Positions 1-64,000 of a stretch of 64,000 bases of DNA are shown piece by piece. Numbering within the stretch: position 1 is the first letter of the stretch; the number at the start of each line of letters is the position of its first letter. The DNA is taken from contig CAZNAA010000001.1 of assembly GCA_964571255.1 (NCBI GenBank), forward strand, positions 620,666 to 684,665, written 5' to 3'. A program made the translations under genes and the position numbers. The notes beneath the pieces were generated by a model. That model had not been told where the DNA came from. It did not search any database and saw only the letters and a list, made by a program, of their open reading frames with translations. The stretch is from an uncultured Gammaproteobacteria bacterium. Lineage in GTDB: Bacteria > Patescibacteriota > Microgenomatia > Levybacterales > UBA12049.

Positions 1-2523
1 ATTGGGCAACTTCAACGATAATTTTCTTAAGTGTTCCTGCTTCCAACTCATCCCCCTTCTTGCGATCAAGAATTTGGACAGAAACAACAGTTCCTCTCTC
101 TCCGTGAGGAATTCGAAGGGAAGTATCTCGTACTTCTCTCGCTTGTTCTCCGAAAATTGCCCGCAGGAGTCTTTCCTCAGCAGTTAGTTCTGTTTCTCCT
201 TTTGGTGCAATCTTTCCAACTAAAATATCTCCAGGTCCAACTTCAGATCCAACAACTACAATTCCTTCTGCATCAAGCATGGCAAGTTGTTCCTCAGCTA
301 CGTTTGGAATATCTTGAGTGATTTCTTCAGGTCCTAATTTCGTTTCAACAACTGTTGCTTCGTATTTTTCAACGTGGATACTGGATAACAAATCTTCTTG
401 AACCAACTTATCAGAAATGATAATAGCGTCCTCATACCCAAGTCCTTCAAAAGACATATACGCAATAAGAAGGTTTTGTCCAAGTGCTAATTCTCCATCT
501 TCACTGGCTGGTCCATCAACAAGGAGGTCTCCCATTTTTACAATTTGTCCTTCGTTCACTACTGCTCGTTGTGTATACGCTGTTGCAGCTGAGGTTCTCT
601 TAAAGACATTGATTCCTATTGTTGCTTTCTCTCCTTTTTGTCCCTCAAGCATTACTTTATTCGAATCAACAAAGACAACTTTTCCATCAAATGGAGATTT
701 AACAACTCGTCCCATGACTTCTGAAATAGTTGCTTCCATACCTGTTCCAACGGTTGGAGATTCTGGACGAACAAGAGGAACAGCTTGACACTGCATGTGA
801 GATCCCATCAGAGACCTGATCGCTTCATCGTGAGCAACGAAAGGAATAAGACTGGCACTACTTCCTACTACCTGACGAGGAGTAAGGTCAACATAAGTAA
901 TAAGAGCTTTATCTACTTCTAAAAAGTCTCCATTGTGACGGGCTGGAACTCTATCTTCCAAAATTTCTCCTTCTGCACTCATTGGAACTCCAGCATGAGT
1001 AATATATTGTCCTTCTTCATCATCAGCTGACATATAGACAAGTTCATCTGTTACTTTAACTACTGTTTTACTCCCTTTTTTCTCTGTTACTACTTTTTTA
1101 TAAGGAGTTTCTAAAAAGCCATAGTTATTAACCTTGGCATAAAGCGCCATATAGGTAACGAGTCCAATATTTGGTCCTTCAGGAGATCTAATAGGATCAA
1201 TTCTTCCGTATTGAGAAGAGTTAATATCACGAATAGAGAAAGCTGCACGCTCGCGACTTATTCCACCCGTTCCCATAACTGTTAAACGGTTTAGGTTATC
1301 AATTTCTGAAAGGGGATTCGTTTGGTCAAGAATAGTTGACAGTTGTGAGGTACGGAAGAATTCATTAATAGAAGCCATAATTGGACGTGCATTGATAAGA
1401 CTTGATACAACGACAGGAACATCAGCCTGAAGCAAACTCATTCTCTCTTTAACCGATCTTTCAATTCGAAGCATTCCAACTCGGAAAGCATTGGCTGAAA
1501 CGAGTTCTCCAACACTTCGAACACGGCGATTTGCCAAACTATCAATATCATCAACAAAGCCTTTGCCTTGATGAAGCATCATCAAATACCCAATCGTTGA
1601 AACCACGTCATCAATAGTAAGGATTTTTTCCTCAGTTGATTTAAAACCAGGAACTGCTTGAAGTTTTTTGTTTGTTTTATATCGTCCAACTTCTCCAAGA
1701 TCATATCGTCTGTTGTTGAAAAAGAGGTTTTGAATACTTTCTCGAACTTTATCAAGTACAATTGGTTCTCCTGGATGCATTTTCTTAAAGATTTCAATCA
1801 GTGCCTCAGTTTCACTCCCTGTCTCGTCTTTCTGAAGAGTATTCGCAACAAAGGTTTGCTCCGATCCTTCAATCTCTGCAAATTTTTCTTTAATAGAATC
1901 ATTTGATGAAAGACCAATAGCTCTGAGAAGTGTTGTTGCAAGGAATTTACGACGTCTGTCGATTTTAACGGTAATGGTATTGTATCTGGTTGTTGAGAAT
2001 TCAAGCCATGATCCATGAACTGGTCGAATTTCAGCAGTATAGAGCGTTTTTCCTGTAGCTGGATCTTGTACTGCAGTAAAGAATACTCCAGGTGAACGGA
2101 CAAGTTGATTAACCACTGCTCTTTCAATTCCATTGACAATAAAGGTTCCTCTATCTGTCATTTGAGGAATATCGCCCAAGAAAACTTCTGCATTGATTTT
2201 GGATTCTGTTTTTTTATTGGTAAGGCTTGCTTGAACATAGAGGGGGGCATCAAAGGTAAGACCTTTATTTAAGGCTTCTTCAGGAGTAAGCTCTGCCTCT
2301 CCCATACGGTATTCACCAAGCTCTAAACTCCAGTTTTTGCCAGTAAAATCCTCAATAGGAGTAACTTCTTGGAGAATTTCGCGGATTCCTTCTCTGAGGA
2401 ACCATTTATAGGAGGCTTTTTGCGTTGCTAAAAGATCGATTTGAGGAAGATCTGTATATGTCTTACCCCAGTCGTAACGAATAATATGATCTGTATTGTT
2501 AGTTGTGCCTGTCTTTTTAGCCA
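1..2523 (-). CDS. rpoB: DNA-directed RNA polymerase subunit beta, N-terminal ~840 aa (3' end runs off window start)
   Basis: Absent from ORF track because edge-truncated; manual minus-strand translation from ATG(2523): MAKKTGTTNNTDHIIRYDWGK...GTFIVNGIERAVVNQLVRSPGVFF...LTVMGTGGISRERAAFSIRDI...RIDPIRSPEGPNIGLV... open to position 1. Confidence 0.93.
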
Positions 2524-2554
2524 TGAGAAGGTAGGTTTTTGAGCAGATCCCCCT

Positions 2555-2595
2555 AAATACACAAAAAGGTAAGGGAAAGAGAAGATCTCCCTTAC
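2555..2595 (-). terminator. Hairpin + U-tract in rpoB 5' leader (attenuator-like): GTAAGGGA-N11-TCCCTTAC then CTTTTTGTGTATTT on minus strand
   Basis: 8-bp GC-containing stem (2569-2576/2588-2595) followed on minus strand by T-run (2555-2568), located between putative promoter and rpoB ATG. Confidence 0.4.
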
Positions 2596-2621
2596 TTATC
2601 TTGAAATTAAAGGTAAATATA

Positions 2622-2651
2622 TGTATACCACACCAAGTAATTCCCTGTCAA
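2622..2651 (-). promoter_or_regulatory. sigma70-like promoter upstream of rpoB: TTGACA(2646-2651)-N18-TATACA(2622-2627)
   Basis: Consensus -35 hexamer and 4/6 -10 on minus strand, ~95 nt upstream of rpoB ATG. Confidence 0.4.
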
Positions 2652-2661
2652 TAGGCAAGGG

Positions 2662-3153
2662 TTACTGGCGGTATTTAGCAGGAAGCTTAGAAGGACGAGA
2701 AATTCGCTTCGCTCGTGGCTCAAGGACTCGTTGTGCAATAAGCCTTCTGATAAATTCTGTGGTTAAATAAATATCTAACCCTATATCTGCACTTATTTGT
2801 TCGATAGGCCAATTTAAATCTCTTAGTTCAATAATTCGTCCATTCCATTTTTTGAACAGGTTTTCACTTTCTCCTCGAGTAAGGTATTTTCTTCGAGGGG
2901 TTGTTTCTGGCTTCCTATTTATACCTTTCTGACGATGAAGTCTTTCTACTTCAGTTTCCACAACCTCAAACGGTAGAGAAAGAATTTTTGCAATCTCCCC
3001 AGCAGTTTGTCCAAACGATAGATATGTTGGTATATCTCTAATGATTCCATCGCGTCTGATACGTTCATAAGGAGAAAGATTCCTACTAGTACGTGGAAGA
3101 GCATAGAGAAACTTCGAATCCCCCCCAAAATTACTTAATTCTTGCTCTGACAT
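2662..3153 (-). CDS. Hypothetical tandem helix-turn-helix protein, paralog A (163 aa), basic C-terminal tail
   Basis: ORF; two HTH-like segments (GQTAGEIAKILSLPFEVV ; RIIELRDLNWPIEQISADIGLD); ~35% identity to 3638-4156 product. Confidence 0.6.
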   Translation of the reverse strand: MSEQELSNFGGDSKFLYALPRTSRNLSPYERIRRDGIIRDIPTYLSFGQTAGEIAKILSLPFEVVETEVERLHRQKGINRKPETTPRRKYLTRGESENLFKKWNGRIIELRDLNWPIEQISADIGLDIYLTTEFIRRLIAQRVLEPRAKRISRPSKLPAKYRQ

Positions 3154-3186
3154 AAGAGCAGTATTATATCATTTATTTCGCCCCAG

Positions 3187-3405
3187 CTATCTTTGGCCAC
3201 TTACTTTTCCACTGAGCTGTCTGATTTCGCCTTCTGATATCAATATTCTAATTAACCTTTTAGTCATACTACGACTCAAACCTGTAGCTAGAGAAATCTG
3301 GTAAACAGTCTTTCTTTCATTTCTAAGCGCAATCATTCGAGCTCTATGTTTTTTAAGCAACTTTTTTATAGGAGGTTCTGCTATTTCTTTCAGATATTGC
3401 TCCAC
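3187..3405 (-). CDS. Hypothetical HTH protein, short paralog B (72 aa); possibly 3' half of a disrupted gene 3187-3600
   Basis: RMIALRNERKTVYQISLATGLSRSMTKRLIRILISEGEIRQ aligns to second HTH of paralogs A/C; GTG start; in-frame 53-aa ORF (3442-3600) separated only by one TAA (3439-3441). Confidence 0.45.
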   Translation of the reverse strand: MEQYLKEIAEPPIKKLLKKHRARMIALRNERKTVYQISLATGLSRSMTKRLIRILISEGEIRQLSGKVSGQR

Positions 3406-3637
3406 CTCTTTAATAGGAAGCGTGAGAAGCAGTGCTATTTACTTAACTGAGACACCGCTATCATCAAGGGTCGTTATGTATGTTCGTGCTACTTTTCTTC
3501 TGCTTATCTCATCCGCAGCAGTATAGATTACTTGAGTTGGTAAAATAGGGTAATCTTTAGGATTTGGATCTCTGGCTCTTTCGCACTTAAATTTGGTCAT
3601 GGGTGTAGTTTGGATTATTTACTCTAAGCTAAAATAA

Positions 3638-4156
3638 TTACTGTTTACCTCTATATTTTATGGGTCGTTTAGAACGGCCATTATAAACTTGTCTTTTTCT
3701 ACGAGCGATTTCTCCTTCTTCTAATAATTTAGCTAACAGTAAATGAATAGATGACATGTCTAATCCTGTATCCTCACAGATTGCTTGAGCAGTCCATTCT
3801 TTATCTCTTAACTCAATTAGTCTTACTCTGAAGCGATCTAACAATGCTTTAGTCATTTCTGGAGATATAGGGGCTCTATGTCTCACTTCTTTTGGTCTTA
3901 GATTGTTAATACTAATATACTGAGATACTAATGCAACTGGGAGGGAAAGTGTTCTAGCAATAGCTTCATCTGTTAAGCCATTACTGACGTGAAGAGGGAT
4001 TTTTTCTTTCATCAGCTCTCGACGAGCCCGCTCATCAGGAGTTACCTCTCTTCGAGTAGGACGTCGGGGAGTTTGTCTATAGAAAGAACCTCCAGTAAGT
4101 TCTGCACTCATTTTTTTTTGAAAATCATCACCAGACCCTTCCCCCTCTTTAATCAT
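3638..4156 (-). CDS. Hypothetical tandem helix-turn-helix protein, paralog C (~172 aa)
   Basis: ORF; GLTDEAIARTLSLPVALV and RLIELRDKEWTAQAICEDTGLD motifs; start ATG 4156 (MIKEGEG) preceded by TATAAT(4164-4169). Confidence 0.6.
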   Translation of the reverse strand: MIKEGEGSGDDFQKKMSAELTGGSFYRQTPRRPTRREVTPDERARRELMKEKIPLHVSNGLTDEAIARTLSLPVALVSQYISINNLRPKEVRHRAPISPEMTKALLDRFRVRLIELRDKEWTAQAICEDTGLDMSSIHLLLAKLLEEGEIARRKRQVYNGRSKRPIKYRGKQ

Positions 4157-4163
4157 GTGCACT

Positions 4164-4169
4164 ATTATA
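4164..4169 (-). promoter_or_regulatory. -10 element TATAAT 7 nt upstream of ATG 4156 (leaderless-type)
   Basis: minus-strand gtgTATAATagtgcacATG. Confidence 0.4.
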
Positions 4170-4196
4170 CACCTCTTTCAGCTTCGATTAACTTCC

Positions 4197-4205
4197 TGCT
4201 ATAAT
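4197..4205 (+). promoter_or_regulatory. extended -10 TGcTATAAT 6 nt upstream of alaS ATG 4212 (leaderless-type)
   Basis: ccTGcTATAATacgcctATG; divergent from the 4164-4169 element. Confidence 0.5.
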
Positions 4206-4211
4206 ACGCCT

Positions 4212-6113
4212 ATGTTAACTGCAGCTGAAATTATTCAAAGATATATTACCTTTTTTGAAAAAAGAGGACATAAGAGGATTGCAAATGCTCCACTTGTTCC
4301 CCAGAATGATCCCACTACTCTTTTTACCTCAAGTGGAATGCAACCTCTTGTCCCGTATCTTTTAGGAGAAGTGCATCCCCAAGGGACAAGACTGGTTAAT
4401 GCTCAGAACTCCTTTAGAGCAAATGACTTTGATGAGATAGGTGATAACAGACATACCACTTTTTTTAGAATGCTAGGCAACTGGAGCCTAGGAGACTATT
4501 TCAAACAAGAACAAATTCCCTGGTTTTTAGAATTTCTTACTCATAAAGCTGAAGGATTAGGCCTTGATCCTAAAAACATCTATGTAACTGTTTTTTCAGG
4601 AGACAGCGCAAATAATATTCCCAAAGACACCGAATCTGCTGAGATTTGGAAAAAGTTGTTTCAAGAATCAGGAATAGAAGCAAAAGAAGTAGAACTTATT
4701 ACTGAAGAAGAGGGAGCAAAAAAGGGAATGCAAGGTGGAAAGATCTTTTACTACAACGCGAAAAAGAACTGGTGGTCAAGAAGTGGGACACCTGAAAATA
4801 TGCCAGCAGGAGAACCAGGTGGACCAGATACGGAAATGTTTTATGATTTTGGAACTCCCCATGATCCATCTTATGGAGAAAACTGTCATCCAAACTGTGA
4901 CTGTGGCCGGTTTATTGAACTAGGTAACTCTGTTTTCATGCAATATATTAAAAATGCTGACGGAACGTTTTCTCTTCTTCCTAAACAAAATGTCGACTAC
5001 GGAGGAGGACTGGAAAGAATTCACGCTGCAGTTAACAATGTGGCAGATGTCTATCGCACAAACCTTTTCTATCCAATCATTCAAACAATAGAAACACTTT
5101 CTGGCACAACCTATGAAAAAAATCCAAAAGACATGAGAATGATTGTTGGTCATTTGAGTGCAGCCTGTTTTATTATTAATGCTGGTATCTCCCCTTCCAA
5201 TACAGATCAGGGATATATCCTTCGCCGCTCTATTAGACGAGCAATGGATAGTACTCACTCTCTTCACTTAATAGATATTGAGCCTATTATTCAAACACTT
5301 GTTGATCAGTACCAAGAGACTGACCCAGAGTTAGTTGAGAACTTTGAAGTAATTAAAAATACCATTCTTGAAGAAAGTACAACATATAATAAAGCGCTTG
5401 ACTCTGCTAAGAAAAGTATTGAGAAAGAGATTAAAGAGAAAGGCATAAAAATAGGAGACGAACTCATGGGACTTACAGAAATCCCAGCAGAACTCGCTTT
5501 CAAATCCACTGCCTCATACGGCCTTGGCCCAACTCAGTTGAAAAGTCTTGGATACATTTTTGATGAACAAGCTTTTGCAGAGGAGATGAAAAAACATCAA
5601 GAGGTATCCAGGGCTGGAGCTGAGCGCAAATTCAAAGGAGGATTAGCAGATCATGAGGAAAAAACGATTCATGGACATACGGCAACACATTTGCTTCATA
5701 AATCTCTTCGAGACGTATTGGGAACACAAGTTCACCAAACAGGATCAAATATTACAACTGAGCGAGTCCGGTTTGACTTTAGTCACACCGATAAACTAAG
5801 CGATGAACAGCTAAAAACTGTTGAAGATACAGTCAATGAAAAGATCAAAGAAAACTTACCAGTCCATTTTGAGATTATTCCAACTAAAAAAGCCTATGAA
5901 TTAGGTGCTATTGGCTTATTTATGGATACATACGGAGATAGTTCTAAAATTTATTTCATCGGAGATACGTCAGAATCCTACACAAATGCCTATTCTATTG
6001 AATTTTGTGGAGGACCACACGTCGATTTTACAGGAGAGTTAAAATCCTTTAAGATAATAAAGCAGGAGAACCTTGGAAAAAATCAAAGAAGGATCTATGC
6101 TGTTGTTGGATAG
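4212..6113 (+). CDS. alaS: Alanine--tRNA ligase, short form (~634 aa; catalytic + tRNA recognition + editing HxxxH region, no C-Ala domain)
   Basis: MLTAAEIIQRYITFFEKRGH..., TLFTSSGMQ class II motif, FRMLGNWS, editing-domain HGHTATHLLH; ORF-track start 4155 includes the promoter and is probably wrong. Confidence 0.9.
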   Translation: MLTAAEIIQRYITFFEKRGHKRIANAPLVPQNDPTTLFTSSGMQPLVPYLLGEVHPQGTRLVNAQNSFRANDFDEIGDNRHTTFFRMLGNWSLGDYFKQEQIPWFLEFLTHKAEGLGLDPKNIYVTVFSGDSANNIPKDTESAEIWKKLFQESGIEAKEVELITEEEGAKKGMQGGKIFYYNAKKNWWSRSGTPENMPAGEPGGPDTEMFYDFGTPHDPSYGENCHPNCDCGRFIELGNSVFMQYIKNADGTFSLLPKQNVDYGGGLERIHAAVNNVADVYRTNLFYPIIQTIETLSGTTYEKNPKDMRMIVGHLSAACFIINAGISPSNTDQGYILRRSIRRAMDSTHSLHLIDIEPIIQTLVDQYQETDPELVENFEVIKNTILEESTTYNKALDSAKKSIEKEIKEKGIKIGDELMGLTEIPAELAFKSTASYGLGPTQLKSLGYIFDEQAFAEEMKKHQEVSRAGAERKFKGGLADHEEKTIHGHTATHLLHKSLRDVLGTQVHQTGSNITTERVRFDFSHTDKLSDEQLKTVEDTVNEKIKENLPVHFEIIPTKKAYELGAIGLFMDTYGDSSKIYFIGDTSESYTNAYSIEFCGGPHVDFTGELKSFKIIKQENLGKNQRRIYAVVG

Positions 6114-6122
6114 AAGTGCACT

Positions 6123-8495
6123 ATGAAACTGCCTATATCGTTTCCATTTGGGAAAAAAGAGCCACAAAAGGACTATTACCTAGTTCTTCTTCTCCGTGAT
6201 GAAAAAGTCAGTGCTGTTATTTTAGAGGAACAAGAGGCTCAAATCACGGTTAAAAACCTCTCGGAAGAGTCATTACAAACCCCTCTTTCTAAATTAGAAC
6301 TTGAAACCTTTACACAACTTCTCGATAGAACTATTAGTAAAGCTGAAGAACTCCTTCCTCCTAATGTTCAAACAGAAAAAACCATTTTTGGCGTAAAAGA
6401 CAACTGGGTTGAGGAGAAAAAGATTAAAAAAGAGCACTTAGATGTCCTTAAACAAATTGGTAATACCTTAGGATTAAAACCTATTGGCTTTTTAGTCATT
6501 AGTGAAGCTATTGCCCATCAAGTTCAAGAAGAAGAAGGAGCACCTCTTTCTGGACTCGTTGTGGAATTGGGAACTTTCTCGGCAACCATCACTCTTTTTA
6601 AAGGTGGGAGGCTTATTGAAACTCACACAGGAGAGAAGTTAGAAACGCATACCCAAACAGTTGACACGCTGCTTAAGCATTTTAGTGAAGCTGACGTCTT
6701 TCCTTCCCGCCTTCTCATCTTAAATACAGGAGACTCTCCTAACTTGGAACAAGAATTCCTGTCTCACCAATGGAGTAAAAGTATTCCATTCCTTCATATG
6801 CCTCAAATCTCTATTCTTGACTCTCATTTTGACGCAATTTCTGCAGTATATGGAGCTTCCTCTCAAATGGGCTTTAAAGTATTGAGTACAGAACTTACCA
6901 AACAAGCTATTAATATCATCCCTCTCTCTCCAATTGCACTAGAGGATAAAGAAACAGAGGAAAAAAAGGATGATAAAGAAGCAGAGAAATCTGAAACAAA
7001 AGAAGAAAAAGAAGATACTGACGGAAAAGAAAATAAAAAAGATGATGATGAAAAGAAACACGACGAGAAGGAATCAGAAAAAGAACTTCTTAAAGCAAAT
7101 CCCGATAACTTTGGTTTTGTCTCAGAAGAGGACATTGCCTCAACGATTCCTCTTGCTACTCCCACTCCCACTCCCACTCCTGCTTCTTTAGTTGCAATGG
7201 AGAGTGAAAAAGAAGAAGATGAAAGAGAAGAAGAAGAGACAGAAAACACATCACCTTCTCGCCTCTCTCAAAGAAGGAATTTTTCAACTATGTTATCTTT
7301 TTTACCTAAAGGACTTTCTCTTCCTCACCTCTCACTAGGAGCACTCTCTGGAGGAAGAGTTCCCAAAATGGGAATGATTGCTGGAATTGCACTCATTGTC
7401 CTCCTTATTCTTATCCCCTTTCTTTATAAATCCTTTGCTAAAGTAACTATCACCCTTTCTGTGAAAGAAAAATCTTTCTCAGACGAAACAACTGTTACCT
7501 TTGCAGTGGATGAGGAAAATAGTTTTACTGATAATGTTATTGGCGCCAAAACGGTGAGTGTCACGATTGAAGGAGAAGACAGTGCTGAGGCTACAGGGAA
7601 AAAGGATATTGGAGAAAAAGCTAAAGGAGCAGTTACTCTGTATAACAACGGAGACTCTCCACGAACCATTGCTTCAGGAACGGTGCTTAAGGCAAGTAAC
7701 AATGTTGAATTTACTCTAGATAAAGAAGTAACCATTGCCTCAGCCTCAGGAGACATTTTTAGCGGAACAAAGCCGGGAACTTCACAAGGTGCTGTGACGG
7801 CTAAAACCTTAGGACCTGAAGGAAATCTTCCTTCAAATACGAAATTCACTATCGGAGGAAGTAGTGTCTTGGCTGCTAAAAACGATACTGCTTTTTCTGG
7901 AGGAAATAAAAAATCCTTAACAGTTGTGAGCAAAACTGATCGAGACAAATTGCAACTGCAACTTCCTAAAAAACTCGGTGATAAAGCGAAAGAAGAGATT
8001 ACTGCCAAGATATCAAATGACGAAATACTTCTTCCATTTGATTTAGAAACCTCTTTTGATAAAAAAGAATTTGACCGAGCAGTCGATGAAGAAGCAAAAA
8101 GAGTAACTCTTAAAGGAACTATCACCTTTACCGGTGTTATTTATAACAAAGAAGATATAAAACAATATACGCTTGAAAAGGTCAAAGAAAAAACATCAAA
8201 TGATATTTCACTTGCCGAGAATAAACTAACTCAGGAACTATCTGGAATGAAGAGAGATGGGGACGAAATTAGTGCTAAACTTTCTATAAAAGCAGGTCTT
8301 TTGCCTTCCCTTGATACACAAAAACTCCAACAAACTGTTAAAGGAAAAGGAGTAGAGGAAGCACTTACTTCTCTTCGTTCTCTTCCGCAAACTGAAAAAG
8401 TCGAAATCGCTTTCAAACCATCTCTTCCTTTACTCAACGGCTCACTTCCCTCTAAAGAAGGAAATATCACATTTGTGATTAATTCCTATGAATAA
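6123..8495 (+). CDS. Membrane protein: N-terminal actin-like ATPase fold (FtsA/PilM-like), acidic K/E/D-rich linker with TPTPTP, one TM helix, ~350-aa extracytoplasmic beta-rich domain
   Basis: YYLVLLLRDEKVSAVILEE... and LSGLVVELGTFSATITLFKGG resemble phosphate-1/2 motifs of FtsA/PilM; TM MGMIAGIALIVLLILIPFLY; 790-aa ORF. Confidence 0.55.
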   Translation: MKLPISFPFGKKEPQKDYYLVLLLRDEKVSAVILEEQEAQITVKNLSEESLQTPLSKLELETFTQLLDRTISKAEELLPPNVQTEKTIFGVKDNWVEEKKIKKEHLDVLKQIGNTLGLKPIGFLVISEAIAHQVQEEEGAPLSGLVVELGTFSATITLFKGGRLIETHTGEKLETHTQTVDTLLKHFSEADVFPSRLLILNTGDSPNLEQEFLSHQWSKSIPFLHMPQISILDSHFDAISAVYGASSQMGFKVLSTELTKQAINIIPLSPIALEDKETEEKKDDKEAEKSETKEEKEDTDGKENKKDDDEKKHDEKESEKELLKANPDNFGFVSEEDIASTIPLATPTPTPTPASLVAMESEKEEDEREEEETENTSPSRLSQRRNFSTMLSFLPKGLSLPHLSLGALSGGRVPKMGMIAGIALIVLLILIPFLYKSFAKVTITLSVKEKSFSDETTVTFAVDEENSFTDNVIGAKTVSVTIEGEDSAEATGKKDIGEKAKGAVTLYNNGDSPRTIASGTVLKASNNVEFTLDKEVTIASASGDIFSGTKPGTSQGAVTAKTLGPEGNLPSNTKFTIGGSSVLAAKNDTAFSGGNKKSLTVVSKTDRDKLQLQLPKKLGDKAKEEITAKISNDEILLPFDLETSFDKKEFDRAVDEEAKRVTLKGTITFTGVIYNKEDIKQYTLEKVKEKTSNDISLAENKLTQELSGMKRDGDEISAKLSIKAGLLPSLDTQKLQQTVKGKGVEEALTSLRSLPQTEKVEIAFKPSLPLLNGSLPSKEGNITFVINSYE

Positions 8496-9210
8496 AACCT
8501 ATTACAAACAATCCCCTCGGATCAATAAACGGGTTCTGTTTCGTTTTTGTGGAATCTGTTTATGCTTACTTGGCGTTGTGGTAACAGGATATCTTTTTTT
8601 TCCCGTTATTTCCTGGAAGCTATACTTAGAACCAGCTTTTGCTTCTCAACAAATCACAAGTCCTGTTCCTCAAACAAACTTAGTAACGGCCAGTACCTGG
8701 CAAAGTCTTTTACAGTCAAATCAAATTGGAATAAACTTTAACGACCCAAAAAACTGGTTTCCAACTGCGTCTTTTGGCTCAAGTACCAAATCAAGTGTTG
8801 CCGAATACACTATTTCAATCCCAAAAATTAACATTTCCCAAGCGAGTGTCTCAACAATAGATGTGGATTTAGACAGGCATCTTATTAATTACCAAGGCAC
8901 CGCAACTCCTCCAAATAAAGGAAATGCTGTCATATTTGGCCACTCTACTCTCCCTCAGCTCTATAACCCCAAAGATTACAAGACTATTTTTGCTAACGCT
9001 CATACCTTAAAAAATGGAGACACGATTACCGTTCATTTAGACAAGATTGACTATACCTATAAGATTTTCTCTATCACCGTTGTTAGTCCTGAAGATACTT
9101 CCGCTTTAACTCAGAATTTTGATGATAGTTACCTAACGATTATTACCTGTACTCCTCCAGGAACGATTTGGAAGAGACTCATTATTAAATCAAAACTGGA
9201 AAAAATCTAA
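8488..9210 (+). CDS. Sortase family transpeptidase (membrane-anchored)
   Basis: N-terminal TM; conserved His (NAVIFGHSTL), TLxTC-like catalytic Cys motif (LTIITCTPPG), downstream Arg; overlaps upstream gene by 8 nt. Confidence 0.8.
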   Translation: MNKTYYKQSPRINKRVLFRFCGICLCLLGVVVTGYLFFPVISWKLYLEPAFASQQITSPVPQTNLVTASTWQSLLQSNQIGINFNDPKNWFPTASFGSSTKSSVAEYTISIPKINISQASVSTIDVDLDRHLINYQGTATPPNKGNAVIFGHSTLPQLYNPKDYKTIFANAHTLKNGDTITVHLDKIDYTYKIFSITVVSPEDTSALTQNFDDSYLTIITCTPPGTIWKRLIIKSKLEKI

Positions 9211-9251
9211 CCCTTCCCCACTTCTATCCTATTCCAGTATACTAAGGAGGT

Positions 9252-9401
9252 ATGGAAGGATTTTCTGCTCGAGCCTTTAGCTATTTAAAACAAATTTGGC
9301 CAACCATCTATCGAGGCATCAACTCTTTTTTCTACCTTTTCTTGTCATTTATGAAAAAAAGTGTTTCTCTTATGATTAGTCAAATGAAGGGAGGAGTGTA
9401 A
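9252..9401 (+). CDS. Small ORF (49 aa, hydrophobic) translationally coupled (TAATG) to downstream phosphorylase gene
   Basis: AAGGAGG 5 nt upstream of ATG 9252; MEGFSARAFSYLKQIWPTIYRGINSFFYLFLSFMKKSVSLMISQMKGGV; its 3' end supplies GGGAGGAG for next gene. Confidence 0.25.
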   Translation: MEGFSARAFSYLKQIWPTIYRGINSFFYLFLSFMKKSVSLMISQMKGGV

Positions 9402-10675
9402 TGGATCAGGAAGAACTTGCCCTTGACGCTATTCGAAAAAAGTTAGTTGGAAAATCTCTTAACTATAAAGAGATTTATGCCATTATGGATGAGATTGCCC
9501 ATGAGAAATTGGGAAATATCTTAACCACCTATTTTGCTGCATCTGGCTACTCAAAAGGATTTAGTGATGAAGAGCTATACTTTTTAACCAAAGCCATGGT
9601 AGAAACAGGGGAAAGGTTACGATTTGATGGAATTGTTGCTGATAAACACTCTATTGGCGGAGTTCCAGGAACAAGAACCACAATGATTGTTGTCCCCATT
9701 ATTGCCAGTGCAGGATTTACTATCCCCAAAAGTTCTTCTCGAGCCATCACAACTCCTGGAGGAACGGCAGATGATATGGAAGTTTTATGTCCAGTAACCT
9801 TTGATAAAGAAGAAATCTATAAAATTGTTGAGAAAACAAATGGCTGTATTGTCTGGGGAGGCAGCTTTAATATTGCACCAGCTGATGATATTTTAATTAA
9901 AGTAGAAGCTCCTCTTCTTTTTGAAAGTTTTGACAAAATTATTGTCTCTATTTTGGCTAAAAAAATTGCCTTTGGTTCAACTCATGTCATTATTGATCTT
10001 CCCTATGGAAAAGATGTCAAAGTTCATAGAGAATCTGATGCTCAAGTTCTGGCAGATAAATTTATCATGCTCTCTAAAAAATTCAAGATAAAACTTGAGG
10101 TCTTAATTCATAAAGTAGACGAACCTGCAGGACGGGGGCTAGGACCACTTCTTGAGACACGAGAGGCTCTTAGAGTTCTTGAACAACGAGAAGAGCGACC
10201 AATAGACCTTGAAGAGAGAGCACTGAATCTAGCAGGAAAGCTGCTTGATCTTTGTTTATCAGATTCTACGAAGCATTTACGAGAAACAGTATACGATCAA
10301 TATAAAACTGGTAGAGGCTGGGCTGAATATATTCTCTCCAGTGGTCAAGCTCATAAAAAAATGCTTGAGATTATTAAAGCACAAGGTGGAAAAGATACAG
10401 TACAAAGTATTGATCTGGAACCGGGAAAGTTTACTCATAGTGTCAAATCAACTCATTCAGGAAAAGTAAAAGGGATTAACAGTAAAAATGCAACCCTCCT
10501 TGCCAAAATCCTTGGAGCTCCACAAATGAAAACAGCAGGACTCTATTTAGACAAAAAAGACGGAGACAGTGTAGAAAAAGGAGAGAGTATATATACTCTT
10601 TATTCAGACGACGAGCATAACCTAAAAGAAGCTGTTGAATCAGTCAATCATTTTCCAGTCACTATTTTTTCCTAA
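9401..10675 (+). CDS. Nucleoside/AMP phosphorylase family protein (glycosyl transferase family 3; thymidine/AMP phosphorylase-like)
   Basis: DKHSIGGVPG(TRTT) phosphate-binding motif, TPGGTADDMEVL, 424 aa. Confidence 0.8.
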   Translation: MDQEELALDAIRKKLVGKSLNYKEIYAIMDEIAHEKLGNILTTYFAASGYSKGFSDEELYFLTKAMVETGERLRFDGIVADKHSIGGVPGTRTTMIVVPIIASAGFTIPKSSSRAITTPGGTADDMEVLCPVTFDKEEIYKIVEKTNGCIVWGGSFNIAPADDILIKVEAPLLFESFDKIIVSILAKKIAFGSTHVIIDLPYGKDVKVHRESDAQVLADKFIMLSKKFKIKLEVLIHKVDEPAGRGLGPLLETREALRVLEQREERPIDLEERALNLAGKLLDLCLSDSTKHLRETVYDQYKTGRGWAEYILSSGQAHKKMLEIIKAQGGKDTVQSIDLEPGKFTHSVKSTHSGKVKGINSKNATLLAKILGAPQMKTAGLYLDKKDGDSVEKGESIYTLYSDDEHNLKEAVESVNHFPVTIFS

Positions 10676-11638
10676 ATGAAAAACCGTTTAAAACTTTTCA
10701 TTCTTATCATCCTCCTTTGTGGAGTTACCCTCAGTTTTGGAGCTTGGAATTGGGCAAATTCTCCAGCTGATTCAAAAAACACCGTTTCTTCTATGTTTGT
10801 TATTGCTAAAGGAGAAGGAATTCGCTCTATTGGAAAAAGCTTGAAAGAACAAGGATTAATTAAAAGTGAAATTGCGTTTTATCTTCTTGTAAAAGAAAAA
10901 AGCTTTGATAATAAAATTCAAGCAGGAGATTTTCGCCTATCTCCTTCTCTTTCCCTTGAACAAATTATAACAACGCTAACTCAAGGCTCTCTTGATGTGT
11001 GGGTAACCATTCCTGAAGGGAAAAGATCTGAGGAGATTGTTGCAATTTTAAAAAAACAGTTAGCAACAGTAACACCTTTATGGGAGGAGGAGTTTAAAAA
11101 ACATGAAGGCTACCTTTTCCCAGATACCTATCTTATCCCACAAGATGCTGATGCCTCCCTCGTCATTTCTCTTCTGACCTCAACATTTGAGAAAAAGTAC
11201 GAAGCTGCAGTAGTCAAACAAACCTCTCCTTACACCAAAGAAGAAATTGTTATTTTGGCGTCCCTCATTGAAAGAGAAGCAAAATTTCCAGAGGATCGAG
11301 AAAAAATATCCTCAGTTTTACATAATAGACTTGAGATTGGTATGGCGTTGCAAATTGATGCAACTGTTCAATATGCCCTAGGGTTTCAGACACAAGAGAA
11401 TAAATGGTGGAAGGGAAGTCTGACGAATACCGATTTGAAGAAAGTAAGTCCTTACAACACCTATCTTCACCCAGGCTTTCCTCCAACTCCTATTAGTAAT
11501 CCAGGCCTTGCCTCACTCTTAGCAGCAGCAAATCCTGATAATACCTCTTACCTCTATTACTTATCAGATAAAACAGGACATAATCACTACGCAGAAACAT
11601 TTGAACAGCATCAAGCAAACATTGCGAAGTATCTTTAA
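10676..11638 (+). CDS. mltG: Endolytic murein transglycosylase MltG (YceG family)
   Basis: N-terminal TM, LASLIEREA, DATVQYALG, NTYLHPGFPPTPISNPG motifs. Confidence 0.85.
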   Translation: MKNRLKLFILIILLCGVTLSFGAWNWANSPADSKNTVSSMFVIAKGEGIRSIGKSLKEQGLIKSEIAFYLLVKEKSFDNKIQAGDFRLSPSLSLEQIITTLTQGSLDVWVTIPEGKRSEEIVAILKKQLATVTPLWEEEFKKHEGYLFPDTYLIPQDADASLVISLLTSTFEKKYEAAVVKQTSPYTKEEIVILASLIEREAKFPEDREKISSVLHNRLEIGMALQIDATVQYALGFQTQENKWWKGSLTNTDLKKVSPYNTYLHPGFPPTPISNPGLASLLAAANPDNTSYLYYLSDKTGHNHYAETFEQHQANIAKYL

Positions 11639-12099
11639 GCACTCTTTTTCGTACTTCGTTTAAAAAAGCGACGAGGGGATTTAGGTGACTCTCCACTAGT
11701 CATAATCGATTCTTTTATCTCAGCTAATTTTTCTTGTGCTGTTTCAACCAATTCAAGTTTTTTTAGATCTGCAATTACATCGGTAACTTGCTCACCCATG
11801 GGCGTTTCTTCCATTTTTTCAACCACTGCTTCAATCGCTTTCTTGGCTGAAGTAGTTTTTTCTAACACCTGTTTCTCTATCTTCTTTTCAAAAGGGGATA
11901 AATGTTTTTTTGCATTCTCAACTGTTACCTTTCCTTCGTCAAGAAGCTTTTCCAACTCGGAGAGAACATCTTCTCCTTCTTTTCCAATCTTAGAAAGTAA
12001 CTCACGCCCTTTTTTGCTCGTTAAAAAAAGCGTTGCAGCTACTCCAACCACCACACCTACTACAAATCCGCTAGCTCCTTGAGACTTTTGTTCATCCAT
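11635..12099 (-). CDS. YtxH-like membrane-associated protein (coiled-coil, N-terminal G/V-rich hydrophobic segment)
   Basis: GFVVGVVVGVAATLFLTSKKGRELL N-terminus typical of YtxH family; 154 aa. Confidence 0.55.
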   Translation of the reverse strand: MDEQKSQGASGFVVGVVVGVAATLFLTSKKGRELLSKIGKEGEDVLSELEKLLDEGKVTVENAKKHLSPFEKKIEKQVLEKTTSAKKAIEAVVEKMEETPMGEQVTDVIADLKKLELVETAQEKLAEIKESIMTSGESPKSPRRFFKRSTKKSA

Positions 12100-12101
12100 A
12101 C

Positions 12102-12362
12102 TTACTTTTTGTTTGAGAGAAGAGACTTGATAAGTTTAAAAATTCCTGTAATTGAGATCTCTTTTAGTATTCCTGAGATGTTTGAAAGTGGAGTAAGTAA
12201 CCCTTGAGCTGATGCATGAAGCTTTTCTACTGCAGTTCCAGCATTTTTAATAACCATTCGTACCTCTTTAATCAAAAGGAAAACTTGCACTCCAATAATC
12301 ACAAGAACAATCGTAATTGAAGTAAGAGTAAGAAGAAGAATGATTTGAACTGCTTCTGGCAT
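12102..12362 (-). CDS. DUF948-like small membrane protein
   Basis: 86 aa, single N-terminal TM then helical region; adjacent to YtxH-like gene as in Firmicutes. Confidence 0.5.
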   Translation of the reverse strand: MPEAVQIILLLTLTSITIVLVIIGVQVFLLIKEVRMVIKNAGTAVEKLHASAQGLLTPLSNISGILKEISITGIFKLIKSLLSNKK

Positions 12363-12392
12363 ATATCAAGCTTAACAGAAACTACGGTGGTG

Positions 12393-13028
12393 TCAATTGT
12401 CTTGAATGACTACATCTCGTTTTATGATGGTTTCCTTACCAAAAGTATTGCGAGCAACGACAGTTATCGTATTACTCCCTGGAAAAAGAGTAATTACTTT
12501 ACTAAACTCTCCTTGCTCTGAAACTGTTACTTGATCTTCATTCACAAAGACCAAAACAGAGGGATCTGTCTCCCCTGTTACTCGGACATCTTGTCCAAAA
12601 CTCTCTTGATCTTTAGGAGAAGAGAGGGAGATTCGAGGAGGAAGAAAAGCTGCGCGGTATTGATAAAAAAGATAAGAAAAGATAATAAGAAGTACTCCTA
12701 AAACCAAAAAAATCATTCGCCTCAGTCTAAACCTGCCAGTTCGCACCGTATGTTCTTTCGTAAAACCTTTAGGAAGTATCCGGTACGCATTATTGGCGTC
12801 AAATTCCCGTTTAAAAAGAGGGATAATACGTCTAGACGGGATGCCTAAAAACTCAGCATAATTTTTGACAAACCCTTGAGCATAGGAAGGAGAGGGAAGT
12901 TTATTATACTCCCCTTTCTCAATTGCGCTAAGGAACGAAAGTTTAATTCGTGTTCCCTCTGCAACCTCTTGTAGTGTCAATTTTTTATAAAGACGAGTTT
13001 CTTGAAGAATCTGACCAACAGTGATCAT
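12393..13028 (-). CDS. rodZ: RodZ-like cytoskeleton protein (XRE-type HTH + TM + C-terminal domain)
   Basis: MITVGQILQETRLYKKLTLQEVAEGTRIKLSFLSAIEKGEY HTH, TM MIFLVLGVLLIIFSYLFY. Confidence 0.7.
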   Translation of the reverse strand: MITVGQILQETRLYKKLTLQEVAEGTRIKLSFLSAIEKGEYNKLPSPSYAQGFVKNYAEFLGIPSRRIIPLFKREFDANNAYRILPKGFTKEHTVRTGRFRLRRMIFLVLGVLLIIFSYLFYQYRAAFLPPRISLSSPKDQESFGQDVRVTGETDPSVLVFVNEDQVTVSEQGEFSKVITLFPGSNTITVVARNTFGKETIIKRDVVIQDN

Positions 13029-13031
13029 AAC

Positions 13032-15170
13032 TTACTCAGAAGTAGAACTATTATTCATCGATTGGAGAAATTCATCAGCGTTTCGAACCAATACGTCACG
13101 TGGCTTTGATCCCTCAGCGTGACTAATAATCCCCAATTCTTCTAATTGATCAATAATTCTAGCAGCTCGAGAATACCCTATCGAAAGCTTTCTTTGCAAG
13201 AAGGAAGCTGAGGCAGTATCAAATTGACAGACCAGTTTTATTACCTCCTCAAACAAAGGATCCCTCCCGTCACTACTCGTACCAGCCCCTGCTCCTCCTT
13301 TTCCATTCTTGCCTCCAACAGGTTGGTTCAAAATCTCCTCAGTATACTCAACCGGAATTTCTTTTGCTTTTAAGTAGTCAACGAGTTTTTTAATTTCCTT
13401 CTCACTAACCCAGGCTCCTTGAATACGCGTTGCTTTCGCTTGATCTGGGGGAACAAATAACATATCTCCTCTTCCAAGAAGTTTTTCAGCTCCTGGTGCG
13501 TCTAAGATTACTCGAGAGTCAATTTGTGAAGAAACGTTAAAGGCAATACGAGATGGAATATTAGCTTTAATTAAACCAGTTATCACGTTAACTGATGGAC
13601 GCTGCGTTGCTATTACTAAATGAATCCCTGTAGCTCGAGCCATTTGAGCAAGCCTAGCAATCGCATCTTCCACCTCAACAGGTGCAAACATCATAAGATC
13701 TGCTAGCTCGTCAATAATGATGACAATATAGGGAAGGGCTTGAAAGCCTGATAATTCGTTATAGGAATCAATATTTCGTACTGCTCTTTCAGCAAATAAT
13801 TTATATCTGCGATCCATCTCCGATACTGCCCATTTGAGAGCTGAAAGAATTTTTTCTACATCCACAATCACAGGAGTTAATAAGTGAGGAATTCCGTTAT
13901 AGGAGGTAAATTCAACTCGTTTTGGATCAACTAAGATAAGTTTAATTTCCTGAGGAGATGCTCTAAAAAGAAGAGACGTAATGATTTCATTCATGAGTCC
14001 TGATTTTCCAGATCCAGTGGTACCAGCAATTAAAACGTGTGGCATTTTGGCAATATCAGCAATAATTGGTGCTCCTGAAACGTCAAGACCAAGTGAGACT
14101 GCGAGTTTAGATTTACTTTTTTGCATAGCAGCAGAGCCAAGCATAGTTCGAAGCGGAACAACTTCCAAAGACTTATTCGGGATTTCAATACCTACTAAGT
14201 TTCGGCCAGGAATTGGAGCTTCAATACGAATTTGTCCTCCTGGGGCTTCTGTAGCAAGTGCTAGGTTTGAAGCAAGAGAGGTAATTTTGGTAACTTTTGT
14301 TCCAAGTGCAATTTCTAAAGCATACTGAGTGACAGCTGGTCCTAAATTTACCTCAGCAACTCTAGCTTCAATCCCAAAAGACTGAAGCGTTTTTTCAATA
14401 ACAGAGGCGATTTTATTCACGTCTCCACGTTCTGCCTTGGCACCTGGTGCATCAGAAAGAAGAGAAAGAGGCGGATACTCCCAAATTCCTGTTCCATTCG
14501 GAGTCATCATATTCGTAACAAGTTTTTCTGAGAGCAAATCTTCCTTTTTGGCTTGATTTACCGGTTTGTCATTTTGAATAGGAGGTGCAACCTGGTCTTT
14601 TTGTAATCCTTTAATTTGAATTGGTTTACTCCTATCTAAGGTTGATTCAGATTTTTTAAACAGAGAAAAAAGTGACCAAGGAACTAGTTTTTTTCCTACT
14701 TCTTTGATATTGATGACAATTTGTAAGAATTCATCAAAAGACGTGTCAAACATGACAATAGCTCCCACTAAGATACCAAAAATAAAGACCAATCCTGCTC
14801 CAGGAGTAGTTAAAATCTCTTGAAATATATGAAACAAACTGCCTCCTACTTCTCCACTTTTTGTAATACCAATGACTGAGAGGAAGAAAAGGAGAAATCC
14901 AATCGTGACATTAAGTCGGGAAAGAAAAAATTTCAGGTGGAGAATATAAAACCCACCAAAAAAAAGAAGAAAGGGAGCTAAGAATGATCCTCCACCAAAT
15001 TTTTGTTCTAAGAGTATGCCAACTTGTGCCATACTTCCTTCTTGATATACTAAGGAGAGAAATAGGAGTCCGGACACTAACAAACTCCCTGTTCCAAACA
15101 GGGTATAAATGGTATTTTTCTTTAGCTTTAATTTAAGCCCTCGTTTTCGATATCCTCGTTTTGATCCCAT
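13032..15170 (-). CDS. ftsK: DNA translocase FtsK/SpoIIIE
   Basis: N-terminal TMs, Walker A LIAGTTGSGKSG, Walker B IVIIIDELADL, C-terminal winged-helix gamma domain. Confidence 0.9.
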   Translation of the reverse strand: MGSKRGYRKRGLKLKLKKNTIYTLFGTGSLLVSGLLFLSLVYQEGSMAQVGILLEQKFGGGSFLAPFLLFFGGFYILHLKFFLSRLNVTIGFLLFFLSVIGITKSGEVGGSLFHIFQEILTTPGAGLVFIFGILVGAIVMFDTSFDEFLQIVINIKEVGKKLVPWSLFSLFKKSESTLDRSKPIQIKGLQKDQVAPPIQNDKPVNQAKKEDLLSEKLVTNMMTPNGTGIWEYPPLSLLSDAPGAKAERGDVNKIASVIEKTLQSFGIEARVAEVNLGPAVTQYALEIALGTKVTKITSLASNLALATEAPGGQIRIEAPIPGRNLVGIEIPNKSLEVVPLRTMLGSAAMQKSKSKLAVSLGLDVSGAPIIADIAKMPHVLIAGTTGSGKSGLMNEIITSLLFRASPQEIKLILVDPKRVEFTSYNGIPHLLTPVIVDVEKILSALKWAVSEMDRRYKLFAERAVRNIDSYNELSGFQALPYIVIIIDELADLMMFAPVEVEDAIARLAQMARATGIHLVIATQRPSVNVITGLIKANIPSRIAFNVSSQIDSRVILDAPGAEKLLGRGDMLFVPPDQAKATRIQGAWVSEKEIKKLVDYLKAKEIPVEYTEEILNQPVGGKNGKGGAGAGTSSDGRDPLFEEVIKLVCQFDTASASFLQRKLSIGYSRAARIIDQLEELGIISHAEGSKPRDVLVRNADEFLQSMNNSSTSE

Positions 15171-15243
15171 AGGCAGAAAGATGCATTACTATAATAGCAC
15201 AACTCTCTCGATAAAAAGTGTTGCGACTTTTTGGGTATAGTCA

Positions 15244-16848
15244 TTACATTAAGCACGTAAACGGATGAGTTTTATCTTGTTTATAGATCCCACCCCACTC
15301 AACTACGGTGAATCCTTCTCGTTTAAATGTATGTATTTCAGGCTTTTCTATAGCAATAGGTGTATTAATAGGCTCGAAATAGAACATCACTCGAAGCAAA
15401 GAAGTAGGGGATGGAAAGACTGAAAGAGGAGATAATTCTGCAAGAGTTTCTTCAGAAACAAGCCCAACAAGATAATACGGAGACGATGGAAGAATTGGAT
15501 TCCAGTATTCTAAAAAGTCGTTTTTTTCTTTTTCATTAAGACCTACCTCAGTTAAAATCTTAGCTAAATCCTGAGACAAGGTAGAGGCGGGAAAGACATA
15601 GCCTTTAGTTGGTCTGCTAACTTTTTGATCAGGAAGTTTAGCTTCATAATATAAATAATCATAATATTTGTCTCCTCCCCAAATTTGTCCTGAGGGATGA
15701 GCGATAACACTCCATCCTGAAGTTGGGTAAGAAGGAGAAGTATAGGTCATCGGACCGACAGGTTTTACCAAAACATGTACAGGCTGTTTTATCTCTGGAT
15801 ACAGATATACAGCCGGCTTACATTCAGGAGTCCACCATCCCCATGGTTCAACTCCTGGTGCAATAGGGGTAAATGTGCCAATTTGAAGCGTATTTTTCCC
15901 ACTAGCTCCTGTAGTTTCTTCGTTGATTTGAAAGGACTTTGGATCTGGTACTGGATAAGCAGGCGAAACATATTTGTAAATGACTCCCTCTTCTCCTGGT
16001 TCTGGAGCATCATCAAAGAGAATCAGTTGGGGCATGATGGACTCACTAACGTAATGAGCAGAGTAGGTTTTTTGCTTCCCTTTATACGTAAAGGTATATT
16101 TCCCCCGAGGAAATTTATTTGATAAGTTATATTCTCCAGTCCCCGTTGTTTTATAATCATAGGCCAGAAGAGAGTATTTTGTATTTGCTGGCGGTTTAAT
16201 CTCGCATCTGTCACCAATCGGAACTCCATTTTGTGTCACAATATAACACCCGTCCCCTGAGCCATTCTGCCAGCTAGTAATAGCAGCGCTATTTAGCGAG
16301 GTTGGAGGATTTATATTTCCTGCTTCATCACGAGTTAAAGGCCGAGGACCGAGTTGAGAATTTAAATTACAATGCTCTTGAATAAAACCAGGAATTGGGT
16401 TGTTTTCTTCATAATAGACGTCAAAAAATATATAAACTGGACTATTTTGCTCTGGAGAAACATCTTGACTGACATCGACAAATACCATTTTAAAAGCATC
16501 ATCAGTCCACCCTGAGAGATAGATTCTATCATCAACAAAATATAACTCTCGTGTCTTTCCTTCGATAGTAATATTTTGTCCGGATTTTTCTAAATGCAGT
16601 GAGAGTTCTATTTTTAGAAATGGTACAGCTTTTCTAATGAGTCTGTAATTCTTACCATTAAAACTTAAAGGAGTACCTGAATTTGGAGGAATAACACATG
16701 GCTGAAGTTCTACATTTACGGAAGTTGGCGCGTTCGTCGTTTTGTCTGGTGTATAAAAGAGTCCTGAAAGTAATACGGCAAACACTGTTGCTACTCCCAA
16801 TCCTAAAATAACACTTAATTCAGAATCACCACGCAAAAGTTTTTTCAT
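15244..16848 (-). CDS. Hypothetical secreted/membrane-anchored protein (534 aa)
   Basis: N-terminal TM/signal anchor, no recognisable family. Confidence 0.6.
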   Translation of the reverse strand: MKKLLRGDSELSVILGLGVATVFAVLLSGLFYTPDKTTNAPTSVNVELQPCVIPPNSGTPLSFNGKNYRLIRKAVPFLKIELSLHLEKSGQNITIEGKTRELYFVDDRIYLSGWTDDAFKMVFVDVSQDVSPEQNSPVYIFFDVYYEENNPIPGFIQEHCNLNSQLGPRPLTRDEAGNINPPTSLNSAAITSWQNGSGDGCYIVTQNGVPIGDRCEIKPPANTKYSLLAYDYKTTGTGEYNLSNKFPRGKYTFTYKGKQKTYSAHYVSESIMPQLILFDDAPEPGEEGVIYKYVSPAYPVPDPKSFQINEETTGASGKNTLQIGTFTPIAPGVEPWGWWTPECKPAVYLYPEIKQPVHVLVKPVGPMTYTSPSYPTSGWSVIAHPSGQIWGGDKYYDYLYYEAKLPDQKVSRPTKGYVFPASTLSQDLAKILTEVGLNEKEKNDFLEYWNPILPSSPYYLVGLVSEETLAELSPLSVFPSPTSLLRVMFYFEPINTPIAIEKPEIHTFKREGFTVVEWGGIYKQDKTHPFTCLM

Positions 16849-16862
16849 ATCAGATTACCTTT

Positions 16863-16892
16863 ATTGTAGGTAAGGGAGGAATAGCTGTCAAA
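16863..16892 (-). promoter_or_regulatory. sigma70-like promoter TTGACA(16887-16892)-N18-TACAAT(16863-16868) upstream of 16848 gene
   Basis: consensus -35, 5/6 -10, 14-nt leader. Confidence 0.4.
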
Positions 16893-18629
16893 TTAGACTT
16901 CTATGACAACAGGCAAAATCAAAGGTCGTCTTTTGAGAACTTTAAAGATATGTCGAGTCGCAATATCTCCAACGAGTTTTCTCAAATGGACCCAGTTGGT
17001 TACTTTGCCTTTTTGTTTTCCTAGTGCAAGCTGAATTTCTTTAGGAAGAGAAAGAGATAGAGTTTTTTGATCATTAGGAGAAAAACCTCTGGTAACAAGA
17101 GAGGGTGCATCGACTAATTGTCCAGTTGAAGCATTCACTTCAGCCATCACGATAAGAATTCCTTCTTTAGCAAGCTTTTCTCTATCTCTAAGTACATATT
17201 GATCTACTTCTTCACCTGACACGTGGTCAACAAAAACAGTTTTGACTTCAATTTTCTTTCCGAGTCGTGCAACTCCATCCTCAAAAATAATTTCTTGCCC
17301 GTTTTCCGGAATAATTTGATGCGTCTGATCATATCCCATGGCGGTTGCAAGGAGTTTGTACGCCATCATATGTTTGTAATTTCCACTAGTTGGCAGAACG
17401 TATTCTGGCTTGGTCAATGAGATCATGAGTTGTAAATCCTGCTGACTTCCGTGTCCTGACACGTGATAGACTGCTCCACCTGGTGTTGAATAGAGAATTC
17501 TGACTCCCTTTTTCGCAACTGTATCAATAAGAGAGGTAACAGACACTTCGTTTCCAGGAATTGGATCAGCTGACATCACAATCATATCTTTTGGAGTCAG
17601 TTTAATTTCTCTATGTTCTCCATTAGCAATTCGAGTGAGAGCTGAGTTCTCCTGTCCCTGAGATCCAGCAGCCAATAATACTAATTGGTGATCAGGAATA
17701 TGATTAATCTGATCCATCTCCACTTCCATTCCAGCTGGAATTTTCATATACCCTAAACTTGAAGCCACATCTTTGACTTTTAACAGAGATCTTCCGATAA
17801 AACACACCTTTTTATTCAATTTGATGGCAGCAGCAAGAGTTTGATTCCATCTGGCAATTTGTGAGGAATAAGTAGTTAAAATAAACTTTCCTTCACACGA
17901 CCGCATGGCATTCTCAATCGTTTGTGCCAATGGTTGCTCAGTTGGAGAATGACCTGGTTTTTCTGCACCTAAACAGTCAGAAATCAGACACATCACCCCT
18001 TTTTTCCCGGCTTCTGTATATCCTTGAAAATCAGATCCCTTCCCGTCCTCTGGCATAAATTCAAATTTAAAATCTCCCGTATGAAGTAAATTCCCTGCAG
18101 GAGTTTGGATAAAAAGACTCGCACTATCTGGAACAGAGTGAGTGACATGAATAAACGTCACCGCAAAACTACCTATTTTGACGGTTGGATTTGAAAATTC
18201 CACTGGTTTTACGACTGGTTTGAGGCGAAAATCCAACAATTTGGCGTTAGCAAGTTGAGCTGTAAAGGGTGAAGCATAGATAGGAAAAGTTGTTTTTAAT
18301 TGAGGAAGAACAAACGGAAGAGCTCCGATATGATCTTCATGCCCGTGCGTTAAAACCATTCCAACAATTTTTTTGTTGGTAGTCAAAAGATAGGAGATAT
18401 CTGGGAGAAGAAGATCTACTCCAAGCATGGTTTCATCGGCAAAACCAATTCCACACTCTGCCAGTAAGATTTCGTCTCCATATTCATAAACGTACATGTT
18501 TTTAGTTACGTCCTCAACGCCACCAAGTGGCATGAAAGAAACTATTTTTCGACTCACCTTTACTTCAGGCTTGAGTTTATAATGAGGTTTTTGTGGTTGA
18601 GATGAAACTAAGGGTTGTATTGGATCCAT
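16893..18629 (-). CDS. rnj: Ribonuclease J (metallo-beta-lactamase/beta-CASP RNase)
   Basis: HGHEDHIG motif, beta-CASP and C-terminal domain, 578 aa. Confidence 0.9.
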   Translation of the reverse strand: MDPIQPLVSSQPQKPHYKLKPEVKVSRKIVSFMPLGGVEDVTKNMYVYEYGDEILLAECGIGFADETMLGVDLLLPDISYLLTTNKKIVGMVLTHGHEDHIGALPFVLPQLKTTFPIYASPFTAQLANAKLLDFRLKPVVKPVEFSNPTVKIGSFAVTFIHVTHSVPDSASLFIQTPAGNLLHTGDFKFEFMPEDGKGSDFQGYTEAGKKGVMCLISDCLGAEKPGHSPTEQPLAQTIENAMRSCEGKFILTTYSSQIARWNQTLAAAIKLNKKVCFIGRSLLKVKDVASSLGYMKIPAGMEVEMDQINHIPDHQLVLLAAGSQGQENSALTRIANGEHREIKLTPKDMIVMSADPIPGNEVSVTSLIDTVAKKGVRILYSTPGGAVYHVSGHGSQQDLQLMISLTKPEYVLPTSGNYKHMMAYKLLATAMGYDQTHQIIPENGQEIIFEDGVARLGKKIEVKTVFVDHVSGEEVDQYVLRDREKLAKEGILIVMAEVNASTGQLVDAPSLVTRGFSPNDQKTLSLSLPKEIQLALGKQKGKVTNWVHLRKLVGDIATRHIFKVLKRRPLILPVVIEV

Positions 18630-18634
18630 ATGAG

Positions 18635-19810
18635 TTACCAGGAAGGTAAAAATTCTTTAATATTTGATTGATCTACCTTTACACTTTCTACTTTTCCCTC
18701 AACAATCATTCGTGCAACCTTTCGACACATGCCCTCAATCAGTCTTTCTAAACTTCGAATGCCTGAGTCAAATCCTAAAGGCCTAATAAGAAGCGGCCAA
18801 ACAGAATCATCCACTTGTAACTGAGGTTCTGATAATCCTGTTCCTAATCGCACTCTATTAAACAGATATTGTTTCGCAATGGTTATTTTCTCTTGATCTG
18901 TATAGGAGGGCATCTGGATGATCTCTAAACGGTCTAGAACTGCGGTTGAGATGTTTTTGGTATTATTTGCCGTTGCGATAAACAACACGTTTGAGAGATT
19001 TACTGGATAGTCAATATAATGATCGGTAAAAGCTGCATTTTGCTCAGGGTCTAATAACTCAATGAGAACTCCCATAATATCAGCCCGAGCATTATCAGCA
19101 ACTCTATCTAATTCATCAAGAAGAATCACAGGATTTTTTGTTCCTGCAACACTAAGTTTTTTAATAACGCTCCCTGGTTCTGCATCAGGATACGCTTTTG
19201 ACTGTCCTCTGAGGACTCGTGAATCTGCCATACCTCCAAATGGAATACGAGCAAACTTTCGCCCTAAGGCTTCAGCTATAGAAATTGCCAGGGTTGTTTT
19301 TCCTGTTCCAGCCAATCCAACAAGGCACAAAATAGGAGCATGAGAAATCGTGTCTTTTTTACCAGATTTGAGATTTAAAATAATCGTTGCTAAGTATTCC
19401 AAAATTCTATCTTTAATAGGGTCTAATCCATAATGATTCTTATCAAGAACTTGCTTGGCTTTAATCAAATCCAGTAAGTCCTCAGATTGCGTATTCCAAG
19501 GAAGTCCTAGTACCCAGGTAATGTATGAAGAAGTATTTTCGTACTCTAAAATATAGTTAGTACTCATATACCCACTACTGGCACGAACCAAAGCAAGGCG
19601 TGATACGCGCTCTAAAAGAGTTTGCTTTAAATCCGAAGGAAGCGTAGTTGATTCAACTCGCTCTCCTAATTTTCGAATTTGATCATTTGATTCTATCTTA
19701 TCATTTCCGTTTCCATTCGTTTGAATTTGTGGCACGTCAGTAGTACTCGTTGGAGAGGGGTCTAAAGGAGTTTGATGTGGCGCTTGAAACAGCGGATGAG
19801 TTGGATCCAT
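18635..19810 (-). CDS. Lon-like AAA+ ATPase lacking LAN N-domain and S16 protease domain
   Basis: LGLPWN, LDKNHYGLDPIKDRILEYLA, Walker A LCLVGLAGTGKTT, Walker B VILLDELD, LDPEQNAAFTDHYIDYPVNLSNVLFIATAN; ends right after AAA+ alpha-subdomain; start ATG 19810 (MDPTHPL) because ATG 19831 overlaps the -10. Confidence 0.75.
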   Translation of the reverse strand: MDPTHPLFQAPHQTPLDPSPTSTTDVPQIQTNGNGNDKIESNDQIRKLGERVESTTLPSDLKQTLLERVSRLALVRASSGYMSTNYILEYENTSSYITWVLGLPWNTQSEDLLDLIKAKQVLDKNHYGLDPIKDRILEYLATIILNLKSGKKDTISHAPILCLVGLAGTGKTTLAISIAEALGRKFARIPFGGMADSRVLRGQSKAYPDAEPGSVIKKLSVAGTKNPVILLDELDRVADNARADIMGVLIELLDPEQNAAFTDHYIDYPVNLSNVLFIATANNTKNISTAVLDRLEIIQMPSYTDQEKITIAKQYLFNRVRLGTGLSEPQLQVDDSVWPLLIRPLGFDSGIRSLERLIEGMCRKVARMIVEGKVESVKVDQSNIKEFLPSW

Positions 19811-19830
19811 ATATGTAATACTATACAGCA

Positions 19831-19858
19831 TTTATAAAACCGGAGCAAAATGAGTCAA
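19831..19858 (-). promoter_or_regulatory. Promoter TTGACT(19853-19858)-N16-TATAAA(19831-19836) for lon-like/rnj operon
   Basis: near-consensus hexamers on minus strand. Confidence 0.35.
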
Positions 19859-19867
19859 AGACTACTC

Positions 19868-22258
19868 TTAATAGTGGACTTTACGACGAGCTGAGGAGGA
19901 AGGAGATGAACTCCGTCCGTCCCGAGAAGCATTTTGTCTTTTAAGTTGTTCTGTTAACGGATGAAGTGGTGGTCTATCACTACTTGATCTCTCTGGTCTA
20001 GGTCCCCTGTATCCTCCACTAGCTGCTCTAGGTCCACGATCTCCACCACGTCTATCTCCTCCACGATCTGAATAAGGAGGGCGACTTGTGCCTCCACCTT
20101 CTCTTCGAGGTCCACGATCTCCACCACCACTACTTCGTGCTGGTCCTGTATCTTCACTATCTAAAAGCATAGTCAAATTAATTCGTCCTTGATCATCAAT
20201 TTCAACTACGCGCACCTTTACCATTTGTCCAAGTTGGACAACGTCTTCTGGACTGTTTACAAATTCTTTGGACATTTTGGAAACATGAACAAGTCCTTCT
20301 TTTCCAGGAAGTACCTCAACAAAAGCTCCAAAATTTAAGATTCGTTTTACTTCTCCTTCAAATTCTTCCCCAACCATTACTTCTCGCATCATGCCAGTAA
20401 CCCAATCAACTGCTTTTTGAACTGATGCTTCGTCCACTCCTGAGACCGTAACAGTTCCATCATCTTCAACATCAACCGTTGCACCAGTTTGAGCAATGAT
20501 ATTTTTAATCACTTTTCCTCCAGGCCCAATGAGTTCTCCAATCTTGTCAACGGGAATTTGGAGTGTTTCAATCTTTGGAGCATACATCGAAACTTCTTTT
20601 CGAGGCTCTGCAATCGTTTTTGTCATGGTCTCAAGAATTTGCATTCGAGCTGTCTTTGCTCGAGCAAAGATTTCAGCAATTTCCTCAACTGAAAGACCTG
20701 GAATTTTTACATCCAACTGAATTGCCGTAACTCCTGTGTCAGTTCCTGCTACTTTGAAATCCATATCCCCTGAGAAGTCTTCAAGACCAATAATGTCTGT
20801 AAGAAGCGCTGATGCACCATCAACTGACATTCGTCCAATCGAAATTCCTGCAACTGGCTTTAAAATGGGAACTCCAGCATCCATTAGAGCAAGAGTTGAT
20901 CCACAGGTTGATGCCATTGAGGATGATCCATTTTGGGAAAGAACTTCAGATACGAGTCTAATGGTATAAGGGAAGTCTTTTTGTGAAGGGATTACTGCTT
21001 GCAAAGCTCGTTCTGCAAGTGCTCCGTGTCCAATCTCACGCCGAGATGGAGAGCCAATTCTTCCTGCTTCTCCAACGGAGAAAGGTGCTGCGGAGTAGTG
21101 ATGGATATAGCGTTTTGACTCTTCACCTTCTGCTGACTCAATAAGAAGCTCCATACGAGGGGATCCAAGCGTTGCAATGGTTAGAGCCTGAGTAAGACCG
21201 CGTTGGAAAACAGCTGAACCGTGAGTTCGTGGAAGAACTCCAACTGTGGTAGTGATTTCTCGGATTTCATCCATTTTTCGTCCATCAGGTCGTTTAGATT
21301 TTTCAACTACATTTGATCTAATTTTTTTAAACATCAAATACTCAACAGCTTTGGATAGAAGTTTTTTATCCATAGTTGTATTTGGATCTGCCATTTTGGC
21401 ATCAGTAGAGATAGCAGTTAGCAAATCATCTGTCTCTGTTCCTGAGCCTTCTTTATTAGCCCTCGTTGCGATCAGTCCTTCAACCTCTTTGGCATAGCCT
21501 TTTTCAACAAATTTAACAGCATCCATAAGCGCTGTATTTTGTGGAACAGCTTGTTTTTTCTGTCCAACCTTTTTGACTAATTCTTCAATAAGTGAGAGAA
21601 TTTTTGCTGTTTCTGTATGAGCCATTTTTACTGCTTCAACTAACACTTCCTCAGAAACTTGAAGAGCTCCAGCTTCAATCATGTTGGTCTTATCTTTAAG
21701 TTGGGAGAAAACGATATCTAAATCCGAATGCTCTGCTTCACTTGCAGTTGGATTTGGAAGAAATTGTGACGAATTTCCTTCTTTTTCTGTTATATACCCA
21801 ATACGAACTGCTCCAATTGGTCCACTCCAAGGAATACTAGAAATAGCAAGAGCTGCAGAAACGGCATTAACAGCAACGATATCTGGCTCATGTTCTGAAT
21901 CAACAGATAAAACGGTTGCAATCACTTGTACTTCCTGTTTGAATTCTTTGGGAAAAAGAGGACGAATAGAGCGATCAATAAGACGGCCAATCAGAATAGA
22001 TTCATCTGTTGGACGACCTTCCCGTTTTACCCAACGACTTCCTTTAATGCGTCCGCCTGCATAAAGTTTTTCAACGTATTCAACACTGAGTGGGAAATAA
22101 TCAATATCATCACGTGCTTTACCCTCAACAACGGTCACAAGTACGACAGTATCCCCAAGAGTTGCGAGAACTGATGCGGTTGCTTGTGGAGCAAGAAGCC
22201 CTGTTTCTAATGTTAATGTTTTCCCTGCAAATTCTGCAGATACTGAGGTCTTAGCCAT
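19868..22258 (-). CDS. pnp: Polyribonucleotide nucleotidyltransferase (PNPase) with ~110-aa Arg/Gly/Ser-rich C-terminal tail
   Basis: two RNase PH domains, KH and S1 domains; tail RGPRREGGGTSRPPYSDRGGDRRGGDRGPRAASGGYRGPRPERSSSD. Confidence 0.95.
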   Translation of the reverse strand: MAKTSVSAEFAGKTLTLETGLLAPQATASVLATLGDTVVLVTVVEGKARDDIDYFPLSVEYVEKLYAGGRIKGSRWVKREGRPTDESILIGRLIDRSIRPLFPKEFKQEVQVIATVLSVDSEHEPDIVAVNAVSAALAISSIPWSGPIGAVRIGYITEKEGNSSQFLPNPTASEAEHSDLDIVFSQLKDKTNMIEAGALQVSEEVLVEAVKMAHTETAKILSLIEELVKKVGQKKQAVPQNTALMDAVKFVEKGYAKEVEGLIATRANKEGSGTETDDLLTAISTDAKMADPNTTMDKKLLSKAVEYLMFKKIRSNVVEKSKRPDGRKMDEIREITTTVGVLPRTHGSAVFQRGLTQALTIATLGSPRMELLIESAEGEESKRYIHHYSAAPFSVGEAGRIGSPSRREIGHGALAERALQAVIPSQKDFPYTIRLVSEVLSQNGSSSMASTCGSTLALMDAGVPILKPVAGISIGRMSVDGASALLTDIIGLEDFSGDMDFKVAGTDTGVTAIQLDVKIPGLSVEEIAEIFARAKTARMQILETMTKTIAEPRKEVSMYAPKIETLQIPVDKIGELIGPGGKVIKNIIAQTGATVDVEDDGTVTVSGVDEASVQKAVDWVTGMMREVMVGEEFEGEVKRILNFGAFVEVLPGKEGLVHVSKMSKEFVNSPEDVVQLGQMVKVRVVEIDDQGRINLTMLLDSEDTGPARSSGGGDRGPRREGGGTSRPPYSDRGGDRRGGDRGPRAASGGYRGPRPERSSSDRPPLHPLTEQLKRQNASRDGRSSSPSSSARRKVHY

Positions 22259-22310
22259 ATAATATTCTTTCTATATACGAAGCGTATTTGGGGAAAAATC
22301 TAAGTCTAGC

Positions 22311-22580
22311 TTAGTCTTTCATTCCTAATTTCTTTAGTATATCACTCATTCGAGTTTTATCAACCTTTTCTAAAAAGTTAATAAGACGACGTCTTTTTGC
22401 AATCATTGAGAGAAGCCCACGTCGACTATGGACATCATGTGCATGAAGTTTCAAATGTTCTGCAAGTTTTGTGATTCTGGTTGTAAGAAGGGCAATTTGT
22501 ACTTCTGGACTCCCGGTGTCTCCTGGAGTTGTTTGGTATTGTTTAATTACGTCTTGTTTAATTGTTGGTGCTAGTGGCAT
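22311..22580 (-). CDS. rpsO: 30S ribosomal protein S15
   Basis: MPLAPTIKQDVIKQYQTTPGDTGSPEVQIALLTTRI...HSRRGLLSMIAKRRRL; start at second ATG (22580); ORF-track start 22601 lies inside the promoter. Confidence 0.9.
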   Translation of the reverse strand: MPLAPTIKQDVIKQYQTTPGDTGSPEVQIALLTTRITKLAEHLKLHAHDVHSRRGLLSMIAKRRRLINFLEKVDKTRMSDILKKLGMKD

Positions 22581-22589
22581 ACAAAAGGT

Positions 22590-22618
22590 ATTATAGCACA
22601 TGACTTACTCAGGTGCAA
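22590..22618 (-). promoter_or_regulatory. rpsO promoter TTGCAC(22613-22618)-N17-TGcTATAAT(22590-22598), 9 nt before ATG
   Basis: extended -10 consensus; implies leaderless or near-leaderless rpsO mRNA. Confidence 0.5.
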
Positions 22619-22762
22619 AGAGAATATCATTATCAGTCCGGCTTAGTCGAAGAGTACTAGATTCTTTAACTACTAAACATACTGCAGAAGTTGTCTTTGA
22701 AACAGGGGTTAATTCAAGAGGGTTAAGAAAAATAGCAGTCGTTTCAACCATATATTTCTATA

Positions 22763-23893
22763 TTAGACATTTGAGGAGCCTTTATATACTTTAGGGGTTA
22801 GCCAATCAGCAGGAGGAGTATTTTGTCCTTTATCACTTTGTGGTCTACTTTCCTGTTGGACTACTTGTTCCTCAACTACATCAGAAACTGCAGGAACTGA
22901 AAACGCTAAATCTGCAAAAGGATCTCGTTGAGGTTTTGGTTGGGTTGGTTGTCCACCTTGAGTATTTTGATTACTTTGCGATCTTGGTTGCTGTTGCTGA
23001 CGATTTTGATTCTGTTGTTTTGGCTGTTGGTTTCGTTGCGTATTTTGTCCAATTTGATTTTGTTGCTGTAGCTTTGATTGAGCTGGCTGATTTTGTTGTT
23101 TTGGTTGCTGCATTAAACTCATAAAGTCATCTCTGGCTTCAGTATGAAGAGCACGAGCTTGTTCCCGAGTTGCTCCTTTTTTCATGAGTTCTGCTGCCAT
23201 TTCAAAAGCAAGAAAACTCGTATTATCGTTTTGGAAATTATTTGTTCCGTCAATAATTCCAGAAAGGAGGTTTTGGGCTGCGTCTTGATCAATAGAGGTT
23301 TCATATCCAAGGGTTAAAATAAGATCAGCAACTTGCTCAGAAAGAGAAGAGAATCGACCTGAAACTAAATTAATATCGCCATATCTTTCATTACTGTCAT
23401 TATTATCAATATTTACAATCGTTGCATCTGTTAATGAGTCAGCAGCAATAGATGTATACATATCATCGTTATAGGACACCCCGATGGTGAGCAATAATTG
23501 AATAACTCCTGTTCCGCGGGTAAACTTAACACTTTGTTCATCAAAACTCAAACCAATCTCTCCAGCTTTGACTACAATGTTGAGAAAGTTATCATCCATG
23601 GTATAGGAAACGTTCTCAATTTCTCCGTCTTTATACGGGAAGGAAACAATCAAATCGCCTTCATTTGAAGCAGGCTGAGTGTGTACTTGATCAATACCTA
23701 CTAACGAGCCAACAGCAACGGTTGGTTCTGATCCAGTAATAACTTGGGGGGATTTTTGCAAACTACGCAAAACAAGAGATAAAGAAAGAGCTGCAGCCAT
23801 CTGGTCAACGGTTGGATTTTTTCCTACCAAAACCACGATTTTTTCGCTTTTCTCAATGGTACTTTTAAGATTTTGCAGTAATTGTTCGTCCAT
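22763..23893 (-). CDS. DHH/DHHA1-like (NrnA-like) protein with degenerate catalytic motifs and ~120-aa Gln/Asn-rich C-terminal tail
   Basis: N-terminal IVVLVGKNPTVDQMAAALSL resembles NrnA motif I region but lacks DGD; DHH replaced by DQVH; tail QQPKQQNQPAQSKLQQQNQIGQNTQRNQQPKQQNQNRQQQQPRSQSNQ. Confidence 0.5.
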   Translation of the reverse strand: MDEQLLQNLKSTIEKSEKIVVLVGKNPTVDQMAAALSLSLVLRSLQKSPQVITGSEPTVAVGSLVGIDQVHTQPASNEGDLIVSFPYKDGEIENVSYTMDDNFLNIVVKAGEIGLSFDEQSVKFTRGTGVIQLLLTIGVSYNDDMYTSIAADSLTDATIVNIDNNDSNERYGDINLVSGRFSSLSEQVADLILTLGYETSIDQDAAQNLLSGIIDGTNNFQNDNTSFLAFEMAAELMKKGATREQARALHTEARDDFMSLMQQPKQQNQPAQSKLQQQNQIGQNTQRNQQPKQQNQNRQQQQPRSQSNQNTQGGQPTQPKPQRDPFADLAFSVPAVSDVVEEQVVQQESRPQSDKGQNTPPADWLTPKVYKGSSNV

Positions 23894-23909
23894 ATGTAGC
23901 CCTTATTTG

Positions 23910-25337
23910 CTAACTATGGGATAGTATCACATCTCCAGGCTGGATGTCAAGAGGCGTGGAAAGCAGAATTCCTGCTTCTTTTTTCTCCTCAACTTTGGTT
24001 ACTTGGTCTTTTCCTACTCGAAGAGACGAAATGTGTGTTTCGCCAACGATTTCCTCTCCTCTCATGACTCGAATTTTATCTCTTTGGGCAACGCGTCCTT
24101 CCATAACTCGAATGCCAAAGGCAAAACTTTTCTCAAACGGAAATTTGGCCTGCACTTGAGAAACTCCATAAATTTCCTCCATTCCAGCTAGCTGCTTACC
24201 TTCTAATGCATCAGATAACTCATCAATCATTTCATAAATAATCGTATAGTTTTTAGCCAAAACCTTCTCAGTTGAAGCTAGTTTTACAACTTCTGGTCGA
24301 ATTCGGACGTTGAAACTTACGACAAATCCTCCAACTGATTTGGCCATTAAAATATCTGCCTCACTTACTTCTCCTGTTTTAGCGGAAACTACTTTAATCT
24401 CCTTAGGAAGTGAGGCCATAATAGCCTCAAGTGAACCTTTAGTATCAGCAATAAGGATAATAAAAAGACCGGTATTATCAGCATTAGCTTGATACATTGT
24501 TGGGTTTTCCTCAATAACCGGTACTAGTTCATCTTTTGTAGCTTGAATAACACTTCCCACTTCCAAAACTTCACTCATGCCTAAAATCTCTACCCCGTCT
24601 CCAATAATCGCTTCCTGAAGTTGTTTTCCCGTCTCATCCATCAAAGATCTCACCTTAAATTCATGCTGATCTGCATATAACACATCACGCACGGTGAGTT
24701 TGCCATTTTTGACAATAATAGTTGCCTTTGGACCTGATTTGGGATCTCTTTTTGATTCAATTACAACGGCTTTAACAGGAGCGGTAAGGGAAATATCTTT
24801 TGGAGACTGGAATTCCCAGACAAGTAAGATAAGATCTAGTAATTCTTTAATATTATGTCCTGTAGTTGAAGCTACTTCAATAACCGGAGTGTCTCCTCCT
24901 AATCCTTCCATCAACACGCCTTCTCCACTTAACTGTTGTTTCACTCTATCTACATTTTTAGTTGGGAGATCTGATTTGGTTAATACTACGATATAAGGAA
25001 TTTCAGCTTCTTTTAGAAGTGCGATACTTTCCTTCGTTTGAGGCATAACCCCATCATTGGCTGCCACAATTAAAAGACCGATATCAGCTGCATTAGCTCC
25101 CTGACTTCGCATCTTACTAAATGCAGCATGACCTGGAGTATCGATAAAAGTCATTTTTGAAGATTTTCCTTCATGCTCAATACTAATTGAGGACGTTCCA
25201 ATTTTTTGAGTAATTCCTCCGTGTTCTCGAGCTGCAATAGAGGTTTTTCGAATAGCATCAAGAAGTGATGTTTTTCCGTGATCTACATGGCCAAGGACCG
25301 TAACGACAGGGGCAAATGAGTGTTGTTTCTGTTCCAT
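23910..25337 (-). CDS. infB: Translation initiation factor IF-2, minimal form (G domain + C-terminal domains, 475 aa)
   Basis: VVTVLGHVDHGKTSLLD, DTPGH, TKSD GTPase motifs. Confidence 0.9.
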   Translation of the reverse strand: MEQKQHSFAPVVTVLGHVDHGKTSLLDAIRKTSIAAREHGGITQKIGTSSISIEHEGKSSKMTFIDTPGHAAFSKMRSQGANAADIGLLIVAANDGVMPQTKESIALLKEAEIPYIVVLTKSDLPTKNVDRVKQQLSGEGVLMEGLGGDTPVIEVASTTGHNIKELLDLILLVWEFQSPKDISLTAPVKAVVIESKRDPKSGPKATIIVKNGKLTVRDVLYADQHEFKVRSLMDETGKQLQEAIIGDGVEILGMSEVLEVGSVIQATKDELVPVIEENPTMYQANADNTGLFIILIADTKGSLEAIMASLPKEIKVVSAKTGEVSEADILMAKSVGGFVVSFNVRIRPEVVKLASTEKVLAKNYTIIYEMIDELSDALEGKQLAGMEEIYGVSQVQAKFPFEKSFAFGIRVMEGRVAQRDKIRVMRGEEIVGETHISSLRVGKDQVTKVEEKKEAGILLSTPLDIQPGDVILSHS

Positions 25338-25431
25338 AGTTGTTGTGTGTTATTCATGAGTAAAACAGCTTAGGCTGACTTACTGGGCACCAGTAGGGCT
25401 ATTATAGCGGAAAAAGAATGATTTGGGAAAT

Positions 25432-26601
25432 TTACTCTTTAGTACCGTCTTCAGGAGTTTCAGGAGCTACTTCTTCAGTAACTGGGGATTCTTCTGCACT
25501 TTCAGAAATGTCTTCAGTAGCTTCTACTTCCTCTTTTGGAGCTTCTGAAGCTGTTTCACTTTCAGGTTCTACTTTTTCTGCTGCTGGCTTACTCTCAGCT
25601 ACTTCCTCAACTGACTCTTCTACTACTTCTTCTTTTTTCTCTTCAACTGGAGGAAGTCCTGCTCCTTCAATTTCAATTCTATATCCAGTTAGTTTTGAGG
25701 CTAATCGAACGTTTTGGCCATCTTTTCCAATAGCTAGTGACAATTGATCTTCAGGAACGGTTACTTTTGCTGTTTTTTCCTCTTCATTAATCGTTACACT
25801 AACGTCTTTTGCAGGAGCTAAGGCTTGAGTAATAAAGGACTTATTGTCATCAGTCCATTGGATAATATCAATTTTTTCTCCATTTACTTCCTGCAAAACT
25901 GCCTGAACTCGAACTCCTTTTTGTCCAACACAACTTCCCACAGGATCAATTCCTGGTTGGTCAGAAAACACTGCCATTTTAGTACGAGTCCCTGCTTCTC
26001 GAACAATGGTTCGAACCTCAACACTACCTGACGCTACTTCTGGAACTTCTCGTCTAAATAGTCCTTCAATAAGTCCAGTGTGAGCTCTGGAGACAATAAC
26101 TTCTTCGCCTCTCGTTCCTTCTCGAATTTCTACCAAGTAAAAAGAGAGACGCTGATTTAAGTAATACTTATCAGACCCAACTTGCTCTGATGGAGGCATG
26201 AGCGCTTCAGCTTTTCCAATATCAACAATGATATTTGGTCCTGCAAAGCGAAGAACCATTCCAGCAACAACTGTTCCCATTTTGATTTTGTAATCACTAA
26301 TGATTGCTTCTTTTTCTTTTTCTCTAATTTGTTGGAGGATTACTTGTTTAGCAGTTTGTGCAGCAATGCGGCCAAATCCTGGAGGTGTTACGTCTTTTCC
26401 TTGATGAAGAATTTTTGCTTCCCCTGTACTTTGATTTAATTCAGCTTCATATTCTTCAAGCTCAATTTCTGGATTATCTTTTCTATATGCTGCAAGAATA
26501 GCACTTTTAACCGTATCAAGTACGACTTTAGCATCGACTCCCCTCTCGGTAGCGACTTGGTTTAAAGCTAGTGCAAATTCTGAACGTTGTATAGCTGGCA
26601 T
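25432..26601 (-). CDS. nusA: Transcription termination/antitermination factor NusA with acidic C-terminal tail
   Basis: S1 and two KH domains (GPNIIVDIGKAEALMP, GSCVGQKGVRVQAV, LAIGKDGQNVRLASKLTG); start ATG 26601 (MPAIQRSEF). Confidence 0.9.
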   Translation of the reverse strand: MPAIQRSEFALALNQVATERGVDAKVVLDTVKSAILAAYRKDNPEIELEEYEAELNQSTGEAKILHQGKDVTPPGFGRIAAQTAKQVILQQIREKEKEAIISDYKIKMGTVVAGMVLRFAGPNIIVDIGKAEALMPPSEQVGSDKYYLNQRLSFYLVEIREGTRGEEVIVSRAHTGLIEGLFRREVPEVASGSVEVRTIVREAGTRTKMAVFSDQPGIDPVGSCVGQKGVRVQAVLQEVNGEKIDIIQWTDDNKSFITQALAPAKDVSVTINEEEKTAKVTVPEDQLSLAIGKDGQNVRLASKLTGYRIEIEGAGLPPVEEKKEEVVEESVEEVAESKPAAEKVEPESETASEAPKEEVEATEDISESAEESPVTEEVAPETPEDGTKE

Positions 26602-26608
26602 GTGAGTA

Positions 26609-26617
26609 ATTATAGCA
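26609..26617 (-). promoter_or_regulatory. extended -10 TGcTATAAT 7 nt upstream of nusA ATG 26601
   Basis: minus strand tcTGcTATAATtactcacATG. Confidence 0.5.
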
Positions 26618-26754
26618 GAAGAGACCCGAGCATTCAATCCGTACATGAAAGAATTGACAATAAAAGTCCTATAGTTTACAATTGGAACATGGCAAAGATA
26701 GCTTTCTTAAGCTATTTAGTCGTTCTTTAACAGTAATACATGGGTTTTTCATAT

Positions 26755-26805
26755 CTAGCTTAGGAGATAAGGTTATACCTTTTATAGCTTTTTTTCCTAA
26801 GCTAG
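26755..26805. repeat. 11-bp perfect inverted repeat CTAGCTTAGGA / TCCTAAGCTAG with 29-nt AT-rich spacer at the AT-rich/GC-rich boundary
   Basis: arms 26755-26765 and 26795-26805. Confidence 0.6.
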
Positions 26806-26820
26806 TAGCAAGGGAATCAA

Positions 26821-26842
26821 TACGCTACCACCTGGTAGCGTA
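26821..26842. promoter_or_regulatory. 22-bp perfect palindrome TACGCTACCA-CC-TGGTAGCGTA 25 nt upstream of ATG 26868 (operator-like or 5'-UTR stem)
   Basis: 10-bp arms, GC-rich like the downstream gene; followed by AGGAGG RBS. Confidence 0.55.
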
Positions 26843-26867
26843 TCTCATCCAGCAGGAGGTAGTCACC

Positions 26868-27467
26868 ATGGCGATCAACGGAAAGTTTGTTGCGTCGGCG
26901 ACGCTACTCGTTAGCCTCTTTCTCTTAGCATTACTAGGCGGAAAGAGCGGAGTGGGGTCAGAACACTACATCCCGCGTCATCAGAGTATTATTCTCATCG
27001 CTACACCCGCACTTGAGCGGGGAGAGTGCTTCGAACTTCGTTTGGAGATCGAGGAAACCTACTCCCCGACCGAACGGATGTATCACACACGAACCTTACT
27101 CACGAAGGAGGATTGGTGCAAGCTGATTGGCGCGGAGCCAGAGCTTGTCTACCAGGTCGGCAAAAATATCCGATCCGCCTCTTCTCAAATATCGATAGAT
27201 GGAGGAACGGTACGGATCGGAGGGCTTCTGAGGCCATTTGGTGCTCAGGAGCACTACAGCGTCACATACCAAGTGACGATAGATACCAGCTGGAAGTGGC
27301 AAGAGAGCTTCGGGTCCAAGGGGCCCGAATACACTCTTTTCCGCATGGGCGATAATCAAAACTCGCCCCCGGCAGATTACATACTCGAAATCACGGAACC
27401 TGAAGGAGTCTCCATTCTCACTGATGAGGGGAGGTATTCCAACTTCGTGATGTCCAAGTCACGCTGA
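26868..27467 (+). CDS. Hypothetical secreted protein encoded in a GC-rich islet (~199 aa, N-terminal signal/TM)
   Basis: AGGAGG 8 nt upstream; MAINGKFVASATLLVSLFLLALLGGKSG...; local GC ~55% versus ~38% flanks. Confidence 0.55.
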   Translation: MAINGKFVASATLLVSLFLLALLGGKSGVGSEHYIPRHQSIILIATPALERGECFELRLEIEETYSPTERMYHTRTLLTKEDWCKLIGAEPELVYQVGKNIRSASSQISIDGGTVRIGGLLRPFGAQEHYSVTYQVTIDTSWKWQESFGSKGPEYTLFRMGDNQNSPPADYILEITEPEGVSILTDEGRYSNFVMSKSR

Positions 27468-27487
27468 TTGATGAGGGGTGGCTGTCC

Positions 27488-27514
27488 ACAGTGGGCGGCC
27501 ACCTGATCCCTATG
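27488..27514 (+). terminator. GC-rich hairpin GGTGGC-N15-GCCACC (loop contains palindrome CCACAGTGG) after the islet ORF; no U-tract
   Basis: seen directly; weak as intrinsic terminator. Confidence 0.3.
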
Positions 27515-27657
27515 AAAAAGCCTTTTTGTACCTAGTGAAAATTTTTGAAGTCTTCATTTATCTGCAATTGCGCAGAGAAAAAGGAGATTGAGGAAAGATC
27601 ACAAAATACAAAGCGGTGAGAGGAGCAATCTGCTTCTTCCCCATGTATTACAACAAC

Positions 27658-30033
27658 TTATTTAGAAATCGTATAGATAATTTCTTCATTCTCAACTGAA
27701 AATACTACCTTACTTCCCCGTTGCAGCATATCTTGCAGTTTCATTTTCGCTAAAGCATCCTCAATCGTATCCTGAATATAGCGTCGTAAAGGCCTGGCTC
27801 CAAACTGATTATTAGCTCCATGTGTAGCAATAAAGCCCAAGATGCTTTGATCAAAGCTAACCAAAAAATCTTGTTCTTCAAGGTATTTTGTTAACGATGC
27901 AAGCATGAGCTTGGTCACTTCTATTTGTTCCTGCGCAGAAAGAGGTTCAAACATGATGACATCATCAAATCGATTCAAAAGTTCAGGAGTATACAACCCT
28001 TGTGTTTGCAAAAATTCTAACAGATCTGTTTTCAACTGTTCTGCTTGAGTTTCTGCTTGAATTTTTTCTCGAATAAATTCTGCCCCTGCATTTGAAGTTG
28101 CAATAATGATTGCATTTTTAAAGGACACAACTCTTCCTAACGCATCTGTTAGTCTTCCATCGTCAAGTACCGGAAGGAGAAGATTTAAAACATCTCTGTC
28201 TGCTTTTTCAAATTCATCAAGAAGAATAAGACTAGAGGGATGATCCCGAACAGCTTCTGTTAATTCTCCTCTTCCATTATTTCCTCCAGGCATGCCAATC
28301 AGTCTCGCAACTCCTTCTGCTCCTCTAAATTCACTCATATCAAATCGAAGCATTTTCCCTTCTCCTCCAAAATAGACTGAGGCTAAGGCTTTAGCTGTTT
28401 CTGTTTTTCCAACTCCGGTTGGACCTAGAAACAGAAACGAAATAGGTTTTTTAGGAGGTTCTATATTTGACCGAATTCGCCTCACTGCCTCGGCAATTGC
28501 CACAGTTGCGTGCTGTTGACCAATAATTCTCTCTTGTAACTTGTCTTCAAGGGACAAAAGAGTTTTCTTTTCTTCTTGGCTTGGAGGAAGAGCCGTCGCA
28601 ACCCCTTTTTGTCCAACCGTTTGAGCAACATCTGATTCTTCTAAGAATTGTACTTGTCTTGTCTGGTGGACCCGTTGCCTGACATATCGGATACTGTCCT
28701 CAAGAAGGTTTATCGCACTTCCCGGAAGAACAACGTCTTGGGCATAAGAATCAGAGAGGCGAATTGATTCACGTAAGGCTTGATAACGGATTTTTACTCC
28801 AGTTCGTTTCTCTAAGTCTTCAACTTTTTCACATAAGATATGGAGTGCCGTTTGTTTATCAGGCTCTGAAATAGTAATAACCGTAAAAGCCTCACGAGCT
28901 GGACTATTTTCTAAGTATTGCTTATAGGCAGCTTGGGTCATAGTTGCAATAACAGGAAGTTTCCCATTTTTTAAATAAGGAAGGAGCGCTTCGGCAATAT
29001 TTACCTGGAAAGTAGGATTTCCCAGAATGTTTTCTAAGGCTGGAATATACAAAAGTACGTTATAAGAATGAGACACTTCTTGAATAATGGTTTGTAGCCT
29101 CGTTTCCAAATCAGCTCTATTAGCTGCTCCTGCCAAAAGTTGTCCTACCATTAACTCCAAAATTCGTCTGAAATTTAACTTTTCGGTAAGATTTCCAGAT
29201 TCTGTATCAAAAGCAAAGGCTTTTATGATACTCTCCTTCCCTACACCAATATCTCCAACCAGTAACACGTTATTATTCTCTGGTTTCTGAAGCGTTCCAA
29301 TTAACTCTTCATATTTTGCCTCTCTACTAAATAAATGAGGCCTTTGATAAGAGGAATAATAAAATTCTTGCGTATACTTTTGCGTTTCTGGGGTCCAGCC
29401 AGAAACTACTGCGTCTCCTATTCCTCTGCCACTGACCCGTACTCGAAACGGTTGTGGGTTTTCTTCTTCTGGATGAGCCATTCGAACCCAAGAGAGAAGA
29501 ACAAGGAGATCCTCTCGTTTTAAGTGGAGATTAAAAAGGGTTTGGCTTTGTTCCTCAATAAGCAACAAATAAGAAGCTAATAAATCCATTCGTAAAATGT
29601 ATTTACCCTTCACTTCTGTTGCTAATTCATAGGCAGTACGTAATAGTTGTTGCTGATCCACAAATATCTGAGGAATCATCTGTTTCTCAACTCCAAACCG
29701 GGTGAGAAAGAACTGCCCTTCAACCGTATTTAAAATATTGATTATTCCCCTTGTTCCTTTTTGATAGGCCAAAAGAGCATCAAGCGTACAACACTGGGTT
29801 AAATCAGAAGGATTTTCTGGAATCGTTTTATCAGGCATCATATGGCCTATTTTTCCAAAAACAAACAGCTCAGACGTAATTAAAAATTGAGTTAAAAAAA
29901 GCAAATAAGGAAAAAGGACTTTAGTCTCCCAAGAAAGATAGGCCAAATAGCTTAGTATTAAGACGCCTACTCCTCGAACAATAAGAAATTGCCAGGAAGT
30001 ATAGACTTGATAAATATGGGCAAAATATTTCAT
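27658..30033 (-). CDS. Hsp100/Clp-family ATPase paralog: N-terminal 2-TM anchor + Clp_N-like repeats, degenerate AAA D1 (Walker A GDIGVGKES, Walker B lost), intact D2, no M-domain
   Basis: TMs FLIVRGVGVLILSYLAYLSW / VLFPYLLFLTQFLITSELFVFG; D2 [55 protein letters not shown]; start overlaps upstream gene stop (ATGA). Confidence 0.85.
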   Translation of the reverse strand: MKYFAHIYQVYTSWQFLIVRGVGVLILSYLAYLSWETKVLFPYLLFLTQFLITSELFVFGKIGHMMPDKTIPENPSDLTQCCTLDALLAYQKGTRGIINILNTVEGQFFLTRFGVEKQMIPQIFVDQQQLLRTAYELATEVKGKYILRMDLLASYLLLIEEQSQTLFNLHLKREDLLVLLSWVRMAHPEEENPQPFRVRVSGRGIGDAVVSGWTPETQKYTQEFYYSSYQRPHLFSREAKYEELIGTLQKPENNNVLLVGDIGVGKESIIKAFAFDTESGNLTEKLNFRRILELMVGQLLAGAANRADLETRLQTIIQEVSHSYNVLLYIPALENILGNPTFQVNIAEALLPYLKNGKLPVIATMTQAAYKQYLENSPAREAFTVITISEPDKQTALHILCEKVEDLEKRTGVKIRYQALRESIRLSDSYAQDVVLPGSAINLLEDSIRYVRQRVHQTRQVQFLEESDVAQTVGQKGVATALPPSQEEKKTLLSLEDKLQERIIGQQHATVAIAEAVRRIRSNIEPPKKPISFLFLGPTGVGKTETAKALASVYFGGEGKMLRFDMSEFRGAEGVARLIGMPGGNNGRGELTEAVRDHPSSLILLDEFEKADRDVLNLLLPVLDDGRLTDALGRVVSFKNAIIIATSNAGAEFIREKIQAETQAEQLKTDLLEFLQTQGLYTPELLNRFDDVIMFEPLSAQEQIEVTKLMLASLTKYLEEQDFLVSFDQSILGFIATHGANNQFGARPLRRYIQDTIEDALAKMKLQDMLQRGSKVVFSVENEEIIYTISK

Positions 30034-30377
30034 ATGGCAGATACGATACTCATGATAACAAGAATGGTAACGACAAAAGGAAATCCAATAATAAAACTCA
30101 AAAGGAGTAGCTCAATAAAAAGAATCGGAAGCATCAGAATAAGCCACGTTAAAATAATACATAGTTTCACAAAAATTCCCATCACAATAGAGAATCTCAC
30201 AAGTCCTTCTCGATATTCATTTTTAATTGGTTGAAAAAAGGTTTGGAGAAGCATTTTTATGGAGAACATATGCATAAATGCCTTATTAAATGAGAGAAAA
30301 AAAAGTACTGCTTCTCGAGGTACTTCAATAAACCAAAAATGCAGAAAATAAAGAGGCAAAAGGGAGATATGTGACAT
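30030..30377 (-). CDS. Small polytopic membrane protein (115 aa, ~3 TM)
   Basis: hydrophobic ORF embedded in operon. Confidence 0.5.
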   Translation of the reverse strand: MSHISLLPLYFLHFWFIEVPREAVLFFLSFNKAFMHMFSIKMLLQTFFQPIKNEYREGLVRFSIVMGIFVKLCIILTWLILMLPILFIELLLLSFIIGFPFVVTILVIMSIVSAI

Positions 30378-30415
30378 GCTTTCAGTCTAAAGGGTTTTTA
30401 ATGGGTTTGCAATTT

Positions 30416-33280
30416 CTATGCAGCTGCAGAAAGTGTCGCACCCGTTGCTGGAGGTTTCGGAGCATCAGGCTGTGACTGATTAAACTCTTGCGTCGGTGGT
30501 AAATTCCACCCAGAAGAAGAAGCAGCAGGAGGAGGAGGTACAGCTGATACAGGGGATGAACTCATAACTGGTGCACCTTCAGTTATTGGAGGCAGCGATG
30601 ATACAGGAGAAGGGGTAGAAGCGAGTAGAGACGGAGGTACCTCTACTGGAGGCATTTGAGATGTGTCAGCAAGATTCTTTTCACTCATTGGATCAATTTC
30701 ATCTAGTTTTGCATCAGGAGTTGGAGGGATTTCTTCTCCTTGAACAGGAGAGGCATCCGGTTTTGCACCACCTGCACTAGCAGAGCCTTTAGCAAAGGTG
30801 AATTCTGATTTTGTAGCGTCGTATCCAACTAAAATAACATCAGGTGAGGCAAATGTTTTCCCAATAAGCTTGACTGCGATGGGATTTTCAATAGAGGTTT
30901 GAATCAACCGTCGTAACGGACGAGCTCCATAGACTGGATCATATCCTTCCTTGGCAAGCTCCATGAGAGCAGATTGGGTAATTTGGAGATCAAGTCCTTG
31001 CTCTTGAAGCAGATGGGCTGTTTTGGCAATATTATTTTTGGCAATTGAGGCCATATCAGCTTGTGCTAGAGGCTTAAAGACAACTACTTCATCAAATCGA
31101 TTCAAAAGCTCTGGCTTGAAAAACTTATGCAACTCATCAGAAAGAAGTGAATTAAGGTCTGCAAAGTCTTTCTGATACTCCTCCTCAGTTGCATGAGGTT
31201 TGCTCATTTGCTGCTGGATCAAAGCACTTCCGATATTTGAAGTAGCAATAATAATGGTGTTTTTGAAAGAAATAGTATTTCCTTTGTTATCCGTAAGTCT
31301 CCCATCCTCAAGCAGTTGCAGTAAAATATTAAAGACATCAGGATGGGCTTTTTCAATCTCATCAAGAAGCACAATGGAGTACGGTTTTCGTCTTACTGCT
31401 TCTGTTAATTGACCACCCTCTTCATAGCCAACATAGCCTGGAGGAGCTCCGATAAGCTTGGCTACTTCATGTTTTTCCATATACTCACTCATATCAAGTC
31501 GAACAAGTGCGTCTTCTTTGCCAAAAAGAATTTCAGCTAGGGTCTTGGCCAACTCTGTTTTTCCAACTCCAGTAGGGCCGAGGAAAATAAATGAAGCAAT
31601 CGGACGAGTAGGACTTGCGAGTCCAATTCTTCCTCTTTGAACTGCCTCTGTTACTGATTGGACAGCTTCTTCTTGCCCAATAAGACGTTTGTGGATAAGC
31701 TCAGCCAAGTGAAGTAGTTTTTCTCCTTCATCTTCAGTCAATTTAGTAATAGGAATCCCTGTCCAACTACTTACAACCTTTTCAATATCTGATTTGACTA
31801 CTGCTGTATCTGTTTTTTTACCTGTTGAGTGTTGCAGCTTAACATCTGCTGCAGCCTCATCCATCAAATCCACTGCTTTATCTGGCAAAAATCTCTCTCC
31901 AATATATTTTTTTGACAAATGGACTGCGTCTTTTAAGGTTTCATCTGAAAAAGTCACACTATGAAACTTCTCATATTTTGGCTTAATGATTTGAAGCATC
32001 TCAACTGCAACTTCCTCAGTTGGTTCGTCAACTATAATTGGCTGAAAGCGTCTTTCAAAGGCTTTATCCTTTTCAAAATGCTTCCGATACTCACTGGTTG
32101 TTGTCGTTCCAATAAGCTGCAACTGTCCCCGAGCTAGATAGGGTTTAACAATATTTGAAGCATCCAGTGCTCCTCCCTCATCTCCTGCTCCAATAAGAGT
32201 ATGAATTTCATCAATGAAAAGAATGATCTCTCCACTCGCCTCAATGGTTTCTTTAATAACATCTCGAAGTCTCTCCTCAAACTCTCCCCGATGAGATGCT
32301 CCGGCCACAAGAGAGGCAAGATCCATTTGAATAATTCTTTTACCTGAGAGATCTTTTGGAGCAGTTCCTCCCACAATTGATTGAGCAAGGCCTTCAACAA
32401 TAGCCGTCTTTCCAACTCCTGCCTCTCCAATGATAATAGGATTATTTTTCGATCTTCTGAGTAAAATATGCACCATTCGCTCAATTTCTTTATCTCGTCC
32501 TGCAATCGGATCTAATTTTCCGTCTTTGGCTTGTTGAGTGAGATCAATTCCATATTTCTCCAAAACTGATTTTTTTCCCGTGTGATAGGTGGGATTTTTA
32601 GCAAGAGACTGAACAAGCTTATCTTTTTGAATTCCCTTCTCACTGAGTGCTTTATTCATCGATTCCAAAGAGGCAAGAGCTACGAGGAGATCTTCAGGTG
32701 AGATAAAGGCAACTCCTCGTCCTTTCACGTCCTTATATGCAGCATCAAAAACTGATTTGGTTTGATCACTCAGTTTTGGCTGCCCTGAAAAATTCCCTGG
32801 AATTTGTTTCGCTTGGATTTCTTTAGAAAGGGCTCCAACATCTACTGATTCTTTTTGCAAAAGAGCAAAAATTTCTTGATCAAAAAGAATTCCATATAAA
32901 AGCAAATCTGGCTCAATCTTTTCTTTTTTCAATCTTGTTGCTTCTTCTTGAGCATGGGTCAAGGCTTGGGAAGATCTCGCATCTAGATGAGAAAGAACTG
33001 ACATGTCTTGCTTGGTTGCAGGATCTAAGGAAGAAGACGTTGAGGCAACAGGTGTTTGTCCTATAGGAGCTTCTGGATCAAGAGGAGTTGGATCATTAGG
33101 AACAGGAGATACAGGCGTACTCGTTGCACCTGAAGAAGCTAATGGAGCTTGAGGTACAGGAGTAGCTACTGGCTGAGCAGATGGTGTTTGTCCGTCTTCT
33201 GGTTTATGAAATAAATTACCAAACATAGTTCCATTATGGACATAAGTTTTGTCAAAAAGCAACTTATAACCTGTCTTCAC
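30416..33280 (-). CDS. ClpA/ClpC-type Hsp100 ATPase (two Clp_N repeats, canonical D1 and D2, no long M-domain) with Pro/Ser/Thr-rich N- and C-terminal extensions
   Basis: D1 [32 protein letters not shown]; D2 [56 protein letters not shown]; 954 aa; overlaps upstream gene by 17 nt. Confidence 0.9.
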
Positions 33281-36200
33281 TTACAGGAGCTTTTTCCTCT
33301 GTTTTACTTGGTGGAATCTCTTCTTTTATCTCCATGTGTTGCACCTTCATCTCAGGCTTTTTCTCGTCACGTCTGGCAGGAAGTTTTGATTCTTCCTCTT
33401 GCTCTTTTTTATCGACATCCTCAAGTACATCTTTGGCTGCTTCTTGTTTGGCCTTCAAATAGCCAACAATTTCTGTTTGTGAGAAGCCTCCAATAAGAAG
33501 GAACGGCAGAATACCTGATACTTTTTTCATTCCTTCCTGTCTTTTTTCATTGACTGGAGAGGAAAGAAGGTTAATGGCCTCAGTAATCTCTTCAATATCT
33601 TGACTGATAAATTGAGCCTTTGGTACTTTTTGTCCTTGTCTAATTGGTTCATCGAGATTTTCATAGTTTTCCTTCCAGATTTTTTTGACTGCTTCATAAT
33701 CCTCAAGTGAGACGTTTTGAACTCTATTCACAACGGGGAAGGAGACATCTTTTTTAATCAGTGAGGTATTGGGTTTTTGCTGGCGTTGTTTGACCAACAA
33801 ACTATAAATAAATCCAGCTAACTGATCACCCTTGTCTTTGGCCTTTACTAGTTCCTCTTTGACTTTCTCAACGGTAACTACAGGCTGTACAGGTGTAACC
33901 GTTTGGATAAGTTGAGTAGCAAAAGGTGTTTGTTGTTGAGCCTCAAGACGGATTTGTTGGGTGAGATTAAAGACTGTTTCTTTACTCGCTTCTCCTCTTC
34001 CCTCAATCATATCCAAAAGTTGCGTGGCAAGTTTGTTGCCTTTTACTTGCTCTTCTTTAATAAAGGTAAGAAGTACTGTGTAGGACTCTTTCTCTTTTTG
34101 ATCAGTAATAAGCTCTGGTTTAAGAAGTTTCTCAACAATCTCTGTAACTTTTTGTGACTGAACTGGAGCAGGAGTAGATTGGACAGGAGTAGTTTGTTTT
34201 TGAACAAGTGTAGAAAGAACCGATTGGAGAGTTGTACTTCCTCGTACTTCTTTTATCGTTTGAGTTACTTGCTTAATCAGATCTTGCGTAATATTTTGAG
34301 GTGATTGGAGAATAGGGAGAAGTTGAGTAGCTAACTGATCACCTTTTTGGGCATCTTTGACAATCGTTTCTCGAATAGTCATAGCTGTTTCTTTTTCTTT
34401 TTGAGGAAGCAAATCAGGTTGAGCTAGGTGTTGGATAAAGGTAGCAACATGATTTTCTGTAATTTCCGTTGTCCCTTGTTGCAAATACGTATTGGTAATG
34501 TAGTTTACAACTGATTGATCTGTTTTATTAACTTGGCTCATTTGCTGAGTGAGAGAATTCATAACAGATGGAGAAAGAGATTGCGTTTGGGTAATAAGTG
34601 AGAGCAGTTGACGAGCTAGTGGAGTACCCAACACTGCTTCTTTCGTAATCGTTTCTTTCAAAACTTCTATATTTTGCTTGTCAGAAATGTTGGTAATCAC
34701 CTCAGGATGTGCGAGTTGGTTAATAATAGTAGTTAAGGCTTGCTCTGTTGAAACAGCTTGGGTACTACTCGACTGATCAGTTTTGGAGGAGATATATTGA
34801 TTAAGAGTTGTGGCAAAAGAGTTTCCCGCAACAGATTGCTGGCTTACGGTCTCTTTGACTTTCTCATAGACTGTTTTTTCGGTTATTTGAGTAACTCGCT
34901 CAGGTGTTGCAATGTTATTTAAGATATTAATTAACACTGGTCTGTCGTCTGAAACAGTAACAGGAGTTGAAACAATAGCACTGGATGCTTGCAATACGAC
35001 ATTGGCAAATTGATTCCCTCTTTGACTTTCATTTCTTAACGTCTCTCGAATCCTTTCAAATTGTTGTCTTTCAACAGGAGTTCTAGCCAGTTGAGGATTT
35101 GAGATTTGTTGGAGATTTTGAACAGACACAGGAGTACTCGTTTGCGTTGTTGTTGTCGTTTTTATTTGATTAGTATCGAACATGGCAATATCTCGCATAG
35201 TAGGAATTGCTACTTGGATTTGTTTGAGAACTTCATTTAACCTACTCACCTCTGTACTTCGAATAACAGGAGTTGATTGCTGCTGTTGCACTGAAACCGT
35301 TTGTCTTAATGGCCTTGCTTGAGGCAGTGACTTGGCCTGAGAGGCTGGAGTAACCGATTGAACGATAGGTTCTGAGAAAGGAAGTTGCAGCTTTCGTCCA
35401 AACGGCAAACTGAGAGCCTTTCCAGTTGGGAAGGAAGGAGGAGTAGGTGGAGGTGGTGGAGATAGTGGTTGACGATTAAGCATAGTATTTGAGAGAGCAA
35501 GAAACTGCTTCATTCCTGGAGCATCATTTAAAGCAAGACTAAATAGATAATCAAGAAAAATACGAAGCAAGATAAAGGGCAAAATCATAACAGCCCACAG
35601 CATCATGAGACAAATAGTGTAGAGAGCAAACGTTTCAGGAAGATTCACGCTACTGGCAAGACCAATAGCTTGTCTTGGTCCTCCTAGTAAAATATTCACT
35701 GCTGTTTGATAGACAGGAGTTGCCGTTTTCGTAACAATAGTTCCTGTTGGTTGATAAGAAAAAAGCGGAATGGTTGATTGCCACAAAGAGACAAGTCCTG
35801 CAAGGAGTACGGCAAAAAGAGGGCCATATAATACCCACCGGAAAAACTCCCCTATCCAAATTTTAGCGGTATTTCGAATCGGCCAGTAGAAAAGAAGCAG
35901 AGGGAAAATGGGAGAGATAATAATAAAAAACCACAATACTATTTTTCGAATAATAAGCATGGCAGCCATGGCATAATAGGTAACTGCAGTAAGTCTGGTT
36001 AAAAGAAGCGTCATGAACGCTGACTCATCAGTAAAGGAGTCTACTCGCTTGTACCCGATAAAGTCTTCATATTTAAATGCAATATTTAGCAAATTTTCTT
36101 GACTAATTGTTTGACGCACTGCAGCAGTGGCGGGATCTGGATTTCGCAGGAAAAACCCTTGGGTAATATCAGTTAGTTGATAAATGATCTGGACCATTCC

Positions 36201-36584
36201 AAATGAAAAGGTGACTAGAAGTAAAATTCCCACAAAGCGGGGAATAAATTTTTGCAAGCTAATATTACTTCCCCTAGTTATGAGCATCAAAAACGCTGTT
36301 GAGAGAATAAAGAGAGCAAAGAATGCATAGACAAGATTTCTGATAATAATCCAGAAAGGAATGAGAGGGTTTCCTTCGTTGCCTAACTGCACCCATTTGT
36401 AGTTTTCCAACGTCCAATCCAAAAACGCTCCAGCTCGTGCAGCTGTTTTTCCAACAAAGGTTACTTCATTATCAACAACCCACGTTCCAACTAAGTCAGC
36501 TGCAAAAATATGAGAGGGAACAAAGAACAAAAGAATACTAAAAATGGTAAGAAAAAGAAGAAAGTTGGGCAGCAAGCGTTTCAT
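33264..36584 (-). CDS. Large membrane protein (1106 aa): signal peptide + ~7-8 TM N-terminal module, poly-Pro linker, ~600-aa Gln/Thr/Ser-rich region of ~6 degenerate tandem repeats, acidic/Lys tail
   Basis: repeat signatures ETIVKDAQKGDQLATQLLPIL / ETITKEAVLGTPLARQLLSLI / EEQVKGNKLATQLLDMI / KAKDKGDQLAGFIYSLL / RNESQRGNQFANVVLQ / QQSVAGNSFATTLNQYI, each preceded by (H/Q)PE(V/L)IT-like segment. Confidence 0.8.
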   Translation of the reverse strand: MKRLLPNFLLFLTIFSILLFFVPSHIFAADLVGTWVVDNEVTFVGKTAARAGAFLDWTLENYKWVQLGNEGNPLIPFWIIIRNLVYAFFALFILSTAFLMLITRGSNISLQKFIPRFVGILLLVTFSFGMVQIIYQLTDITQGFFLRNPDPATAAVRQTISQENLLNIAFKYEDFIGYKRVDSFTDESAFMTLLLTRLTAVTYYAMAAMLIIRKIVLWFFIIISPIFPLLLFYWPIRNTAKIWIGEFFRWVLYGPLFAVLLAGLVSLWQSTIPLFSYQPTGTIVTKTATPVYQTAVNILLGGPRQAIGLASSVNLPETFALYTICLMMLWAVMILPFILLRIFLDYLFSLALNDAPGMKQFLALSNTMLNRQPLSPPPPPTPPSFPTGKALSLPFGRKLQLPFSEPIVQSVTPASQAKSLPQARPLRQTVSVQQQQSTPVIRSTEVSRLNEVLKQIQVAIPTMRDIAMFDTNQIKTTTTTQTSTPVSVQNLQQISNPQLARTPVERQQFERIRETLRNESQRGNQFANVVLQASSAIVSTPVTVSDDRPVLINILNNIATPERVTQITEKTVYEKVKETVSQQSVAGNSFATTLNQYISSKTDQSSSTQAVSTEQALTTIINQLAHPEVITNISDKQNIEVLKETITKEAVLGTPLARQLLSLITQTQSLSPSVMNSLTQQMSQVNKTDQSVVNYITNTYLQQGTTEITENHVATFIQHLAQPDLLPQKEKETAMTIRETIVKDAQKGDQLATQLLPILQSPQNITQDLIKQVTQTIKEVRGSTTLQSVLSTLVQKQTTPVQSTPAPVQSQKVTEIVEKLLKPELITDQKEKESYTVLLTFIKEEQVKGNKLATQLLDMIEGRGEASKETVFNLTQQIRLEAQQQTPFATQLIQTVTPVQPVVTVEKVKEELVKAKDKGDQLAGFIYSLLVKQRQQKPNTSLIKKDVSFPVVNRVQNVSLEDYEAVKKIWKENYENLDEPIRQGQKVPKAQFISQDIEEITEAINLLSSPVNEKRQEGMKKVSGILPFLLIGGFSQTEIVGYLKAKQEAAKDVLEDVDKKEQEEESKLPARRDEKKPEMKVQHMEIKEEIPPSKTEEKAPVSEDRL

Positions 36585-36702
36585 ACTATAAATTCATAAA
36601 AAGAGTAGACAGAATTACCTATCTCTCCTCTTGTATAGTAGCATATTTACTGACTCATATTGGAATAGATATTTAACAAATTGTGGATGAAAAAGAGATT
36701 CA

Positions 36703-36733
36703 GGTATCCCGCTGCAGTTAGCAGCGGAATACC
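36703..36733 (-). terminator. 13-bp stem hairpin GGTATcCCGCTGC-AGTTA-GCAGCGGaATACC followed on minus strand by UCUCUUUUUC
   Basis: seen directly; sits between GC-islet ORF and the Clp operon start. Confidence 0.5.
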
Positions 36734-36904
36734 ATACTCTTGCGATGATAGTGTGAAGGAGTAGTCTACGGTAGCCTGCATCTCCCACCCAATGGAATCA
36801 TGCCCCCAGCGTTTACCCACCCTGAGGCGCGTAGTCGCTTTGCAACCGCCTGCTCGTCTTCTTCTTTGGTACGGGCTTGACATGATCTCCATCCTTTCTT
36901 GTTG

Positions 36905-37276
36905 TTAACCATTTATCTGCTCGTCGATCATCGAGAGCAGCAGTTCGCGGACATTGTCCTCCGCTAACAACCGTCGGAGAGCAAGCCTCGTGATAGCACC
37001 CTTGAAGGCCGAGAGAAAGATCTCGATGATAGCGTGTTCGTGTTGGGAAGCAAAATTGTGTTTTTTTTGCTTCGCCAAATCCTGCCACCTCGGATAGTGG
37101 GGGCGTTCGTGGGGGAAGAACTTAACAGTCTTTTCCCCCCAGAAACGCCACCTGGGCCTGCGATGATCTACCCTATTGAACTTATCCCACGTTTCTATTG
37201 GAAGTAAGTCCACAAGTGCTACAACAAACGCTGTAGTATTGTTTTTGAGGTCGATTTGAGAATCTAGGATTTCCAT
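36905..37276 (-). CDS. Hypothetical protein in second GC-rich islet (~123 aa)
   Basis: GGAGG upstream of ATG 37276 (MEILDSQIDLK...); GC ~50%; overlapping alternative-frame ORFs judged spurious. Confidence 0.45.
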   Translation of the reverse strand: MEILDSQIDLKNNTTAFVVALVDLLPIETWDKFNRVDHRRPRWRFWGEKTVKFFPHERPHYPRWQDLAKQKKHNFASQHEHAIIEIFLSAFKGAITRLALRRLLAEDNVRELLLSMIDEQING

Positions 37277-37524
37277 TTTTCCCTCCTGCCCTCCTACCAC
37301 TGGTACATCCAGTAGTATTGAAGCAAGTAAAAAGAAAAGAAATTAATTCCTTCCCTCTTTCCTTGCTTCAAAAGATAACAGAGATTACGTTTCACAACTA
37401 TTAATGTGCAAGAGAATTAAAATATTCTAGGTTCTACTAGATTTCTGCATTCAGAAATAAGTTGAATCTAAAAACTGAGAAGATTATAAGATAAAAATAG
37501 AGAGATTGCAAACTATGGGGTTGA

Positions 37525-38406
37525 TTAGAACCAATTTTTCTTTTTGGAATCGGTACTATCAAATTCTTCCAGTAATTCTTTTTGTCTTTTCGTTACACTT
37601 TTTGGAATAGCCACTTTAATCTTGACGTAGTGATCTCCATTCCCGCCTCCTCTGATTCTTGGCATTCCTTTCCCAGAAAGTCTAATAAGCATTCCAGGTT
37701 GTGTTCCTGAGGGAATTTTTATCGTTACTTTTCCTTGAACTGTTTCAACAGGTAATTGAGTTCCGAGTACAGCTTGAGGAAAAGAAATCTCTTCTTCTGT
37801 AATAATGTCTGCTCCTTCTCTTTGATATCTGTTGTGAGGCTGTACATCAATAAGAACGTCATAGTTTTCAAATCGAATACGAGATCCTCGGTCTACCCCT
37901 GCTGGGATTTTTATCTTTTGTTTTTTCCCATCAATCGTTACTTCTTTTTCTACTCCTTTTATAGCATCATCAAAAGTAATGGTTAAGGAGTAAACAGGAC
38001 GACGTTGGGCTCTGGAGAAAGGTCCGCCGGCTCCTCCAAAAAATTGTTCGAAAATTTCAAAGGGATCTGAAAATCCGCCAGAATCAAATCCTTGGTTTTG
38101 AGAAGAAGAATAAGTATACGTAAATGGCCCTCCTCCTTGGAAAGGTCCACCAGGTCCTGGTCCCCCTGCTCCTGGACCTCCTTGATCAAAAGCAGCTGAA
38201 CCATATTGATCGTATAATTGTTTTTTCTGAGGATCTGAGAGAACTTCGTATGCCTTAGTTATTTCTTTAAATTTAGTTTCTGCTTCCTTAGTTTTATTTC
38301 TATCTGGGTGATACTGCAGTGCAAGCTTTCGATATGACTTTTTTATTTCATCAGGTGGAGATGATTTGGTAATTCCTAGTAATTGATAATAATCAGTTTG
38401 TGCCAT
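37525..38406 (-). CDS. dnaJ: DnaJ-family co-chaperone (J domain + G/F region + C-terminal domains; no Zn-finger CxxCxGxG repeats)
   Basis: YYQLLGITKSSPPDEIKKSYRKLALQYHPDRN. Confidence 0.9.
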   Translation of the reverse strand: MAQTDYYQLLGITKSSPPDEIKKSYRKLALQYHPDRNKTKEAETKFKEITKAYEVLSDPQKKQLYDQYGSAAFDQGGPGAGGPGPGGPFQGGGPFTYTYSSSQNQGFDSGGFSDPFEIFEQFFGGAGGPFSRAQRRPVYSLTITFDDAIKGVEKEVTIDGKKQKIKIPAGVDRGSRIRFENYDVLIDVQPHNRYQREGADIITEEEISFPQAVLGTQLPVETVQGKVTIKIPSGTQPGMLIRLSGKGMPRIRGGGNGDHYVKIKVAIPKSVTKRQKELLEEFDSTDSKKKNWF

Positions 38407-38425
38407 AGGTCTTTAGATACGAAAG

Positions 38426-38443
38426 AAGCGCGTTTCCGCGCTT
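38426..38443. other. Intergenic hairpin AAGCGCG-TTTC-CGCGCTT between dnaK and dnaJ
   Basis: 7-bp GC stem; minus-strand RNA loop GAAA; T-run on plus side, weak U-run on minus side. Confidence 0.4.
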
Positions 38444-38467
38444 TTGTATAGCTTTTTGAGCTAATAG

Positions 38468-40381
38468 TTATTCTACCACTTCTCCTTCTTTTGCTTTTCC
38501 TTTATCTTCTCCCGGCTCTTTTTTCTCATCACCATCAGTTTTCCCATCTTCCTCAACTGCTTCAATTTCTGGTTCCTCAGTTGGATTAGGAGTAGATTGC
38601 ATATGTTGTCCAATTTTTTGCATAGATTCAGCTAACTCTTTGGATTTACTCTCAATCTCTTCTTTGCTTCCTGAATCAAGTACGCTTCTGAGACTACTGA
38701 TTTTTTCCTCAACTTCAGTTTTTATTTCATCAGTTATTTTCCCTTCAGCATCTTTAAGGGATTTTTCTGCAGTAAAGATGAGTGAGTCAGCCATGTTTTT
38801 AGCCTCAACTTGAGATTTTTTCTCTTCGTCTTCTTTTGCATGCAACTCTGCTTCTTTAGTCATTTTTTCAACCTCTTCTTTGGATAACCCAGTTGAGCCT
38901 TGAATCTTGATACTTTGCTCTTTGCCACTAGCTTTGTCTTTAGCCGTAACGTGCAAGATTCCATTGGCATCAATATCAAAAGTCACCTCAACTTGTGGCA
39001 TACCTCGTGGAGCTGGTGGAATTCCGTCTAGGATAAATCTTCCCAAGGATTTATTATCAGCTGCCATAGATCTCTCCCCCTGTAATACATTAATTTCAAC
39101 TTGTGTTTGGTTATCAGCAGCAGTTGAGAAAACTTGGGATTTACTCGTTGGAATAGTCGTATTTCGATTAATAAGAGGAGTTGAAACAGCACCAAGCGTC
39201 TCAATACCCAGAGTTAATGGAGTAACGTCTAAAAGAAGTACATCTTTAACATCTCCTGCCAATACTCCTCCTTGAATGGCTGCACCCATGGCAACGACTT
39301 CATCTGGATTTACTGACTTATTGGATTCTTTCCCAAAGTATTTAGAAACTGTTTCGATAATCTTTGGCATTCGAGTCATTCCTCCAACCAAAACGACTTC
39401 ATCAACCTCCGATGCTTTCATCCCAGCGTCTTTAAGAGCTAATTCTACTGGTTTAAGCGTTTTTTGAACTAAATCATCAACAAGTTGCTCAAGCTTGGAA
39501 CGAGTCAAAGTCAAAGTCAAATGTAGTGGGCCATTCTCTCCTTGGGTGATGAATGGTTGATTAATGGATGCCTCTTGTGAAGAAGATAGTTCAATTTTGG
39601 CTTTTTCAGCAGATTCTTTGAGACGTTGGAGTGCTTGAGGATCTTTTCTCAAATCAACGTTGTTTTCCTTTTTAAATTCATCGGCAATGTGATCAATAAT
39701 GACTTGATCAAAATCATCTCCTCCCAAATGAGTATCACCATTCGTCGACTTTACCTCAGTTACGCCTTCTCCTAACTCAAGAATAGAAATATCAAACGTC
39801 CCTCCGCCCAAGTCATATACGGCAATCGTATGAGAGTTTTTCTTATCTAAGCCATAGGCTAAAGCTGCTGCAGTTGGTTCGTTAATAATTCGTTTTACAT
39901 CAAGTCCAGCAATCTCTCCAGCTTGTTTGGTTGCTTGGCGTTGACTGTCATCAAAATAGGCGGGAACGGTGATAACTGCTTCTGTTACTTTCTCACCCAG
40001 ATAGGACTCTGCATCGGCTTTGATTTTTTGCAAAATCATGGCTGAGATTTCTTGTGGAGTAAAGGTTTTCCCATCAACCTCAACTACTGCCATTCCATCT
40101 CGTCCTTCTTTAACAGTGTATGGAAGCCATTTCAAATCGCGTTGTACGGATTCGTCTTTAAACTTTTTTCCCATGAGACGTTTGACTGAGAAAATGGTTT
40201 GTTTTGGCTTTAACACCATTTGGCGCTTAGCAACGTCTCCAACAACGTGGGAGATTGGGTCAACCACTGAAGGGATAACGTTTCTGCCTTCAGCTGAGTG
40301 GATAACATTTGCCATTCCACCTTGCATTACAGCAACGCATGAGTTTGTTGTTCCTAAATCAATTCCAATTATTTTACCCAT
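38468..40381 (-). CDS. dnaK: Chaperone DnaK (Hsp70)
   Basis: [31 protein letters not shown], acidic C-terminal tail. Confidence 0.97.
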
Positions 40382-40443
40382 ATATTTTTTGTGAGTCTTT
40401 TTAAGATCTCAGAGAAAAAAATTTATTTTTCTTCTCTCAAATC

Positions 40444-40956
40444 TTACTTTCCTCCAACTGCTACTTCAGCAGGACGTAGTAATTTTCCGTAGAGCAAGTA
40501 TCCAGGACGTCTTTCTTCAATCACTATATTAGCATCTCCGTCAATAATTTCAACTGCCTCCATGAGGGATGGATCAAAAACTTTTCCAACTGTTTCTATC
40601 TTCTCAACCCCTTCACCTTTTAGTGCGTCTTTGTAGACAGTAATGACTAATTCAAGAGTCTTATCAGTATTATGCTTTGAAGTCATCTCCAGCATATCTA
40701 GAGTGGGAAGTAATCGTTGCAGAAGAGACAGATTGGCACTTTTAATCCACTCTGACTTTTCTTCTCGTACTCGCTTTTCAAGGTTCTGATAATCAGCAAG
40801 AATTCTCTTGTACTGATTTGTCATTTCTTCTAGTTGTATTTCGCAACTGTCATGTATGTCTTCTTCAAGAACAGGCATTTCCTCCACGTCTTGTTGTTCC
40901 TCTTTCACTTGATCTTGCTTCTTCATAATTTTACCACTGTTTTGCCACGTCTTCAA
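40444..40956 (-). CDS. grpE: Nucleotide exchange factor GrpE
   Basis: coiled-coil N-half and C-terminal beta domain; operon position. Confidence 0.85.
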   Translation of the reverse strand: MKTWQNSGKIMKKQDQVKEEQQDVEEMPVLEEDIHDSCEIQLEEMTNQYKRILADYQNLEKRVREEKSEWIKSANLSLLQRLLPTLDMLEMTSKHNTDKTLELVITVYKDALKGEGVEKIETVGKVFDPSLMEAVEIIDGDANIVIEERRPGYLLYGKLLRPAEVAVGGK

Positions 40957-41665
40957 TCAAATCTCCAAAATATCTTACTGCAGGAACAATAGTTGTATAG
41001 TTAAGGCGTTGTGGTCCAATAACTCCAATTTCTCCATGTTCCTGTCCTGGTACGTTGTACTCAGTAAAAACTAACCCATATGGTCCTTTTAACGCTCCTC
41101 CTAATTCATCTCCCATAACAATGTGAATTTCTTCATCAACGTCACTGTTTGCAAATAGTACTTTGAAATATTCATACTCATCCAAGGCTTGTAAAAGTGT
41201 TTTAGTGATATCGATATCAAAAAACTCTGGCATATCTAAAATATGTGCATAGCCTGAGCAATAGATTTGTCCACTTCCTGTTGTAGCAATGGCAACGGCT
41301 CCCGTTTTTTGAGCTAATGACTTAGTAACTTCCCTCAGAAACCTATCGACTTGAGACCGATAATCCCATACATTTTCTTTTAAGGCTACTTCCTCAACCG
41401 TTGATAACTGCTTTACTTTCATTAACTCTTTGACATACAGTCTCATGCCTTCAGCGGTTGGGATTCTTCCGGCTGAGGTGTGAGGTTTTTCTAAATAGCC
41501 AAGAGTTGTTAGATGAACCATTTCGTTTCGAATGGTTGCAGGAGAAGCACTTAAATTATATTTCTTCTCAATGGTTTCTGATCCAACTGGTAAAGCAGTG
41601 TCAATGTATTCCTCAATAATACTTTTCAGAATATCGATTTGACGCTGAGTAAGGTTATGAATCAT
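40931..41665 (-). CDS. hrcA: Heat-inducible transcription repressor HrcA (short, 244 aa)
   Basis: N-terminal winged HTH (TQRQIDILKSIIEEYIDTALPVGSETI), operon hrcA-grpE-dnaK-dnaJ. Confidence 0.85.
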   Translation of the reverse strand: MIHNLTQRQIDILKSIIEEYIDTALPVGSETIEKKYNLSASPATIRNEMVHLTTLGYLEKPHTSAGRIPTAEGMRLYVKELMKVKQLSTVEEVALKENVWDYRSQVDRFLREVTKSLAQKTGAVAIATTGSGQIYCSGYAHILDMPEFFDIDITKTLLQALDEYEYFKVLFANSDVDEEIHIVMGDELGGALKGPYGLVFTEYNVPGQEHGEIGVIGPQRLNYTTIVPAVRYFGDLIEDVAKQW

Positions 41666-41676
41666 AAGTTAGCAAT

Positions 41677-41705
41677 ATATTAACAAGACTGCCAGATTTT
41701 GTCAA
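41677..41705 (-). promoter_or_regulatory. Consensus sigma70 promoter TTGACA(41700-41705)-N17-TAATAT(41677-41682), 11 nt before hrcA ATG
   Basis: seen directly on minus strand; no CIRCE inverted repeat detectable nearby. Confidence 0.5.
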
Positions 41706-41745
41706 GTATATACATGAGAGTCTTTTTTTCGATACTATAAAAACA

Positions 41746-42081
41746 ATGATGAAAAGAAACAAGCGCAAAATCATGCATGCACTTCTAAGTGGTGTGTTTT
41801 TTATTCTTTTTTGTTTGTTTATTCGCTATGTCTCACCTGAGACAGTCGTAAGCTTAGGCTTTTTCTCTCTTTCCAGCTTGCCTTTTTTCTTTATCCTCCT
41901 TTTTCTTTTTACCTACTTTTTAACTATTACCTTTCTTCCCAGTGGTTTTCATGGACTTCTCATCTCAGGCTTTATCACCACCTACTTTTTGTTTCGGCTC
42001 AACGGACTGGAGAACCCGTTGTTTTTTGTCTTGCTTCTCTCTCTTCTTCTTCTCATTGAGCTTGTCATGTATAAGCGCTAG
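41746..42081 (+). CDS. Small membrane protein (111 aa)
   Basis: 3-4 hydrophobic helices; TACTAT 7 nt upstream of ATG. Confidence 0.45.
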   Translation: MMKRNKRKIMHALLSGVFFILFCLFIRYVSPETVVSLGFFSLSSLPFFFILLFLFTYFLTITFLPSGFHGLLISGFITTYFLFRLNGLENPLFFVLLLSLLLLIELVMYKR

Positions 42082-42101
42082 TTTCTATTTTTAGCCTCGT
42101 T

Positions 42102-42110
42102 TGGTACAAT
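42102..42110 (+). promoter_or_regulatory. extended -10 TGgTACAAT 6 nt upstream of metG ATG 42117
   Basis: ttTGgTACAATccagttATG. Confidence 0.5.
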
Positions 42111-42116
42111 CCAGTT

Positions 42117-43565
42117 ATGAACAAGTATTACATCACTAATGCCATTCCCTATGTCAATGCAGCTCCTCATATTGGACACGCATTAGAATTTATTCAATCA
42201 GATACCATTGCTCGGTTTCACCGCTTACTTGGTGAAGAAGTAACATACCTTTGTGGCTCTGATGAGAATGCTCTTAAAAATGTTCAAGCAGCAGAAAAGA
42301 CTGGAGAAACAGTTCAAGTGTTTGTTGATAAATATGCATCAGTTTTTGAGGAAGCAGTGAAGAAATTAGGAGTTGCGTTTGATATCTTTCAAAAAACGAG
42401 TGATCAAGACAAACACTATCCAGCTAGTCAGAAGTTATGGGAACTTTGTAATGCAAACGGCGACATCTATAAAAAGTCCTACAAAGGGCTCTATTGTGTA
42501 GGATGTGAGACGTTTTATGCTAAAGAGGAACTTAACGAAAATGGCGAGTGCTTTGAACACCCTGGGAAAAAATTAGAAGAAGTAGAGGAGGAAAACTACT
42601 TCTTCCGCCTTTCTAAGTATCAAAAGGAGCTTATTGAACTTATTGAATCAGATACCTACCAAATTGTCCCTTCATTTAGGAAAAACGAAATTCTTTCTTT
42701 TCTGAAAAGTGGACTTGAGGACTTTAGTATTTCTCGAAGTAATGAGAGAGCCAAAAACTGGGGAATACCAGTTCCTGGAGATCCAACTCAGCGAATTTAT
42801 GTCTGGTTTGACGCGTTAAACGTATATCAAAGTGGGATTGGATTTTGCTGGGATGAGGAGCAATATTCAAAACTTTGGCCAGCTGATTTACATGTGATTG
42901 GCAAAGGAATTATTCGATTCCATGCTATCTATTGGCCAGCTATGCTTCTTTCAGCTAAACTCCAGCTTCCCAAAAAACTCTTTGTTCATGAGTACTTTAC
43001 TGTTGACGGGCAAAAAATGTCAAAGACTCTTGGAAATGTGATTGATCCAGTCGAAATGGTTGAAAAGTATGGAGCAGATCCCTTACGGTATTATTGCCTC
43101 TCTAAATTCTCTCCATTTTCTGATGGGGACTTTTCAGAAGAAAGACTCAAAGAAACGTATAACTCTGATTTAGCCAATGGACTAGGAAATCTTGTTGCCA
43201 GAGTTTCACGACTTTGTGAGACAGTACAGCTTGAAAACAAAGGACGAGTTAAGTCTCTTTCTGAATTAACTGAAATTGAAGAGTATCTTTCCTTTTTTGA
43301 AGAATTTAAGTTTAATGAAGTACTTTCTTTTGTCTGGAGAAAAATTACAGAGGTTGATCAATATATAAATCAAGAAAAACCATGGACTTTAGTTGAATCA
43401 GATACGGAGAAGGCAAAAGAGATCCTCACAAGGTGTGTTGAGGAAATTCTCGATATCTCAGTTCTTCTTACTCCTTTTATGCCAGAAACAGCAGGGAAAA
43501 TTCAAAATATATTTGGGAAAGAGGCAATTACTGCAGGAGAATCATTATTCCCTCGTCTTTCGTAA
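42117..43565 (+). CDS. metG: Methionine--tRNA ligase, minimal form (482 aa, no C-terminal tRNA-binding domain)
   Basis: HIGH motif PYVNAAPHIGHA, KMSKS motif KMSKTLGN. Confidence 0.92.
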   Translation: MNKYYITNAIPYVNAAPHIGHALEFIQSDTIARFHRLLGEEVTYLCGSDENALKNVQAAEKTGETVQVFVDKYASVFEEAVKKLGVAFDIFQKTSDQDKHYPASQKLWELCNANGDIYKKSYKGLYCVGCETFYAKEELNENGECFEHPGKKLEEVEEENYFFRLSKYQKELIELIESDTYQIVPSFRKNEILSFLKSGLEDFSISRSNERAKNWGIPVPGDPTQRIYVWFDALNVYQSGIGFCWDEEQYSKLWPADLHVIGKGIIRFHAIYWPAMLLSAKLQLPKKLFVHEYFTVDGQKMSKTLGNVIDPVEMVEKYGADPLRYYCLSKFSPFSDGDFSEERLKETYNSDLANGLGNLVARVSRLCETVQLENKGRVKSLSELTEIEEYLSFFEEFKFNEVLSFVWRKITEVDQYINQEKPWTLVESDTEKAKEILTRCVEEILDISVLLTPFMPETAGKIQNIFGKEAITAGESLFPRLS

Positions 43566-43569
43566 TTAC

Positions 43570-43905
43570 TTATTTAAAAAGCATATTCAAAGCCCAGGAG
43601 ATAAGAGATAAAACAATACTAAATAGGAGTGCCCATAAAAACCCATCAACAGTAAAGCCAGGAACAACATACGTTGCTCCCAAAATAAGTAAGGCGTTAA
43701 TAACCAGAGTAAACAAACCAAAGGTGAGAATAGTAATAGGAAGGGTAAGTAAAACTAAGATTGGCTTAATAACTACATTGGCAATTCCTAAGACTACAGC
43801 GAGAACTAATGCGGTGACAAAAGTGTCAACATGAATTCCAGGAAGAATATAGGCAGCAGTAAGAATAGCTAGCGCATTCAGTAACCAATTAATAAGTATT
43901 CCCAT
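43570..43905 (-). CDS. YvlD/DUF360 (phage holin 4_2 family) 4-TM membrane protein
   Basis: NALAILTAAYILPGIHVDTF...KPILVLLTLPITILTFGLFTLVINALLIL...VPGFTVDGF; likely start MGILINW (43905); longer ORF to 43968 also possible. Confidence 0.65.
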   Translation of the reverse strand: MGILINWLLNALAILTAAYILPGIHVDTFVTALVLAVVLGIANVVIKPILVLLTLPITILTFGLFTLVINALLILGATYVVPGFTVDGFLWALLFSIVLSLISWALNMLFK

Positions 43906-43951
43906 ATCTATATGGTATTCCAAACTAATTTCCCAGGTCAAGAGTGATTCT

Positions 43952-43960
43952 TGGTATAAT
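43952..43960 (+). promoter_or_regulatory. extended -10 TGgTATAAT 7 nt upstream of tatD ATG 43968
   Basis: ttTGgTATAATgcagacaATG. Confidence 0.5.
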
Positions 43961-43967
43961 GCAGACA

Positions 43968-44783
43968 ATGATTGATATTCATTGTCATTTAAATTTTCAC
44001 TCCTATGAAAATGATACTCCAGAAGTAATTAAGAATGCTTTTGCTGCAGGAGTGAGAGCAATTGTTAATGTTGGGACAAAACTGGACTCGAGTAAACAAG
44101 CAGTTGAACTAGCTCACCAATATGACAATTTGTGGGCAATCGTGGGAGTTCATCCTCATCATGCAGACAAAGTCGAGTTAGGTGAAGACTGGATCAAAGA
44201 GCTTGAGATTCTAGCAACAGATGAGAAAGTTATTGGAATTGGAGAGATTGGAATGGATTATTACTCCTATCAATCAAACGGCATTGTGGAATCCTCACTT
44301 CAAAAAGAAGTCTTTGAGGCCCAAATTGAGCTAGCTCATAGACAAAAACTTCCTCTCCAAATTCATCATAGACAAGTAGGACAAGAACTCATTGATATTC
44401 TCCTCCATCACAAAAATCTACTTCTTCCTATTCCTGGGATGTTTCATTGTTTTGCTGGATCAAAAGAGTTTCTCAAACAAGCACTAGACTTAGGATTTTT
44501 TATTGGCTTTGATGGAAACGTGACGTATAAAGGGATTCCCAAAGGAGAAACTGTCTCCCTTCGAGAACTTGCTGAGTACACACCCCTTGATCGAATCGTT
44601 ACCGAAACTGATAGCCCTTATCTTACTCCTGAGCCTTTCCGTGGACAGAGAAATGAGTCAAAACATGTTATACTTGTTGGAGAGTTCCTTGCAGATCTTA
44701 AAGGAGTAACGAATGCGGAAATGAGTGAGATTACAGTGAAGAATGTCTTGACTGCTTTCCCAAAATTGAAACTTACTCTTTAG
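43968..44783 (+). CDS. tatD: TatD-family metal-dependent hydrolase/DNase
   Basis: MIDIHCHLNF..., GEIGMDYY, HHR, FDGNVTYK motifs. Confidence 0.85.
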   Translation: MIDIHCHLNFHSYENDTPEVIKNAFAAGVRAIVNVGTKLDSSKQAVELAHQYDNLWAIVGVHPHHADKVELGEDWIKELEILATDEKVIGIGEIGMDYYSYQSNGIVESSLQKEVFEAQIELAHRQKLPLQIHHRQVGQELIDILLHHKNLLLPIPGMFHCFAGSKEFLKQALDLGFFIGFDGNVTYKGIPKGETVSLRELAEYTPLDRIVTETDSPYLTPEPFRGQRNESKHVILVGEFLADLKGVTNAEMSEITVKNVLTAFPKLKLTL

Positions 44784-44793
44784 GCACTAACGT

Positions 44794-46287
44794 ATGACAA
44801 ATACATTTGATCGTCTTTTTACCCGCTACCCTATTAAAACAAGACGTTTTTTCGAAATTCTCCCAGGATTTATGGCCTGGACTCTCATTTTATTTCCCAT
44901 CTGGGGAGCACTTCTTATCCCAACCTTTCTTGCCTACTTTATTCTTTTCTTTGATATCTATTGGTTGTATAAATCTGCCTCTCTTGTCGTAACCGCCCAC
45001 ATTGCGTCAAAAAAGATTCGGGTAACAGAAAAAATAAATTGGTATGAAAGAGCTCAAAAGTTTGAAGAGAGATCAAAGGTCCATCATATTCTTATTATCC
45101 CAAACTACACCGAGACTGCCGAGAAACTTAAAGTAACTCTTCAAGCTTTAGCAAATCAAAATATGCCTCTTAAATACTTACACATCGTTTTGGCTATGGA
45201 GGAGAGGGAGAAAAATGGAAGAGAAAAAGGAGATATTCTTATTAAGGAATTTAAAGATGTCTTTGGAACTATTATGGCCACCTATCACCCAGACGTTTTG
45301 GGTGAAGTGAAAGGCAAGTCTTCAAATGAGGCATACGGAGGACGGGAAGCATATAAGTATCTTATTGAAAATGGTCCATTAGATTTGGATTACACCACAG
45401 TAACAGCCATTGATGCTGACTCTATTTTTGATAAAGAATATTTTGGCAATCTTACCTATCTTTTCCTTGAAGATAAATTACGGTATCAAAAATTCTGGCA
45501 ATCAGCTATTGTTCACTACACTAATATCTGGCAAGTTCCCGCCCCTAATAGAATTATTTCTTTCTTTGGAGGATTGTGGAGAACCTCCCTTCTTGTCAGA
45601 CAAGACAAACTACTAACGCACGCAACCTACTCTCTTTCTTTCAGACTCCTTCATGAAATAGGCTACTGGGATGTTGATGTTATTCCTGAAGATTATCGAA
45701 TCTTTTTCAAAGCATTTTATGCCAAACAGGGGCAAATTTGGGTTGAGCCAATTTTTCTCAAAACCTCCGTTGATGTTGCCCAGTCCCCAACGTACTGGGG
45801 AAGTCTACAGAATAAATATAATCAGGAGAGGCGCTGGTCATGGGGAGTATCTGATCAACCTCTTTTTATTAAATGGTGGTTCACCGTTCCTGGAGTTCCT
45901 TTTTACAGAAAGACAACCCTTCTTTTACAAGTATTAATGGATCACGTGTTATGGCCTGCTAATTGGTTTATTATCACCATTGCAGCAAACGTTATTCCCT
46001 TTGTTAATCCAGTCTACTCTCGAACGGCACTTGGCTACCGGCTTCCACAACTTGCCGGATCTATTTTAACTATTGGGCTTATTTCAATTGTTGCACTCAT
46101 TTATATAGATTTTAAAAATAAACCAGAGCATATCAAACTTCCTTGGTACCGAAAACTCTTTTTCCCGTTTGAGTTTATTTTAATGCCTCTTATTGGATTT
46201 TTCCTTTCTGCACTCCCTGCTCTTATCTCACACACTCAGCTCATGTTTGGCAAGAGAATGGAGTATAAAGTAACTGAGAAAGTATAA
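44794..46287 (+). CDS. Membrane-embedded processive family-2 glycosyltransferase (cellulose/chitin/hyaluronan-synthase-like)
   Basis: N-terminal TMs, DxD (TAIDADSIF), Q(x2)RW motif (QERRWSWG), C-terminal TM bundle. Confidence 0.8.
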   Translation: MTNTFDRLFTRYPIKTRRFFEILPGFMAWTLILFPIWGALLIPTFLAYFILFFDIYWLYKSASLVVTAHIASKKIRVTEKINWYERAQKFEERSKVHHILIIPNYTETAEKLKVTLQALANQNMPLKYLHIVLAMEEREKNGREKGDILIKEFKDVFGTIMATYHPDVLGEVKGKSSNEAYGGREAYKYLIENGPLDLDYTTVTAIDADSIFDKEYFGNLTYLFLEDKLRYQKFWQSAIVHYTNIWQVPAPNRIISFFGGLWRTSLLVRQDKLLTHATYSLSFRLLHEIGYWDVDVIPEDYRIFFKAFYAKQGQIWVEPIFLKTSVDVAQSPTYWGSLQNKYNQERRWSWGVSDQPLFIKWWFTVPGVPFYRKTTLLLQVLMDHVLWPANWFIITIAANVIPFVNPVYSRTALGYRLPQLAGSILTIGLISIVALIYIDFKNKPEHIKLPWYRKLFFPFEFILMPLIGFFLSALPALISHTQLMFGKRMEYKVTEKV

Positions 46288-46289
46288 GT

Positions 46290-46643
46290 ATGAAAGAGCT
46301 GTTGCAAGATATTAAAGCTGATGGATTAGTTTGGAGAGGAACCATTGCTGCAACAATCCTTCTTTTCATTTGTATTATCTATACTGGAATTGCCTACTAT
46401 ATTTTCCCACCCGTCATTCCTCTTTTTCACCAACTTCCTTGGGGAGAACAACGACTGGCTGAGAAAATAGGAATTGTACTTCCTGTTGGCTTTACTTTTT
46501 GTACGGTCTATATCAATGTGATTCTCGCTACGATGATTCATAAGACACTTCCTTTAGTTGGAAGAATTCTGATTATCACTAGTCTTTTATTAACGATTCT
46601 TTTAAGTATCTTTTTAATTAAAACGACTCTTTTAGTTATATGA
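46290..46643 (+). CDS. Small membrane protein (117 aa)
   Basis: hydrophobic ORF; 4-nt overlap with next gene. Confidence 0.45.
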   Translation: MKELLQDIKADGLVWRGTIAATILLFICIIYTGIAYYIFPPVIPLFHQLPWGEQRLAEKIGIVLPVGFTFCTVYINVILATMIHKTLPLVGRILIITSLLLTILLSIFLIKTTLLVI

Positions 46644-47689
46644 TCGAAATACTTTATTTGCCATTTCTTTTTTCAGCTCTTTTAACAGCATTTCTTACTT
46701 ACCTCCTTATTCCTCTTATTAAAAAAGCAGGACTCGTGGATGATCCAAAAATTCATATTCACCCAAAAGTGATTCATACAGGGAGTGTTCCCCGAGGGGG
46801 AGGAATACCACTTTTCTTGGGAGTTTTCATCTCAGGGTTACTTTTTCTTCCTATTAATCAACAAACGATTATTCTATTTGTGGCCTCATTTCTTTGCTTA
46901 ATCGTTGGAACGATTGATGATAAATATAATGGTCTTGGGAAAGATCTCTCTCCTGTTATTAGACTTGGAGTGAATATTTTAGCTGCAAGTATCGTTGTTT
47001 TTGGAGGAATCTCCATTTCATTTCTCACTAACCCTTTTGGAGGGATTATTCATTTGGATATTCCCCTTCTTTCTTTTCTCCCTATTACTGCAGGACAAAT
47101 TATCTCCATTGTCTGGATTATTTGGGTTATGAATATGATGAACTGGAGTAAGGGGGTTGATCAAATGCCAGGACTTGTTGCTATTGCTGCATTTGTCATA
47201 GGGCTTTTAGCAATAAAACTAAGTGGAGATATGCAGTTTTTAGATACCCCTCTCTCTTTTATCATTGCAGGAGCAGCACTGGGCTTTCTTCCTTTTAATC
47301 TCAATCCTGCCCGGATTTTTCCTGGATACGGAGCGACCGCACTTTATTTGCTTCTAGCTGCAGTTTCCATTCTTTCCAGTGCAAAATTAGCAACAGCTAT
47401 TTTAGTTATGGGAGTTCCAACTATTGATGCAGCCTTTACGATTATTAGACGAATTGCAAACAAAAAATCCCCCATGTATGGAGATCGGAAACATTTGTAT
47501 CATTTGCTTTTGGATTTTGGTTATTCGAAGAGACAAATTGCGTTGTTCTATTGGGCTTTATCTGCTATATTGGGCGTTGTGGCCCTCACTCTTGAAAGTA
47601 AGAGTAAGTTATTTGCTATAGTAATGGTAACAGTTATTACGGTTGGGGGATTAATATTTTTACACAGCTTTAATGAAAAAGATTCTTAG
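46640..47689 (+). CDS. Polyprenyl-phosphate sugar-1-phosphate transferase of the MraY/WecA family
   Basis: GTIDDKYNGLG and MNMMNWSKGVDQMPG motifs, ~10 TM. Confidence 0.8.
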   Translation: MIEILYLPFLFSALLTAFLTYLLIPLIKKAGLVDDPKIHIHPKVIHTGSVPRGGGIPLFLGVFISGLLFLPINQQTIILFVASFLCLIVGTIDDKYNGLGKDLSPVIRLGVNILAASIVVFGGISISFLTNPFGGIIHLDIPLLSFLPITAGQIISIVWIIWVMNMMNWSKGVDQMPGLVAIAAFVIGLLAIKLSGDMQFLDTPLSFIIAGAALGFLPFNLNPARIFPGYGATALYLLLAAVSILSSAKLATAILVMGVPTIDAAFTIIRRIANKKSPMYGDRKHLYHLLLDFGYSKRQIALFYWALSAILGVVALTLESKSKLFAIVMVTVITVGGLIFLHSFNEKDS

Positions 47690-48644
47690 TTATTTCAAAC
47701 TCTGCAGACCTCGGCAATGGATTAAAAACGTTGCCATTTTCGCATCCATCACCTTTAACGGAGGCTTATTTGAACCAGTATCACTTCTTCATGTATTTTT
47801 TGGCTTTTTAGTATTTTGTGGTCTATCCAGTGCCACGTATATTATTAATGATCTTTTTGATATTCAAAAAGACAAATTGCACCCATTCAAAAGAAATCGT
47901 CCTCTTGCCAAAGGAACTGTATCTGTTCCCGAGGCCATAGTTCTTGCCATTCTTCTTGGAGGAGGATCACTGATTGGAAGCATTGTCGTGCAACCTGGAG
48001 ATAGCTTTAGTGGCCTCCCATCATTCTTCATTGTAGCGGTAACATACTTGGTACTACAGTTCTCTTATTCCATGCTTCTCAAACACGTAACGGTTTTGGA
48101 TATTTTAAGTATTGCTGCTGGATATATCTTGCGAGTCTATGCAGGAGAAGTCCTTTTCCCAGGGTCACACATTCCTGTCTGGTTATTTTTGACAACGATT
48201 TCTTTGTCTCTTTTCTTAGCAGTTGGAAAGAGACGATCTGAGCTGACTCTTGTCTCAACCCAATCGGCTGCAGCGATTGCTTCCATTAGAGAAACGCTTT
48301 CTCATTACTCAGAGAGGCTCCTTGACGTGTATGCTTCAATTTTTGCTACCTCCACCTTTATTTCTTATGCCCTTTTTACCTTTGTGGAGAATAGCAAGTC
48401 TCTAACCATTACTAATGAATTACTTCTCCCAGATTACCTTCCCATGTCACTGCAAAAAAAGTGGCTCATGATTACAATCATCCCAGTAGTGTATGGTTTG
48501 ATGAGATATCTTCAAGACATTTATGAAAAACATGAAGGAGAGAGTCCTGAAAGAGTACTATTGTCTGACAAGCAGTTACTTGCAACAGTTATTACGTGGG
48601 TATTGATGGTAATTGGGATTATTTATGTTATTCAGGGAGGGTGA
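47673..48644 (+). CDS. UbiA-family prenyltransferase, decaprenyl-phosphate phosphoribosyltransferase (DPPRS)-like
   Basis: YIINDLFDIQKDKLHPFKRNRPLAKG (NDxxDxxxD + KR.RP.A.G signature), polytopic; overlaps upstream gene by 17 nt. Confidence 0.75.
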   Translation: MKKILSYFKLCRPRQWIKNVAIFASITFNGGLFEPVSLLHVFFGFLVFCGLSSATYIINDLFDIQKDKLHPFKRNRPLAKGTVSVPEAIVLAILLGGGSLIGSIVVQPGDSFSGLPSFFIVAVTYLVLQFSYSMLLKHVTVLDILSIAAGYILRVYAGEVLFPGSHIPVWLFLTTISLSLFLAVGKRRSELTLVSTQSAAAIASIRETLSHYSERLLDVYASIFATSTFISYALFTFVENSKSLTITNELLLPDYLPMSLQKKWLMITIIPVVYGLMRYLQDIYEKHEGESPERVLLSDKQLLATVITWVLMVIGIIYVIQGG

Positions 48645-48853
48645 GAAGATGATTCGCATTCCTTTTGGGTCACCATCGGGAACCACCTGCTTCTCAGATT
48701 CAAGAATAGGTTGATATATTGAGCTAATCGTATCGTTCTTAACCAATATTTATTTCAAACATAGTTAGCCTCAAATGTACTGACACCCTAACAGGATTCG
48801 AACTCTTCTTCTTGAATAACATACTACTTTATGGAATACTTCAGTTACATATG

Positions 48854-49945
48854 GAAGATACTCAACAACCAATACCCATACAGCCAGTAATACAAACTCC
48901 CCCGGATTCACGGAAACCAAATACGCTAGTGATGGGTTTAGGAGCAATTGTTCTTATTGGTTTAGGATTGCTCGGGGGATATTTTCTTTTTGCAAACAAA
49001 AATCTGACTAACTCTCAAATTCCTTTACAAAGGATAGCCGCTTCACCAACTATAACTCAACAACCAAGTCAGACAGAGAATCAAACAGCAAATTGGCAGA
49101 CATATAGAAATAATAAATACTTCTATAGCATAAAGTATCCAAATCAGTTAAAAACTGAGGATAGAATGGCTGGTCAAACTAGTTATGATCCAAATACACT
49201 TCAAATATTTAGTAGTGACACAAACATAGTATTTACAGTACAAGTACTGACTTCTGCCAATACTTCAGACTTGAAAACATATGTAGAAACTATTAAAAAT
49301 CAAAATAGTACTAATGCAAACGTAAAGATTGGAACAATTACGCAAACGACTATTGATAACCAAAATGCGTTTGAAATTCAAGTTACGGGAAACGGCAGAG
49401 ATGGCGGCTGGCAAGGAACAGATTCACAGCCTCATACTTATATGTATGTCCAAAATAAAAACCTAAAATACCAATTAGATTATGCAAATAATGACACTTT
49501 CGCTCCAATTATATTAGCAAGTTTCAAATTTCTGAATAATACTTCTCCAACAACCTCGTCTCAAATAAATGGAGCAAGCTTAGTAAACATTAAATATACT
49601 TTGCCAGCTGGATGGAAAGCTACCTTAAATGCGGATTCTCTTTTACTCGCGCCGAGTACAGGATATTTATCTATAAAAGTAGATGACTATAATGGAACGA
49701 CTGGCAGACGAGAATATTACTGCCAAGTAAGTAAGATATGTGTTGAAGGAACTACAAAGTTTACTGAAATGACTATTGGAAATATTTCAGGGTATATGGC
49801 ATCAGGATTAGATAACAGCGGTGGTGGTTCAGAATACTTTGGAGCAAAAGGAAATAAATTCTATGTTATCAGTAGTTATAATCCACCTTTACCAAATAAT
49901 TTTGAGAATTCTTATAAGCAAGTATTAAACTCTTTAGTATTCTAA
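48854..49945 (+). CDS. Hypothetical membrane-anchored secreted protein (Asn/Thr-rich)
   Basis: ORF; TM GLGAIVLIGLGLLGGYFLF; ORF-track start 48812 uses TTG; ATG 48854 preferred. Confidence 0.5.
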   Translation, partial: EDTQQPIPIQPVIQTPPDSRKPNTLVMGLGAIVLIGLGLLGGYFLFANKNLTNSQIPLQRIAASPTITQQPSQTENQTANWQTYRNNKYFYSIKYPNQLKTEDRMAGQTSYDPNTLQIFSSDTNIVFTVQVLTSANTSDLKTYVETIKNQNSTNANVKIGTITQTTIDNQNAFEIQVTGNGRDGGWQGTDSQPHTYMYVQNKNLKYQLDYANNDTFAPIILASFKFLNNTSPTTSSQINGASLVNIKYTLPAGWKATLNADSLLLAPSTGYLSIKVDDYNGTTGRREYYCQVSKICVEGTTKFTEMTIGNISGYMASGLDNSGGGSEYFGAKGNKFYVISSYNPPLPNNFENSYKQVLNSLVF

Positions 49946-50046
49946 AATTTACTCTTCATTTTGTTCATCATATACTAGTATCAATTGTTCCCAAAAAGTC
50001 AGAGATCGTTCGAACAGACTCCCCGTCGGGTCACTAATCTACGATT

Positions 50047-50790
50047 TTACTCCTCAAGTAACCGTTTTAAATACGAGGAGGGATTATTGAGAAAAGTCTT
50101 TGTTAGTTGGTATACTTCTGTTTCTTCATACGCAACTTCTTCAATTACTTCTCCGTTAAATGCAAGTATTTGAGCCTCAGGATATGCAAGAAGAATAGGT
50201 GAGTGAGTTGCAATAATAAACTGACTATTCGGATTATCTTTAATCATATTATGAATTAATACCATTAAAGAAAGTTGCCGCTGAGGAGATAATGCAGCTT
50301 CTGGTTCATCCATTAAATAAAATCCTCCTCTTGAAAATCTTTCTGTAAATAGGATTAAGAAAGACTGACCATGTGATTTCTTATGTAATGATTCTCCTCC
50401 ATAGGCGTTATACATTCTTTTATCCTCTTTTCCTATTTCATCAACGTATGTGGCTAAATTAAAAAATGTTTCTGCACGAAAAAAGTATCCACCTAAAAGT
50501 TTATTTGACCAACTTAACCTTAGATACTCTGATAATGAGTTCGTATCTTCGTCAGATGTATTTGTTGCAATACTTCTACTCCCTCCTTCTTTTCCAAATC
50601 CATAGTTTCCAGCAATCGCTTCAAGAAAAGTTGATTTGCCAGATCCATTTTCACCGATAAAGAAAGTAACTTTTTGAGTTATATCTAGAGCAGTAAAGTT
50701 TTTTACAATATCAATATTAAAGGGATATTTATTCCAATCAGGAACTTGATCTTTTAAGAAAGTAATTTGACGAAGATATGGTTCATTCAT
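50047..50790 (-). CDS. Stand-alone ABC/RecF-like ATPase (AAA_21-type, 247 aa)
   Basis: Walker A FFIGENGSGKST, ABC signature-like region, Walker B FYLMDEPEAALS, H-loop IIATHSP. Confidence 0.75.
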   Translation of the reverse strand: MNEPYLRQITFLKDQVPDWNKYPFNIDIVKNFTALDITQKVTFFIGENGSGKSTFLEAIAGNYGFGKEGGSRSIATNTSDEDTNSLSEYLRLSWSNKLLGGYFFRAETFFNLATYVDEIGKEDKRMYNAYGGESLHKKSHGQSFLILFTERFSRGGFYLMDEPEAALSPQRQLSLMVLIHNMIKDNPNSQFIIATHSPILLAYPEAQILAFNGEVIEEVAYEETEVYQLTKTFLNNPSSYLKRLLEE

Positions 50791-50793
50791 TCT

Positions 50794-51642
50794 TTATCCT
50801 TCTTTCACAAACTCTGCACTAACCCATCCTTCTTTTCCATCTTTCAACTTTATCCTGTACCATCCATCAATAGTTTGAAGAGGAACATACGTTTCTCCAG
50901 GAAGCACTCTTCCTACCTCATTTGCAGTTGATGAGTTAGAATCTCGAACTCTTAGAAATCCAGTTGGAGTTTGAAGAATAGTAATTTGAGAGGCTGGAGT
51001 TGCTGTAGGAGTTGGAGTCAATGAAACTTGTGGAGCAGGAGTGGGAGTAGGAAGAGGATCTTGTCCAATGCCAAGTGTTCCAATCACTGTTACTTTGTAC
51101 CCTGCATAAGTTCTAATGGGAACTGTTTTTTCTCTATAACCTGACTTTTTTAACTTTACTTTATGATCTGATGCACTGAGGTTTTTCATAAGAAGGGGAG
51201 TAACCCCAATAAGATTGGAGTCCATATATACTTCGGCTTTATCTGGAAAAGAAACGACTAATACTTGTACTTCGTTTTTCTCAGGAACTGCAGAGACAGA
51301 AATGACACTCCCACTTCCTTTTCCTTCGGGTCCAAAGACTCTATCAACTGCCGTAAGAGTATTATTGGTTAAAGTAATTTTTTCTTTGTATTCAGGAAAA
51401 GCAGTATCCAGTGGAACTAACTTAATCGTGTAATCACCTGAGGGGAAAACATTTTGTCCATCTGTTCGAGGATAGGGAGTTTGTCCTAGATACTTATCAT
51501 TTAAATAGATTTTACTTTCTGGATTTGATGTTACTTGAATGGCTCCCTTCCCATTTATGCGTCTAACAATAAAAAGAGAGATAAAAATAAGAAAGAGGAA
51601 AAAGAGAGTAAAGACAACTAATAGAAATATGATTTTTTTCAT
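50794..51642 (-). CDS. Membrane-anchored protein with two PEGA-like domains, TPTP linker and C-terminal SH3b-like domain
   Basis: IYLNDKYLGQTPY / VYMDSNLIGVTPL PEGA signatures; GWYRIKLKDGKEGWVSAEFV. Confidence 0.55.
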   Translation of the reverse strand: MKKIIFLLVVFTLFFLFLIFISLFIVRRINGKGAIQVTSNPESKIYLNDKYLGQTPYPRTDGQNVFPSGDYTIKLVPLDTAFPEYKEKITLTNNTLTAVDRVFGPEGKGSGSVISVSAVPEKNEVQVLVVSFPDKAEVYMDSNLIGVTPLLMKNLSASDHKVKLKKSGYREKTVPIRTYAGYKVTVIGTLGIGQDPLPTPTPAPQVSLTPTPTATPASQITILQTPTGFLRVRDSNSSTANEVGRVLPGETYVPLQTIDGWYRIKLKDGKEGWVSAEFVKEG

Positions 51643-51668
51643 GTGGTAAAGCTCTTAGGGAGAGAATA

Positions 51669-53813
51669 CTAAACTACAGAGATTACTTCAACTGTTCCAC
51701 CACAAACGCGTGTAATAAGCTCTGTTACTTCAGTAAGAACGGATTGCACTCTCTCTTCTGTAATTCCTTCTCCTCCATCGACATTAATATACAGATTTTT
51801 CGTTTCCTCAGTTACTGCAGTTCGGACACTATCTCTATAGTTTAGATCTAAATTAAATGGTCCTACTTGATCGGTGTATATCATCTCTCCTTTTTTAATA
51901 GAAGTTTCCTCCGCTTCTCCAAGCAAATGAATTTTCTCTTCTCCTTTTGCAAGAGTTAGTTTCGTTGGGAATTCTAATTTTTCCATATCAAATACACCAA
52001 TTGATACTTTGTGTTTCAAAACCACAACGTTTGCTGCATCTACTGCTGTGTTGACGTTGTATACCTCTTTTCCACTGGCAAGACGTCTCAGGAGTGCTTC
52101 AGGACTAGGACGGCGTGAGTGATAGTCTACTCCCATGGTTTTATACATTGCTCTATAAGACTGAACTTCTGGAATTTCATTAATTTGTTCATTCGTTAAT
52201 CCAGCAAGGGATGTGACTACTTCTCCTTTTTCTTTTTCTAACTCTTCTGAAAGTTTTGTAACAGAGACTCCTTTAATAACCGCTACTCCCACCTTTATTG
52301 CTGGGAATTTTTGTAATACTGTTGAATCAATAGTGAGTTGCTCATTTGACACACTTTGTATAGAGGGAGCACTGTCTGATTTTAAGGTTGGGAACATCAC
52401 TACTTCTTTAATTCCCCATTTATTGGTGAAAAACATTGTGAGTCTATCAATTCCTACCCCAATTCCTCCAGTTGGTGGCATGCCATGCTCCATGGCAAGA
52501 AGGAAGTCTTCATCAAGTTGTTGTGCTTCTTCTTTGTCTTTTCGAGCAGCAACAACGTCTTTGGTAAATCTTTCTCTTTGAATAACAGGATCTGTCAACT
52601 CAGACCATCCATCAAAAATTTCTTTGCCTCCAACGTATCCTTCAAATCTCTCTACCCATCCCGGTTTACTCCTGTGAGGTTTTGAGAGAGGACTCACGTC
52701 TTCTGGATAATCAATAATCCAAGTTGGTTCACTCAGTTGTTTTGGAATTAAATGATCAAAGATCATAAAGATAAGTTGTCCTCTCGTTTCTCCTCCTAAA
52801 AGTTCCATATGAGGACAATGAAGTTTGGCAAATTCAAGAAGAGATGCTTCTGTCTCATCATCAACATCTAGTCCCAATTTTTCTTTAAGAATCTCAGTCA
52901 TAGAGATTCTTTTCCACTCTCCTCCAATATCAATAGTTTTATCTTCAATTTGGAGTGTGGTGTTTCCATTGAGTTTTTGGGCGATATGTTTGCAAAGTCC
53001 TTCTGCTACATCCATCACCCTGTTATAGTCTGCATACGCCTCATACCACTCAATCATGGTAAATTCTGGAAAGTGAGTTTGATCAATGCCTTCATTTCGA
53101 AAATCTTTACAGATCTCATATACTCTCTCATATCCACCAACCATCAAACGTTTCAGATATAACTCATCAGCAATTCGCAAATAGACGTCTTTATTTAACG
53201 CATTTAAATGAGTTTTAAAAGGTTTTGCATTAGCTCCACCATAAAGTGGTTGCAAAGTAGGGGTTTCGACTTCCCAGAATCCTAAATTGTCTAAATATTC
53301 ACGTACTGCGCGAACAAGTTTGGTTCGAGTATTAAATCTCTCCCGAACTTCTGGGTTAAGAAGTAAATCTAAATATCTTTGGCGATATCTCGTCTCAACG
53401 TCTTTTACCCCGTACCACTCACTAGGAAGCGGACGAAGGACTTTGGTTAAGAGAGTATAACTGGTTGGAGCAATAGAAACTTCCCCTGCAGTTGTCATAA
53501 CAATTTCTCCCTCAACGCCAACAAAATCTCCCAGATCCAAAAGTTTTAAATGATCATAGAGCTCTCCAAGGAGTTCTTTTTTAAGAAAAAGTTGGATTTT
53601 CCCTGTTTCATCTTTCAAATCAGCAAAAGAGATATTTCCATGAGAGCGAAAAGACGTGAGTCTTCCTGCAGTTTTCACTGTTTTTCCTTCCATCTCACGA
53701 GCTTGCCCAATCGTTTGTTCTTTAGGATAGGACGCAGGGTATGGATTCCAGCCTAAAGCTCTAATTCGCTCTAGTTTTTCAATCATTTGTTGACGCAGGT
53801 TTGAGTCTTCCAT
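51669..53813 (-). CDS. lysS: Lysine--tRNA ligase (class II) fused to ~215-aa C-terminal B3/B4-like tRNA-binding/editing-type domain
   Basis: OB anticodon domain; class II motifs (FRNEGIDQTHFPEFTMIEWY; GGIGVGIDRLTMFF); C-terminal NTAVDAANVVVLKHKVSIGVFDMEKL matches B3/4 N.VD..N...L..G.P.H.FD signature. Confidence 0.85.
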   Translation of the reverse strand: MEDSNLRQQMIEKLERIRALGWNPYPASYPKEQTIGQAREMEGKTVKTAGRLTSFRSHGNISFADLKDETGKIQLFLKKELLGELYDHLKLLDLGDFVGVEGEIVMTTAGEVSIAPTSYTLLTKVLRPLPSEWYGVKDVETRYRQRYLDLLLNPEVRERFNTRTKLVRAVREYLDNLGFWEVETPTLQPLYGGANAKPFKTHLNALNKDVYLRIADELYLKRLMVGGYERVYEICKDFRNEGIDQTHFPEFTMIEWYEAYADYNRVMDVAEGLCKHIAQKLNGNTTLQIEDKTIDIGGEWKRISMTEILKEKLGLDVDDETEASLLEFAKLHCPHMELLGGETRGQLIFMIFDHLIPKQLSEPTWIIDYPEDVSPLSKPHRSKPGWVERFEGYVGGKEIFDGWSELTDPVIQRERFTKDVVAARKDKEEAQQLDEDFLLAMEHGMPPTGGIGVGIDRLTMFFTNKWGIKEVVMFPTLKSDSAPSIQSVSNEQLTIDSTVLQKFPAIKVGVAVIKGVSVTKLSEELEKEKGEVVTSLAGLTNEQINEIPEVQSYRAMYKTMGVDYHSRRPSPEALLRRLASGKEVYNVNTAVDAANVVVLKHKVSIGVFDMEKLEFPTKLTLAKGEEKIHLLGEAEETSIKKGEMIYTDQVGPFNLDLNYRDSVRTAVTEETKNLYINVDGGEGITEERVQSVLTEVTELITRVCGGTVEVISVV

Positions 53814-53819
53814 ATTGGT

Positions 53820-53828
53820 ATTATAGCA
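53820..53828 (-). promoter_or_regulatory. extended -10 TGcTATAAT 6 nt upstream of lysS ATG 53813
   Basis: minus strand ttTGcTATAATaccaatATG. Confidence 0.5.
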
Positions 53829-53833
53829 AAGCT

Positions 53834-54919
53834 TTACTCTGTCATTTTGATCAGTTTTGCTACTAATTCTTTCAGGGTTTCCATATCTTCAATTGAGACA
53901 TACTCATCAGTCGTATGAGTAAGAAAAGTCCCGTCCCCCAGATTAATCACTTGAATTCCGTGCTCAACAAAGATATTGGCATCAGCACATCCCCAATCAG
54001 GCTTCAAAACTGGTGTAATCCCCATTTCTTCCATTACCGATTGAATATAGGAGATTTCTGGATCAGTTTTTTCATAAAAATATCCTCCGTTCTCCCTCAC
54101 TATCTCTATTTCAACAGTTGCAGAGTGAGATTTGGTTACTTCCTCTACTACAGATCTAATCTCCTCACTTAATCGATCTATTTCTTCCTCATAAAAACTC
54201 CTTACCTCTCCTTGAAACAGTAGTTCTCCTGGAATCGTATTGCGAACACTTCCTCCTTTAATTACCCCTATATTTACCGCTGCACTTTCTGAGACTTTTC
54301 CCACTTTTATTTTTCCAAGGATTTCATGAAACATAGTGAGTGCATTAATTCCAATTTCTGGTTTTGATGCATGAGCTGATTTCCCAATCAGTTTTATATT
54401 AAACCGGTCATAAAAAGGAGCTGCCGTAATGATAGTTCCAAGAGGATTTGGATTATCAAAGGTATACCCTTTTTTAGCAGTAACGAGTGAACAATCGAGA
54501 TTCACTGCACCATAATTTCCCACCTCTTCTGAAAGAGTAAAGACAATATCAAGACTGGGTCTATTTTCTTCAACAAGTGTTGAAAGTTCTGAAAGAAGAG
54601 TGAGAAGAATTGCCACTCCCACTTTATTATCTGCACCAAGAATAGTATCTCCACTACTTCGAATAAATCCATCAGTAATAACAGGTTTCACTCCTCTTCC
54701 TGGCTCAACCGTATCAACGTGTGCAGATAAAAGAATTCTTTCTCCTTTTCCGCTAACTGAAATAATGACATTCCCAAAAGAATCAAGAGTCGGAGTAAAA
54801 GGAAGGTGTCCTATATAGTTAAGAATAAAAGAAACAATTCTGTCTTCCTCTCCACTAGGACTATCTATTTTTACTAAATCTAAAAATGTATTGATAAGTA
54901 AGCTATTCATAATATCCAA
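53834..54919 (-). CDS. M20-family metallopeptidase (peptidase T-like)
   Basis: HVDTV, GADNKVG, SEEVG metal-ligand motifs. Confidence 0.75.
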   Translation of the reverse strand: MDIMNSLLINTFLDLVKIDSPSGEEDRIVSFILNYIGHLPFTPTLDSFGNVIISVSGKGERILLSAHVDTVEPGRGVKPVITDGFIRSSGDTILGADNKVGVAILLTLLSELSTLVEENRPSLDIVFTLSEEVGNYGAVNLDCSLVTAKKGYTFDNPNPLGTIITAAPFYDRFNIKLIGKSAHASKPEIGINALTMFHEILGKIKVGKVSESAAVNIGVIKGGSVRNTIPGELLFQGEVRSFYEEEIDRLSEEIRSVVEEVTKSHSATVEIEIVRENGGYFYEKTDPEISYIQSVMEEMGITPVLKPDWGCADANIFVEHGIQVINLGDGTFLTHTTDEYVSIEDMETLKELVAKLIKMTE

Positions 54920-55703
54920 CCTCCATTAATCTTCTCACCATATTCTCTCGTGATCCAAAGAATTCTCGATACCCATCACTAAATCGTTGCGCTGTATCTG
55001 TACTGGAAATAAACATGGTACAGGGAATATGTGTATCATACATTTGCATTTCTTGCCTATGTGGAATTTTACTTCTCACAATAATATCAGGAACCTGTGC
55101 CCTATCAACTCTTTGTACACATGCTTCTCCATATTGAAATCCGGTTCCAAAAGGAGACTCCGTTGGTTTACACACACACGTTAATGGAGCAATGAATGGA
55201 TAATCCAAATGATGGGTTGGTTTGAAAGAAACTCCTCTCATCCCAGCAATATGTCCAAGCGCTCTTAGTTCTCTAATCTCTTTTGTTGTCCCAATAACAA
55301 GTTGTGAGCCATTACTAAGAGCAGTACTTGACGCTTCAAGCGTTGCTTGTTGAACAAGTGTCCCTAGTCCTTGATTTCTATTTGATGCATGAACAAAAAC
55401 AGATCCCATTTCACAAATACCTCGTAATTCTTCAGGAAGACCAAGTTCTTCTGCAAGTTCTGTTGAGATAAGAGGAATGAGACGAGAGATAGCTACAGGA
55501 ACATCTTGCCCTTCTTCTCCTGCCATAATAACAGCAGCAAGCCCTTGAAGTAATGATACTTCAAGTTTTCTTGGATCAACTTGAAGTAATGCTCCATCTC
55601 GATTCATCTCGTGTGCCAAACAATCCAGAGGAGGAAGACCTCTTTCAGGAAGTGTATGAGCTGTTATAACTGATATTCGTGATTTTTCCATAGTTTTTTC
55701 CAC
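54903..55703 (-). CDS. Hypothetical protein, possibly GNAT-fold
   Basis: NRNQGLGTLV resembles acetyl-CoA binding Q/RxxGxG/A; weak. Confidence 0.35.
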   Translation of the reverse strand: MEKTMEKSRISVITAHTLPERGLPPLDCLAHEMNRDGALLQVDPRKLEVSLLQGLAAVIMAGEEGQDVPVAISRLIPLISTELAEELGLPEELRGICEMGSVFVHASNRNQGLGTLVQQATLEASSTALSNGSQLVIGTTKEIRELRALGHIAGMRGVSFKPTHHLDYPFIAPLTCVCKPTESPFGTGFQYGEACVQRVDRAQVPDIIVRSKIPHRQEMQMYDTHIPCTMFISSTDTAQRFSDGYREFFGSRENMVRRLMEVGYYE

Positions 55704-55819
55704 TAAAAAACCCCTCAGTGAGGGGCTACTATTTTTTGGTGTGTACCACCAGAAAACCCCTCGTTAGGAGAGGTTCTTCTTACTTGCAACTGTTACGTTT
55801 TGAAATGTCATAAAAATAA

Positions 55820-56926
55820 TCATACCATGATTTCTTCTTTTGTCAAGGATACTCCCAACAGATACCAGAAGGCCGTTAGTGTCACAACACTTACTGGATT
55901 AAAGCACATACACGTTATTATTCCTAAAAGCATGAGAAAATATGCAGTCTGTTTTTTTTCTATAAACTGTTTTATGGCTTGATACAACAGAGCAAGAATA
56001 GATATGACACCAATTACTCCTCCTTGCACAAACCAATCAAGCAAAAAGTGATGACTACTATCAAGATTAATATATTTCATCTCGATAACACTTCTGGCAT
56101 TTGTCTCAATCACTTGTTGAATATTTCCAATCCCTTGTCCAATCAGTGGAGAGTCTATTCCAGAAGTGAGTGCTACTTTCCAAATTTCTGCTCTATTTTC
56201 ATAGATGCTTTTTGTTTCAAAAAAAGGAAATGTGTGACTTACTACTAATAGACAAAGGGTAATAATAATTGCTTTTGAAATACTTAATTTACTCATGCAA
56301 AGAAGAAATATTCCTTGAAGTACAAAAGCTAATAACCCAGATCTGGATCCAGTAAGAAGAATGATTATCAATGAGAGGAGTACTACTCCGACTTTTTTCC
56401 AAAGATTTTTTTCTTTGATAGAGATAATCCAAGGCCATAAAAAAATAACAAAAGCAGAAAGAGCATTTGGTTCACCGAGTGTTCCAATACTCCTTTCATC
56501 TATTCTTCCAGAAATAAAAAGACTAGCAATGAATTGAACTAGTAAAAGAATCAGTAATACATTTGATGAAAAACTGGGGAGTTTATTTTTCTGAGCTAGA
56601 AAAAACAAGCCAAGAAATAAAACTAATAAAAATACTCCTTGCAGTCGAAATGCAGTTCCTAACAGAACACTTGGACTTGGAAAGAAAAGAAAACTACAAA
56701 GAATAATAAAGAGTATTCCCCCAAGAGCAAGTCTTGTAAGTTTTGTTTGAGAGGAAAATAAATCCCTTACTTTTTCTTTTGGTAATGAAAGACTAAAAAG
56801 AGCAATACTTACTAAAAGAAGTATTTCACTAACTAATACTTTTGGTATTTCAAATGGAGTAATGCCAAGTGGAAAAATAACATAGGGAGTGAGAAAAAGA
56901 AGAGTGAAAAGAAGTAGTGAAATCAC
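55820..56926 (-). CDS. O-antigen ligase/polymerase-like (Wzy_C) polytopic membrane protein
   Basis: ~10 TM, periplasmic-loop motif LLTGSRSGLLAF. Confidence 0.65.
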   Translation of the reverse strand: MISLLLFTLLFLTPYVIFPLGITPFEIPKVLVSEILLLVSIALFSLSLPKEKVRDLFSSQTKLTRLALGGILFIILCSFLFFPSPSVLLGTAFRLQGVFLLVLFLGLFFLAQKNKLPSFSSNVLLILLLVQFIASLFISGRIDERSIGTLGEPNALSAFVIFLWPWIISIKEKNLWKKVGVVLLSLIIILLTGSRSGLLAFVLQGIFLLCMSKLSISKAIIITLCLLVVSHTFPFFETKSIYENRAEIWKVALTSGIDSPLIGQGIGNIQQVIETNARSVIEMKYINLDSSHHFLLDWFVQGGVIGVISILALLYQAIKQFIEKKQTAYFLMLLGIITCMCFNPVSVVTLTAFWYLLGVSLTKEEIMV

Positions 56927-56934
56927 AAGATGGA

Positions 56935-57333
56935 TTATAGATTAAATAATAATCCTTGGAAATTTACAGTTCTTTCTTGTCCAGCAACAACTCGTACTAC
57001 TTGAAGTGGAGGATTAAAAAATGAACTACTACTACTCGTTGCTTCAACAAAGTAAAGACCAGGAACTACATTTGCCATATACTCTCCATTACTATCAGTC
57101 ATAACTGTTGTCTTTTGATTTTGGTTTAAAACATTTTTTAGAGTAATCGTTACGTTTGCTCCTGGAAGAATTGATGAGAGGGGACGTAAGACATTACGAA
57201 GAGTTACTTTTCCCTTCACTGAGAAAAATGTAACAGGAGCGGTAACAACTTCTGCTGCAGAGACTGGGATGGTTGAGAAAACAAGGAAGAGGGAAAAAAG
57301 AAAAAGAGTTCCTACTAAAATTCTTTTTATCAT
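56935..57333 (-). CDS. Secreted carboxypeptidase-regulatory-like (transthyretin-fold) domain protein
   Basis: signal peptide, TDSNGEY motif. Confidence 0.55.
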   Translation of the reverse strand: MIKRILVGTLFLFSLFLVFSTIPVSAAEVVTAPVTFFSVKGKVTLRNVLRPLSSILPGANVTITLKNVLNQNQKTTVMTDSNGEYMANVVPGLYFVEATSSSSSFFNPPLQVVRVVAGQERTVNFQGLLFNL

Positions 57334-57339
57334 TTATTT

Positions 57340-57369
57340 AGTGTAAAAATTTTTGCACTTTTCTGTCAA
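57340..57369 (-). promoter_or_regulatory. Promoter TTGACA(57364-57369)-N18-TACACT(57340-57345), 6 nt before ATG 57333
   Basis: seen on minus strand. Confidence 0.35.
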
Positions 57370-57383
57370 TAGATCAGATGGGG

Positions 57384-58343
57384 TCATTTTATGACCTCTA
57401 CTTCTGGATCAAGAGTAAATCCAAATGTTTCTTGGCATTTATCCTGAATCGCTTTTATAACAGCTAATACGTCTTGAGATTTGGCTCCTCCAAGATTATT
57501 GATAAAATTTCCATGTCGTTCAGACACTTGAGCTCTTCCTACTTTATATCCTCTAAATCCCATATGAGTAATTAAATATCCTGCCGAAACTTTTCCATGC
57601 CATTTTGTTTTGATTGTCTCCTCAAGTTCTGGAAGTACTTTAATCACTTTTGCAATTTCTTCAGGGGACTCAATATTTTTAAAGACAGATCCTGTATTAG
57701 GATATTCATGAGGATGATTTGTTTCCCTGTATTCAATATGTTCTTTATAAACCTCTTTTGCTTTTTCAACTTCTTCCTCCGTTGCAGGAAAAAGTTGAAA
57801 AGTTGCCGAAATAAGAATGAGTTCCTTGTTATGTTTAACAACACTTCCTCGATATTCAAATTCCATTTCACTCTTTTGCAGTGTTTTGGTTTTGGTTGGA
57901 TCTGAAAGTGAAAAAACTTCACACGACACAAAAGTATTTTTCAATTCTCCTCCAAAGGCTCCAACATTTCCTCGAACAGCAGCACCTATTGTTCCTGGGA
58001 GTCCTCCTGCCCATTCAAGTCCAATAAATCCGGCAGCAAAACCTTCTTGAATAAGCGTATCCAGTAATTCTCCGGCAAAAACAGTAACTCTTCCATCTTT
58101 AGTAAATTTCAATGGTTCTTTTGATTCATTAAAACGCAGCACTGCTCCATCAAAATACTTATCAGTAAAAAGAATATTGGCCCCAGTTCCAACCACCACA
58201 ACATTTTTTAATTTTTGCTCGGAAATATATTGCAGCGCAGTTTTAACGTCTTCAATTGAGGAAATATCAAAAAGGTGTTTTACTGTCCCACCAATTTGAT
58301 ACCAAAGGATCTCACTAATTGGAAAATCTTCATATACAACCAT
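57384..58343 (-). CDS. murB: UDP-N-acetylenolpyruvoylglucosamine reductase
   Basis: FAD-binding GTGANILF, C-terminal SAGYLI...GFRGYKVGRAQVSERHGNFINNLGGAKSQDV. Confidence 0.85.
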   Translation of the reverse strand: MVVYEDFPISEILWYQIGGTVKHLFDISSIEDVKTALQYISEQKLKNVVVVGTGANILFTDKYFDGAVLRFNESKEPLKFTKDGRVTVFAGELLDTLIQEGFAAGFIGLEWAGGLPGTIGAAVRGNVGAFGGELKNTFVSCEVFSLSDPTKTKTLQKSEMEFEYRGSVVKHNKELILISATFQLFPATEEEVEKAKEVYKEHIEYRETNHPHEYPNTGSVFKNIESPEEIAKVIKVLPELEETIKTKWHGKVSAGYLITHMGFRGYKVGRAQVSERHGNFINNLGGAKSQDVLAVIKAIQDKCQETFGFTLDPEVEVIK

Positions 58344-58347
58344 ACAG

Positions 58348-60138
58348 TTAACTTTCAGTTTCCATTGATACAGAGGAAACAAGATGATCAGGAAGGCGCA
58401 AAAGGCCCTCGTCTAATCTTTTTTGATCTAGAAAGTGGGCAATAAATCCAACACTTCGTGACAGGACAAATAAACTATTGAAAAATTCTTGAGTTACCAA
58501 TTCTTGCAGCTCTTCAGGACTTATGCCTTCTTTTTCTGAAAGAACATCAAGTAAAACTGCCGCAATAGCTCCGTCAATGTTTAAGATTAAATTTCCTTTC
58601 TTGCTACTCGTTACCTTCTCAACCTCAAGAGCAAAACTGGTATAAACTTTTTTCTCACAACTTTCAATAAAGGTAAGAAGCTTTTTTACTCTTGGATCAG
58701 GAAGATCTACTCGGTATTTTTTATGCCCTATTCCTAAGATATATTCATTTCGTGAAGCAAACGACTCAACAAACTCAGAAGCTTGAGTTTTTTCACTTAC
58801 TCCTTTTAGCCAATTACCAGCTGCTTCATTGACTGCTCCTCCAAAACGAGAACCAATGGTAAGTAAACCTGATGCTAAGGCTGAAACTAAATCCCTCCCA
58901 GCTCGGGCTGTAACAATGGTATTCACTGCTCCTGAGACGTGTGGTCCGTGATCAATAAGAAGTTTTAAGATAAACTCCACTACCTTTTCTGTTTCTTTGG
59001 ATTTGATTTGTTTTCCCAAAAAAGCTGATGCGACAAGGTAAGCAAACGAGTTGTTCTCAACGAGTGAGAGGAGTGAGGAATTGAGAAAATAGGCCTCTCC
59101 ATCTTTCTCCTGTGAAAGAGAGGTGGTGATTAAGGATTGGGAGCGATTTTTAATCTCATCCATATGCGTAGTATACGACTTCTCAGTGTGCTTGGATAGA
59201 GATGGAATTTGACCAACTAGAGAAACAAACTCTTCAAAAGAAGTAGCAACACTCATTCCCACTTCTTTTAGTCGCGCTCTTTTGGCCTTCGCACTCTCAT
59301 CCACAGTTCCTGCCATAGCCTTAGCATGACCAAATTGGGGAGGAGTTGGGAACAGATCGGAAACAATTCCAGCAATGTAGCAAACTGTTGGTTTAGTAAG
59401 TTTCTTCTGCTCATAAAGAGTAGCAATTTCATACTCATCTACTCCCCCTAACTCTCCGTAATATACAATGTGAGTTGTTTGGGAATCATTTTCTGCAAGT
59501 AAAAAAGCGTCTTTTGGACTAGTAAGGGGAAATCTATCTCCTCCCATATGCAACCCAAAAGAAATTCTTTTTCCACTCGTTGTCACTATTCGCATCAACT
59601 CATTAGTCATCCCGCCTGATGCTGAGATAACCGCAACACTTCCTCCATCTAGTAAATCTCCATCTAAAAATTGCACTGCATCAGTTCCTCCAATAGCACC
59701 ACTTTTCAAAAACCCAGGAAGAAGAAGACCAATACTTGCTGGTCCTAGAATTAATTTGTCTTTTGTCATTGTTAACAGTTCAAGTGCTTGTCTTTCCGGA
59801 ACGTCTTCAGCAAAGATGGTTAATACTTTTAACTTAGGGAGGGAAAGGGCATCTTTGGAGGAGTGTAATACTCTTCTTCCAGAACGAACGTTAATAGCAA
59901 CGGTTATTTTTTCTTGAAATGACTGAGGAAGTGAAGCAATGGATTCAAAAACAGGAAGTAATATTTCTTTTTTTCCAAAATAAAACTTTTCATACTTTCT
60001 TCCTGTTGAGAGAATGGCACAAAGACTAGGTTTTTCTTTTCCCAATAAAAAATCATAGTCCAAAATGGATTGAATAATCCCTTTGTGACTTCCAATCATA
60101 AGAATATTTTGATTACCTGATCTGAGTGCTTGTATCAT
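58348..60138 (-). CDS. aclA: ATP-citrate lyase large subunit AclA-like (CoA-binding/succinyl-CoA-synthetase-alpha-like + citrate-synthase-like domain)
   Basis: ILGIGHKKYRVDLPDPRV matches ACLY GIGHRVKSINNPDMRV; His-loop region; 596 aa. Confidence 0.8.
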   Translation of the reverse strand: MIQALRSGNQNILMIGSHKGIIQSILDYDFLLGKEKPSLCAILSTGRKYEKFYFGKKEILLPVFESIASLPQSFQEKITVAINVRSGRRVLHSSKDALSLPKLKVLTIFAEDVPERQALELLTMTKDKLILGPASIGLLLPGFLKSGAIGGTDAVQFLDGDLLDGGSVAVISASGGMTNELMRIVTTSGKRISFGLHMGGDRFPLTSPKDAFLLAENDSQTTHIVYYGELGGVDEYEIATLYEQKKLTKPTVCYIAGIVSDLFPTPPQFGHAKAMAGTVDESAKAKRARLKEVGMSVATSFEEFVSLVGQIPSLSKHTEKSYTTHMDEIKNRSQSLITTSLSQEKDGEAYFLNSSLLSLVENNSFAYLVASAFLGKQIKSKETEKVVEFILKLLIDHGPHVSGAVNTIVTARAGRDLVSALASGLLTIGSRFGGAVNEAAGNWLKGVSEKTQASEFVESFASRNEYILGIGHKKYRVDLPDPRVKKLLTFIESCEKKVYTSFALEVEKVTSSKKGNLILNIDGAIAAVLLDVLSEKEGISPEELQELVTQEFFNSLFVLSRSVGFIAHFLDQKRLDEGLLRLPDHLVSSVSMETES

Positions 60139-61277
60139 ACGTTTATTGCTTGTTTGACTATTTCAGAAATGGTCATATCAGGACCAGATACTGCTCCGTA
60201 GAGATTTTTATCTTTTAAGAATTGCTCCATTAGTGCTAAGCCTTTTTTCTGATTCGGCCCACCACGCCTCACATAGACTTTTACTTTTTCTTTGACTAAT
60301 TTTTCACTTTCTTCGTCTAAGGCTTGGATTACTCCAGTAAAGGTTTTGGCAATATCCGTAAAGTTGGCTACTCCTCCTCCAATAATAATACGTTTGTTCT
60401 GTGCCGTACTCTTAAAAAGAAGACTGAGTAACTCTTTGGTATACAAATAGGTTTCCTCAGTCGTTGGGTTCCCACTATACTCTCCATAATTTGCAATCTC
60501 TTCTCCTTTACCACTTTGTGCAATTTCATCAGCAATAACTAAACTTGCTCCTCCTCCAGACATGAGTAAAAAGATACTTCCATTTTTATTAAGTACCGTT
60601 AAGGAAAAAGAGGCTTGGGACTTTTCAGAAAGATCCTTAATGTGTTTTTCTTCCTCAGTTATTTTTTGAAAAGGAAGCGCAAAATCCTCTTCATTCCAAA
60701 AAGAGGTTGCAAAGAAGCTAGCTGCTGTATCTACTTCACACGCAATATCAAGTGGAAGAAACTGAGATTGCTTATACACAAACGGATTTATTTCCAAGAA
60801 AGAAAGATACGCATCATTAAAAAGTGTCACAAGGGTAGGAAGAAGTTGTGGATCTATTCCTTCAAGTGAAGGGATCTCTTTTGTAATAAGATGTTTTATA
60901 ACTTCACTTTCCTCTTCTATATGCACTCCCCCTTTTTTTGAGTACAAAAGGTGAATACCATCTCGCTCTCGTGTAAGAGAGAGGTATTGCTCCTCATCTG
61001 ATTCATGAGGAATATATGGCTCAAGTAAAAACGTGCTATAACCTTTCTCCATCCAATCAGAAAGAAGTGATTCAATATCTCCTTTGGCAATATTTACCTT
61101 GACGAGTCCTGACAGAAAACGTTTTTTTACTCCCTGATCTACTTTCAAAACATATTGTCCCTCAGGAATACTGTGCACTTGACTCATATCAGTAAGAGAA
61201 ACTCCAGAATAAGAGAGAGAAAGAGCGTGGAAAACAAGTGTCTTACTGGAAAATTCCGATAACCGTTGTCGTGCCAT
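60135..61277 (-). CDS. aclB: ATP-citrate lyase small subunit AclB-like (ATP-grasp, succinyl-CoA-synthetase-beta-like)
   Basis: FLLMSGGGASLVIADEI...ANYGEYSGNPTTEETY...IIGGGVANFTDIAKTF...VYVRRGGPN aligns closely to the ACLY N-terminal region; 4-nt overlap with aclA. Confidence 0.85.
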   Translation of the reverse strand: MARQRLSEFSSKTLVFHALSLSYSGVSLTDMSQVHSIPEGQYVLKVDQGVKKRFLSGLVKVNIAKGDIESLLSDWMEKGYSTFLLEPYIPHESDEEQYLSLTRERDGIHLLYSKKGGVHIEEESEVIKHLITKEIPSLEGIDPQLLPTLVTLFNDAYLSFLEINPFVYKQSQFLPLDIACEVDTAASFFATSFWNEEDFALPFQKITEEEKHIKDLSEKSQASFSLTVLNKNGSIFLLMSGGGASLVIADEIAQSGKGEEIANYGEYSGNPTTEETYLYTKELLSLLFKSTAQNKRIIIGGGVANFTDIAKTFTGVIQALDEESEKLVKEKVKVYVRRGGPNQKKGLALMEQFLKDKNLYGAVSGPDMTISEIVKQAINV

Positions 61278-61315
61278 ACAAGATAAGCGTAACGAAAGCA
61301 GAGGAAGTTGACAAG

Positions 61316-61780
61316 CTACTCAATAGCTTTAATCGTATATTCTATTTTCCCAGATGGTGCAGCTACGACTGCTTTTTCTCCAATCTTTTTTCCAAGAAGT
61401 GCTTTTCCAAGAGGAGATTGATCAGAGATTTTTTTCTTTCTAGGATCTGCTTCCCATTCACCAACAATCCGATATTTTTCTTCTTTTCCATTCGTTACGG
61501 TAACTGTTGAACCAACCGAGACAACCCCTGTTGTTTTTTTGGAATCATCAATCACACTTACTTGCTTAAGCAGTTCTTCAAGCTCACTAATTCGATCATC
61601 CATAAAAGACAATTCGTCACGTGCTGCTTGATATTGAGCGTTTTCAGAGAGGTCTCCCATCTCACGAGCCGTCGTTAATTGAGAGACAACTTCAGGTCGT
61701 TTTTTATGGACCAAATCATCGTATTCTTTCTTTAGCTCAGCTAGTCCTTGAGCTGTTAAATATTGTTTTTTTGCTTTCAT
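61316..61780 (-). CDS. greA: Transcription elongation factor GreA
   Basis: MKAKKQYLTAQGLAELKKEYDDL coiled-coil + FKBP-like C-domain; ORF-track start 61807 lies in an upstream terminator hairpin. Confidence 0.85.
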   Translation of the reverse strand: MKAKKQYLTAQGLAELKKEYDDLVHKKRPEVVSQLTTAREMGDLSENAQYQAARDELSFMDDRISELEELLKQVSVIDDSKKTTGVVSVGSTVTVTNGKEEKYRIVGEWEADPRKKKISDQSPLGKALLGKKIGEKAVVAAPSGKIEYTIKAIE

Positions 61781-61818
61781 AATAAACCTAAAAATAAACC
61801 CTCCCAAGTACTGGAGGG
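61781..61818 (-). terminator. Intrinsic terminator CCCTCC-N8-GGAGGG + UUUAUUUUUAGGUUUAUU ending at greA ATG
   Basis: stem 61799-61804/61813-61818; U-tract 61781-61798 on minus strand. Confidence 0.5.
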
Positions 61819-61861
61819 AAATGTCAAATCGAGTGCAGTATAGATAATATATTGAGCCTTG

Positions 61862-62710
61862 TCAATGTGGTATAGTACTCGTTTTAGCCTCAAATTCTCT
61901 TAAAATACGCATGCGGTAATCTACTGGGTGAAAGGCAGCTAGATGGAGTGAAACTGTCTCAATTGTTTGCGTTTTTCGAATAGAAAAAAGCTGAAGATGG
62001 TAGCATAAAAAATTAAAAAACCGAGTTACTCCTAACACTTTTGAAGAGGGTGCAATAGAGGGAGAAATTGCGTTTTTTGCATTAGGAAAAAAGGGAAATG
62101 TCCAGGAGTTTTTCCATATAAATCTCTCATAAATACTTTCTTTGTTTATTACAGGAAATAATTGGTGAATTTCCCGAGCAGTATAGATATCTCGTTGTTT
62201 TTGGGGAAAACTCAACTTCTCTTCGTCAAGTAACATATTCACACAGACAAGCTCTGTTGTATTCACAGATTTTTTCGTTCGCAAAACTCCTTTGTATACC
62301 AAAAATAAAAGGACGATACACCGAGTAAGCCAGAGAGTATGGGACTTAGTAATTAAAAAAAGATCAATATCTCCTTTTTTTTGATATTGCCCAGCTCCTA
62401 AGCTTCCACTTATTCCAATAAAAAGAATCCAAGAAATAAAAGACAAAGGAGAAAGAAGTTTTTTCATCTCTTCTCTTTTCTCAGTCACTTTTTTTTCATT
62501 TATCACTCTTGTCTCAATCCATTCGTTTCTTCCTTTCAATGTAACAAAGTTGTCTTTTAACAGAAGTTCAGGCAAGTCAGAGAGCGTTTTGAGAAAAGAG
62601 ACATAGGAGAGTTTTTTGGGAAGAAAATACCAGAGTTCTCTTTGCGTTAAAGGAAAGTGAAAAATACTACTATACAAAAGTGGAATAAGAAAGGCTTTCT
62701 TACTGTCCAT
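61862..62710 (-). CDS. Hypothetical protein with minimal nucleotidyltransferase-like motif
   Basis: GISGSLGAGQYQKKGDIDLFLI (GS-x(n)-DxD); start uncertain (62737 or 62710). Confidence 0.35.
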   Translation of the reverse strand: MDSKKAFLIPLLYSSIFHFPLTQRELWYFLPKKLSYVSFLKTLSDLPELLLKDNFVTLKGRNEWIETRVINEKKVTEKREEMKKLLSPLSFISWILFIGISGSLGAGQYQKKGDIDLFLITKSHTLWLTRCIVLLFLVYKGVLRTKKSVNTTELVCVNMLLDEEKLSFPQKQRDIYTAREIHQLFPVINKESIYERFIWKNSWTFPFFPNAKNAISPSIAPSSKVLGVTRFFNFLCYHLQLFSIRKTQTIETVSLHLAAFHPVDYRMRILREFEAKTSTIPH

Positions 62711-64000
62711 ACTGCCCCAGGACTTGTGAAACCCCATTAGATAACGTATCTACAGCACTTTCTGGAGAAGTTGCTTGCAATACTGAGCGAACAGCATTCC
62801 CCATATACCCATTTAATTGGTCATTTAATCCATTGTCATACGTATCTGCAACAAAAGGAGTTGATACAGCAAAAGGAGACTGTAGAAGGAATGGATAGAC
62901 CAGCTTATTGTCTTTTAGCGTTTCAGAAAGATCTGATCGAGGATATAATTCTCCAAAGAGGCGTACCTTTGCTGCTTCTGCATAGAACTTTTGTAGGGTT
63001 TCTTTTCGTTGTAAAAAGTTCATAAGTAAAAAGGCTGCTTCTTGATTCGTACTTTTACTCGATACCCCTTCAAGCCAATAACTTGCAACGGTCAGACTTT
63101 TTCCAGGCAAATTTGGAACAGGATGAGTTGAGAACTTTAACTCTTTATTTACGGCTTCGATTTGGAAAATATCCCATGAATAGCCAAGATACATGGCTAA
63201 TTTTCCTTGGATAAACAGAGTAAGGGAGGGTTCTAGTGAACTATCCCACACGTTATTTGTATCTCTAGCAAAAGCTGTGTAGAAAGTAAGTGCTTCACTT
63301 GCTTTATCTTTTGTTTGGGCAAGAGTAGCAAAGTCTGTTCCATTTTGAAGCATAATGAGTGAGACAATATCTGGAGCATGGGTGATATTGTCATACGTCC
63401 CTAGTCCTGCTCCGGCTGTTTGAATTTTTCCTTCTTGATCTTTGACTGTTACGGCTTTTGCAACTTTAATAAACTCATCCCAGGTGGTTGGAACCGGTTG
63501 ACCACTGGCTTCTAAAATTTCAGTATTCACAAAAAGTGCGAGAGTATCTATCCCTAGTGGAATGCCATAGACAGCTCCTCCCTTAACACTATCTTGTTGA
63601 ACTACAGGAAAGTAGTTGATTTGAAAACTTTGAGGATCAATCGTATTTTTGGGAAAAGGAGATAACTCTTTGGAAAGCATTGGATACCATGTATTGTGGT
63701 AGCGAAAAACGTCAGGTCCATTCCCTAAAGGAATTCGAGCAGAAAGACGTTGGCGATAATCTTTGATGTCTTGTCTGGAATATTTGACTGTAATATGGGG
63801 ATACTCTTTGCTAAAGTCATCAAAAAGTGACTGCATCACTCGTGGCTCTTCCCATAATCCCCAATACGTTAGTGTAACGGCTTGAGGCTTTGAGTTAAAC
63901 ATTGGAAGAATCACTCTGGTAACAAGGAGAAAGAGTAATCCTATTCCTAAAATAAAAAGGAGGACAGCAATAATTGGTCCCCATGGAATAGAACGATGAG
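62700..64000 (-). CDS. ABC transporter solute-binding protein (family 1, sugar-type), N-terminus extends beyond window
   Basis: ORF open to window end; upstream in-frame ...PWGPIIAVLLFILGIGLLFLLVTRV TM anchor; 404-aa periplasmic-domain-like body. Confidence 0.7.
   Translation of the reverse strand, partial: HRSIPWGPIIAVLLFILGIGLLFLLVTRVILPMFNSKPQAVTLTYWGLWEEPRVMQSLFDDFSKEYPHITVKYSRQDIKDYRQRLSARIPLGNGPDVFRYHNTWYPMLSKELSPFPKNTIDPQSFQINYFPVVQQDSVKGGAVYGIPLGIDTLALFVNTEILEASGQPVPTTWDEFIKVAKAVTVKDQEGKIQTAGAGLGTYDNITHAPDIVSLIMLQNGTDFATLAQTKDKASEALTFYTAFARDTNNVWDSSLEPSLTLFIQGKLAMYLGYSWDIFQIEAVNKELKFSTHPVPNLPGKSLTVASYWLEGVSSKSTNQEAAFLLMNFLQRKETLQKFYAEAAKVRLFGELYPRSDLSETLKDNKLVYPFLLQSPFAVSTPFVADTYDNGLNDQLNGYMGNAVRSVLQATSPESAVDTLSNGVSQVLGQYGQ

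Follow-up and report, generated by a model that had tools for sequence, protein, structure and literature searches.

A gene for a protease-less LonA-type AAA+ ATPase, here termed lonAAA, lies on the minus strand of the window (the whole 64,000-nucleotide stretch of DNA that was analysed) between pnp, which encodes PNPase, and rnj, which encodes RNase J (Table 1). The longest reading of this open reading frame (18635-19831, 398 aa) uses an alternative ATG at 19831 and begins 36 nt after the end of the upstream PNPase gene. The second ATG, at 19810 (MDPTHPL...), is the better predicted start, because close homologues open with MDP... and M8 is nearly invariant in alignments. This agrees with the preliminary description of the locus, which had placed the start at the same ATG and estimated a protein of about 390 aa. 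The residue numbers of all protein parts nevertheless follow the 398-aa numbering. In an alignment with LonA the stop codon coincides with the onset of the linker that leads into the protease domain, and the open reading frame stops at this same point in 80/80 related loci examined. The ATG of RNase J is at 18629 and the gap from the lonAAA stop is 5 nt rather than the 4 nt first reported.

Table 1. Features of the lonAAA locus, with window positions and protein residues (398-aa numbering)
Feature	Positions	Strand	Basis and remarks
pnp (PNPase), upstream neighbour	19868..22258	-	Pfam; roughly 95-aa basic R/G-rich C-terminal tail; synteny in 45/62 loci
lonAAA, protease-less LonA-type AAA+ ATPase gene	18635..19810	-	391 aa from ATG 19810; ORF list, sequence, Pfam, homologue starts
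Disordered P/Q/T-rich N-terminal tail, residues 8-45	19697..19810	-	AlphaFold pLDDT below 50 for residues 1-45; sequences
Three-helix bundle, residues 44-108	19508..19702	-	Model helices H44-61, H66-86 and H91-108; alignment to LonA residues about 250-310
AAA+ large (alpha/beta) nucleotide-binding subdomain, residues 122-306	18914..19468	-	Pfam AAA 168-306, model, Foldseek
Walker A, GLAGTGKT, residues 172-179	19295..19318	-	LonA GPPGVGKT; K and T 91/91
Rewritten pore loop 1, RGQSKAYPDAEPG, residues 208-220	19172..19210	-	Alignment; LonA RGHRRTY[VI]G[AS][ML]PG
Walker B, VILLDE, residues 235-240 (D239, E240)	19112..19129	-	D and E 91/91
Sensor-1 Asn289 (N473 of Y. pestis Lon)	18965..18967	-	91/91
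Trans-acting arginine finger Arg301 (R484)	18929..18931	-	91/91
Lon-type lid (alpha-helical small subdomain), residues 312-395	18647..18898	-	Pfam Lon_lid 331-381, model
Sensor-2 Arg359 (R542), inside the Lon lid	18755-18757	-	91/91
Stop TAA (18635-18637) and 5-nt spacer before the RNase J start	18630..18637	-	Sequence, LonA alignment, same stop in 80 loci
rnj (RNase J), downstream neighbour	16893..18629	-	Pfam; synteny in 52/64 loci

Domain architecture, ATPase residues and pore loop 1

Pfam matched the AAA (residues 168-306) and Lon_lid (331-381) families in the lonAAA protein, and matched neither LON_substr_bdg (LAN, PF02190) nor Lon_C (PF05362). The NCBIfam profile TIGR00763 'lon' gave 334 bits against a cut-off of 608 and covered profile positions 245-573 of 795 only. 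The best PDB matches were LonA proteins, with E-values of about 1e-76 and alignments to E. coli-numbering residues about 250-579, a similarity far beyond chance. Identity to LonA across the three-helix bundle, the AAA+ module and the Lon lid was 36-46%. The AlphaFold model had a pLDDT of 84, with values below 50 for residues 1-45, and its top Foldseek matches were all LonA, 6n2i being aligned with a TM score of 0.91 (normalised to target length) and an rmsd of 2.1 Å. The protein consists of a three-helix bundle followed by the AAA+ alpha/beta domain and the Lon lid, with an N-terminal tail in front whose length ranges from 0 to 316 aa within the family. The bundle is equivalent to the C-terminal section of the HI(CC) domain of LonA (NTD3H), of which the long coiled-coil part is absent. 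It carries Y103 and W106, the counterparts of Y294 and W297 of Yersinia pestis Lon, which have a functional role in that protein (PMC7239648) and which are conserved in the family in 87/91 (Y) and 75/91 (W) members. Features of the HCLR clade are also present. The model has a pre-sensor-1 beta-hairpin in the form of a short element of paired strands (residues about 267-277), the equivalents of Y456 and E458 are conserved, and the cis sensor-2 arginine is R359.

As tblastn queries for the missing domains we used protease domains and LAN domains, five of each, from real LonA proteins. Across the 64-kb window and 80 related loci (±10 kb), amounting to 1.34 Mb, no significant S16 or LAN match was obtained. 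The best E-value, 0.046, came from a spurious match in one locus (L078), where a uracil-DNA-glycosylase-like gene occupies the matched stretch on the opposite strand. A tblastn search of the window with an E. coli P-domain query also found nothing. With RNase J starting so close to the stop and the tblastn searches negative, a frameshifted or otherwise hidden protease domain is ruled out, in agreement with the preliminary description. Its central proposal, an ATPase-only Lon protein lacking the LAN and S16 domains, is borne out by the Pfam, TIGR00763, PDB and tblastn results alike, and the protein is derived from LonA.

Conservation was counted in 91 family members and compared with 59 LonA sequences. 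The residues required for ATP hydrolysis (K, T, D, E, N, R and R) are each present in 91/91 members of the family alignment; the roles of N473, R484 and the pore-loop residues in Lon have been described (PMC7239648). By alignment, pore loop 1 is rewritten to a strongly conserved acidic motif, P-[DE]-A-E-P-G, and the aromatic-hydrophobic threading pair of LonA is gone, the family consensus being S[RK]xxP[DE]AEPG as against RRTY[VI]G[AS][ML]PG in LonA. The position of Y398, which is Tyr in 59/59 LonA sequences, is Tyr in only 7/91 family members (F 18, H 19, S 13, R 8 and others). The I399 (Ile/Val) position is Pro in 55/91, the G400 position is D/E in 81/91 and the M402 position is Glu in 87/91. 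The loop of the protein studied here keeps Tyr214, has Pro in place of the LonA Ile/Val (Tyr-Pro) and bears D216 and E218 at the two positions where an acidic residue is fixed. Coupling elements around the loop are kept, with K/R at the R396 position in 87/91, Asp at the E458 position in 87/91 and Y/F at the Y456 position in 91/91, which argues that pore loop 1 would still be an actuated element. The earlier statement that Lon-specific motifs are retained through the AAA+ region therefore holds for the hydrolysis motifs and fails for pore loop 1, where the Tyr-Ile/Val grip, the defining feature of translocation by LonA, is replaced family-wide by the conserved acidic loop.

Family extent and relation to known Lon proteins

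The same architecture, at 340-440 aa, occurs in at least 461 GTDB species genomes. Sequence matches numbered more than 8000, and the top 120 were all 357-451 aa in length with AAA and Lon_lid only. Titled records among the best 80 were from Levy-, Gottesman-, Shapiro-, Woese-, Ames-, Davies- and Roizmanbacteria and WWE3, and two further family members are Dojkabacteria. Against 59 LonA sequences the family forms one clade (neighbour-joining bootstrap 100/100), with distances of 0.74 within the family, 0.75 within the sampled LonA and 1.20 between the two. The family is ancient, is under purifying selection and is internally as diverged as the sampled LonA, and the word 'remnant' in the preliminary description is misleading on each of these grounds. 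The lonAAA protein is a member of a LonA-derived family of the Microgenomates branch (CPR/Patescibacteria) that has lost the LAN N-domain and the S16 domain. The nearest full-length LonA proteins come from Firmicutes and Deinococcus, not from CPR, and for this reason no CPR LonA 'parent' was identified. Family members are currently annotated generically as 'AAA family ATPase' or, wrongly, as 'ATP-dependent Lon protease'. The literature that we searched for a protease-less Lon in CPR or elsewhere held nothing relevant to the family, which by that measure is undescribed so far.

LonA is identical to lonAAA in the Walker A/B, sensor-1, arginine-finger and sensor-2 residues, and shares with it the predicted fold and the succession of bundle, AAA+ module and lid. 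It differs in having the LAN N-domain, the long coiled-coil of HI(CC) and an S16 protease domain with a Ser-Lys dyad, all of which lonAAA lacks, and in its pore-loop pair Y398-I/V399, which is absent as a pair from lonAAA (Tyr-Pro); the family also stands as a separate clade. A close structural counterpart is an E. coli Lon fragment obtained by limited proteolysis (residues 235-584, PDB 6N2I), which spans the C-terminal part of HI(CC) and the AAA+ module and whose boundaries match those of the natural lonAAA protein almost exactly. That laboratory fragment retains the canonical Tyr-Ile pore loop, whereas lonAAA is a natural, independently evolving protein with a rewritten loop. The crystal of this fragment, which has no protease domain, shows an open hexameric spiral (PMC6722904).

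The preliminary description had also raised the question of placement among LonA, LonB and LonC, and alignment places the protein as LonA-type. LonC, the Meiothermus taiwanensis Lon-like protease without ATP-powered unfolding (PMC3391209), and lonAAA are Lon relatives that each miss half of the bifunctional machine. LonC keeps the protease and a degenerate ATPase; lonAAA is its mirror image, with an intact ATPase and no protease, and the intact ATPase motifs and lack of an S16 domain rule out a LonC assignment. LonB is ruled out by the alignment and model, in which the stretch linking the two Walker motifs is LonA-like and uninterrupted by a membrane-spanning insertion, and again by the lack of S16. 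No LonC or LonB structure was among the sequence matches of lonAAA at E <= 1e-3.

Textbooks present Lon as the example of an ATPase joined to a protease within a single polypeptide. According to a 2022 review, all Lons contain both ATPase and protease domains (PMC9569914). In the present family a whole bacterial lineage with minimal genomes has kept the Lon motor alone for a very long time, preserving all the hydrolysis residues while replacing the gripping loop by a new, conserved acidic one. It provides a natural experiment on what the Lon motor can do without its protease, on whether rings form without the protease domain and on how pore-loop chemistry sets the choice of client, and it matters for the understanding of proteostasis in CPR bacteria, a group of uncultivated symbionts that have few genes for quality control.

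Gene neighbourhood and proposed function

Both neighbours, pnp upstream and rnj downstream, are present in 38/55 fully flanked loci, where the genes are co-directional and tightly spaced, and the pnp-lonAAA-rnj order is retained in members that are only 41-48% identical. A simple scan, the overall counts of which were at or below shuffled expectation, found the 36-nt gap between pnp and lonAAA free of qualifying promoters, and neither this gap nor the one between lonAAA and rnj held a terminator-like site. The rnj gene is probably co-transcribed with lonAAA. The wider cluster also includes an NrnA-like gene and rpsO, and the PNPases of these lineages bear basic RG-rich tails. In one sub-clade, represented by 10 loci and by P0271, lonAAA instead adjoins groES-groEL divergently and has the same acidic loop; some other family members have unrelated neighbours. 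Neither the window nor the groES-lonAAA intergenic regions contained a CIRCE-like site (up to 3 mismatches to a consensus that may not fit CPR). The associations suggested by the two conserved contexts diverge, one being with RNA decay and the other with the chaperonin. In the window itself the neighbours of lonAAA are housekeeping genes. Two Hsp100 genes are located 8-13 kb upstream of it.

This genomic setting, pnp and rnj in most lineages and groES-groEL in one sub-clade, suggests a role in housekeeping proteostasis or RNP maintenance, not in defence or mobile-element biology. Across bacteria the nusA-infB-rpsO-pnp cluster is widely conserved, and B. subtilis has pnpA, rnjB and spoIIIE/ftsK together in one region. 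Inheritance of an old gene order, instead of a functional link, may therefore account for the pnp-X-rnj-ftsK arrangement. An assignment as an anti-phage defence ATPase was rejected, as the PADLOC matches were weak and generic to AAA (DolB was the best, with E 7e-9 across the P-loop region) and the neighbours are housekeeping genes. On balance, we favour the view that lonAAA is a stand-alone oligomeric AAA+ remodeller derived from LonA with altered client chemistry. The protein would assemble into a Lon-like hexamer and burn ATP, and its axial loops would grip and remodel protein clients, whether by holding, unfolding or disassembling them, without degradation. On charge logic, the acidic loop may prefer basic or Arg/Lys-rich segments over generic hydrophobic ones. 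In canonical Lon the protease domain adds strongly to the stability of the hexamer, and consequently a stable closed ring of lonAAA may not form.

Several AAA+ proteins offer points of comparison for such a remodeller. ClpB/Hsp104 and peptidase-free ClpX are HCLR-clade relatives that act as ATP-driven unfoldases or disaggregases without proteolysis, as proposed here for lonAAA, although their pore loops remain aromatic and they have N-domains, an M-domain or IGF loops of their own, none of which lonAAA has. Katanin and spastin are stand-alone AAA+ remodellers with pore loops whose charge is specialised for acidic tubulin tails. The conceptual likeness is that of a protease-free AAA+ ring with an axial-loop charge opposite to that of the client tail. 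However, these proteins belong to the classic AAA+ clade rather than HCLR, have the opposite loop charge and share with lonAAA only the AAA+ core. The analogy is a lead rather than a test.

A more specific alternative, which we regard as unlikely, is that the ATPase acts on PNPase and/or RNase J as an accessory of an RNA degradosome, with the acidic loops gripping, for example, the RG-rich PNPase C-tail to assemble, disassemble or recycle an RNA-decay complex. The tight co-directional gene arrangement (in members down to 48% identity), the lack of terminator-like sites in both gaps, the presence of the NrnA-like gene and rpsO, and the pairing of basic PNPase tails with an acidic pore loop are all consistent with it. 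Against this, a whole sub-clade has moved beside groES-groEL with the acidic loop unchanged, other members have unrelated neighbours and the gene order may be ancestral synteny. The strongest form of this proposal, in which the family is the dedicated non-proteolytic AAA+ motor of a Microgenomates RNA-decay machine, with acidic pore loops that grip the basic RG-rich C-tail of the co-transcribed PNPase (or basic tails on RNase J or on ribosomal proteins) and assemble, recycle or regulate a PNPase-RNase J degradosome, appears improbable. If true, it would be the first Lon-derived motor re-tasked from protein degradation to the control of RNA turnover.

We likewise give little credence to a split Lon, a two-component protease like ClpXP or HslUV, in which the S16 domain, and perhaps also LAN, would be supplied by a separate gene elsewhere in the genome. 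Such an arrangement would fit a protein that ends exactly where the LonA linker to the protease starts, and many close relatives end in ...[FY][LI]P.[WY], a terminal aromatic that could be a docking tail, but this C-terminal motif is not conserved across the whole family. Moreover, the window and the ±10 kb surroundings examined in 80 genomes contained no S16 or LAN domain, and feeding a protease would be expected to involve a threading-competent pore loop, of which the aromatic grip has been lost family-wide.

A nucleic-acid-directed ATPase, which would keep the reported DNA/RNA binding of Lon and act on nucleic acid instead of protein, is less probable again. LonA proteins bind DNA and the neighbours of lonAAA are RNA enzymes, but Pfam detected no nucleic-acid-binding domain in the protein, and the negative charge brought in by the conserved axial-loop change disfavours threading of a polyanion; the DNA-binding role suggested in the preliminary description found no support in the analysis. 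Finally, a truncated lon pseudogene, a non-functional remnant or an assembly or annotation artefact, as a single window with a Lon homologue that stops short might by itself imply, has a negligible chance of being correct, given the identical architecture across hundreds of species-level genomes, the shared stop in 80 loci, the invariant catalytic residues, the conserved new loop motif, the single deeply diverged clade and the occurrence of the same lonAAA protein in an independent assembly.

Domain content and borders of the protein

The gene between pnp and rnj encodes an ATPase-only descendant of LonA and is not a pseudogene. The preliminary description of a Lon-like AAA+ ATPase with neither the LAN N-domain nor the S16 protease domain was confirmed by Pfam, NCBIfam, sequence matches to solved structures and a search of the window. 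Pfam places AAA at residues 168-306 and Lon_lid at 331-381 of the 398-aa reading and finds neither the LAN domain nor Lon_C in the protein; S16 and LAN domains are likewise undetectable in the whole window. The NCBIfam 'lon' equivalog is matched only at profile positions 245-573 of 795 (334 bits versus a 608-bit cut-off), and the best sequence matches among solved structures are all LonA (E ~1e-76), aligned to approximately 250-579 in E. coli numbering. The reading frame described earlier was retained, with its strand corrected to minus and its gap to rnj to 5 nt rather than 4 nt. A second in-frame ATG at 19810 (MDPTHPL..., 391 aa) is preferred as the start, since the sequences of close homologues open with MDP... 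and the alignments show this Met to be almost invariant. PNPase ends 36 nt upstream of the longest ORF, and no terminator-like sites were found in the pnp-gene or gene-rnj gaps of the window.

AlphaFold, given an alignment of 15 family sequences, yielded a confident model (mean pLDDT 84, pTM 0.76) with a disordered segment (residues 1-45), a three-helix bundle (44-108; named NTD3H or the C-terminal part of HI(CC) in LonA), the AAA+ alpha/beta domain and then a lid of helices. The top Foldseek matches to this model are Lon proteases only, including 6n2i, an engineered E. coli fragment (235-584), with TM 0.91 normalised to target length and rmsd 2.1 A. That fragment was made via limited proteolysis by Rotanova and colleagues, and its crystal packing is an open hexameric spiral (PMC6722904). 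On this superposition, the borders of the natural protein are therefore nearly those of the E. coli fragment, and the protein would be expected to oligomerise in a Lon-like manner because a fragment with these boundaries does so in crystals.

Features of the window around the Lon-AAA gene
Feature	Position	Strand	Details
Lon-AAA gene, longest ORF	18635-19831	minus	398 aa
Stop codon TAA	18635-18637	minus	5 nt, then RNase J start at 18629
PNPase C-terminal extension	19868-20160	minus	basic, R/G-rich (RGG-like), ~95 aa past S1 domain
NrnA-like ORF	22763-23893	minus	376 aa; infB-rpsO slot; long Q-rich tail at end; no Pfam match
Proteostasis run	27658-41665	minus	hrcA, grpE, dnaK, dnaJ, 1106-aa ORF, two Hsp100/Clp ATPases; upstream of Lon-AAA gene
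1106-aa ORF	33264-36584	minus	no Pfam match
Hsp100/Clp ATPases, adjacent	30416-33280 and 27658-30033	minus	
534-aa ORF	15244-16848	minus	between rnj and ftsK; no Pfam match
714-aa protein	51669-53813	minus	OB anticodon-binding, class II aaRS core (tRNA-synt_2), C-terminal B3_4
596-aa protein	58348-60138	minus	Ligase_CoA and Citrate_synt C-terminal domain

Hydrolysis site and pore loop 1

Roles of Lon residues were taken from Yersinia pestis Lon cryo-EM (PMC7239648), and conservation was counted in 91 protease-less family members and 59 LonA representatives. The Walker A Lys and Thr, Walker B Asp and Glu, sensor-1 Asn, trans-acting arginine finger and sensor-2 Arg are invariant (91/91), and the predicted hydrolysis site is fully conserved, its inter-subunit arginine finger included. 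Equivalents of the residues through which the pre-sensor-1 hairpin and the three-helix bundle are coupled to pore loop 1 (PMC7239648) are Y in 87/91 (Y294), W in 75/91 (W297), Y or F in all 91 (Y456), D in 87/91 (E458) and K or R in 87/91 (R396).

The axial loop itself is re-engineered. Pore loop 1 of LonA reads R-R-T-Y-[VI]-G-[AS]-[ML]-P-G, with Tyr in 59/59. Among the 91 family members the Tyr position holds H (19), F (18), S (13), R (8), Y (7), L (6) and others, while Pro replaces Ile/Val in 55, Asp or Glu replaces Gly in 81, and Glu replaces Met/Leu in 87. The window protein, whose loop reads RGQSKAYPDAEPG, retains the Tyr, yet carries the family Pro and both acidic residues. Mere decay would not have produced such a novel and almost invariant motif. 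Selection still acts on the loop, for different chemistry.

In its working, the protein most resembles the LonA AAA+ ring, but it departs from LonA proteases in four of six defining features (N-domain, protease domain, pore-loop pair and model cut-off). LonB and LonC identities were rejected; LonC, which has a protease and a dead ATPase (PMC3391209), is the mirror image.

Family distribution and gene neighbourhoods

A search of a 90%-clustered protein collection matched at least 8000 candidates, the best 120 of which all have 357-451 aa with AAA and Lon_lid only and are annotated 'AAA family ATPase' (NCBI; Patescibacteria, Levybacteria) or 'ATP-dependent Lon protease' (JGI); neither Pfam nor NCBIfam has a model dedicated to the family. 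In a library of representatives at 50% identity, protease-less proteins formed about a dozen clusters (41-59% identity) that ranked ahead of canonical LonA (~780 aa, 36-46%). Top-scoring matches in this library included P0121 (Dependentiae, 1113 aa), P0123 (1675 aa) and P0125 (1233 aa), in which 2-4 tandem Lon-type AAA+ modules precede one S16 domain, an unusual multi-ring architecture. Pattern scanning of GTDB species, each represented by one genome, returned at least 461 loci; the best 80 show 48-75% identity, and their ORFs all stop at one common alignment position (80/80). Informative titles in this set name Levy-, Gottesman-, Shapiro-, Woese-, Ames-, Davies- and Roizmanbacteria, 'Microgenomates' and WWE3, and two further representatives outside it are Dojkabacteria. 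Many of these 80 records are titled 'uncultured Gammaproteobacteria', which we take as mislabels; Microgenomatia MAGs (L010, L011, L013, L020 and others) bear this title or 'Pseudomonadales', 'Bathyarchaeia' or 'Methanoperedens', and record titles of GTDB MAGs are unreliable for taxonomy in this set.

In neighbour-joining trees of 331 aligned AAA-module columns, the 91 family members separated from the 59 LonA representatives in 100/100 bootstraps, with mean distances of 0.74 within the family, 0.75 within sampled LonA and 1.20 between groups. The family is thus as diverged internally as sampled LonA; the loss of the domains is therefore ancient, and its product has been kept ever since. Among full-length LonA representatives that carry names, the closest come from Negativicutes, Clostridiales and Deinococcus rather than from CPR.

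The minus-strand order in the window is hrcA, grpE, dnaK, dnaJ, the 1106-aa ORF, two Hsp100 genes, nusA, infB, the NrnA-like ORF, rpsO, pnp, the Lon-AAA gene, rnj, the 534-aa ORF and ftsK. Among the 80 GTDB loci, pnp lies on the same strand no more than 2.5 kb upstream in 45 of the 62 that are sufficiently flanked, rnj follows downstream in 52/64, and both flank the gene in 38/55. HSP gaps to rnj have a median of 154 nt, and many are <40 nt. The arrangement is retained in a 48%-identity member (P0134) and looser in a 41%-identity one (P0158: pnp, four genes, family gene, PilM-like, ftsK). In WWE3 loci L072 (3988-5143) and L078 (7221-8386), two genes encoding a ~172-175-aa protein and a family-4 uracil-DNA-glycosylase-like protein are inserted between the Lon-AAA gene and rnj.

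Eight fully flanked loci lack both pnp and rnj, and in most of them groEL-groES adjoins divergently, as it does in 10 loci among the best 80 and in P0271. The groESL-linked sub-clade (Roizmanbacteria-like; L043, L045, L046, L047, L053, L066, L070, L071, L075, L089, L092) lies away from pnp-rnj, in divergent orientation beside groES-groEL and separated from it by an intergenic region of ~100-250 nt; no CIRCE-like sites were found in the relevant spacers. One Dojkabacteria member has groES-groEL 4.7 kb downstream, and another member has unrelated neighbours.

Proposed activity and alternative readings

These genes very probably constitute a family of functional ATPases that derive from LonA and lack the protease. 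The family does not represent a new kind of system, and we infer its function. The protein would hydrolyse ATP, and its loop would work on protein clients without degradation. An acidic loop would suit basic segments; it speaks against generic threading of hydrophobic stretches and also against threading of nucleic acid. Both contexts, RNA-decay enzymes and chaperonin, are housekeeping and favour a role in proteostasis or RNP maintenance. We lean slightly towards this model of a stand-alone remodeller.

The most interesting alternative, specific action on PNPase or RNase J, is doubtful. Microgenomatia PNPase tails are near-universal in 58 of loci L010-L089 (median ~52 aa beyond S1), many terminating in RR or RRF; such basic, RG-rich tails would fit an acidic pore as its natural ligands, and the PNPase tail may be a ligand of the Lon-AAA loop. 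However, the same loop is retained in the groESL-linked sub-clade, and inherited synteny may account for the pnp-rnj-ftsK order. A split Lon with its S16 partner encoded in trans is rather less probable, as the aromatic grip is lost, a protease partner is absent from nearby genes and no S16 gene was found across 1.34 Mb of neighbourhoods. Nucleic-acid binding is a weak candidate, and a pseudogene deserves virtually no weight.

Our literature search found no description of a protease-less LonA-type family. For AAA+ protease specialists, the stand-alone ATPase would be a moderately surprising natural dissection of Lon, with testable predictions of rings without a protease domain and of charge-specialised pore loops.

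The NrnA-like ORF, kept at the infB-rpsO position in most related loci, weakly resembles the NrnA nanoRNase DHH domain (PDB 8iu7, E 3e-8, residues 155-237), and the second Hsp100/Clp ATPase (27658-30033) is matched only weakly in its first AAA half. Present in 1/80 related loci (L013), the 534-aa ORF appears to be a lineage-specific insertion into a conserved cluster. The B3_4 domain of the 714-aa protein normally belongs to the beta subunit of PheRS, and the architecture of the 596-aa protein is like that of ATP-citrate lyase or citryl-CoA lyase, unexpected for a reduced CPR genome.

Follow-up and report, generated by a model that had tools for sequence, protein, structure and literature searches.

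A degenerate NrnA-type DHH protein with a conserved C-terminal peptide, a candidate adaptor encoded next to infB in Microgenomatia

Gene X lies on the minus strand of the window, the 64,000-nucleotide stretch of DNA analysed here, and is an ATG-to-stop open reading frame (22763..23893, stop codon included) coding for a degenerate NrnA-like protein of 376 amino acids. All features described below are on the same strand. On the strength of sequence comparisons and structure models, we lean slightly towards the reading that X is a non-catalytic descendant of an NrnA-type enzyme and works through its tethered peptide as an adaptor of the translation or RNA-processing machinery. In this adaptor model X has kept the DHH fold, lost the ligands of both metal sites and would no longer be a two-metal phosphoesterase. 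The whole DHHA1 domain was lost and a flexible linker stands in its place, and about 48 beta-rich residues were inserted. The folded N-domain would form the body of the adaptor, possibly oligomeric like NrnA, the linker would be an entropic tether of arbitrary length and composition, and the terminal peptide would serve as a short linear motif for docking on a co-expressed translation, transcription or RNA-turnover partner.

The N-terminal domain (residues 1-245, 23159..23893) was modelled by AlphaFold with a pLDDT of 80-97 and was recognised as a DHH fold with Foldseek. A kinship to the N-region of NrnA-type DHH proteins had been proposed from the DNA letters, and it was confirmed by phmmer against the PDB sequences (NrnA 8iu7, 3e-8), by the profile of the X family against the PDB (TmPDE 5o4z, 1.5e-10) and by Foldseek, where the model of X matched TmPDE, NrnA and Rv2837c at E-values of 1e-12 to 1e-10, and GdpP too. 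The best Foldseek match was TmPDE 5o25 (E=1e-12, probability 1.0), and the solved structures nearest to X are thus of NrnA-type enzymes (TmPDE, NrnA/Pde2 and Rv2837c). With the Pfam DHH model (PF01368) X scored 16.1 bits (E=0.014) and did not reach the gathering score of 28.1; less degenerate relatives, tied to X at E-values of about 1e-28 or better, exceeded it with 43-50 bits. By homology and predicted fold, X is a member of the DHH superfamily.

In NrnA, the DHHA1 domain binds the nanoRNA or pAp substrate and carries the GGGH and RxRxR motifs. No match to DHHA1 was found in X or in five relatives, less degenerate members included, and the substrate-binding motif GGGH is absent from X. The NCBIfam model for NrnA (NF053633), whose cutoff is 350 bits, gave X a score of 25.3, and the match was confined to residues 171-291. 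Residues 246-376 of X are predicted to be disordered, and the longer relatives are of low complexity there, up to the terminal motif. A family-specific insertion of about 48 residues was found at residues 80-127 (GDLIVSFPYKDGEIENVSYT...LNIVVKAG..., 23513..23656), between the canonical strands beta2 and beta3 of the DHH domain; the Pfam DHH match in X is accordingly 196 residues long for a model of 125 positions. The AlphaFold model predicts four strands in it (E81-84, E92-100, E103-110 and E123-126), and the insertion is among the best-conserved segments of the family.

The active site of B. subtilis NrnA comprises H20, D24, D26, D80, H103, H104 and D156 (PMC5593865). At these positions X has G24, T28, D30, G138, N164, N165 and G216, so that six of the seven residues are replaced and only D30, the equivalent of D26, survives. 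Of the metal ligands named in PMC5593865, both of those at M2 are missing and only one of the four at M1 remains. The same degenerate pattern was found in 79 orthologues from Levybacteria. In motif I (GKNPTVD, residues 24-30, 23804..23824), aligned to TmPDE and NrnA, the equivalents of H20 and D24 are lost; position 28 is S, T or N in the orthologues and never D, and D30, the second Asp of DxD, is present in 79/79. In motif II, Gly138 (23480..23482) replaces the catalytic Asp (D80 of NrnA and TmPDE), and its column aligns with D80 of wild-type TmPDE and with N80 of the TmPDE D80N mutant. This position is Gly in 79/79 Levybacteria sequences and Asp in 116 of the 120 sequences of the Gottesmanbacteria-type subfamily. 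Motif III (NIDNNDSN, residues 161-168, 23390..23413) has changed from DHH to D-N-x, with D163 in 79/79 orthologues, N164 in 77/79 and a variable position 165 (K in 53). Motif IV (GIIDGTNNF, residues 212-220, 23234..23260) aligns with GIATDTGFF of TmPDE. Its catalytic Asp (D156 in NrnA, D154 in TmPDE) is Gly216 in X, a position occupied by A in 64, S in 8, G in 6 and E in 1 of the 79 orthologues.

In place of the motifs I-IV of a competent DHH phosphoesterase, X therefore reads TxD, G, DNx and G/A. The alignment to NrnA revealed no intact DHH motifs and left the homology clear. The original prediction had stated that the DHH and DGD metal ligands are missing; the metal site is indeed degenerate, but D30 and the Asp of DHH (D163) are retained and invariant. 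Among the invariant pocket residues are D30, N161, D163, N168, T217 and N219. The proposal of a pseudo-enzyme agrees with the dismantled two-metal site, the absence of DHHA1 and the strong purifying selection over a very large family. Having lost catalytic residues while being maintained by purifying selection, X fits the operational definition of a pseudoenzyme at the sequence level and would be without catalysis.

The loss of ligands is graded over the family. The Gottesmanbacteria type retains the equivalents of H20, D26, D80 and H104 (in 116-120 of 120 sequences) and is devoid of D24, H103 and D156, and the Levybacteria type retains the D26 equivalent alone. The traits common to the whole family, namely the architecture, the tail peptide and the synteny, are thus independent of those residues. 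Asn and Asp are able to coordinate Mg2+, and a number of pocket residues do not vary, so X may have a changed activity, either catalytic or in the binding of ligands. X might still be an enzyme with altered chemistry. It could be a hydrolase with one metal or none, or act as a phosphatase on very small substrates that can do without DHHA1. The polar residues D30, N161, D163, N164, N168, T217 and N219 are invariant in Levybacteria (N164 with the exceptions given above), four of the seven site residues are conserved in the Gottesmanbacteria type, and public pipelines label the relatives 'DHH family phosphoesterase' or 'nanoRNase/pAp phosphatase'. These names, however, are automatic transfers from a Pfam or COG match, and the ligand losses in X at M1 and M2 and the missing DHHA1 with its GGGH and RxRxR motifs speak against an enzyme. 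In addition, the pocket varies by subfamily (G138 versus D, N164 versus R, x versus H) at identical architecture and synteny, an indication that what the members have in common is a function other than pocket chemistry. We therefore regard a remaining enzymatic activity as unlikely.

Still less probable in our estimate is a ligand-sensing pseudoenzyme, whose pocket would bind pAp, a dinucleotide, (p)ppGpp or c-di-AMP without cleaving it and whose ligand would alter the action of the tethered peptide. This would refine the adaptor model and is not opposed to it. The pocket is lined by Asn and Asp, and F220 is conserved. This residue belongs to the part of motif IV that corresponds to DTGRF, where an aromatic side chain of NrnA and Rv2837c stacks on the base of the substrate (PMC5593865); against sensing, the pocket is unlike between the subfamilies. 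Binding of a small polar ligand in the remodelled pocket of the N-domain would be conceivable in the adaptor model as well.

A precedent for X is Cdc45, a subunit of the eukaryotic CMG helicase, which has a RecJ/DHH fold without nuclease activity and serves as a structural or adaptor subunit. As would be the case in X, catalysis was lost and the DHH-superfamily fold retained within a nucleic-acid machine. Unlike X, Cdc45 is a eukaryotic protein of the RecJ-like branch that still has a DHHA1-like domain and lacks a tethered peptide at its end.

The linker of X (residues 246-356, 22826..23158) is rich in Q, P and R and predicted to be disordered, with a pLDDT below 50. It contains 36% Q+N, 20% charged residues and 9% Pro; for the entire tail (residues 246-376) the values are 28% Q, 7% N and 9% P. 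The linkers of 428 relatives range from 18 to 293 residues and from 2 to 52% Q+N (median 23%), with a median of 13% Pro and 22% charged residues, and some of them are rich in P/A or R/D instead of Q/N. Because length and Q+N content vary freely among the relatives, we consider the linker to be a spacer. As judged from these comparisons, selection is on the terminal peptide and not on the make-up of the linker, of which the presence alone is conserved.

The protein had been described as ending in about 120 residues of Gln/Asn/Pro repeats. The richness in Gln was found, but gene X contains no tandem repeats at the DNA level and the very end is a conserved peptide. A prion-like nature of the tail was not upheld, as the composition is not conserved and the linker of X, with its charged residues and Pro, departs from the low charge and proline content of prion-like domains. 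A rival reading of the tail is a prion-like or condensate-forming domain by which X would nucleate a ribonucleoprotein body. The Q+N content of the X linker would suit this, and the disordered acidic tail of NusA and the Arg/Gly-rich tail of PNPase recall the scaffolds of RNA decay that form condensates. The wide spread of linker length and Q+N content, the Pro and charge content, the P/A- and R/D-rich linkers and the selection on the terminal peptide make a condensate function highly improbable.

The peptide at residues 360-373 (PPADWLTPKVYKGS, 22775..22816) ends three residues before the stop and is the best-conserved segment of the whole family; it was overlooked in the original prediction. 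Its 14-residue consensus, PPxDW[LF]xPK[VI][YF]KGS, consists of nearly invariant columns. The peptide was present in 445 of 454 full-length members (98%), at a median end of 6 residues before the C-terminus, in nearly all of the top 150 representatives, where the identity of the N-domain falls to about 30%, and in 80/80 genome loci. In about 1.2 Mb of Levybacteria flanking DNA and in the window, the motif was found in X alone and in no other protein, and it gave no match to PDB sequences even at E<=10. We also considered that X is a decaying pseudogene or a mis-called reading frame. This was rejected, as the reading frame, its MD.Q.LQ start and the peptide at the end are kept at every locus.

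The conservation of the peptide suggests that it has a docking role. In the AlphaFold model of X alone, the peptide (pLDDT 47-58) was not docked on its own N-domain. In a fusion of IF2 and X, modelled with an unpaired alignment, IF2 folded reasonably (blocks mostly at 70-90), but the peptide had a pLDDT of 29-37 and did not dock on IF2, a weak negative, as the model had only 12 IF2 rows and no PAE. IF2 may still be a partner despite this model. In a bolder reading, which is given below and is rather unlikely, the peptide would dock on the ribosome or on a factor such as NusA, PNPase, RNase J or a conserved neighbouring AAA+ protein.

Comparable arrangements exist elsewhere. In the archaeal and eukaryotic ribosomal P-stalk, a C-terminal peptide recruits the translational GTPases, and in the C-terminal scaffold of RNase E short microdomains bind PNPase. 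With X they share a folded anchor, a long low-complexity linker and a short conserved C-terminal peptide, and they belong to translation or RNA decay, as X would. There is no sequence similarity between them and X.

A sequence search returned 642 close relatives of X, and the family amounts to 1,999 clusters at 50% identity (E<=1e-10). It was found in Levybacteria and Gottesmanbacteria, and 59 columns are invariant among 34 aligned family sequences. A protein identical to X is present in public data (P0001, on a contig of 772,860 bp).

The gene order nusA-infB-X-rpsO-pnp, read from the letters alone in the original prediction, was borne out on the minus strand by the coordinates of the open reading frames. 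The nusA gene (25432..26646) encodes a NusA without AR1/AR2 and with an acidic, disordered C-terminal tail; the tail statistics are from 78 loci, and the Pfam domains were read from NusA orthologues. The infB gene (23910..25337) encodes a short IF2 of 475 residues that starts at the G domain and lacks the N1 domain and the linker. IF2 had a length of 472-513 residues in all 120 homologues listed and of 473-534 over 75 loci. The junction between infB and X (23894..23909) spans 16 nt and contains a Shine-Dalgarno-like AAGGG. At other loci the two genes are between a few and about 80 nt apart in Levybacteria, and in distant relatives the spacing runs from a 20-nt overlap to 70 nt. Downstream of X, the rpsO gene for S15 (22311..22580) probably starts at the second Met, giving 89 residues; a longer frame reaches 22601, and the S15 orthologues have 88-89 residues. 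The pnp gene (19868..22258) encodes a PNPase with two RNase_PH domains, KH and S1 (Pfam) and a disordered C-terminal extension of about 95 residues rich in R, G and P. Within this PNPase tail, a motif HP[LIM]xx[QE][LFM] was observed at 58 of 64 loci.

The promoter and terminator scan, whose counts did not exceed those of shuffled sequence, placed no terminator-like site between infB and X or between X and rpsO. An Rfam search of the whole window gave no match. X is probably co-transcribed and translationally coupled with infB. A synteny survey found nusA-infB directly before X in 80/80 of the Levybacteria loci whose contig extends far enough and in 9/9 loci of distant members, so the arrangement is kept. 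The cellular process of X would be translation or RNA processing. The operon context and the linker-peptide architecture make the suggested role as a scaffold for the biogenesis of ribosomes or the decay of RNA a reasonable inference.

X had been placed in a slot usually occupied by rbfA or truB, which is half right. Microgenomatia are reported to have lost rbfA and der and mostly also era (PMC12641178), but nrnA' itself is known from this operon: genes of the NrnA' clade, such as MSMEG_2630 and Rv2837c, sit in nusA-infB-rbfA-nrnA operons and are co-transcribed with infB (PMC4081065). X is therefore more simply explained as a descendant of nrnA' in its own slot, next to which rbfA was lost. 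The relation to NrnA and NrnA' (B. subtilis NrnA, S. aureus Pde2, M. tuberculosis Rv2837c/CnpB, M. smegmatis MSMEG_2630 and T. maritima TM1595) includes the DHH fold and homology and, for NrnA', the position downstream of nusA-infB(-rbfA). Unlike NrnA, X has lost most of the site residues and DHHA1 and has the insertion, the disordered linker and the terminal peptide. X descends from an NrnA-type DHH phosphoesterase, and within this type probably from NrnA'. Its place after infB may be mere inheritance from the ancestral nusA-infB-rbfA-nrnA' operon, with no link to IF2.

That X takes over the function of RbfA, or of Era or Der, in the maturation of the 30S subunit is very doubtful. X occupies the post-infB place of rbfA in a lineage reported to have lost rbfA, der and mostly era, and neither rbfA nor truB was found among ten candidate open reading frames in the window. 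RbfA and TruB have the same position as X in the nusA-infB-...-rpsO-pnp cluster, but their folds are unrelated, X having a DHH fold and not a KH fold. Mycobacterial NrnA' moreover coexists with rbfA in one operon, and X in that slot need not mean a replacement. The nusA-infB-X cluster is devoid of rbfA. In two distant loci truB is still nearby, at a distance of a few kb, which indicates that the operon was rearranged and not that one gene was substituted for the other.

In E. coli, the N-terminal N1 domain of IF2 and its flexible linker bind NusA (PMC12297416). This small tethered module of the nusA-infB operon bridges transcription and translation factors and recalls X. The E. coli module lies within IF2, whereas here IF2 is without its N-terminal region and NusA without AR1/AR2. 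A functional parallel between X and the N1 module is speculation. In the bolder reading, which we hold to be rather unlikely, X would be a lineage-specific adaptor for translation initiation or the small subunit in Microgenomatia. It would provide in trans the tethered domain that canonical bacteria have in cis at the IF2 N-terminus, and in these reduced genomes it would make up for the missing RbfA, Era, Der and N-domain of IF2.

CPR/Patescibacteria have unusually small ribosomes, and many assembly factors that are supposedly indispensable are absent (PMC12641178). X may bear on how they compensate for this. The phosphoesterase and nanoRNase labels are almost certainly wrong for the Levybacteria type and would distort reconstructions of nanoRNA, pAp and c-di-AMP turnover in these organisms. 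The X family is very large, strictly conserved and hitherto undescribed, and is found inside the core nusA-infB operon in at least two Microgenomatia lineages. A probably dead enzyme fold that is joined by a tether to an invariant peptide offers a direct handle, the binding partner of the peptide. If the bolder reading of a compensating adaptor is true, a dead nanoRNase would have been recruited into the core of gene expression, as a new component of it, in a major radiation of bacteria.

X is encoded by an ATG-to-stop ORF of 376 aa on the minus strand (22763..23893). The gene order nusA-infB-X-rpsO-pnp of the original prediction was borne out by the ORFs of the window, which on this strand run from two tandem ClpB/ClpC-like AAA+ genes (30416-33280 and 27658-30033) through nusA (25432-26646), a short infB that encodes 475 aa from the G domain on (23910-25337), X, rpsO (22311-22580) and pnp (19868-22258) to a gene for a Lon-like AAA+ protein that has no protease domain (18635-19831) and RNase J (16893-18629). 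The infB stop and the X start are 16 nt apart, with an AAGGG Shine-Dalgarno-like sequence in between, and a scan of this junction found no terminator-like site. X is probably translationally coupled to infB. The G+C content is about 39% throughout the window. A protein identical to X (P0001) is known from a contig of 772,860 bp. The relatives of X are labelled Levybacteria or Patescibacteria, which assigns the window to a CPR bacterium of the Microgenomatia.

Among the neighbours, the N-terminus of the 791-aa ClpB/ClpC-like protein is hydrophobic and may be a membrane anchor, and a clear Pfam AAA ATPase match was obtained in the second AAA+ module of this protein only. No Pfam match at E<=1e-4 was obtained for the 1,106-aa minus-strand ORF at 33264-36584 or for the 261-aa plus-strand ORF between nusA and the ClpB-like gene (26682-27467). 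The rpsO start is probably at 22580 (MPLAPTIKQ..., 89 aa, as in the orthologues; 22580-22620), and an extended -10-like TGcTATAAT ends at 22590, about 9 nt 5' of it. If this promoter is real, the rpsO mRNA would be leaderless or nearly so.

Matches of X to the Pfam DHH model (16 bits, E=0.014; gathering score 28) and to the NCBIfam NrnA model (25 bits; cutoff 350) were weak, and no DHHA1 signal was detected in X or its relatives. With phmmer against the PDB sequences, X matched S. aureus NrnA (8iu7) at 3e-8, and a profile of 34 family members matched T. maritima TM1595 (TmPDE) at 1.5e-10 and mycobacterial NrnA homologues at about 1e-8. Residues 1-245 were modelled by AlphaFold with a pLDDT of 80-97, and Foldseek matched this model (E 1e-12 to 1e-5) to TmPDE, NrnA/Pde2, Rv2837c, a RecJ-like protein, the GdpP catalytic domain and family II pyrophosphatases. 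With scores of 43-50 bits, relatives of X that are less degenerate lie above the Pfam DHH threshold. The phmmer, profile and structural matches make the DHH relationship solid despite the weak Pfam and NCBIfam scores; the proposed NrnA-type resemblance is confirmed, and X belongs by its predicted fold to the DHH superfamily. About 48 residues (80-127, SFPY...EGEIEKVSY...LNIVVK) form a beta-rich insertion that is specific to the family and highly conserved.

The two-metal site of B. subtilis NrnA consists of H20, D24, D26, D80, H103, H104 and D156 (PMC5593865). The corresponding columns were taken from HMMER alignments, in which the TmPDE D80N/D154N mutant fixes two of them. In X these residues are G24, T28, D30, G138, N164, N165 and G216, respectively. 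Among 79 orthologues from the genome loci, position 28 is S, T or N and in none D, D30, G138 and D163 are invariant (79/79 each), N164 is found in 77/79, position 165 is variable and position 216 is A, S or G. The alignment did not reveal intact DHH motifs, and with these equivalents and frequencies the core of the original prediction holds: the site is dismantled. The claim that the DHH and DGD ligands are missing went too far in one respect, as the ligand D30 and the DHH aspartate D163 are kept. Rival readings would make X an altered enzyme or a ligand sensor; by motifs, DHHA1 domain and curated score, X would not qualify as a catalytically competent DHH phosphoesterase or as an NrnA.

All of X after residue 245 is predicted by AlphaFold to be disordered. 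A tail of about 120 aa of Q/N/P repeats had been proposed; the segment is indeed Q-rich (28% Q), but it contains no tandem repeats, and the protein ends instead in a conserved peptide. This peptide, PPxDWLTPKVYKGS (residues 360-373), lies within the last 17 residues of X, and no other stretch is as conserved across the family. It was found in 80/80 species-level genome loci, where about 1.2 Mb of flanking DNA encodes it in no other frame, and in 445/454 full-length members, at a median of 6 residues from the C-terminus. Among the best 150 cluster representatives, [DE]W[LF]xPK[VI][YF] occurs in almost every full-length member, down to about 30% N-domain identity. The linker between domain and peptide ranges from 18 to 293 aa and from 2 to 52% Q+N, with medians of 13% Pro and 22% charged residues. 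This does not describe a conserved prion-like domain, as had been suggested, or favour a rival reading of X as a condensate scaffold. Such a variable length and composition are typical of a spacer that carries a short linear motif at the end.

The synteny survey covered 80 Levybacteria genome loci, which as far as the contigs reach have the order ClpB-like, nusA, infB, X, rpsO, pnp, Lon-like AAA and RNase J. In nine distant members that were looked up individually, infB is immediately 5' of X in 9/9, overlapping it by up to 20 nt or ending up to 70 nt before it; nusA precedes infB, and rpsO-pnp or rmuC follows X. The invariant unit is nusA-infB-X. In one distant subfamily (distant-member loci L081, 10714-12390, and L082, 4472-6148), rmuC and an intact recJ (DHH, DHHA1 and RecJ_OB) come next after X, placing a canonical DHH nuclease and a degenerate DHH protein two genes apart. 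X had been placed in a slot usually occupied by rbfA/truB. The slot is not new for a DHH protein, as the NrnA' nanoRNase clade (MSMEG_2630, Rv2837c) is encoded in nusA-infB-rbfA-nrnA operons and co-transcribed with infB (PMC4081065); rbfA is reported lost in Microgenomatia, along with der and mostly era (PMC12641178). Two distant loci have truB at a distance of a few kb. In the surveyed loci nusA-infB lies directly 5' of X, but rbfA is absent from the cluster. Most simply, X would be descended from an nrnA' gene that kept its place as rbfA vanished; a substitute for RbfA is a rival reading.

The N-domain search returned 1,999 clusters (50% identity) at E<=1e-10 and 4,054 at E<=1e-3. In a sister subfamily labelled Gottesmanbacteria, the H20, D26, D80 and H104 equivalents are kept in 116-120/120 members, D24, H103 and D156 are replaced by T, R and A, and the tail peptide is present in 120/120. 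Judged from these sequences, site decay is graded across the family and the architecture constant, which speaks most strongly for a shared function outside the old catalytic chemistry. Many members carry the NCBI/JGI pipeline labels 'DHH family phosphoesterase' or 'nanoRNase/pAp phosphatase', and no paper on the family turned up in full-text searches that paired NrnA or DHH with the names of operon genes or with 'Candidate Phyla Radiation'. X is an undescribed, very widespread NrnA derivative with a new architecture.

Other proteins of the cluster also carry tails. The C-terminal extension of PNPase (pnp 3' end, 19868-20161; median 80 aa, 64 loci) is disordered and rich in R, G and P, with its own conserved short motif HP[LIM]xx[QE][LFM] in 58/64 loci and a basic-aromatic end, such as ...RRKxHY (32/64), RFSR also being common. 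NusA is without AR1/AR2, and its tail (nusA 3' end, 25432-25644; median 69 aa, 78 loci) is acidic, disordered and rich in E, K and A, opposite in charge to that of PNPase. The PNPase motif and the X peptide suggest that short motifs borne on tails form a network in the gene cluster. IF2 (23910-25337) has 475 aa in the window, 472-513 aa in 120/120 listed homologues and 473-534 aa in 75 loci. The N-terminal N1 domain and linker of E. coli IF2 bind NusA (PMC12297416), whereas both are missing in this lineage, as the short IF2 starts at the G domain. The Lon-like AAA+ protein (18635-19831; 398 aa, AAA and Lon lid domains, no protease domain) has kept its place after pnp and before RNase J in most of the Levybacteria loci.

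The best-supported reading of X is a non-catalytic adaptor, presumably co-expressed with NusA and IF2. Its body would be the folded DHH-derived domain, with the new beta insertion and what remains of the pocket, lined by Asn and Asp; a flexible tether would connect this body to a putative docking peptide at the terminus. Cdc45 is a dead RecJ-fold scaffold, and the ribosomal P-stalk and the RNase E C-terminal scaffold are tethered-peptide adaptors. By analogy, the first may be a near conceptual precedent for the retained dead fold and the latter two for the tethered peptide, and X may work like a pseudoenzyme adaptor. In a fusion model of IF2 and X (unpaired alignment of 12 IF2 and 50 X homologues), both IF2 and the domain of X were folded. 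The tail peptide had a pLDDT of 29-37, compared to 47-58 in X alone, which leaves IF2 unsupported as a partner in what is a weak test, given the shallow IF2 alignment and no PAE. Candidate partners are the ribosome, NusA, PNPase, RNase J, the conserved AAA+ neighbours and the X domain in trans. X would be clearly more significant if its peptide docked on the ribosome or on a factor for initiation or assembly.

Follow-up and report, generated by a model that had tools for sequence, protein, structure and literature searches.

The question raised by this locus is how a short GC-rich segment with a single gene came to lie between clpL, a ClpB-like AAA+ gene, and nusA in the AT-rich genome of a Levybacteria species. 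A stretch of 64,000 nucleotides around it (the window) was analysed together with the corresponding loci of relatives. The segment and its gene, which we call the cargo gene, are laid out as follows.

26806..27515, plus strand: GC-rich segment (GC 0.528) comprising the hairpin H2, a ribosome-binding site, the ORF and a 3' GC hairpin
26854..26859, plus strand: AGGAGG, a Shine-Dalgarno motif with 8 nt to the ATG, kept in the sister species
26868..27467, plus strand: cargo gene encoding 199 amino acids (ATG at 26868, stop at 27467), an ORFan family

The native spacer has a GC content of 0.336, and when 600-bp segments were compared over the whole 64 kb, the islet ranked first with 0.530 (mean 0.387, sd 0.027), followed by a segment elsewhere with 0.503. 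Maximum-likelihood change points in GC were located at 26823 and 27512, in agreement with an earlier note on this DNA that had described an abrupt shift in composition at about 26806 and a return to AT-rich sequence at about 27520. A second GC-rich ORFan islet, with a strong Shine-Dalgarno site at its first ORF, is found at about 36680-37300 of the window.

It is hardly credible that the islet arose by chimeric assembly, by contamination during binning, or as a structured GC-rich RNA. Across both junctions the window is matched at 100% identity by two Logan contigs, one each from SRR8893622 and SRR8893624, and a contig from SRR8893623 has the same gene order and encodes the same protein; six junction-spanning contigs from six datasets, three per species and four of them in addition to the two identical ones, have the same arrangement, which rules out chimerism. 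In an AT-rich genome a GC-rich islet is often an RNA gene, which would favour a structured RNA. However, an Rfam scan of 26500-27800, including the leader at 26690-26867, gave no family at the gathering threshold and only sub-threshold miRNA-like hairpin models, no tRNA or tmRNA was detected, and the substitution pattern is that of coding sequence. The alleles of the two species that carry the gene are 63, 76 and 38% identical at first, second and third codon positions, respectively, and their one whole-codon alignment gap is 6 codons long. As this pattern is accompanied by an ORF, a Shine-Dalgarno site and a stop codon that are kept in both species, the cargo segment is protein-coding. Judged from the alignment of the two alleles, the cargo gene is under purifying selection.

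In Levybacteria loci the gene order clpB-small ORF-clpL-nusA-infB is conserved. The gap between clpL and nusA amounts to 0-140 bp in 11 of the 15 other Levybacteria loci and to 52 bp in the nearest outgroup (locus L100, NusA 83% identical), compared with 1011 bp in the window when measured from the listed start of the nusA ORF or 1053 bp when measured from its true ATG at 26604. Locus L102 has a gene other than clpL upstream and was not counted as another empty site, and the relatives with an empty site are too diverged for an exact alignment of the breakpoints. In some other Levybacteria the clpL-nusA spacer holds other accessory genes, some of them encoding N-terminally hydrophobic proteins. 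The cargo gene itself is carried, at the same site, only by this genome and by one sister species (NusA 95% identical), whose locus is represented by three assemblies.

The GC content at third codon positions (GC3) of the two cargo alleles is 0.60 and 0.58, as opposed to 0.20-0.30 in clpL, nusA and infB. The AGGAGG motif, said by the earlier note to be rare elsewhere in the window, precedes just 1 of 43 long ORFs, that of the cargo gene, and GGAGG occurs at one other, whereas in many native genes the start codon is preceded, at 6-10 nt, by TATAAT. The distribution over two species, the empty junction in 11 of 15 relatives, the GC3 and the Shine-Dalgarno site support the earlier proposal of a horizontally acquired mini-cassette or a remnant of an integrated element, and the islet is very probably a foreign insertion. 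That it is instead a native ancestral gene, lost from all other Levybacteria, is most improbable: purifying selection on the gene would suit such a history without being specific to it, but the gene is absent from those 11 of 15 syntenic relatives with a gap of 0-140 bp, its GC3 is about two to three times that of the host, its Shine-Dalgarno site is atypical for the genome, and inverted repeats with a target duplication enclose the insertion. These last features are the following.

26729..26732, no strand: left AACA direct repeat, a putative target-site duplication, read from the sequence
26733..26744, plus strand: left terminal inverted repeat GTAATACATGGG, 12 bp perfect
27640..27651, minus strand: right terminal inverted repeat (CCCATGTATTAC on the plus strand), starting 6 nt past the clpL stop codon
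27652..27655, no strand: right AACA direct repeat, a putative target-site duplication, read from the sequence

The repeats bracket 919 bp (26733-27651) and thus a wider segment than the GC-rich part, leaving AT-rich flanking parts within the element (GC 0.315 on the left and 0.375 on the right). AT-rich outer parts around a GC-rich cargo imply either a two-step history, in which an AT-rich shell captured the cargo, or very unequal amelioration. In-silico removal of the element leaves a spacer of 130 bp, near in size to the spacers of relatives, in which the nusA promoter is retained. Repeats and target duplication recur unchanged in the sister species, between the same flanks, and this sharing by both species indicates a single insertion event. 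The inverted repeat and the target-site duplication were identified post hoc; among 2000 composition-preserving shuffles, the probability that the longest distant inverted repeat reaches at least 12 bp was P = 0.0135, and in none of them (0/2000) was an inverted repeat of 12 bp or more accompanied by a direct repeat of 4 bp on its flanks. A duplication of 4 bp is short and therefore gives modest support for a target-site duplication. Allowing one mismatch, no second copy of the 12-mer was found in the window, which covers 64 kb of a genome of roughly 0.77 Mb, and the element is single-copy in the window and in the fetched loci of relatives. In line with the earlier note, which had stated that no integrase or transposase is present, no transposase or integrase Pfam domain was detected in the 44 ORFs of at least 150 amino acids in the window. 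Among the insertion sequences (IS) that could be tested, none has matching ends. A 28-codon ORF on the minus strand that starts within the right inverted repeat is frameshifted in the sister species and was dismissed.

For the manner of insertion, the nearest model is the mobile insertion cassette (MIC) as defined previously (PMC4337579; PMC6542083). Like MIC231 of Bacillus cereus and the TnXax1-derived MICs of Xanthomonas, the element carries a passenger gene between short terminal inverted repeats, lacks a transposase, is flanked by a short target-site duplication and is about 1 kb long. In contrast to MICs, its ends match no testable IS, it is known from a single copy, the search for a cognate transposase gave none, its host is a CPR bacterium, and the composition of its cargo is sharply unlike that of the shell. 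We give transposition-type, MIC-like delivery a little less than an even chance. It is rather doubtful that the acquisition was horizontal without transposition, by illegitimate or homology-facilitated recombination, the repeats being a chance or regulatory pair of sites. The single copy, the lack of a transposase in the window, the AT-rich shell around a GC-rich cargo and a promoter that lies outside the repeats speak for such a route, as does the inverted repeat taken alone, which is significant yet post hoc (P = 0.0135). Against it are the shuffles, none of which yielded the combination of repeats, and the restoration of a native-sized spacer with the nusA promoter on excision of exactly the repeat-bounded segment.

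A source for the cargo was sought in sequence databases. The earlier note had called the gene an orphan, and indeed one single homologue, the allele of the sister species, was found among about 15 billion proteins. A word-indexed search of 5.8 billion proteins matched the cargo protein to itself only, and an exhaustive HMMER search of 1.84 billion representatives gave one further true homologue, besides a spurious, low-complexity match to a repetitive protein of 3311 amino acids (P0003). A profile search started from the cargo family yielded no additional homologues, neither allele matched Pfam, NCBIfam, PHROGs or PADLOC, and a PDB sequence profile match was due to chance (E = 0.6). Genome, metagenome and viral contigs searched with the cargo protein contained no homologue outside the two species, and neither phage records searched with the 919-bp element DNA nor plasmid records searched with the cargo protein gave a match. 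A scan of viral contigs with the left-end 20-mer gave 0 matches, and 65 viral-contig matches to the 3' hairpin motif were taken, uninspected, as generic GC-rich matches. A paralogue of the cargo gene is absent both from the window and from the roughly 1 Mb of loci of relatives, and no homologue in another lineage that might be the donor was present in the databases searched. Anomalous GC and GC3, atypical translation signals, a patchy phyletic distribution, a spacer site next to conserved genes and a fast-evolving protein are features that the islet has in common with horizontally acquired ORFan islets. Unlike other atypical genomic islets, it consists of one gene only and is accompanied by no tRNA, integrase, phage genes or, in the databases searched, detectable donor lineage. 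Integron gene cassettes also resemble it, in that a compact ORF of about 0.7 kb, apparently lacking a promoter of its own, precedes an imperfect palindrome; core sites of the types RYYYAAC and GTTRRRY are absent from 26733-27657, and neither an intI or integrase domain nor a cassette array was found in the window.

The two alleles differ far more than their surroundings. The cargo protein is 52% identical between the species compared with 91-95% for the neighbours, and nucleotide identity of the coding sequence is 57% compared with 82-98% for surrounding genes and spacers. Nonsynonymous divergence (dN) amounts to 0.36 versus 0.06 in the neighbours, about six times faster (pN 0.28), and the NG86 estimate of pS is 0.83 for the cargo gene and 0.50 for clpL. 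At 4-fold degenerate sites the alleles are 39% identical (20/51) and the neighbours 56-64%, and as random expectation is 0.24, the cargo sites are not saturated. A Fisher test for the excess of synonymous divergence over that of the neighbours gave an estimated p of about 0.004; the 4-fold divergence is about 1.9 times that of the neighbours, and a factor of about 1.5 is expected for a GC-rich gene under AT-biased host mutation. A two-state relaxation model based on 1084 neighbouring 4-fold sites would place the GC3 of the gene at about 0.80-0.84 at the time of the species split. It is thus feasible, from these alignments and the model, that a higher dN/dS and the amelioration of a high-GC gene account for the 52% identity without separate acquisitions. 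That the alleles are older than the species split, as first suggested by the NG86 pS of 0.83, was downgraded in view of the 4-fold sites and of the calibrated model of amelioration, and unusually conserved flanks were rejected as well, their identity of 82-90% being the background level.

The same figures would also be seen at a variable-allele locus, at which anciently diverged alleles are swapped via conserved flanks or are independently acquired, a pattern typical of surface proteins under frequency-dependent selection. We consider this improbable. It would fit the low identity of the coding sequence relative to its surroundings, the raised pS and the reduced 4-fold identity, the presence of other accessory genes in the same spacer of other Levybacteria, and the better conservation of the ORF ends (about 45 nt at the 5' and about 25 nt at the 3' end) than of the ORF interior. 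However, the 4-fold sites are unsaturated and their excess divergence is largely that predicted from AT-biased mutation of a GC-rich gene, the two species do not differ in the repeats or the target duplication, and the two alleles are the only ones in the databases searched, with no visible allele pool. As far as the alleles tell, some exchange between the species may nevertheless have occurred.

The signals around the islet gene are listed below.

26609..26637, minus strand: nusA promoter, TTGAAT-17-TGcTATAAT, with the ATG at 26604 (MPAIQRSEF) 4 nt on
26654..26682, plus strand: putative sigma-70-type promoter, TTGACA-17-TACAAT, 11/12 matches, facing the islet gene
26755..26805, plus strand: AT-rich hairpin H1 at the left compositional boundary, with CTAGCTTAGGA / TCCTAAGCTAG as its outer stem (11 bp, perfect)
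26820..26843, plus strand: hairpin or palindrome H2, ATACGCTACCA-CC-TGGTAGCGTAT
27476..27504, plus strand: 3' GC-rich stem-loop, 13 bp with two G.U pairs
27511..27530, plus strand: small A/U hairpin where the DNA becomes AT-rich again, UGAAAAAGCCUUUUUGUA

Relatives have TGGTATACT about 6-9 nt upstream of the nusA ATG. The nusA promoter lies back-to-back with the promoter on the plus strand. The latter sits in the native spacer, outside the element bounded by inverted repeats, and its counterpart in the sister species is TTGACA-17-TATAAT (12/12). This near-consensus promoter probably drives the cargo gene, with a predicted transcription start at about 26690 and a 5' UTR of about 178 nt. Within this leader, the inverted repeat at 26755-26765 and 26795-26805 is a perfect 11 bp, as had been described, and belongs to longer imperfect arms extendable to 23 nt (83% complementary; -27 kcal/mol, z = -5.8). 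For H2, described before as a perfect 22-bp palindrome at 26821-26842, the perfect arms stand, with 11 nt each at 26820-26830 and 26833-26843, and are separated by a non-palindromic CC; the distance to the ATG is 24 nt instead of 25 nt. H2 folds with -15.4 kcal/mol (z = -8.4), its RNA form being a 10-bp stem with an ACCU loop, and two compensatory or symmetric changes distinguish it from that of the sister species, which from sequence would fit either an RNA hairpin or an operator. Both H1 and H2 occur once in the window and, among 104 fetched loci, only in this species and the sister species.

The 3' GC hairpin is real as well, its position being 27476-27504 and not 27488-27514 as claimed. 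Its folding energy is about -25 kcal/mol, its G.U pairs form only in RNA of the plus strand (mRNA), and the corresponding stem of the sister species is perfect (GGTGGCCGCCC / GGGCGGCCACC). No intrinsic terminator was recognised at 27476-27504: a direct U-tract is lacking, the stem being followed by GAUCCCUAUG, and a terminator scan made no call. Stem-loops at the 5' or 3' end of an mRNA can stabilise transcripts, for example in the ompA 5' UTR and in REP-type 3' hairpins. The islet ORF likewise lies between hairpins that are stable (folding energies of -27, -15 and about -25 kcal/mol), with the differences that its 3' hairpin has no terminator U-tract and that the H2 palindrome could be a protein operator. 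The suggestion that the islet has its own regulation is unproven.

The cargo protein begins with a hydrophobic helix at residues 7-25, which may be a signal anchor or a signal peptide. The remainder is a domain of about 170 amino acids, in which Cys54 and Cys84 are conserved between the two species. Kyte-Doolittle hydropathy over the 19 residues 7-25 is 2.26 and 2.08 in the two alleles, and a positive charge precedes the segment (K6, or R2 in the sister allele), as in a Sec-type N-terminus. AlphaFold2 on the single sequence and on the two-sequence alignment gave no usable fold (pLDDT 42 and 36), with the only blocks of mean pLDDT above 60 contained in a helix at residues 4-23. Beyond this segment the alleles show no conservation (KSGVGSEH versus NNWIRPMD); comparison of the two revealed no conserved signal-peptidase site, and a cysteine lipobox is absent. 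The reading as a secreted protein is partly supported: an N-terminal hydrophobic helix is present, and from sequence an uncleaved membrane anchor is as likely as secretion. In either form, the product is likely to be exported or membrane-anchored.

In summary, we favour, as somewhat better than an even bet, a 919-bp non-autonomous cassette that was inserted once between clpL and nusA. The cassette (26733-27651) would have entered a spacer of about 130 bp, 6 bp past the clpL stop codon, in the ancestor that this Levybacteria species shares with its sister species. Its cargo (26806-27515), with the 5' stem-loop, AGGAGG, the 199-aa ORF and the 3' GC stem-loop, would be foreign DNA, its donor having a higher GC content and using Shine-Dalgarno sites, and would have drifted toward the AT-rich composition of the host after acquisition. 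Transcription probably starts from the sigma-70-type promoter of the native spacer, divergent from that of nusA, and would give an mRNA with a structured leader of about 178 nt and a 3' stem-loop end, the stem-loops most likely stabilising or terminating the transcript. The N-terminal helix would insert the product into the membrane and place the cysteine-containing, probably beta-rich domain of about 170 amino acids outside the cell.

On this evidence, the islet is a clean but ordinary small horizontal acquisition. There is a slim chance that CPR/Patescibacteria have a whole family of cassettes that lack a transposase and are bounded by inverted repeats, the islet being the first to be recognised. 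Such cassettes would bring in GC-rich genes with Shine-Dalgarno sites from a different phylum, perhaps from the episymbiont's own host. The cargo would then encode a rapidly evolving surface protein for host attachment or phage evasion, and the islet at about 36680-37300 would be a second import.

CPR bacteria have small genomes whose gene traffic has been little examined at the level of single insertions, and here one is resolved to the base pair. Beyond the earlier note, the analysis adds the 12-bp repeats with the 4-bp duplication, the 52%-identical sister allele and the sigma-70-type promoter outside the element. Three signals mark the gene as foreign, namely its GC3, a Shine-Dalgarno site in a mostly Shine-Dalgarno-less genome, and the scars of repeat and duplication, and the ortholog of the sister species makes amelioration and protein divergence measurable against the genes on either side. 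Should the product prove to be a surface protein, it would be a candidate for the interface between symbiont and host or between symbiont and phage.

The GC-rich islet between nusA and clpL (26806-27515) is very probably a single gene acquired horizontally, with well-defined limits. By its NusA, whose best matches in species-representative genomes are 72-76% identical, the window belongs to Levybacteria (Microgenomates, CPR). The order clpB-small ORF-clpL-nusA-infB, where clpL is a ClpB-like AAA+ gene, is kept in Levybacteria relatives, and the distance from the clpL stop to the nusA start is 0-140 bp in 11 of 15 of them and 52 bp in L100, the locus of the nearest outgroup (NusA 83% identical). 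The same gap in the window amounts to 1011 bp up to the start of the listed nusA ORF (25432-26646, 404 aa), or to 1053 bp up to the ATG at 26604 (MPAIQRSEF), 14 codons later, which is probably the true start; the N-terminal extension covers nusA's own promoter, and homologues align only from about residue 15. In the related locus L004, a tandem (TAAATAC)n repeat fills this spacer (~5880-5945). The features of the inserted region are as follows.

26654-26682, facing the islet gene: candidate promoter TTGACA-17-TACAAT, near-consensus, in native spacer
26729-26732 and 27652-27655: AACA direct repeat flanking both inverted repeats
26733-26744: left inverted repeat GTAATACATGGG, perfect, 12 bp
26868 (ATG) to 27467 (stop), plus strand: islet ORF, 199 aa, sole ORF of the segment
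8 nt before this ATG, plus strand: Shine-Dalgarno AGGAGG, read from the sequence
27640-27651: right inverted repeat CCCATGTATTAC, perfect, 12 bp

Mean GC of the window is 38.7% (sd 2.7%, 600-bp windows); the top 600-bp window falls in the islet (0.530, best elsewhere 0.503), and maximum-likelihood change points lie at 26823 and 27512, bearing out the abrupt GC jump and return claimed in the earlier note. The segment 26806-27515 has 52.8% GC versus 31-38% in its immediate flanks. AGGAGG, said to be rare elsewhere, indeed precedes only the islet ORF among 43 long ORFs, and GGAGG one other. In many native genes, a TATAAT box stands 6-10 nt ahead of the ATG instead, a hint of mRNAs with a short leader or none. 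Shine-Dalgarno sites are near-absent from native genes (all long ORFs, e.g., 2662-3153, 42117-43565, 51669-53813 and nusA at 26604), and the TATAAT-like boxes suggest that leaderless or very-short-leader mRNAs may be widespread in this Levybacteria genome.

Over both compositional junctions, the window matches Logan contigs of SRR8893624 and SRR8893622, which are separate runs, with 100% identity, and a contig of SRR8893623 provides a third case of the same arrangement with an identical protein. Searched exhaustively with HMMER, 1.84 billion representative proteins yielded a single true homologue, P0002 (192 aa, 52-54% identity over the full length). Three assemblies show it at the same nusA-clpL position in a sister species, whose ClpL and NusA are 91% and 95% identical to those of the window. 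Another match, P0003, a 3311-aa repetitive sequence, was discarded as spurious. By codon position the two alleles are 63/76/38% identical, their nucleotide alignment has one gap, 6 codons long, and both have the Shine-Dalgarno site and start codon and end at the C terminus in FVMSKSR-stop; judged by this pattern, the ORF is protein-coding and under purifying selection. A structured RNA was considered and rejected, as the islet has no Rfam family at threshold and no tRNA genes.

The product was described as an orphan secreted protein. It is an ORFan, without family, defence-system or PDB relationship, and has one strongly hydrophobic segment at residues 7-25 (Kyte-Doolittle 2.26; sister allele 2.08) preceded by positive charge; however, a membrane anchor is as possible as secretion, since neither a lipobox nor a conserved peptidase site was found on comparing the two alleles. 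Cys54 and Cys84 are conserved between them. AlphaFold2 gave an N-terminal helix and scattered strands at an unusable pLDDT of 36-42. The likeliest product, which we consider probable, is an extracytoplasmic domain that is either membrane-anchored or secreted.

The inverted repeat 26755-26765/26795-26805 is real and forms the outer part of a larger hairpin, whose 23-nt arms are 83% complementary and which folds at -27 kcal/mol (z = -5.8). The "perfect 22-bp palindrome", here H2, holds as a repeat but consists of a pair of 11-nt arms, 26820-26830 and 26833-26843, that enclose CC (-15.4 kcal/mol, z = -8.4), and the 3' GC hairpin exists but lies at 27476-27504, not 27488-27514. Each 5' element occurs once within the window, and among 104 fetched loci these elements and the 3' hairpin motif are confined to this species and the sister species. 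H2 differs from its sister counterpart at two positions per arm, complementarity being kept by both pairs of changes, which, with n = 2 sequences, would fit either a stem in RNA or a dimer operator that co-evolves with its regulator. The 3' stem contains two G.U pairs, possible on the mRNA strand only and both C-G in the sister species; no U-tract follows it (27476-27504), as a canonical intrinsic terminator would require. The candidate promoter stands back-to-back with that of nusA, and its sister-species version has 12/12 consensus positions. Transcription from it would give a leader of ~178 nt, predicted to fold into three hairpins (z = -5.5).

The 12-bp inverted repeats, absent from the earlier note, enclose 919 bp. 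Shuffling the sequence 2000 times, with each segment's composition kept, produced a distant perfect inverted repeat of 12 bp or more at a frequency of 0.0135, and one with a 4-bp flanking direct repeat in 0/2000. In silico excision of the element with one AACA copy leaves a 130-bp spacer, like those of relatives in size and layout, that keeps the nusA promoter (TTGAAT-17-TGcTATAAT, then the ATG) as well as a small hairpin behind clpL. We tentatively read the repeats with their AACA flanks as scars of insertion. Repeats and flanks are the same in the sister species, which argues for one event in the common ancestor. Mobile insertion cassettes carry passenger gene(s) between IS-type inverted repeats, lack a transposase and are mobilised in trans (PMC4337579; PMC6542083). 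The element shares this anatomy, but the match is partial: the window holds neither a second copy of the inverted repeat nor a cognate IS. As claimed earlier for transposases, no such domain was found in 44 ORFs of at least 150 aa, and the element contains no integron core sites. High GC within the element is limited to its inner 710 bp, the outer parts being AT-rich (0.315 and 0.375), which suggests that an AT-rich shell may have captured foreign cargo earlier. Phyletic restriction, the empty junction in relatives and the bracketing repeats support a horizontally acquired mini-cassette; that it arrived as a cassette with inverted repeats at its ends and no transposase is about as likely as not.

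Over 13 kb compared between the two species, every gene and spacer measured has 82-98% nucleotide identity except the islet CDS (57%). Because of this trough and the NG86 values (pS 0.83 versus 0.50 in clpL; pN 0.28 versus 0.058), ancient alleles were first suspected. The contrast is milder when only 4-fold sites of conserved residues are compared: identity is 39% in the islet (20/51; random expectation 24%) and 56-64% in clpL, nusA and infB, so that the islet's synonymous divergence is ~1.9 times its neighbours' (wide interval), where ~1.5 times is predicted for a GC-rich gene under the host's AT-biased mutation. When 1084 neighbouring 4-fold sites are used to calibrate a two-state relaxation model (strong/weak-base correlation 0.355, per-lineage factor 0.60), the model implies that GC3, today 0.58-0.60, would have been ~0.80-0.84 when the species split, a plausible value for a donor whose GC we estimate at roughly 60-65%. 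By these sites and this model, a single ancestral acquisition, partial amelioration toward host composition and faster dN would suffice, dN being estimated at about six times that of clpL and dN/dS at roughly 0.2. Allele replacement at the locus is the less likely alternative. On such estimates the islet gene is fast-evolving and ameliorating. A second low-identity trough (22600-22800, 49-65% versus ~88% background) lies in and near short ORFs between a 376-aa ORF and the S15 gene.

Elsewhere in the window, the minus-strand heat-shock cluster 30416-41665 comprises, in this order, hrcA-grpE-dnaK-dnaJ, islet 2, an 1106-aa membrane protein (weak TrbL/VirB6 match), clpB (954 aa), a membrane ORF of 115 aa and the ClpB-like gene (791 aa), which has no Clp_N domain. 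Islet 2 (36680-37300, 150-bp GC up to 0.57, between the 1106-aa ORF and dnaJ) contains two minus-strand ORFans of 123 aa (ATG 37276, GGAGGGCAGGAGGG ahead) and 81 aa, for which Pfam gave no credible match, and may, like the nusA-clpL islet, be imported foreign DNA. At 6123-9210 (plus strand), a sortase gene is immediately preceded by the gene of a 790-aa protein that weakly matches Baseplate_J. Two adjoining genes at 58348-61277 (minus strand) have ATP-citrate-lyase-type domains (Citrate_bind, ATP-citrate synthase ATP-grasp, Ligase_CoA, Citrate_synt C-terminal), unusual in a CPR bacterium of reduced metabolism.

The remaining 4 of 15 relatives carry unrelated accessory DNA of native composition in the clpL-nusA gap, some ORFs having an N-terminal hydrophobic segment.

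L017 3897-6001 and L053 2152-5977: native GC; proteins with N-terminal hydrophobic segments, 222, 448 and 989 aa
L019 3420-3938: native GC; 136-aa ORF
L011 5508-5962: native GC; no ORF of at least 60 aa

This unrelated DNA indicates that the spacer tolerates insertions, and from the loci compared the clpL-nusA spacer is a repeated site of gene gain in Levybacteria.
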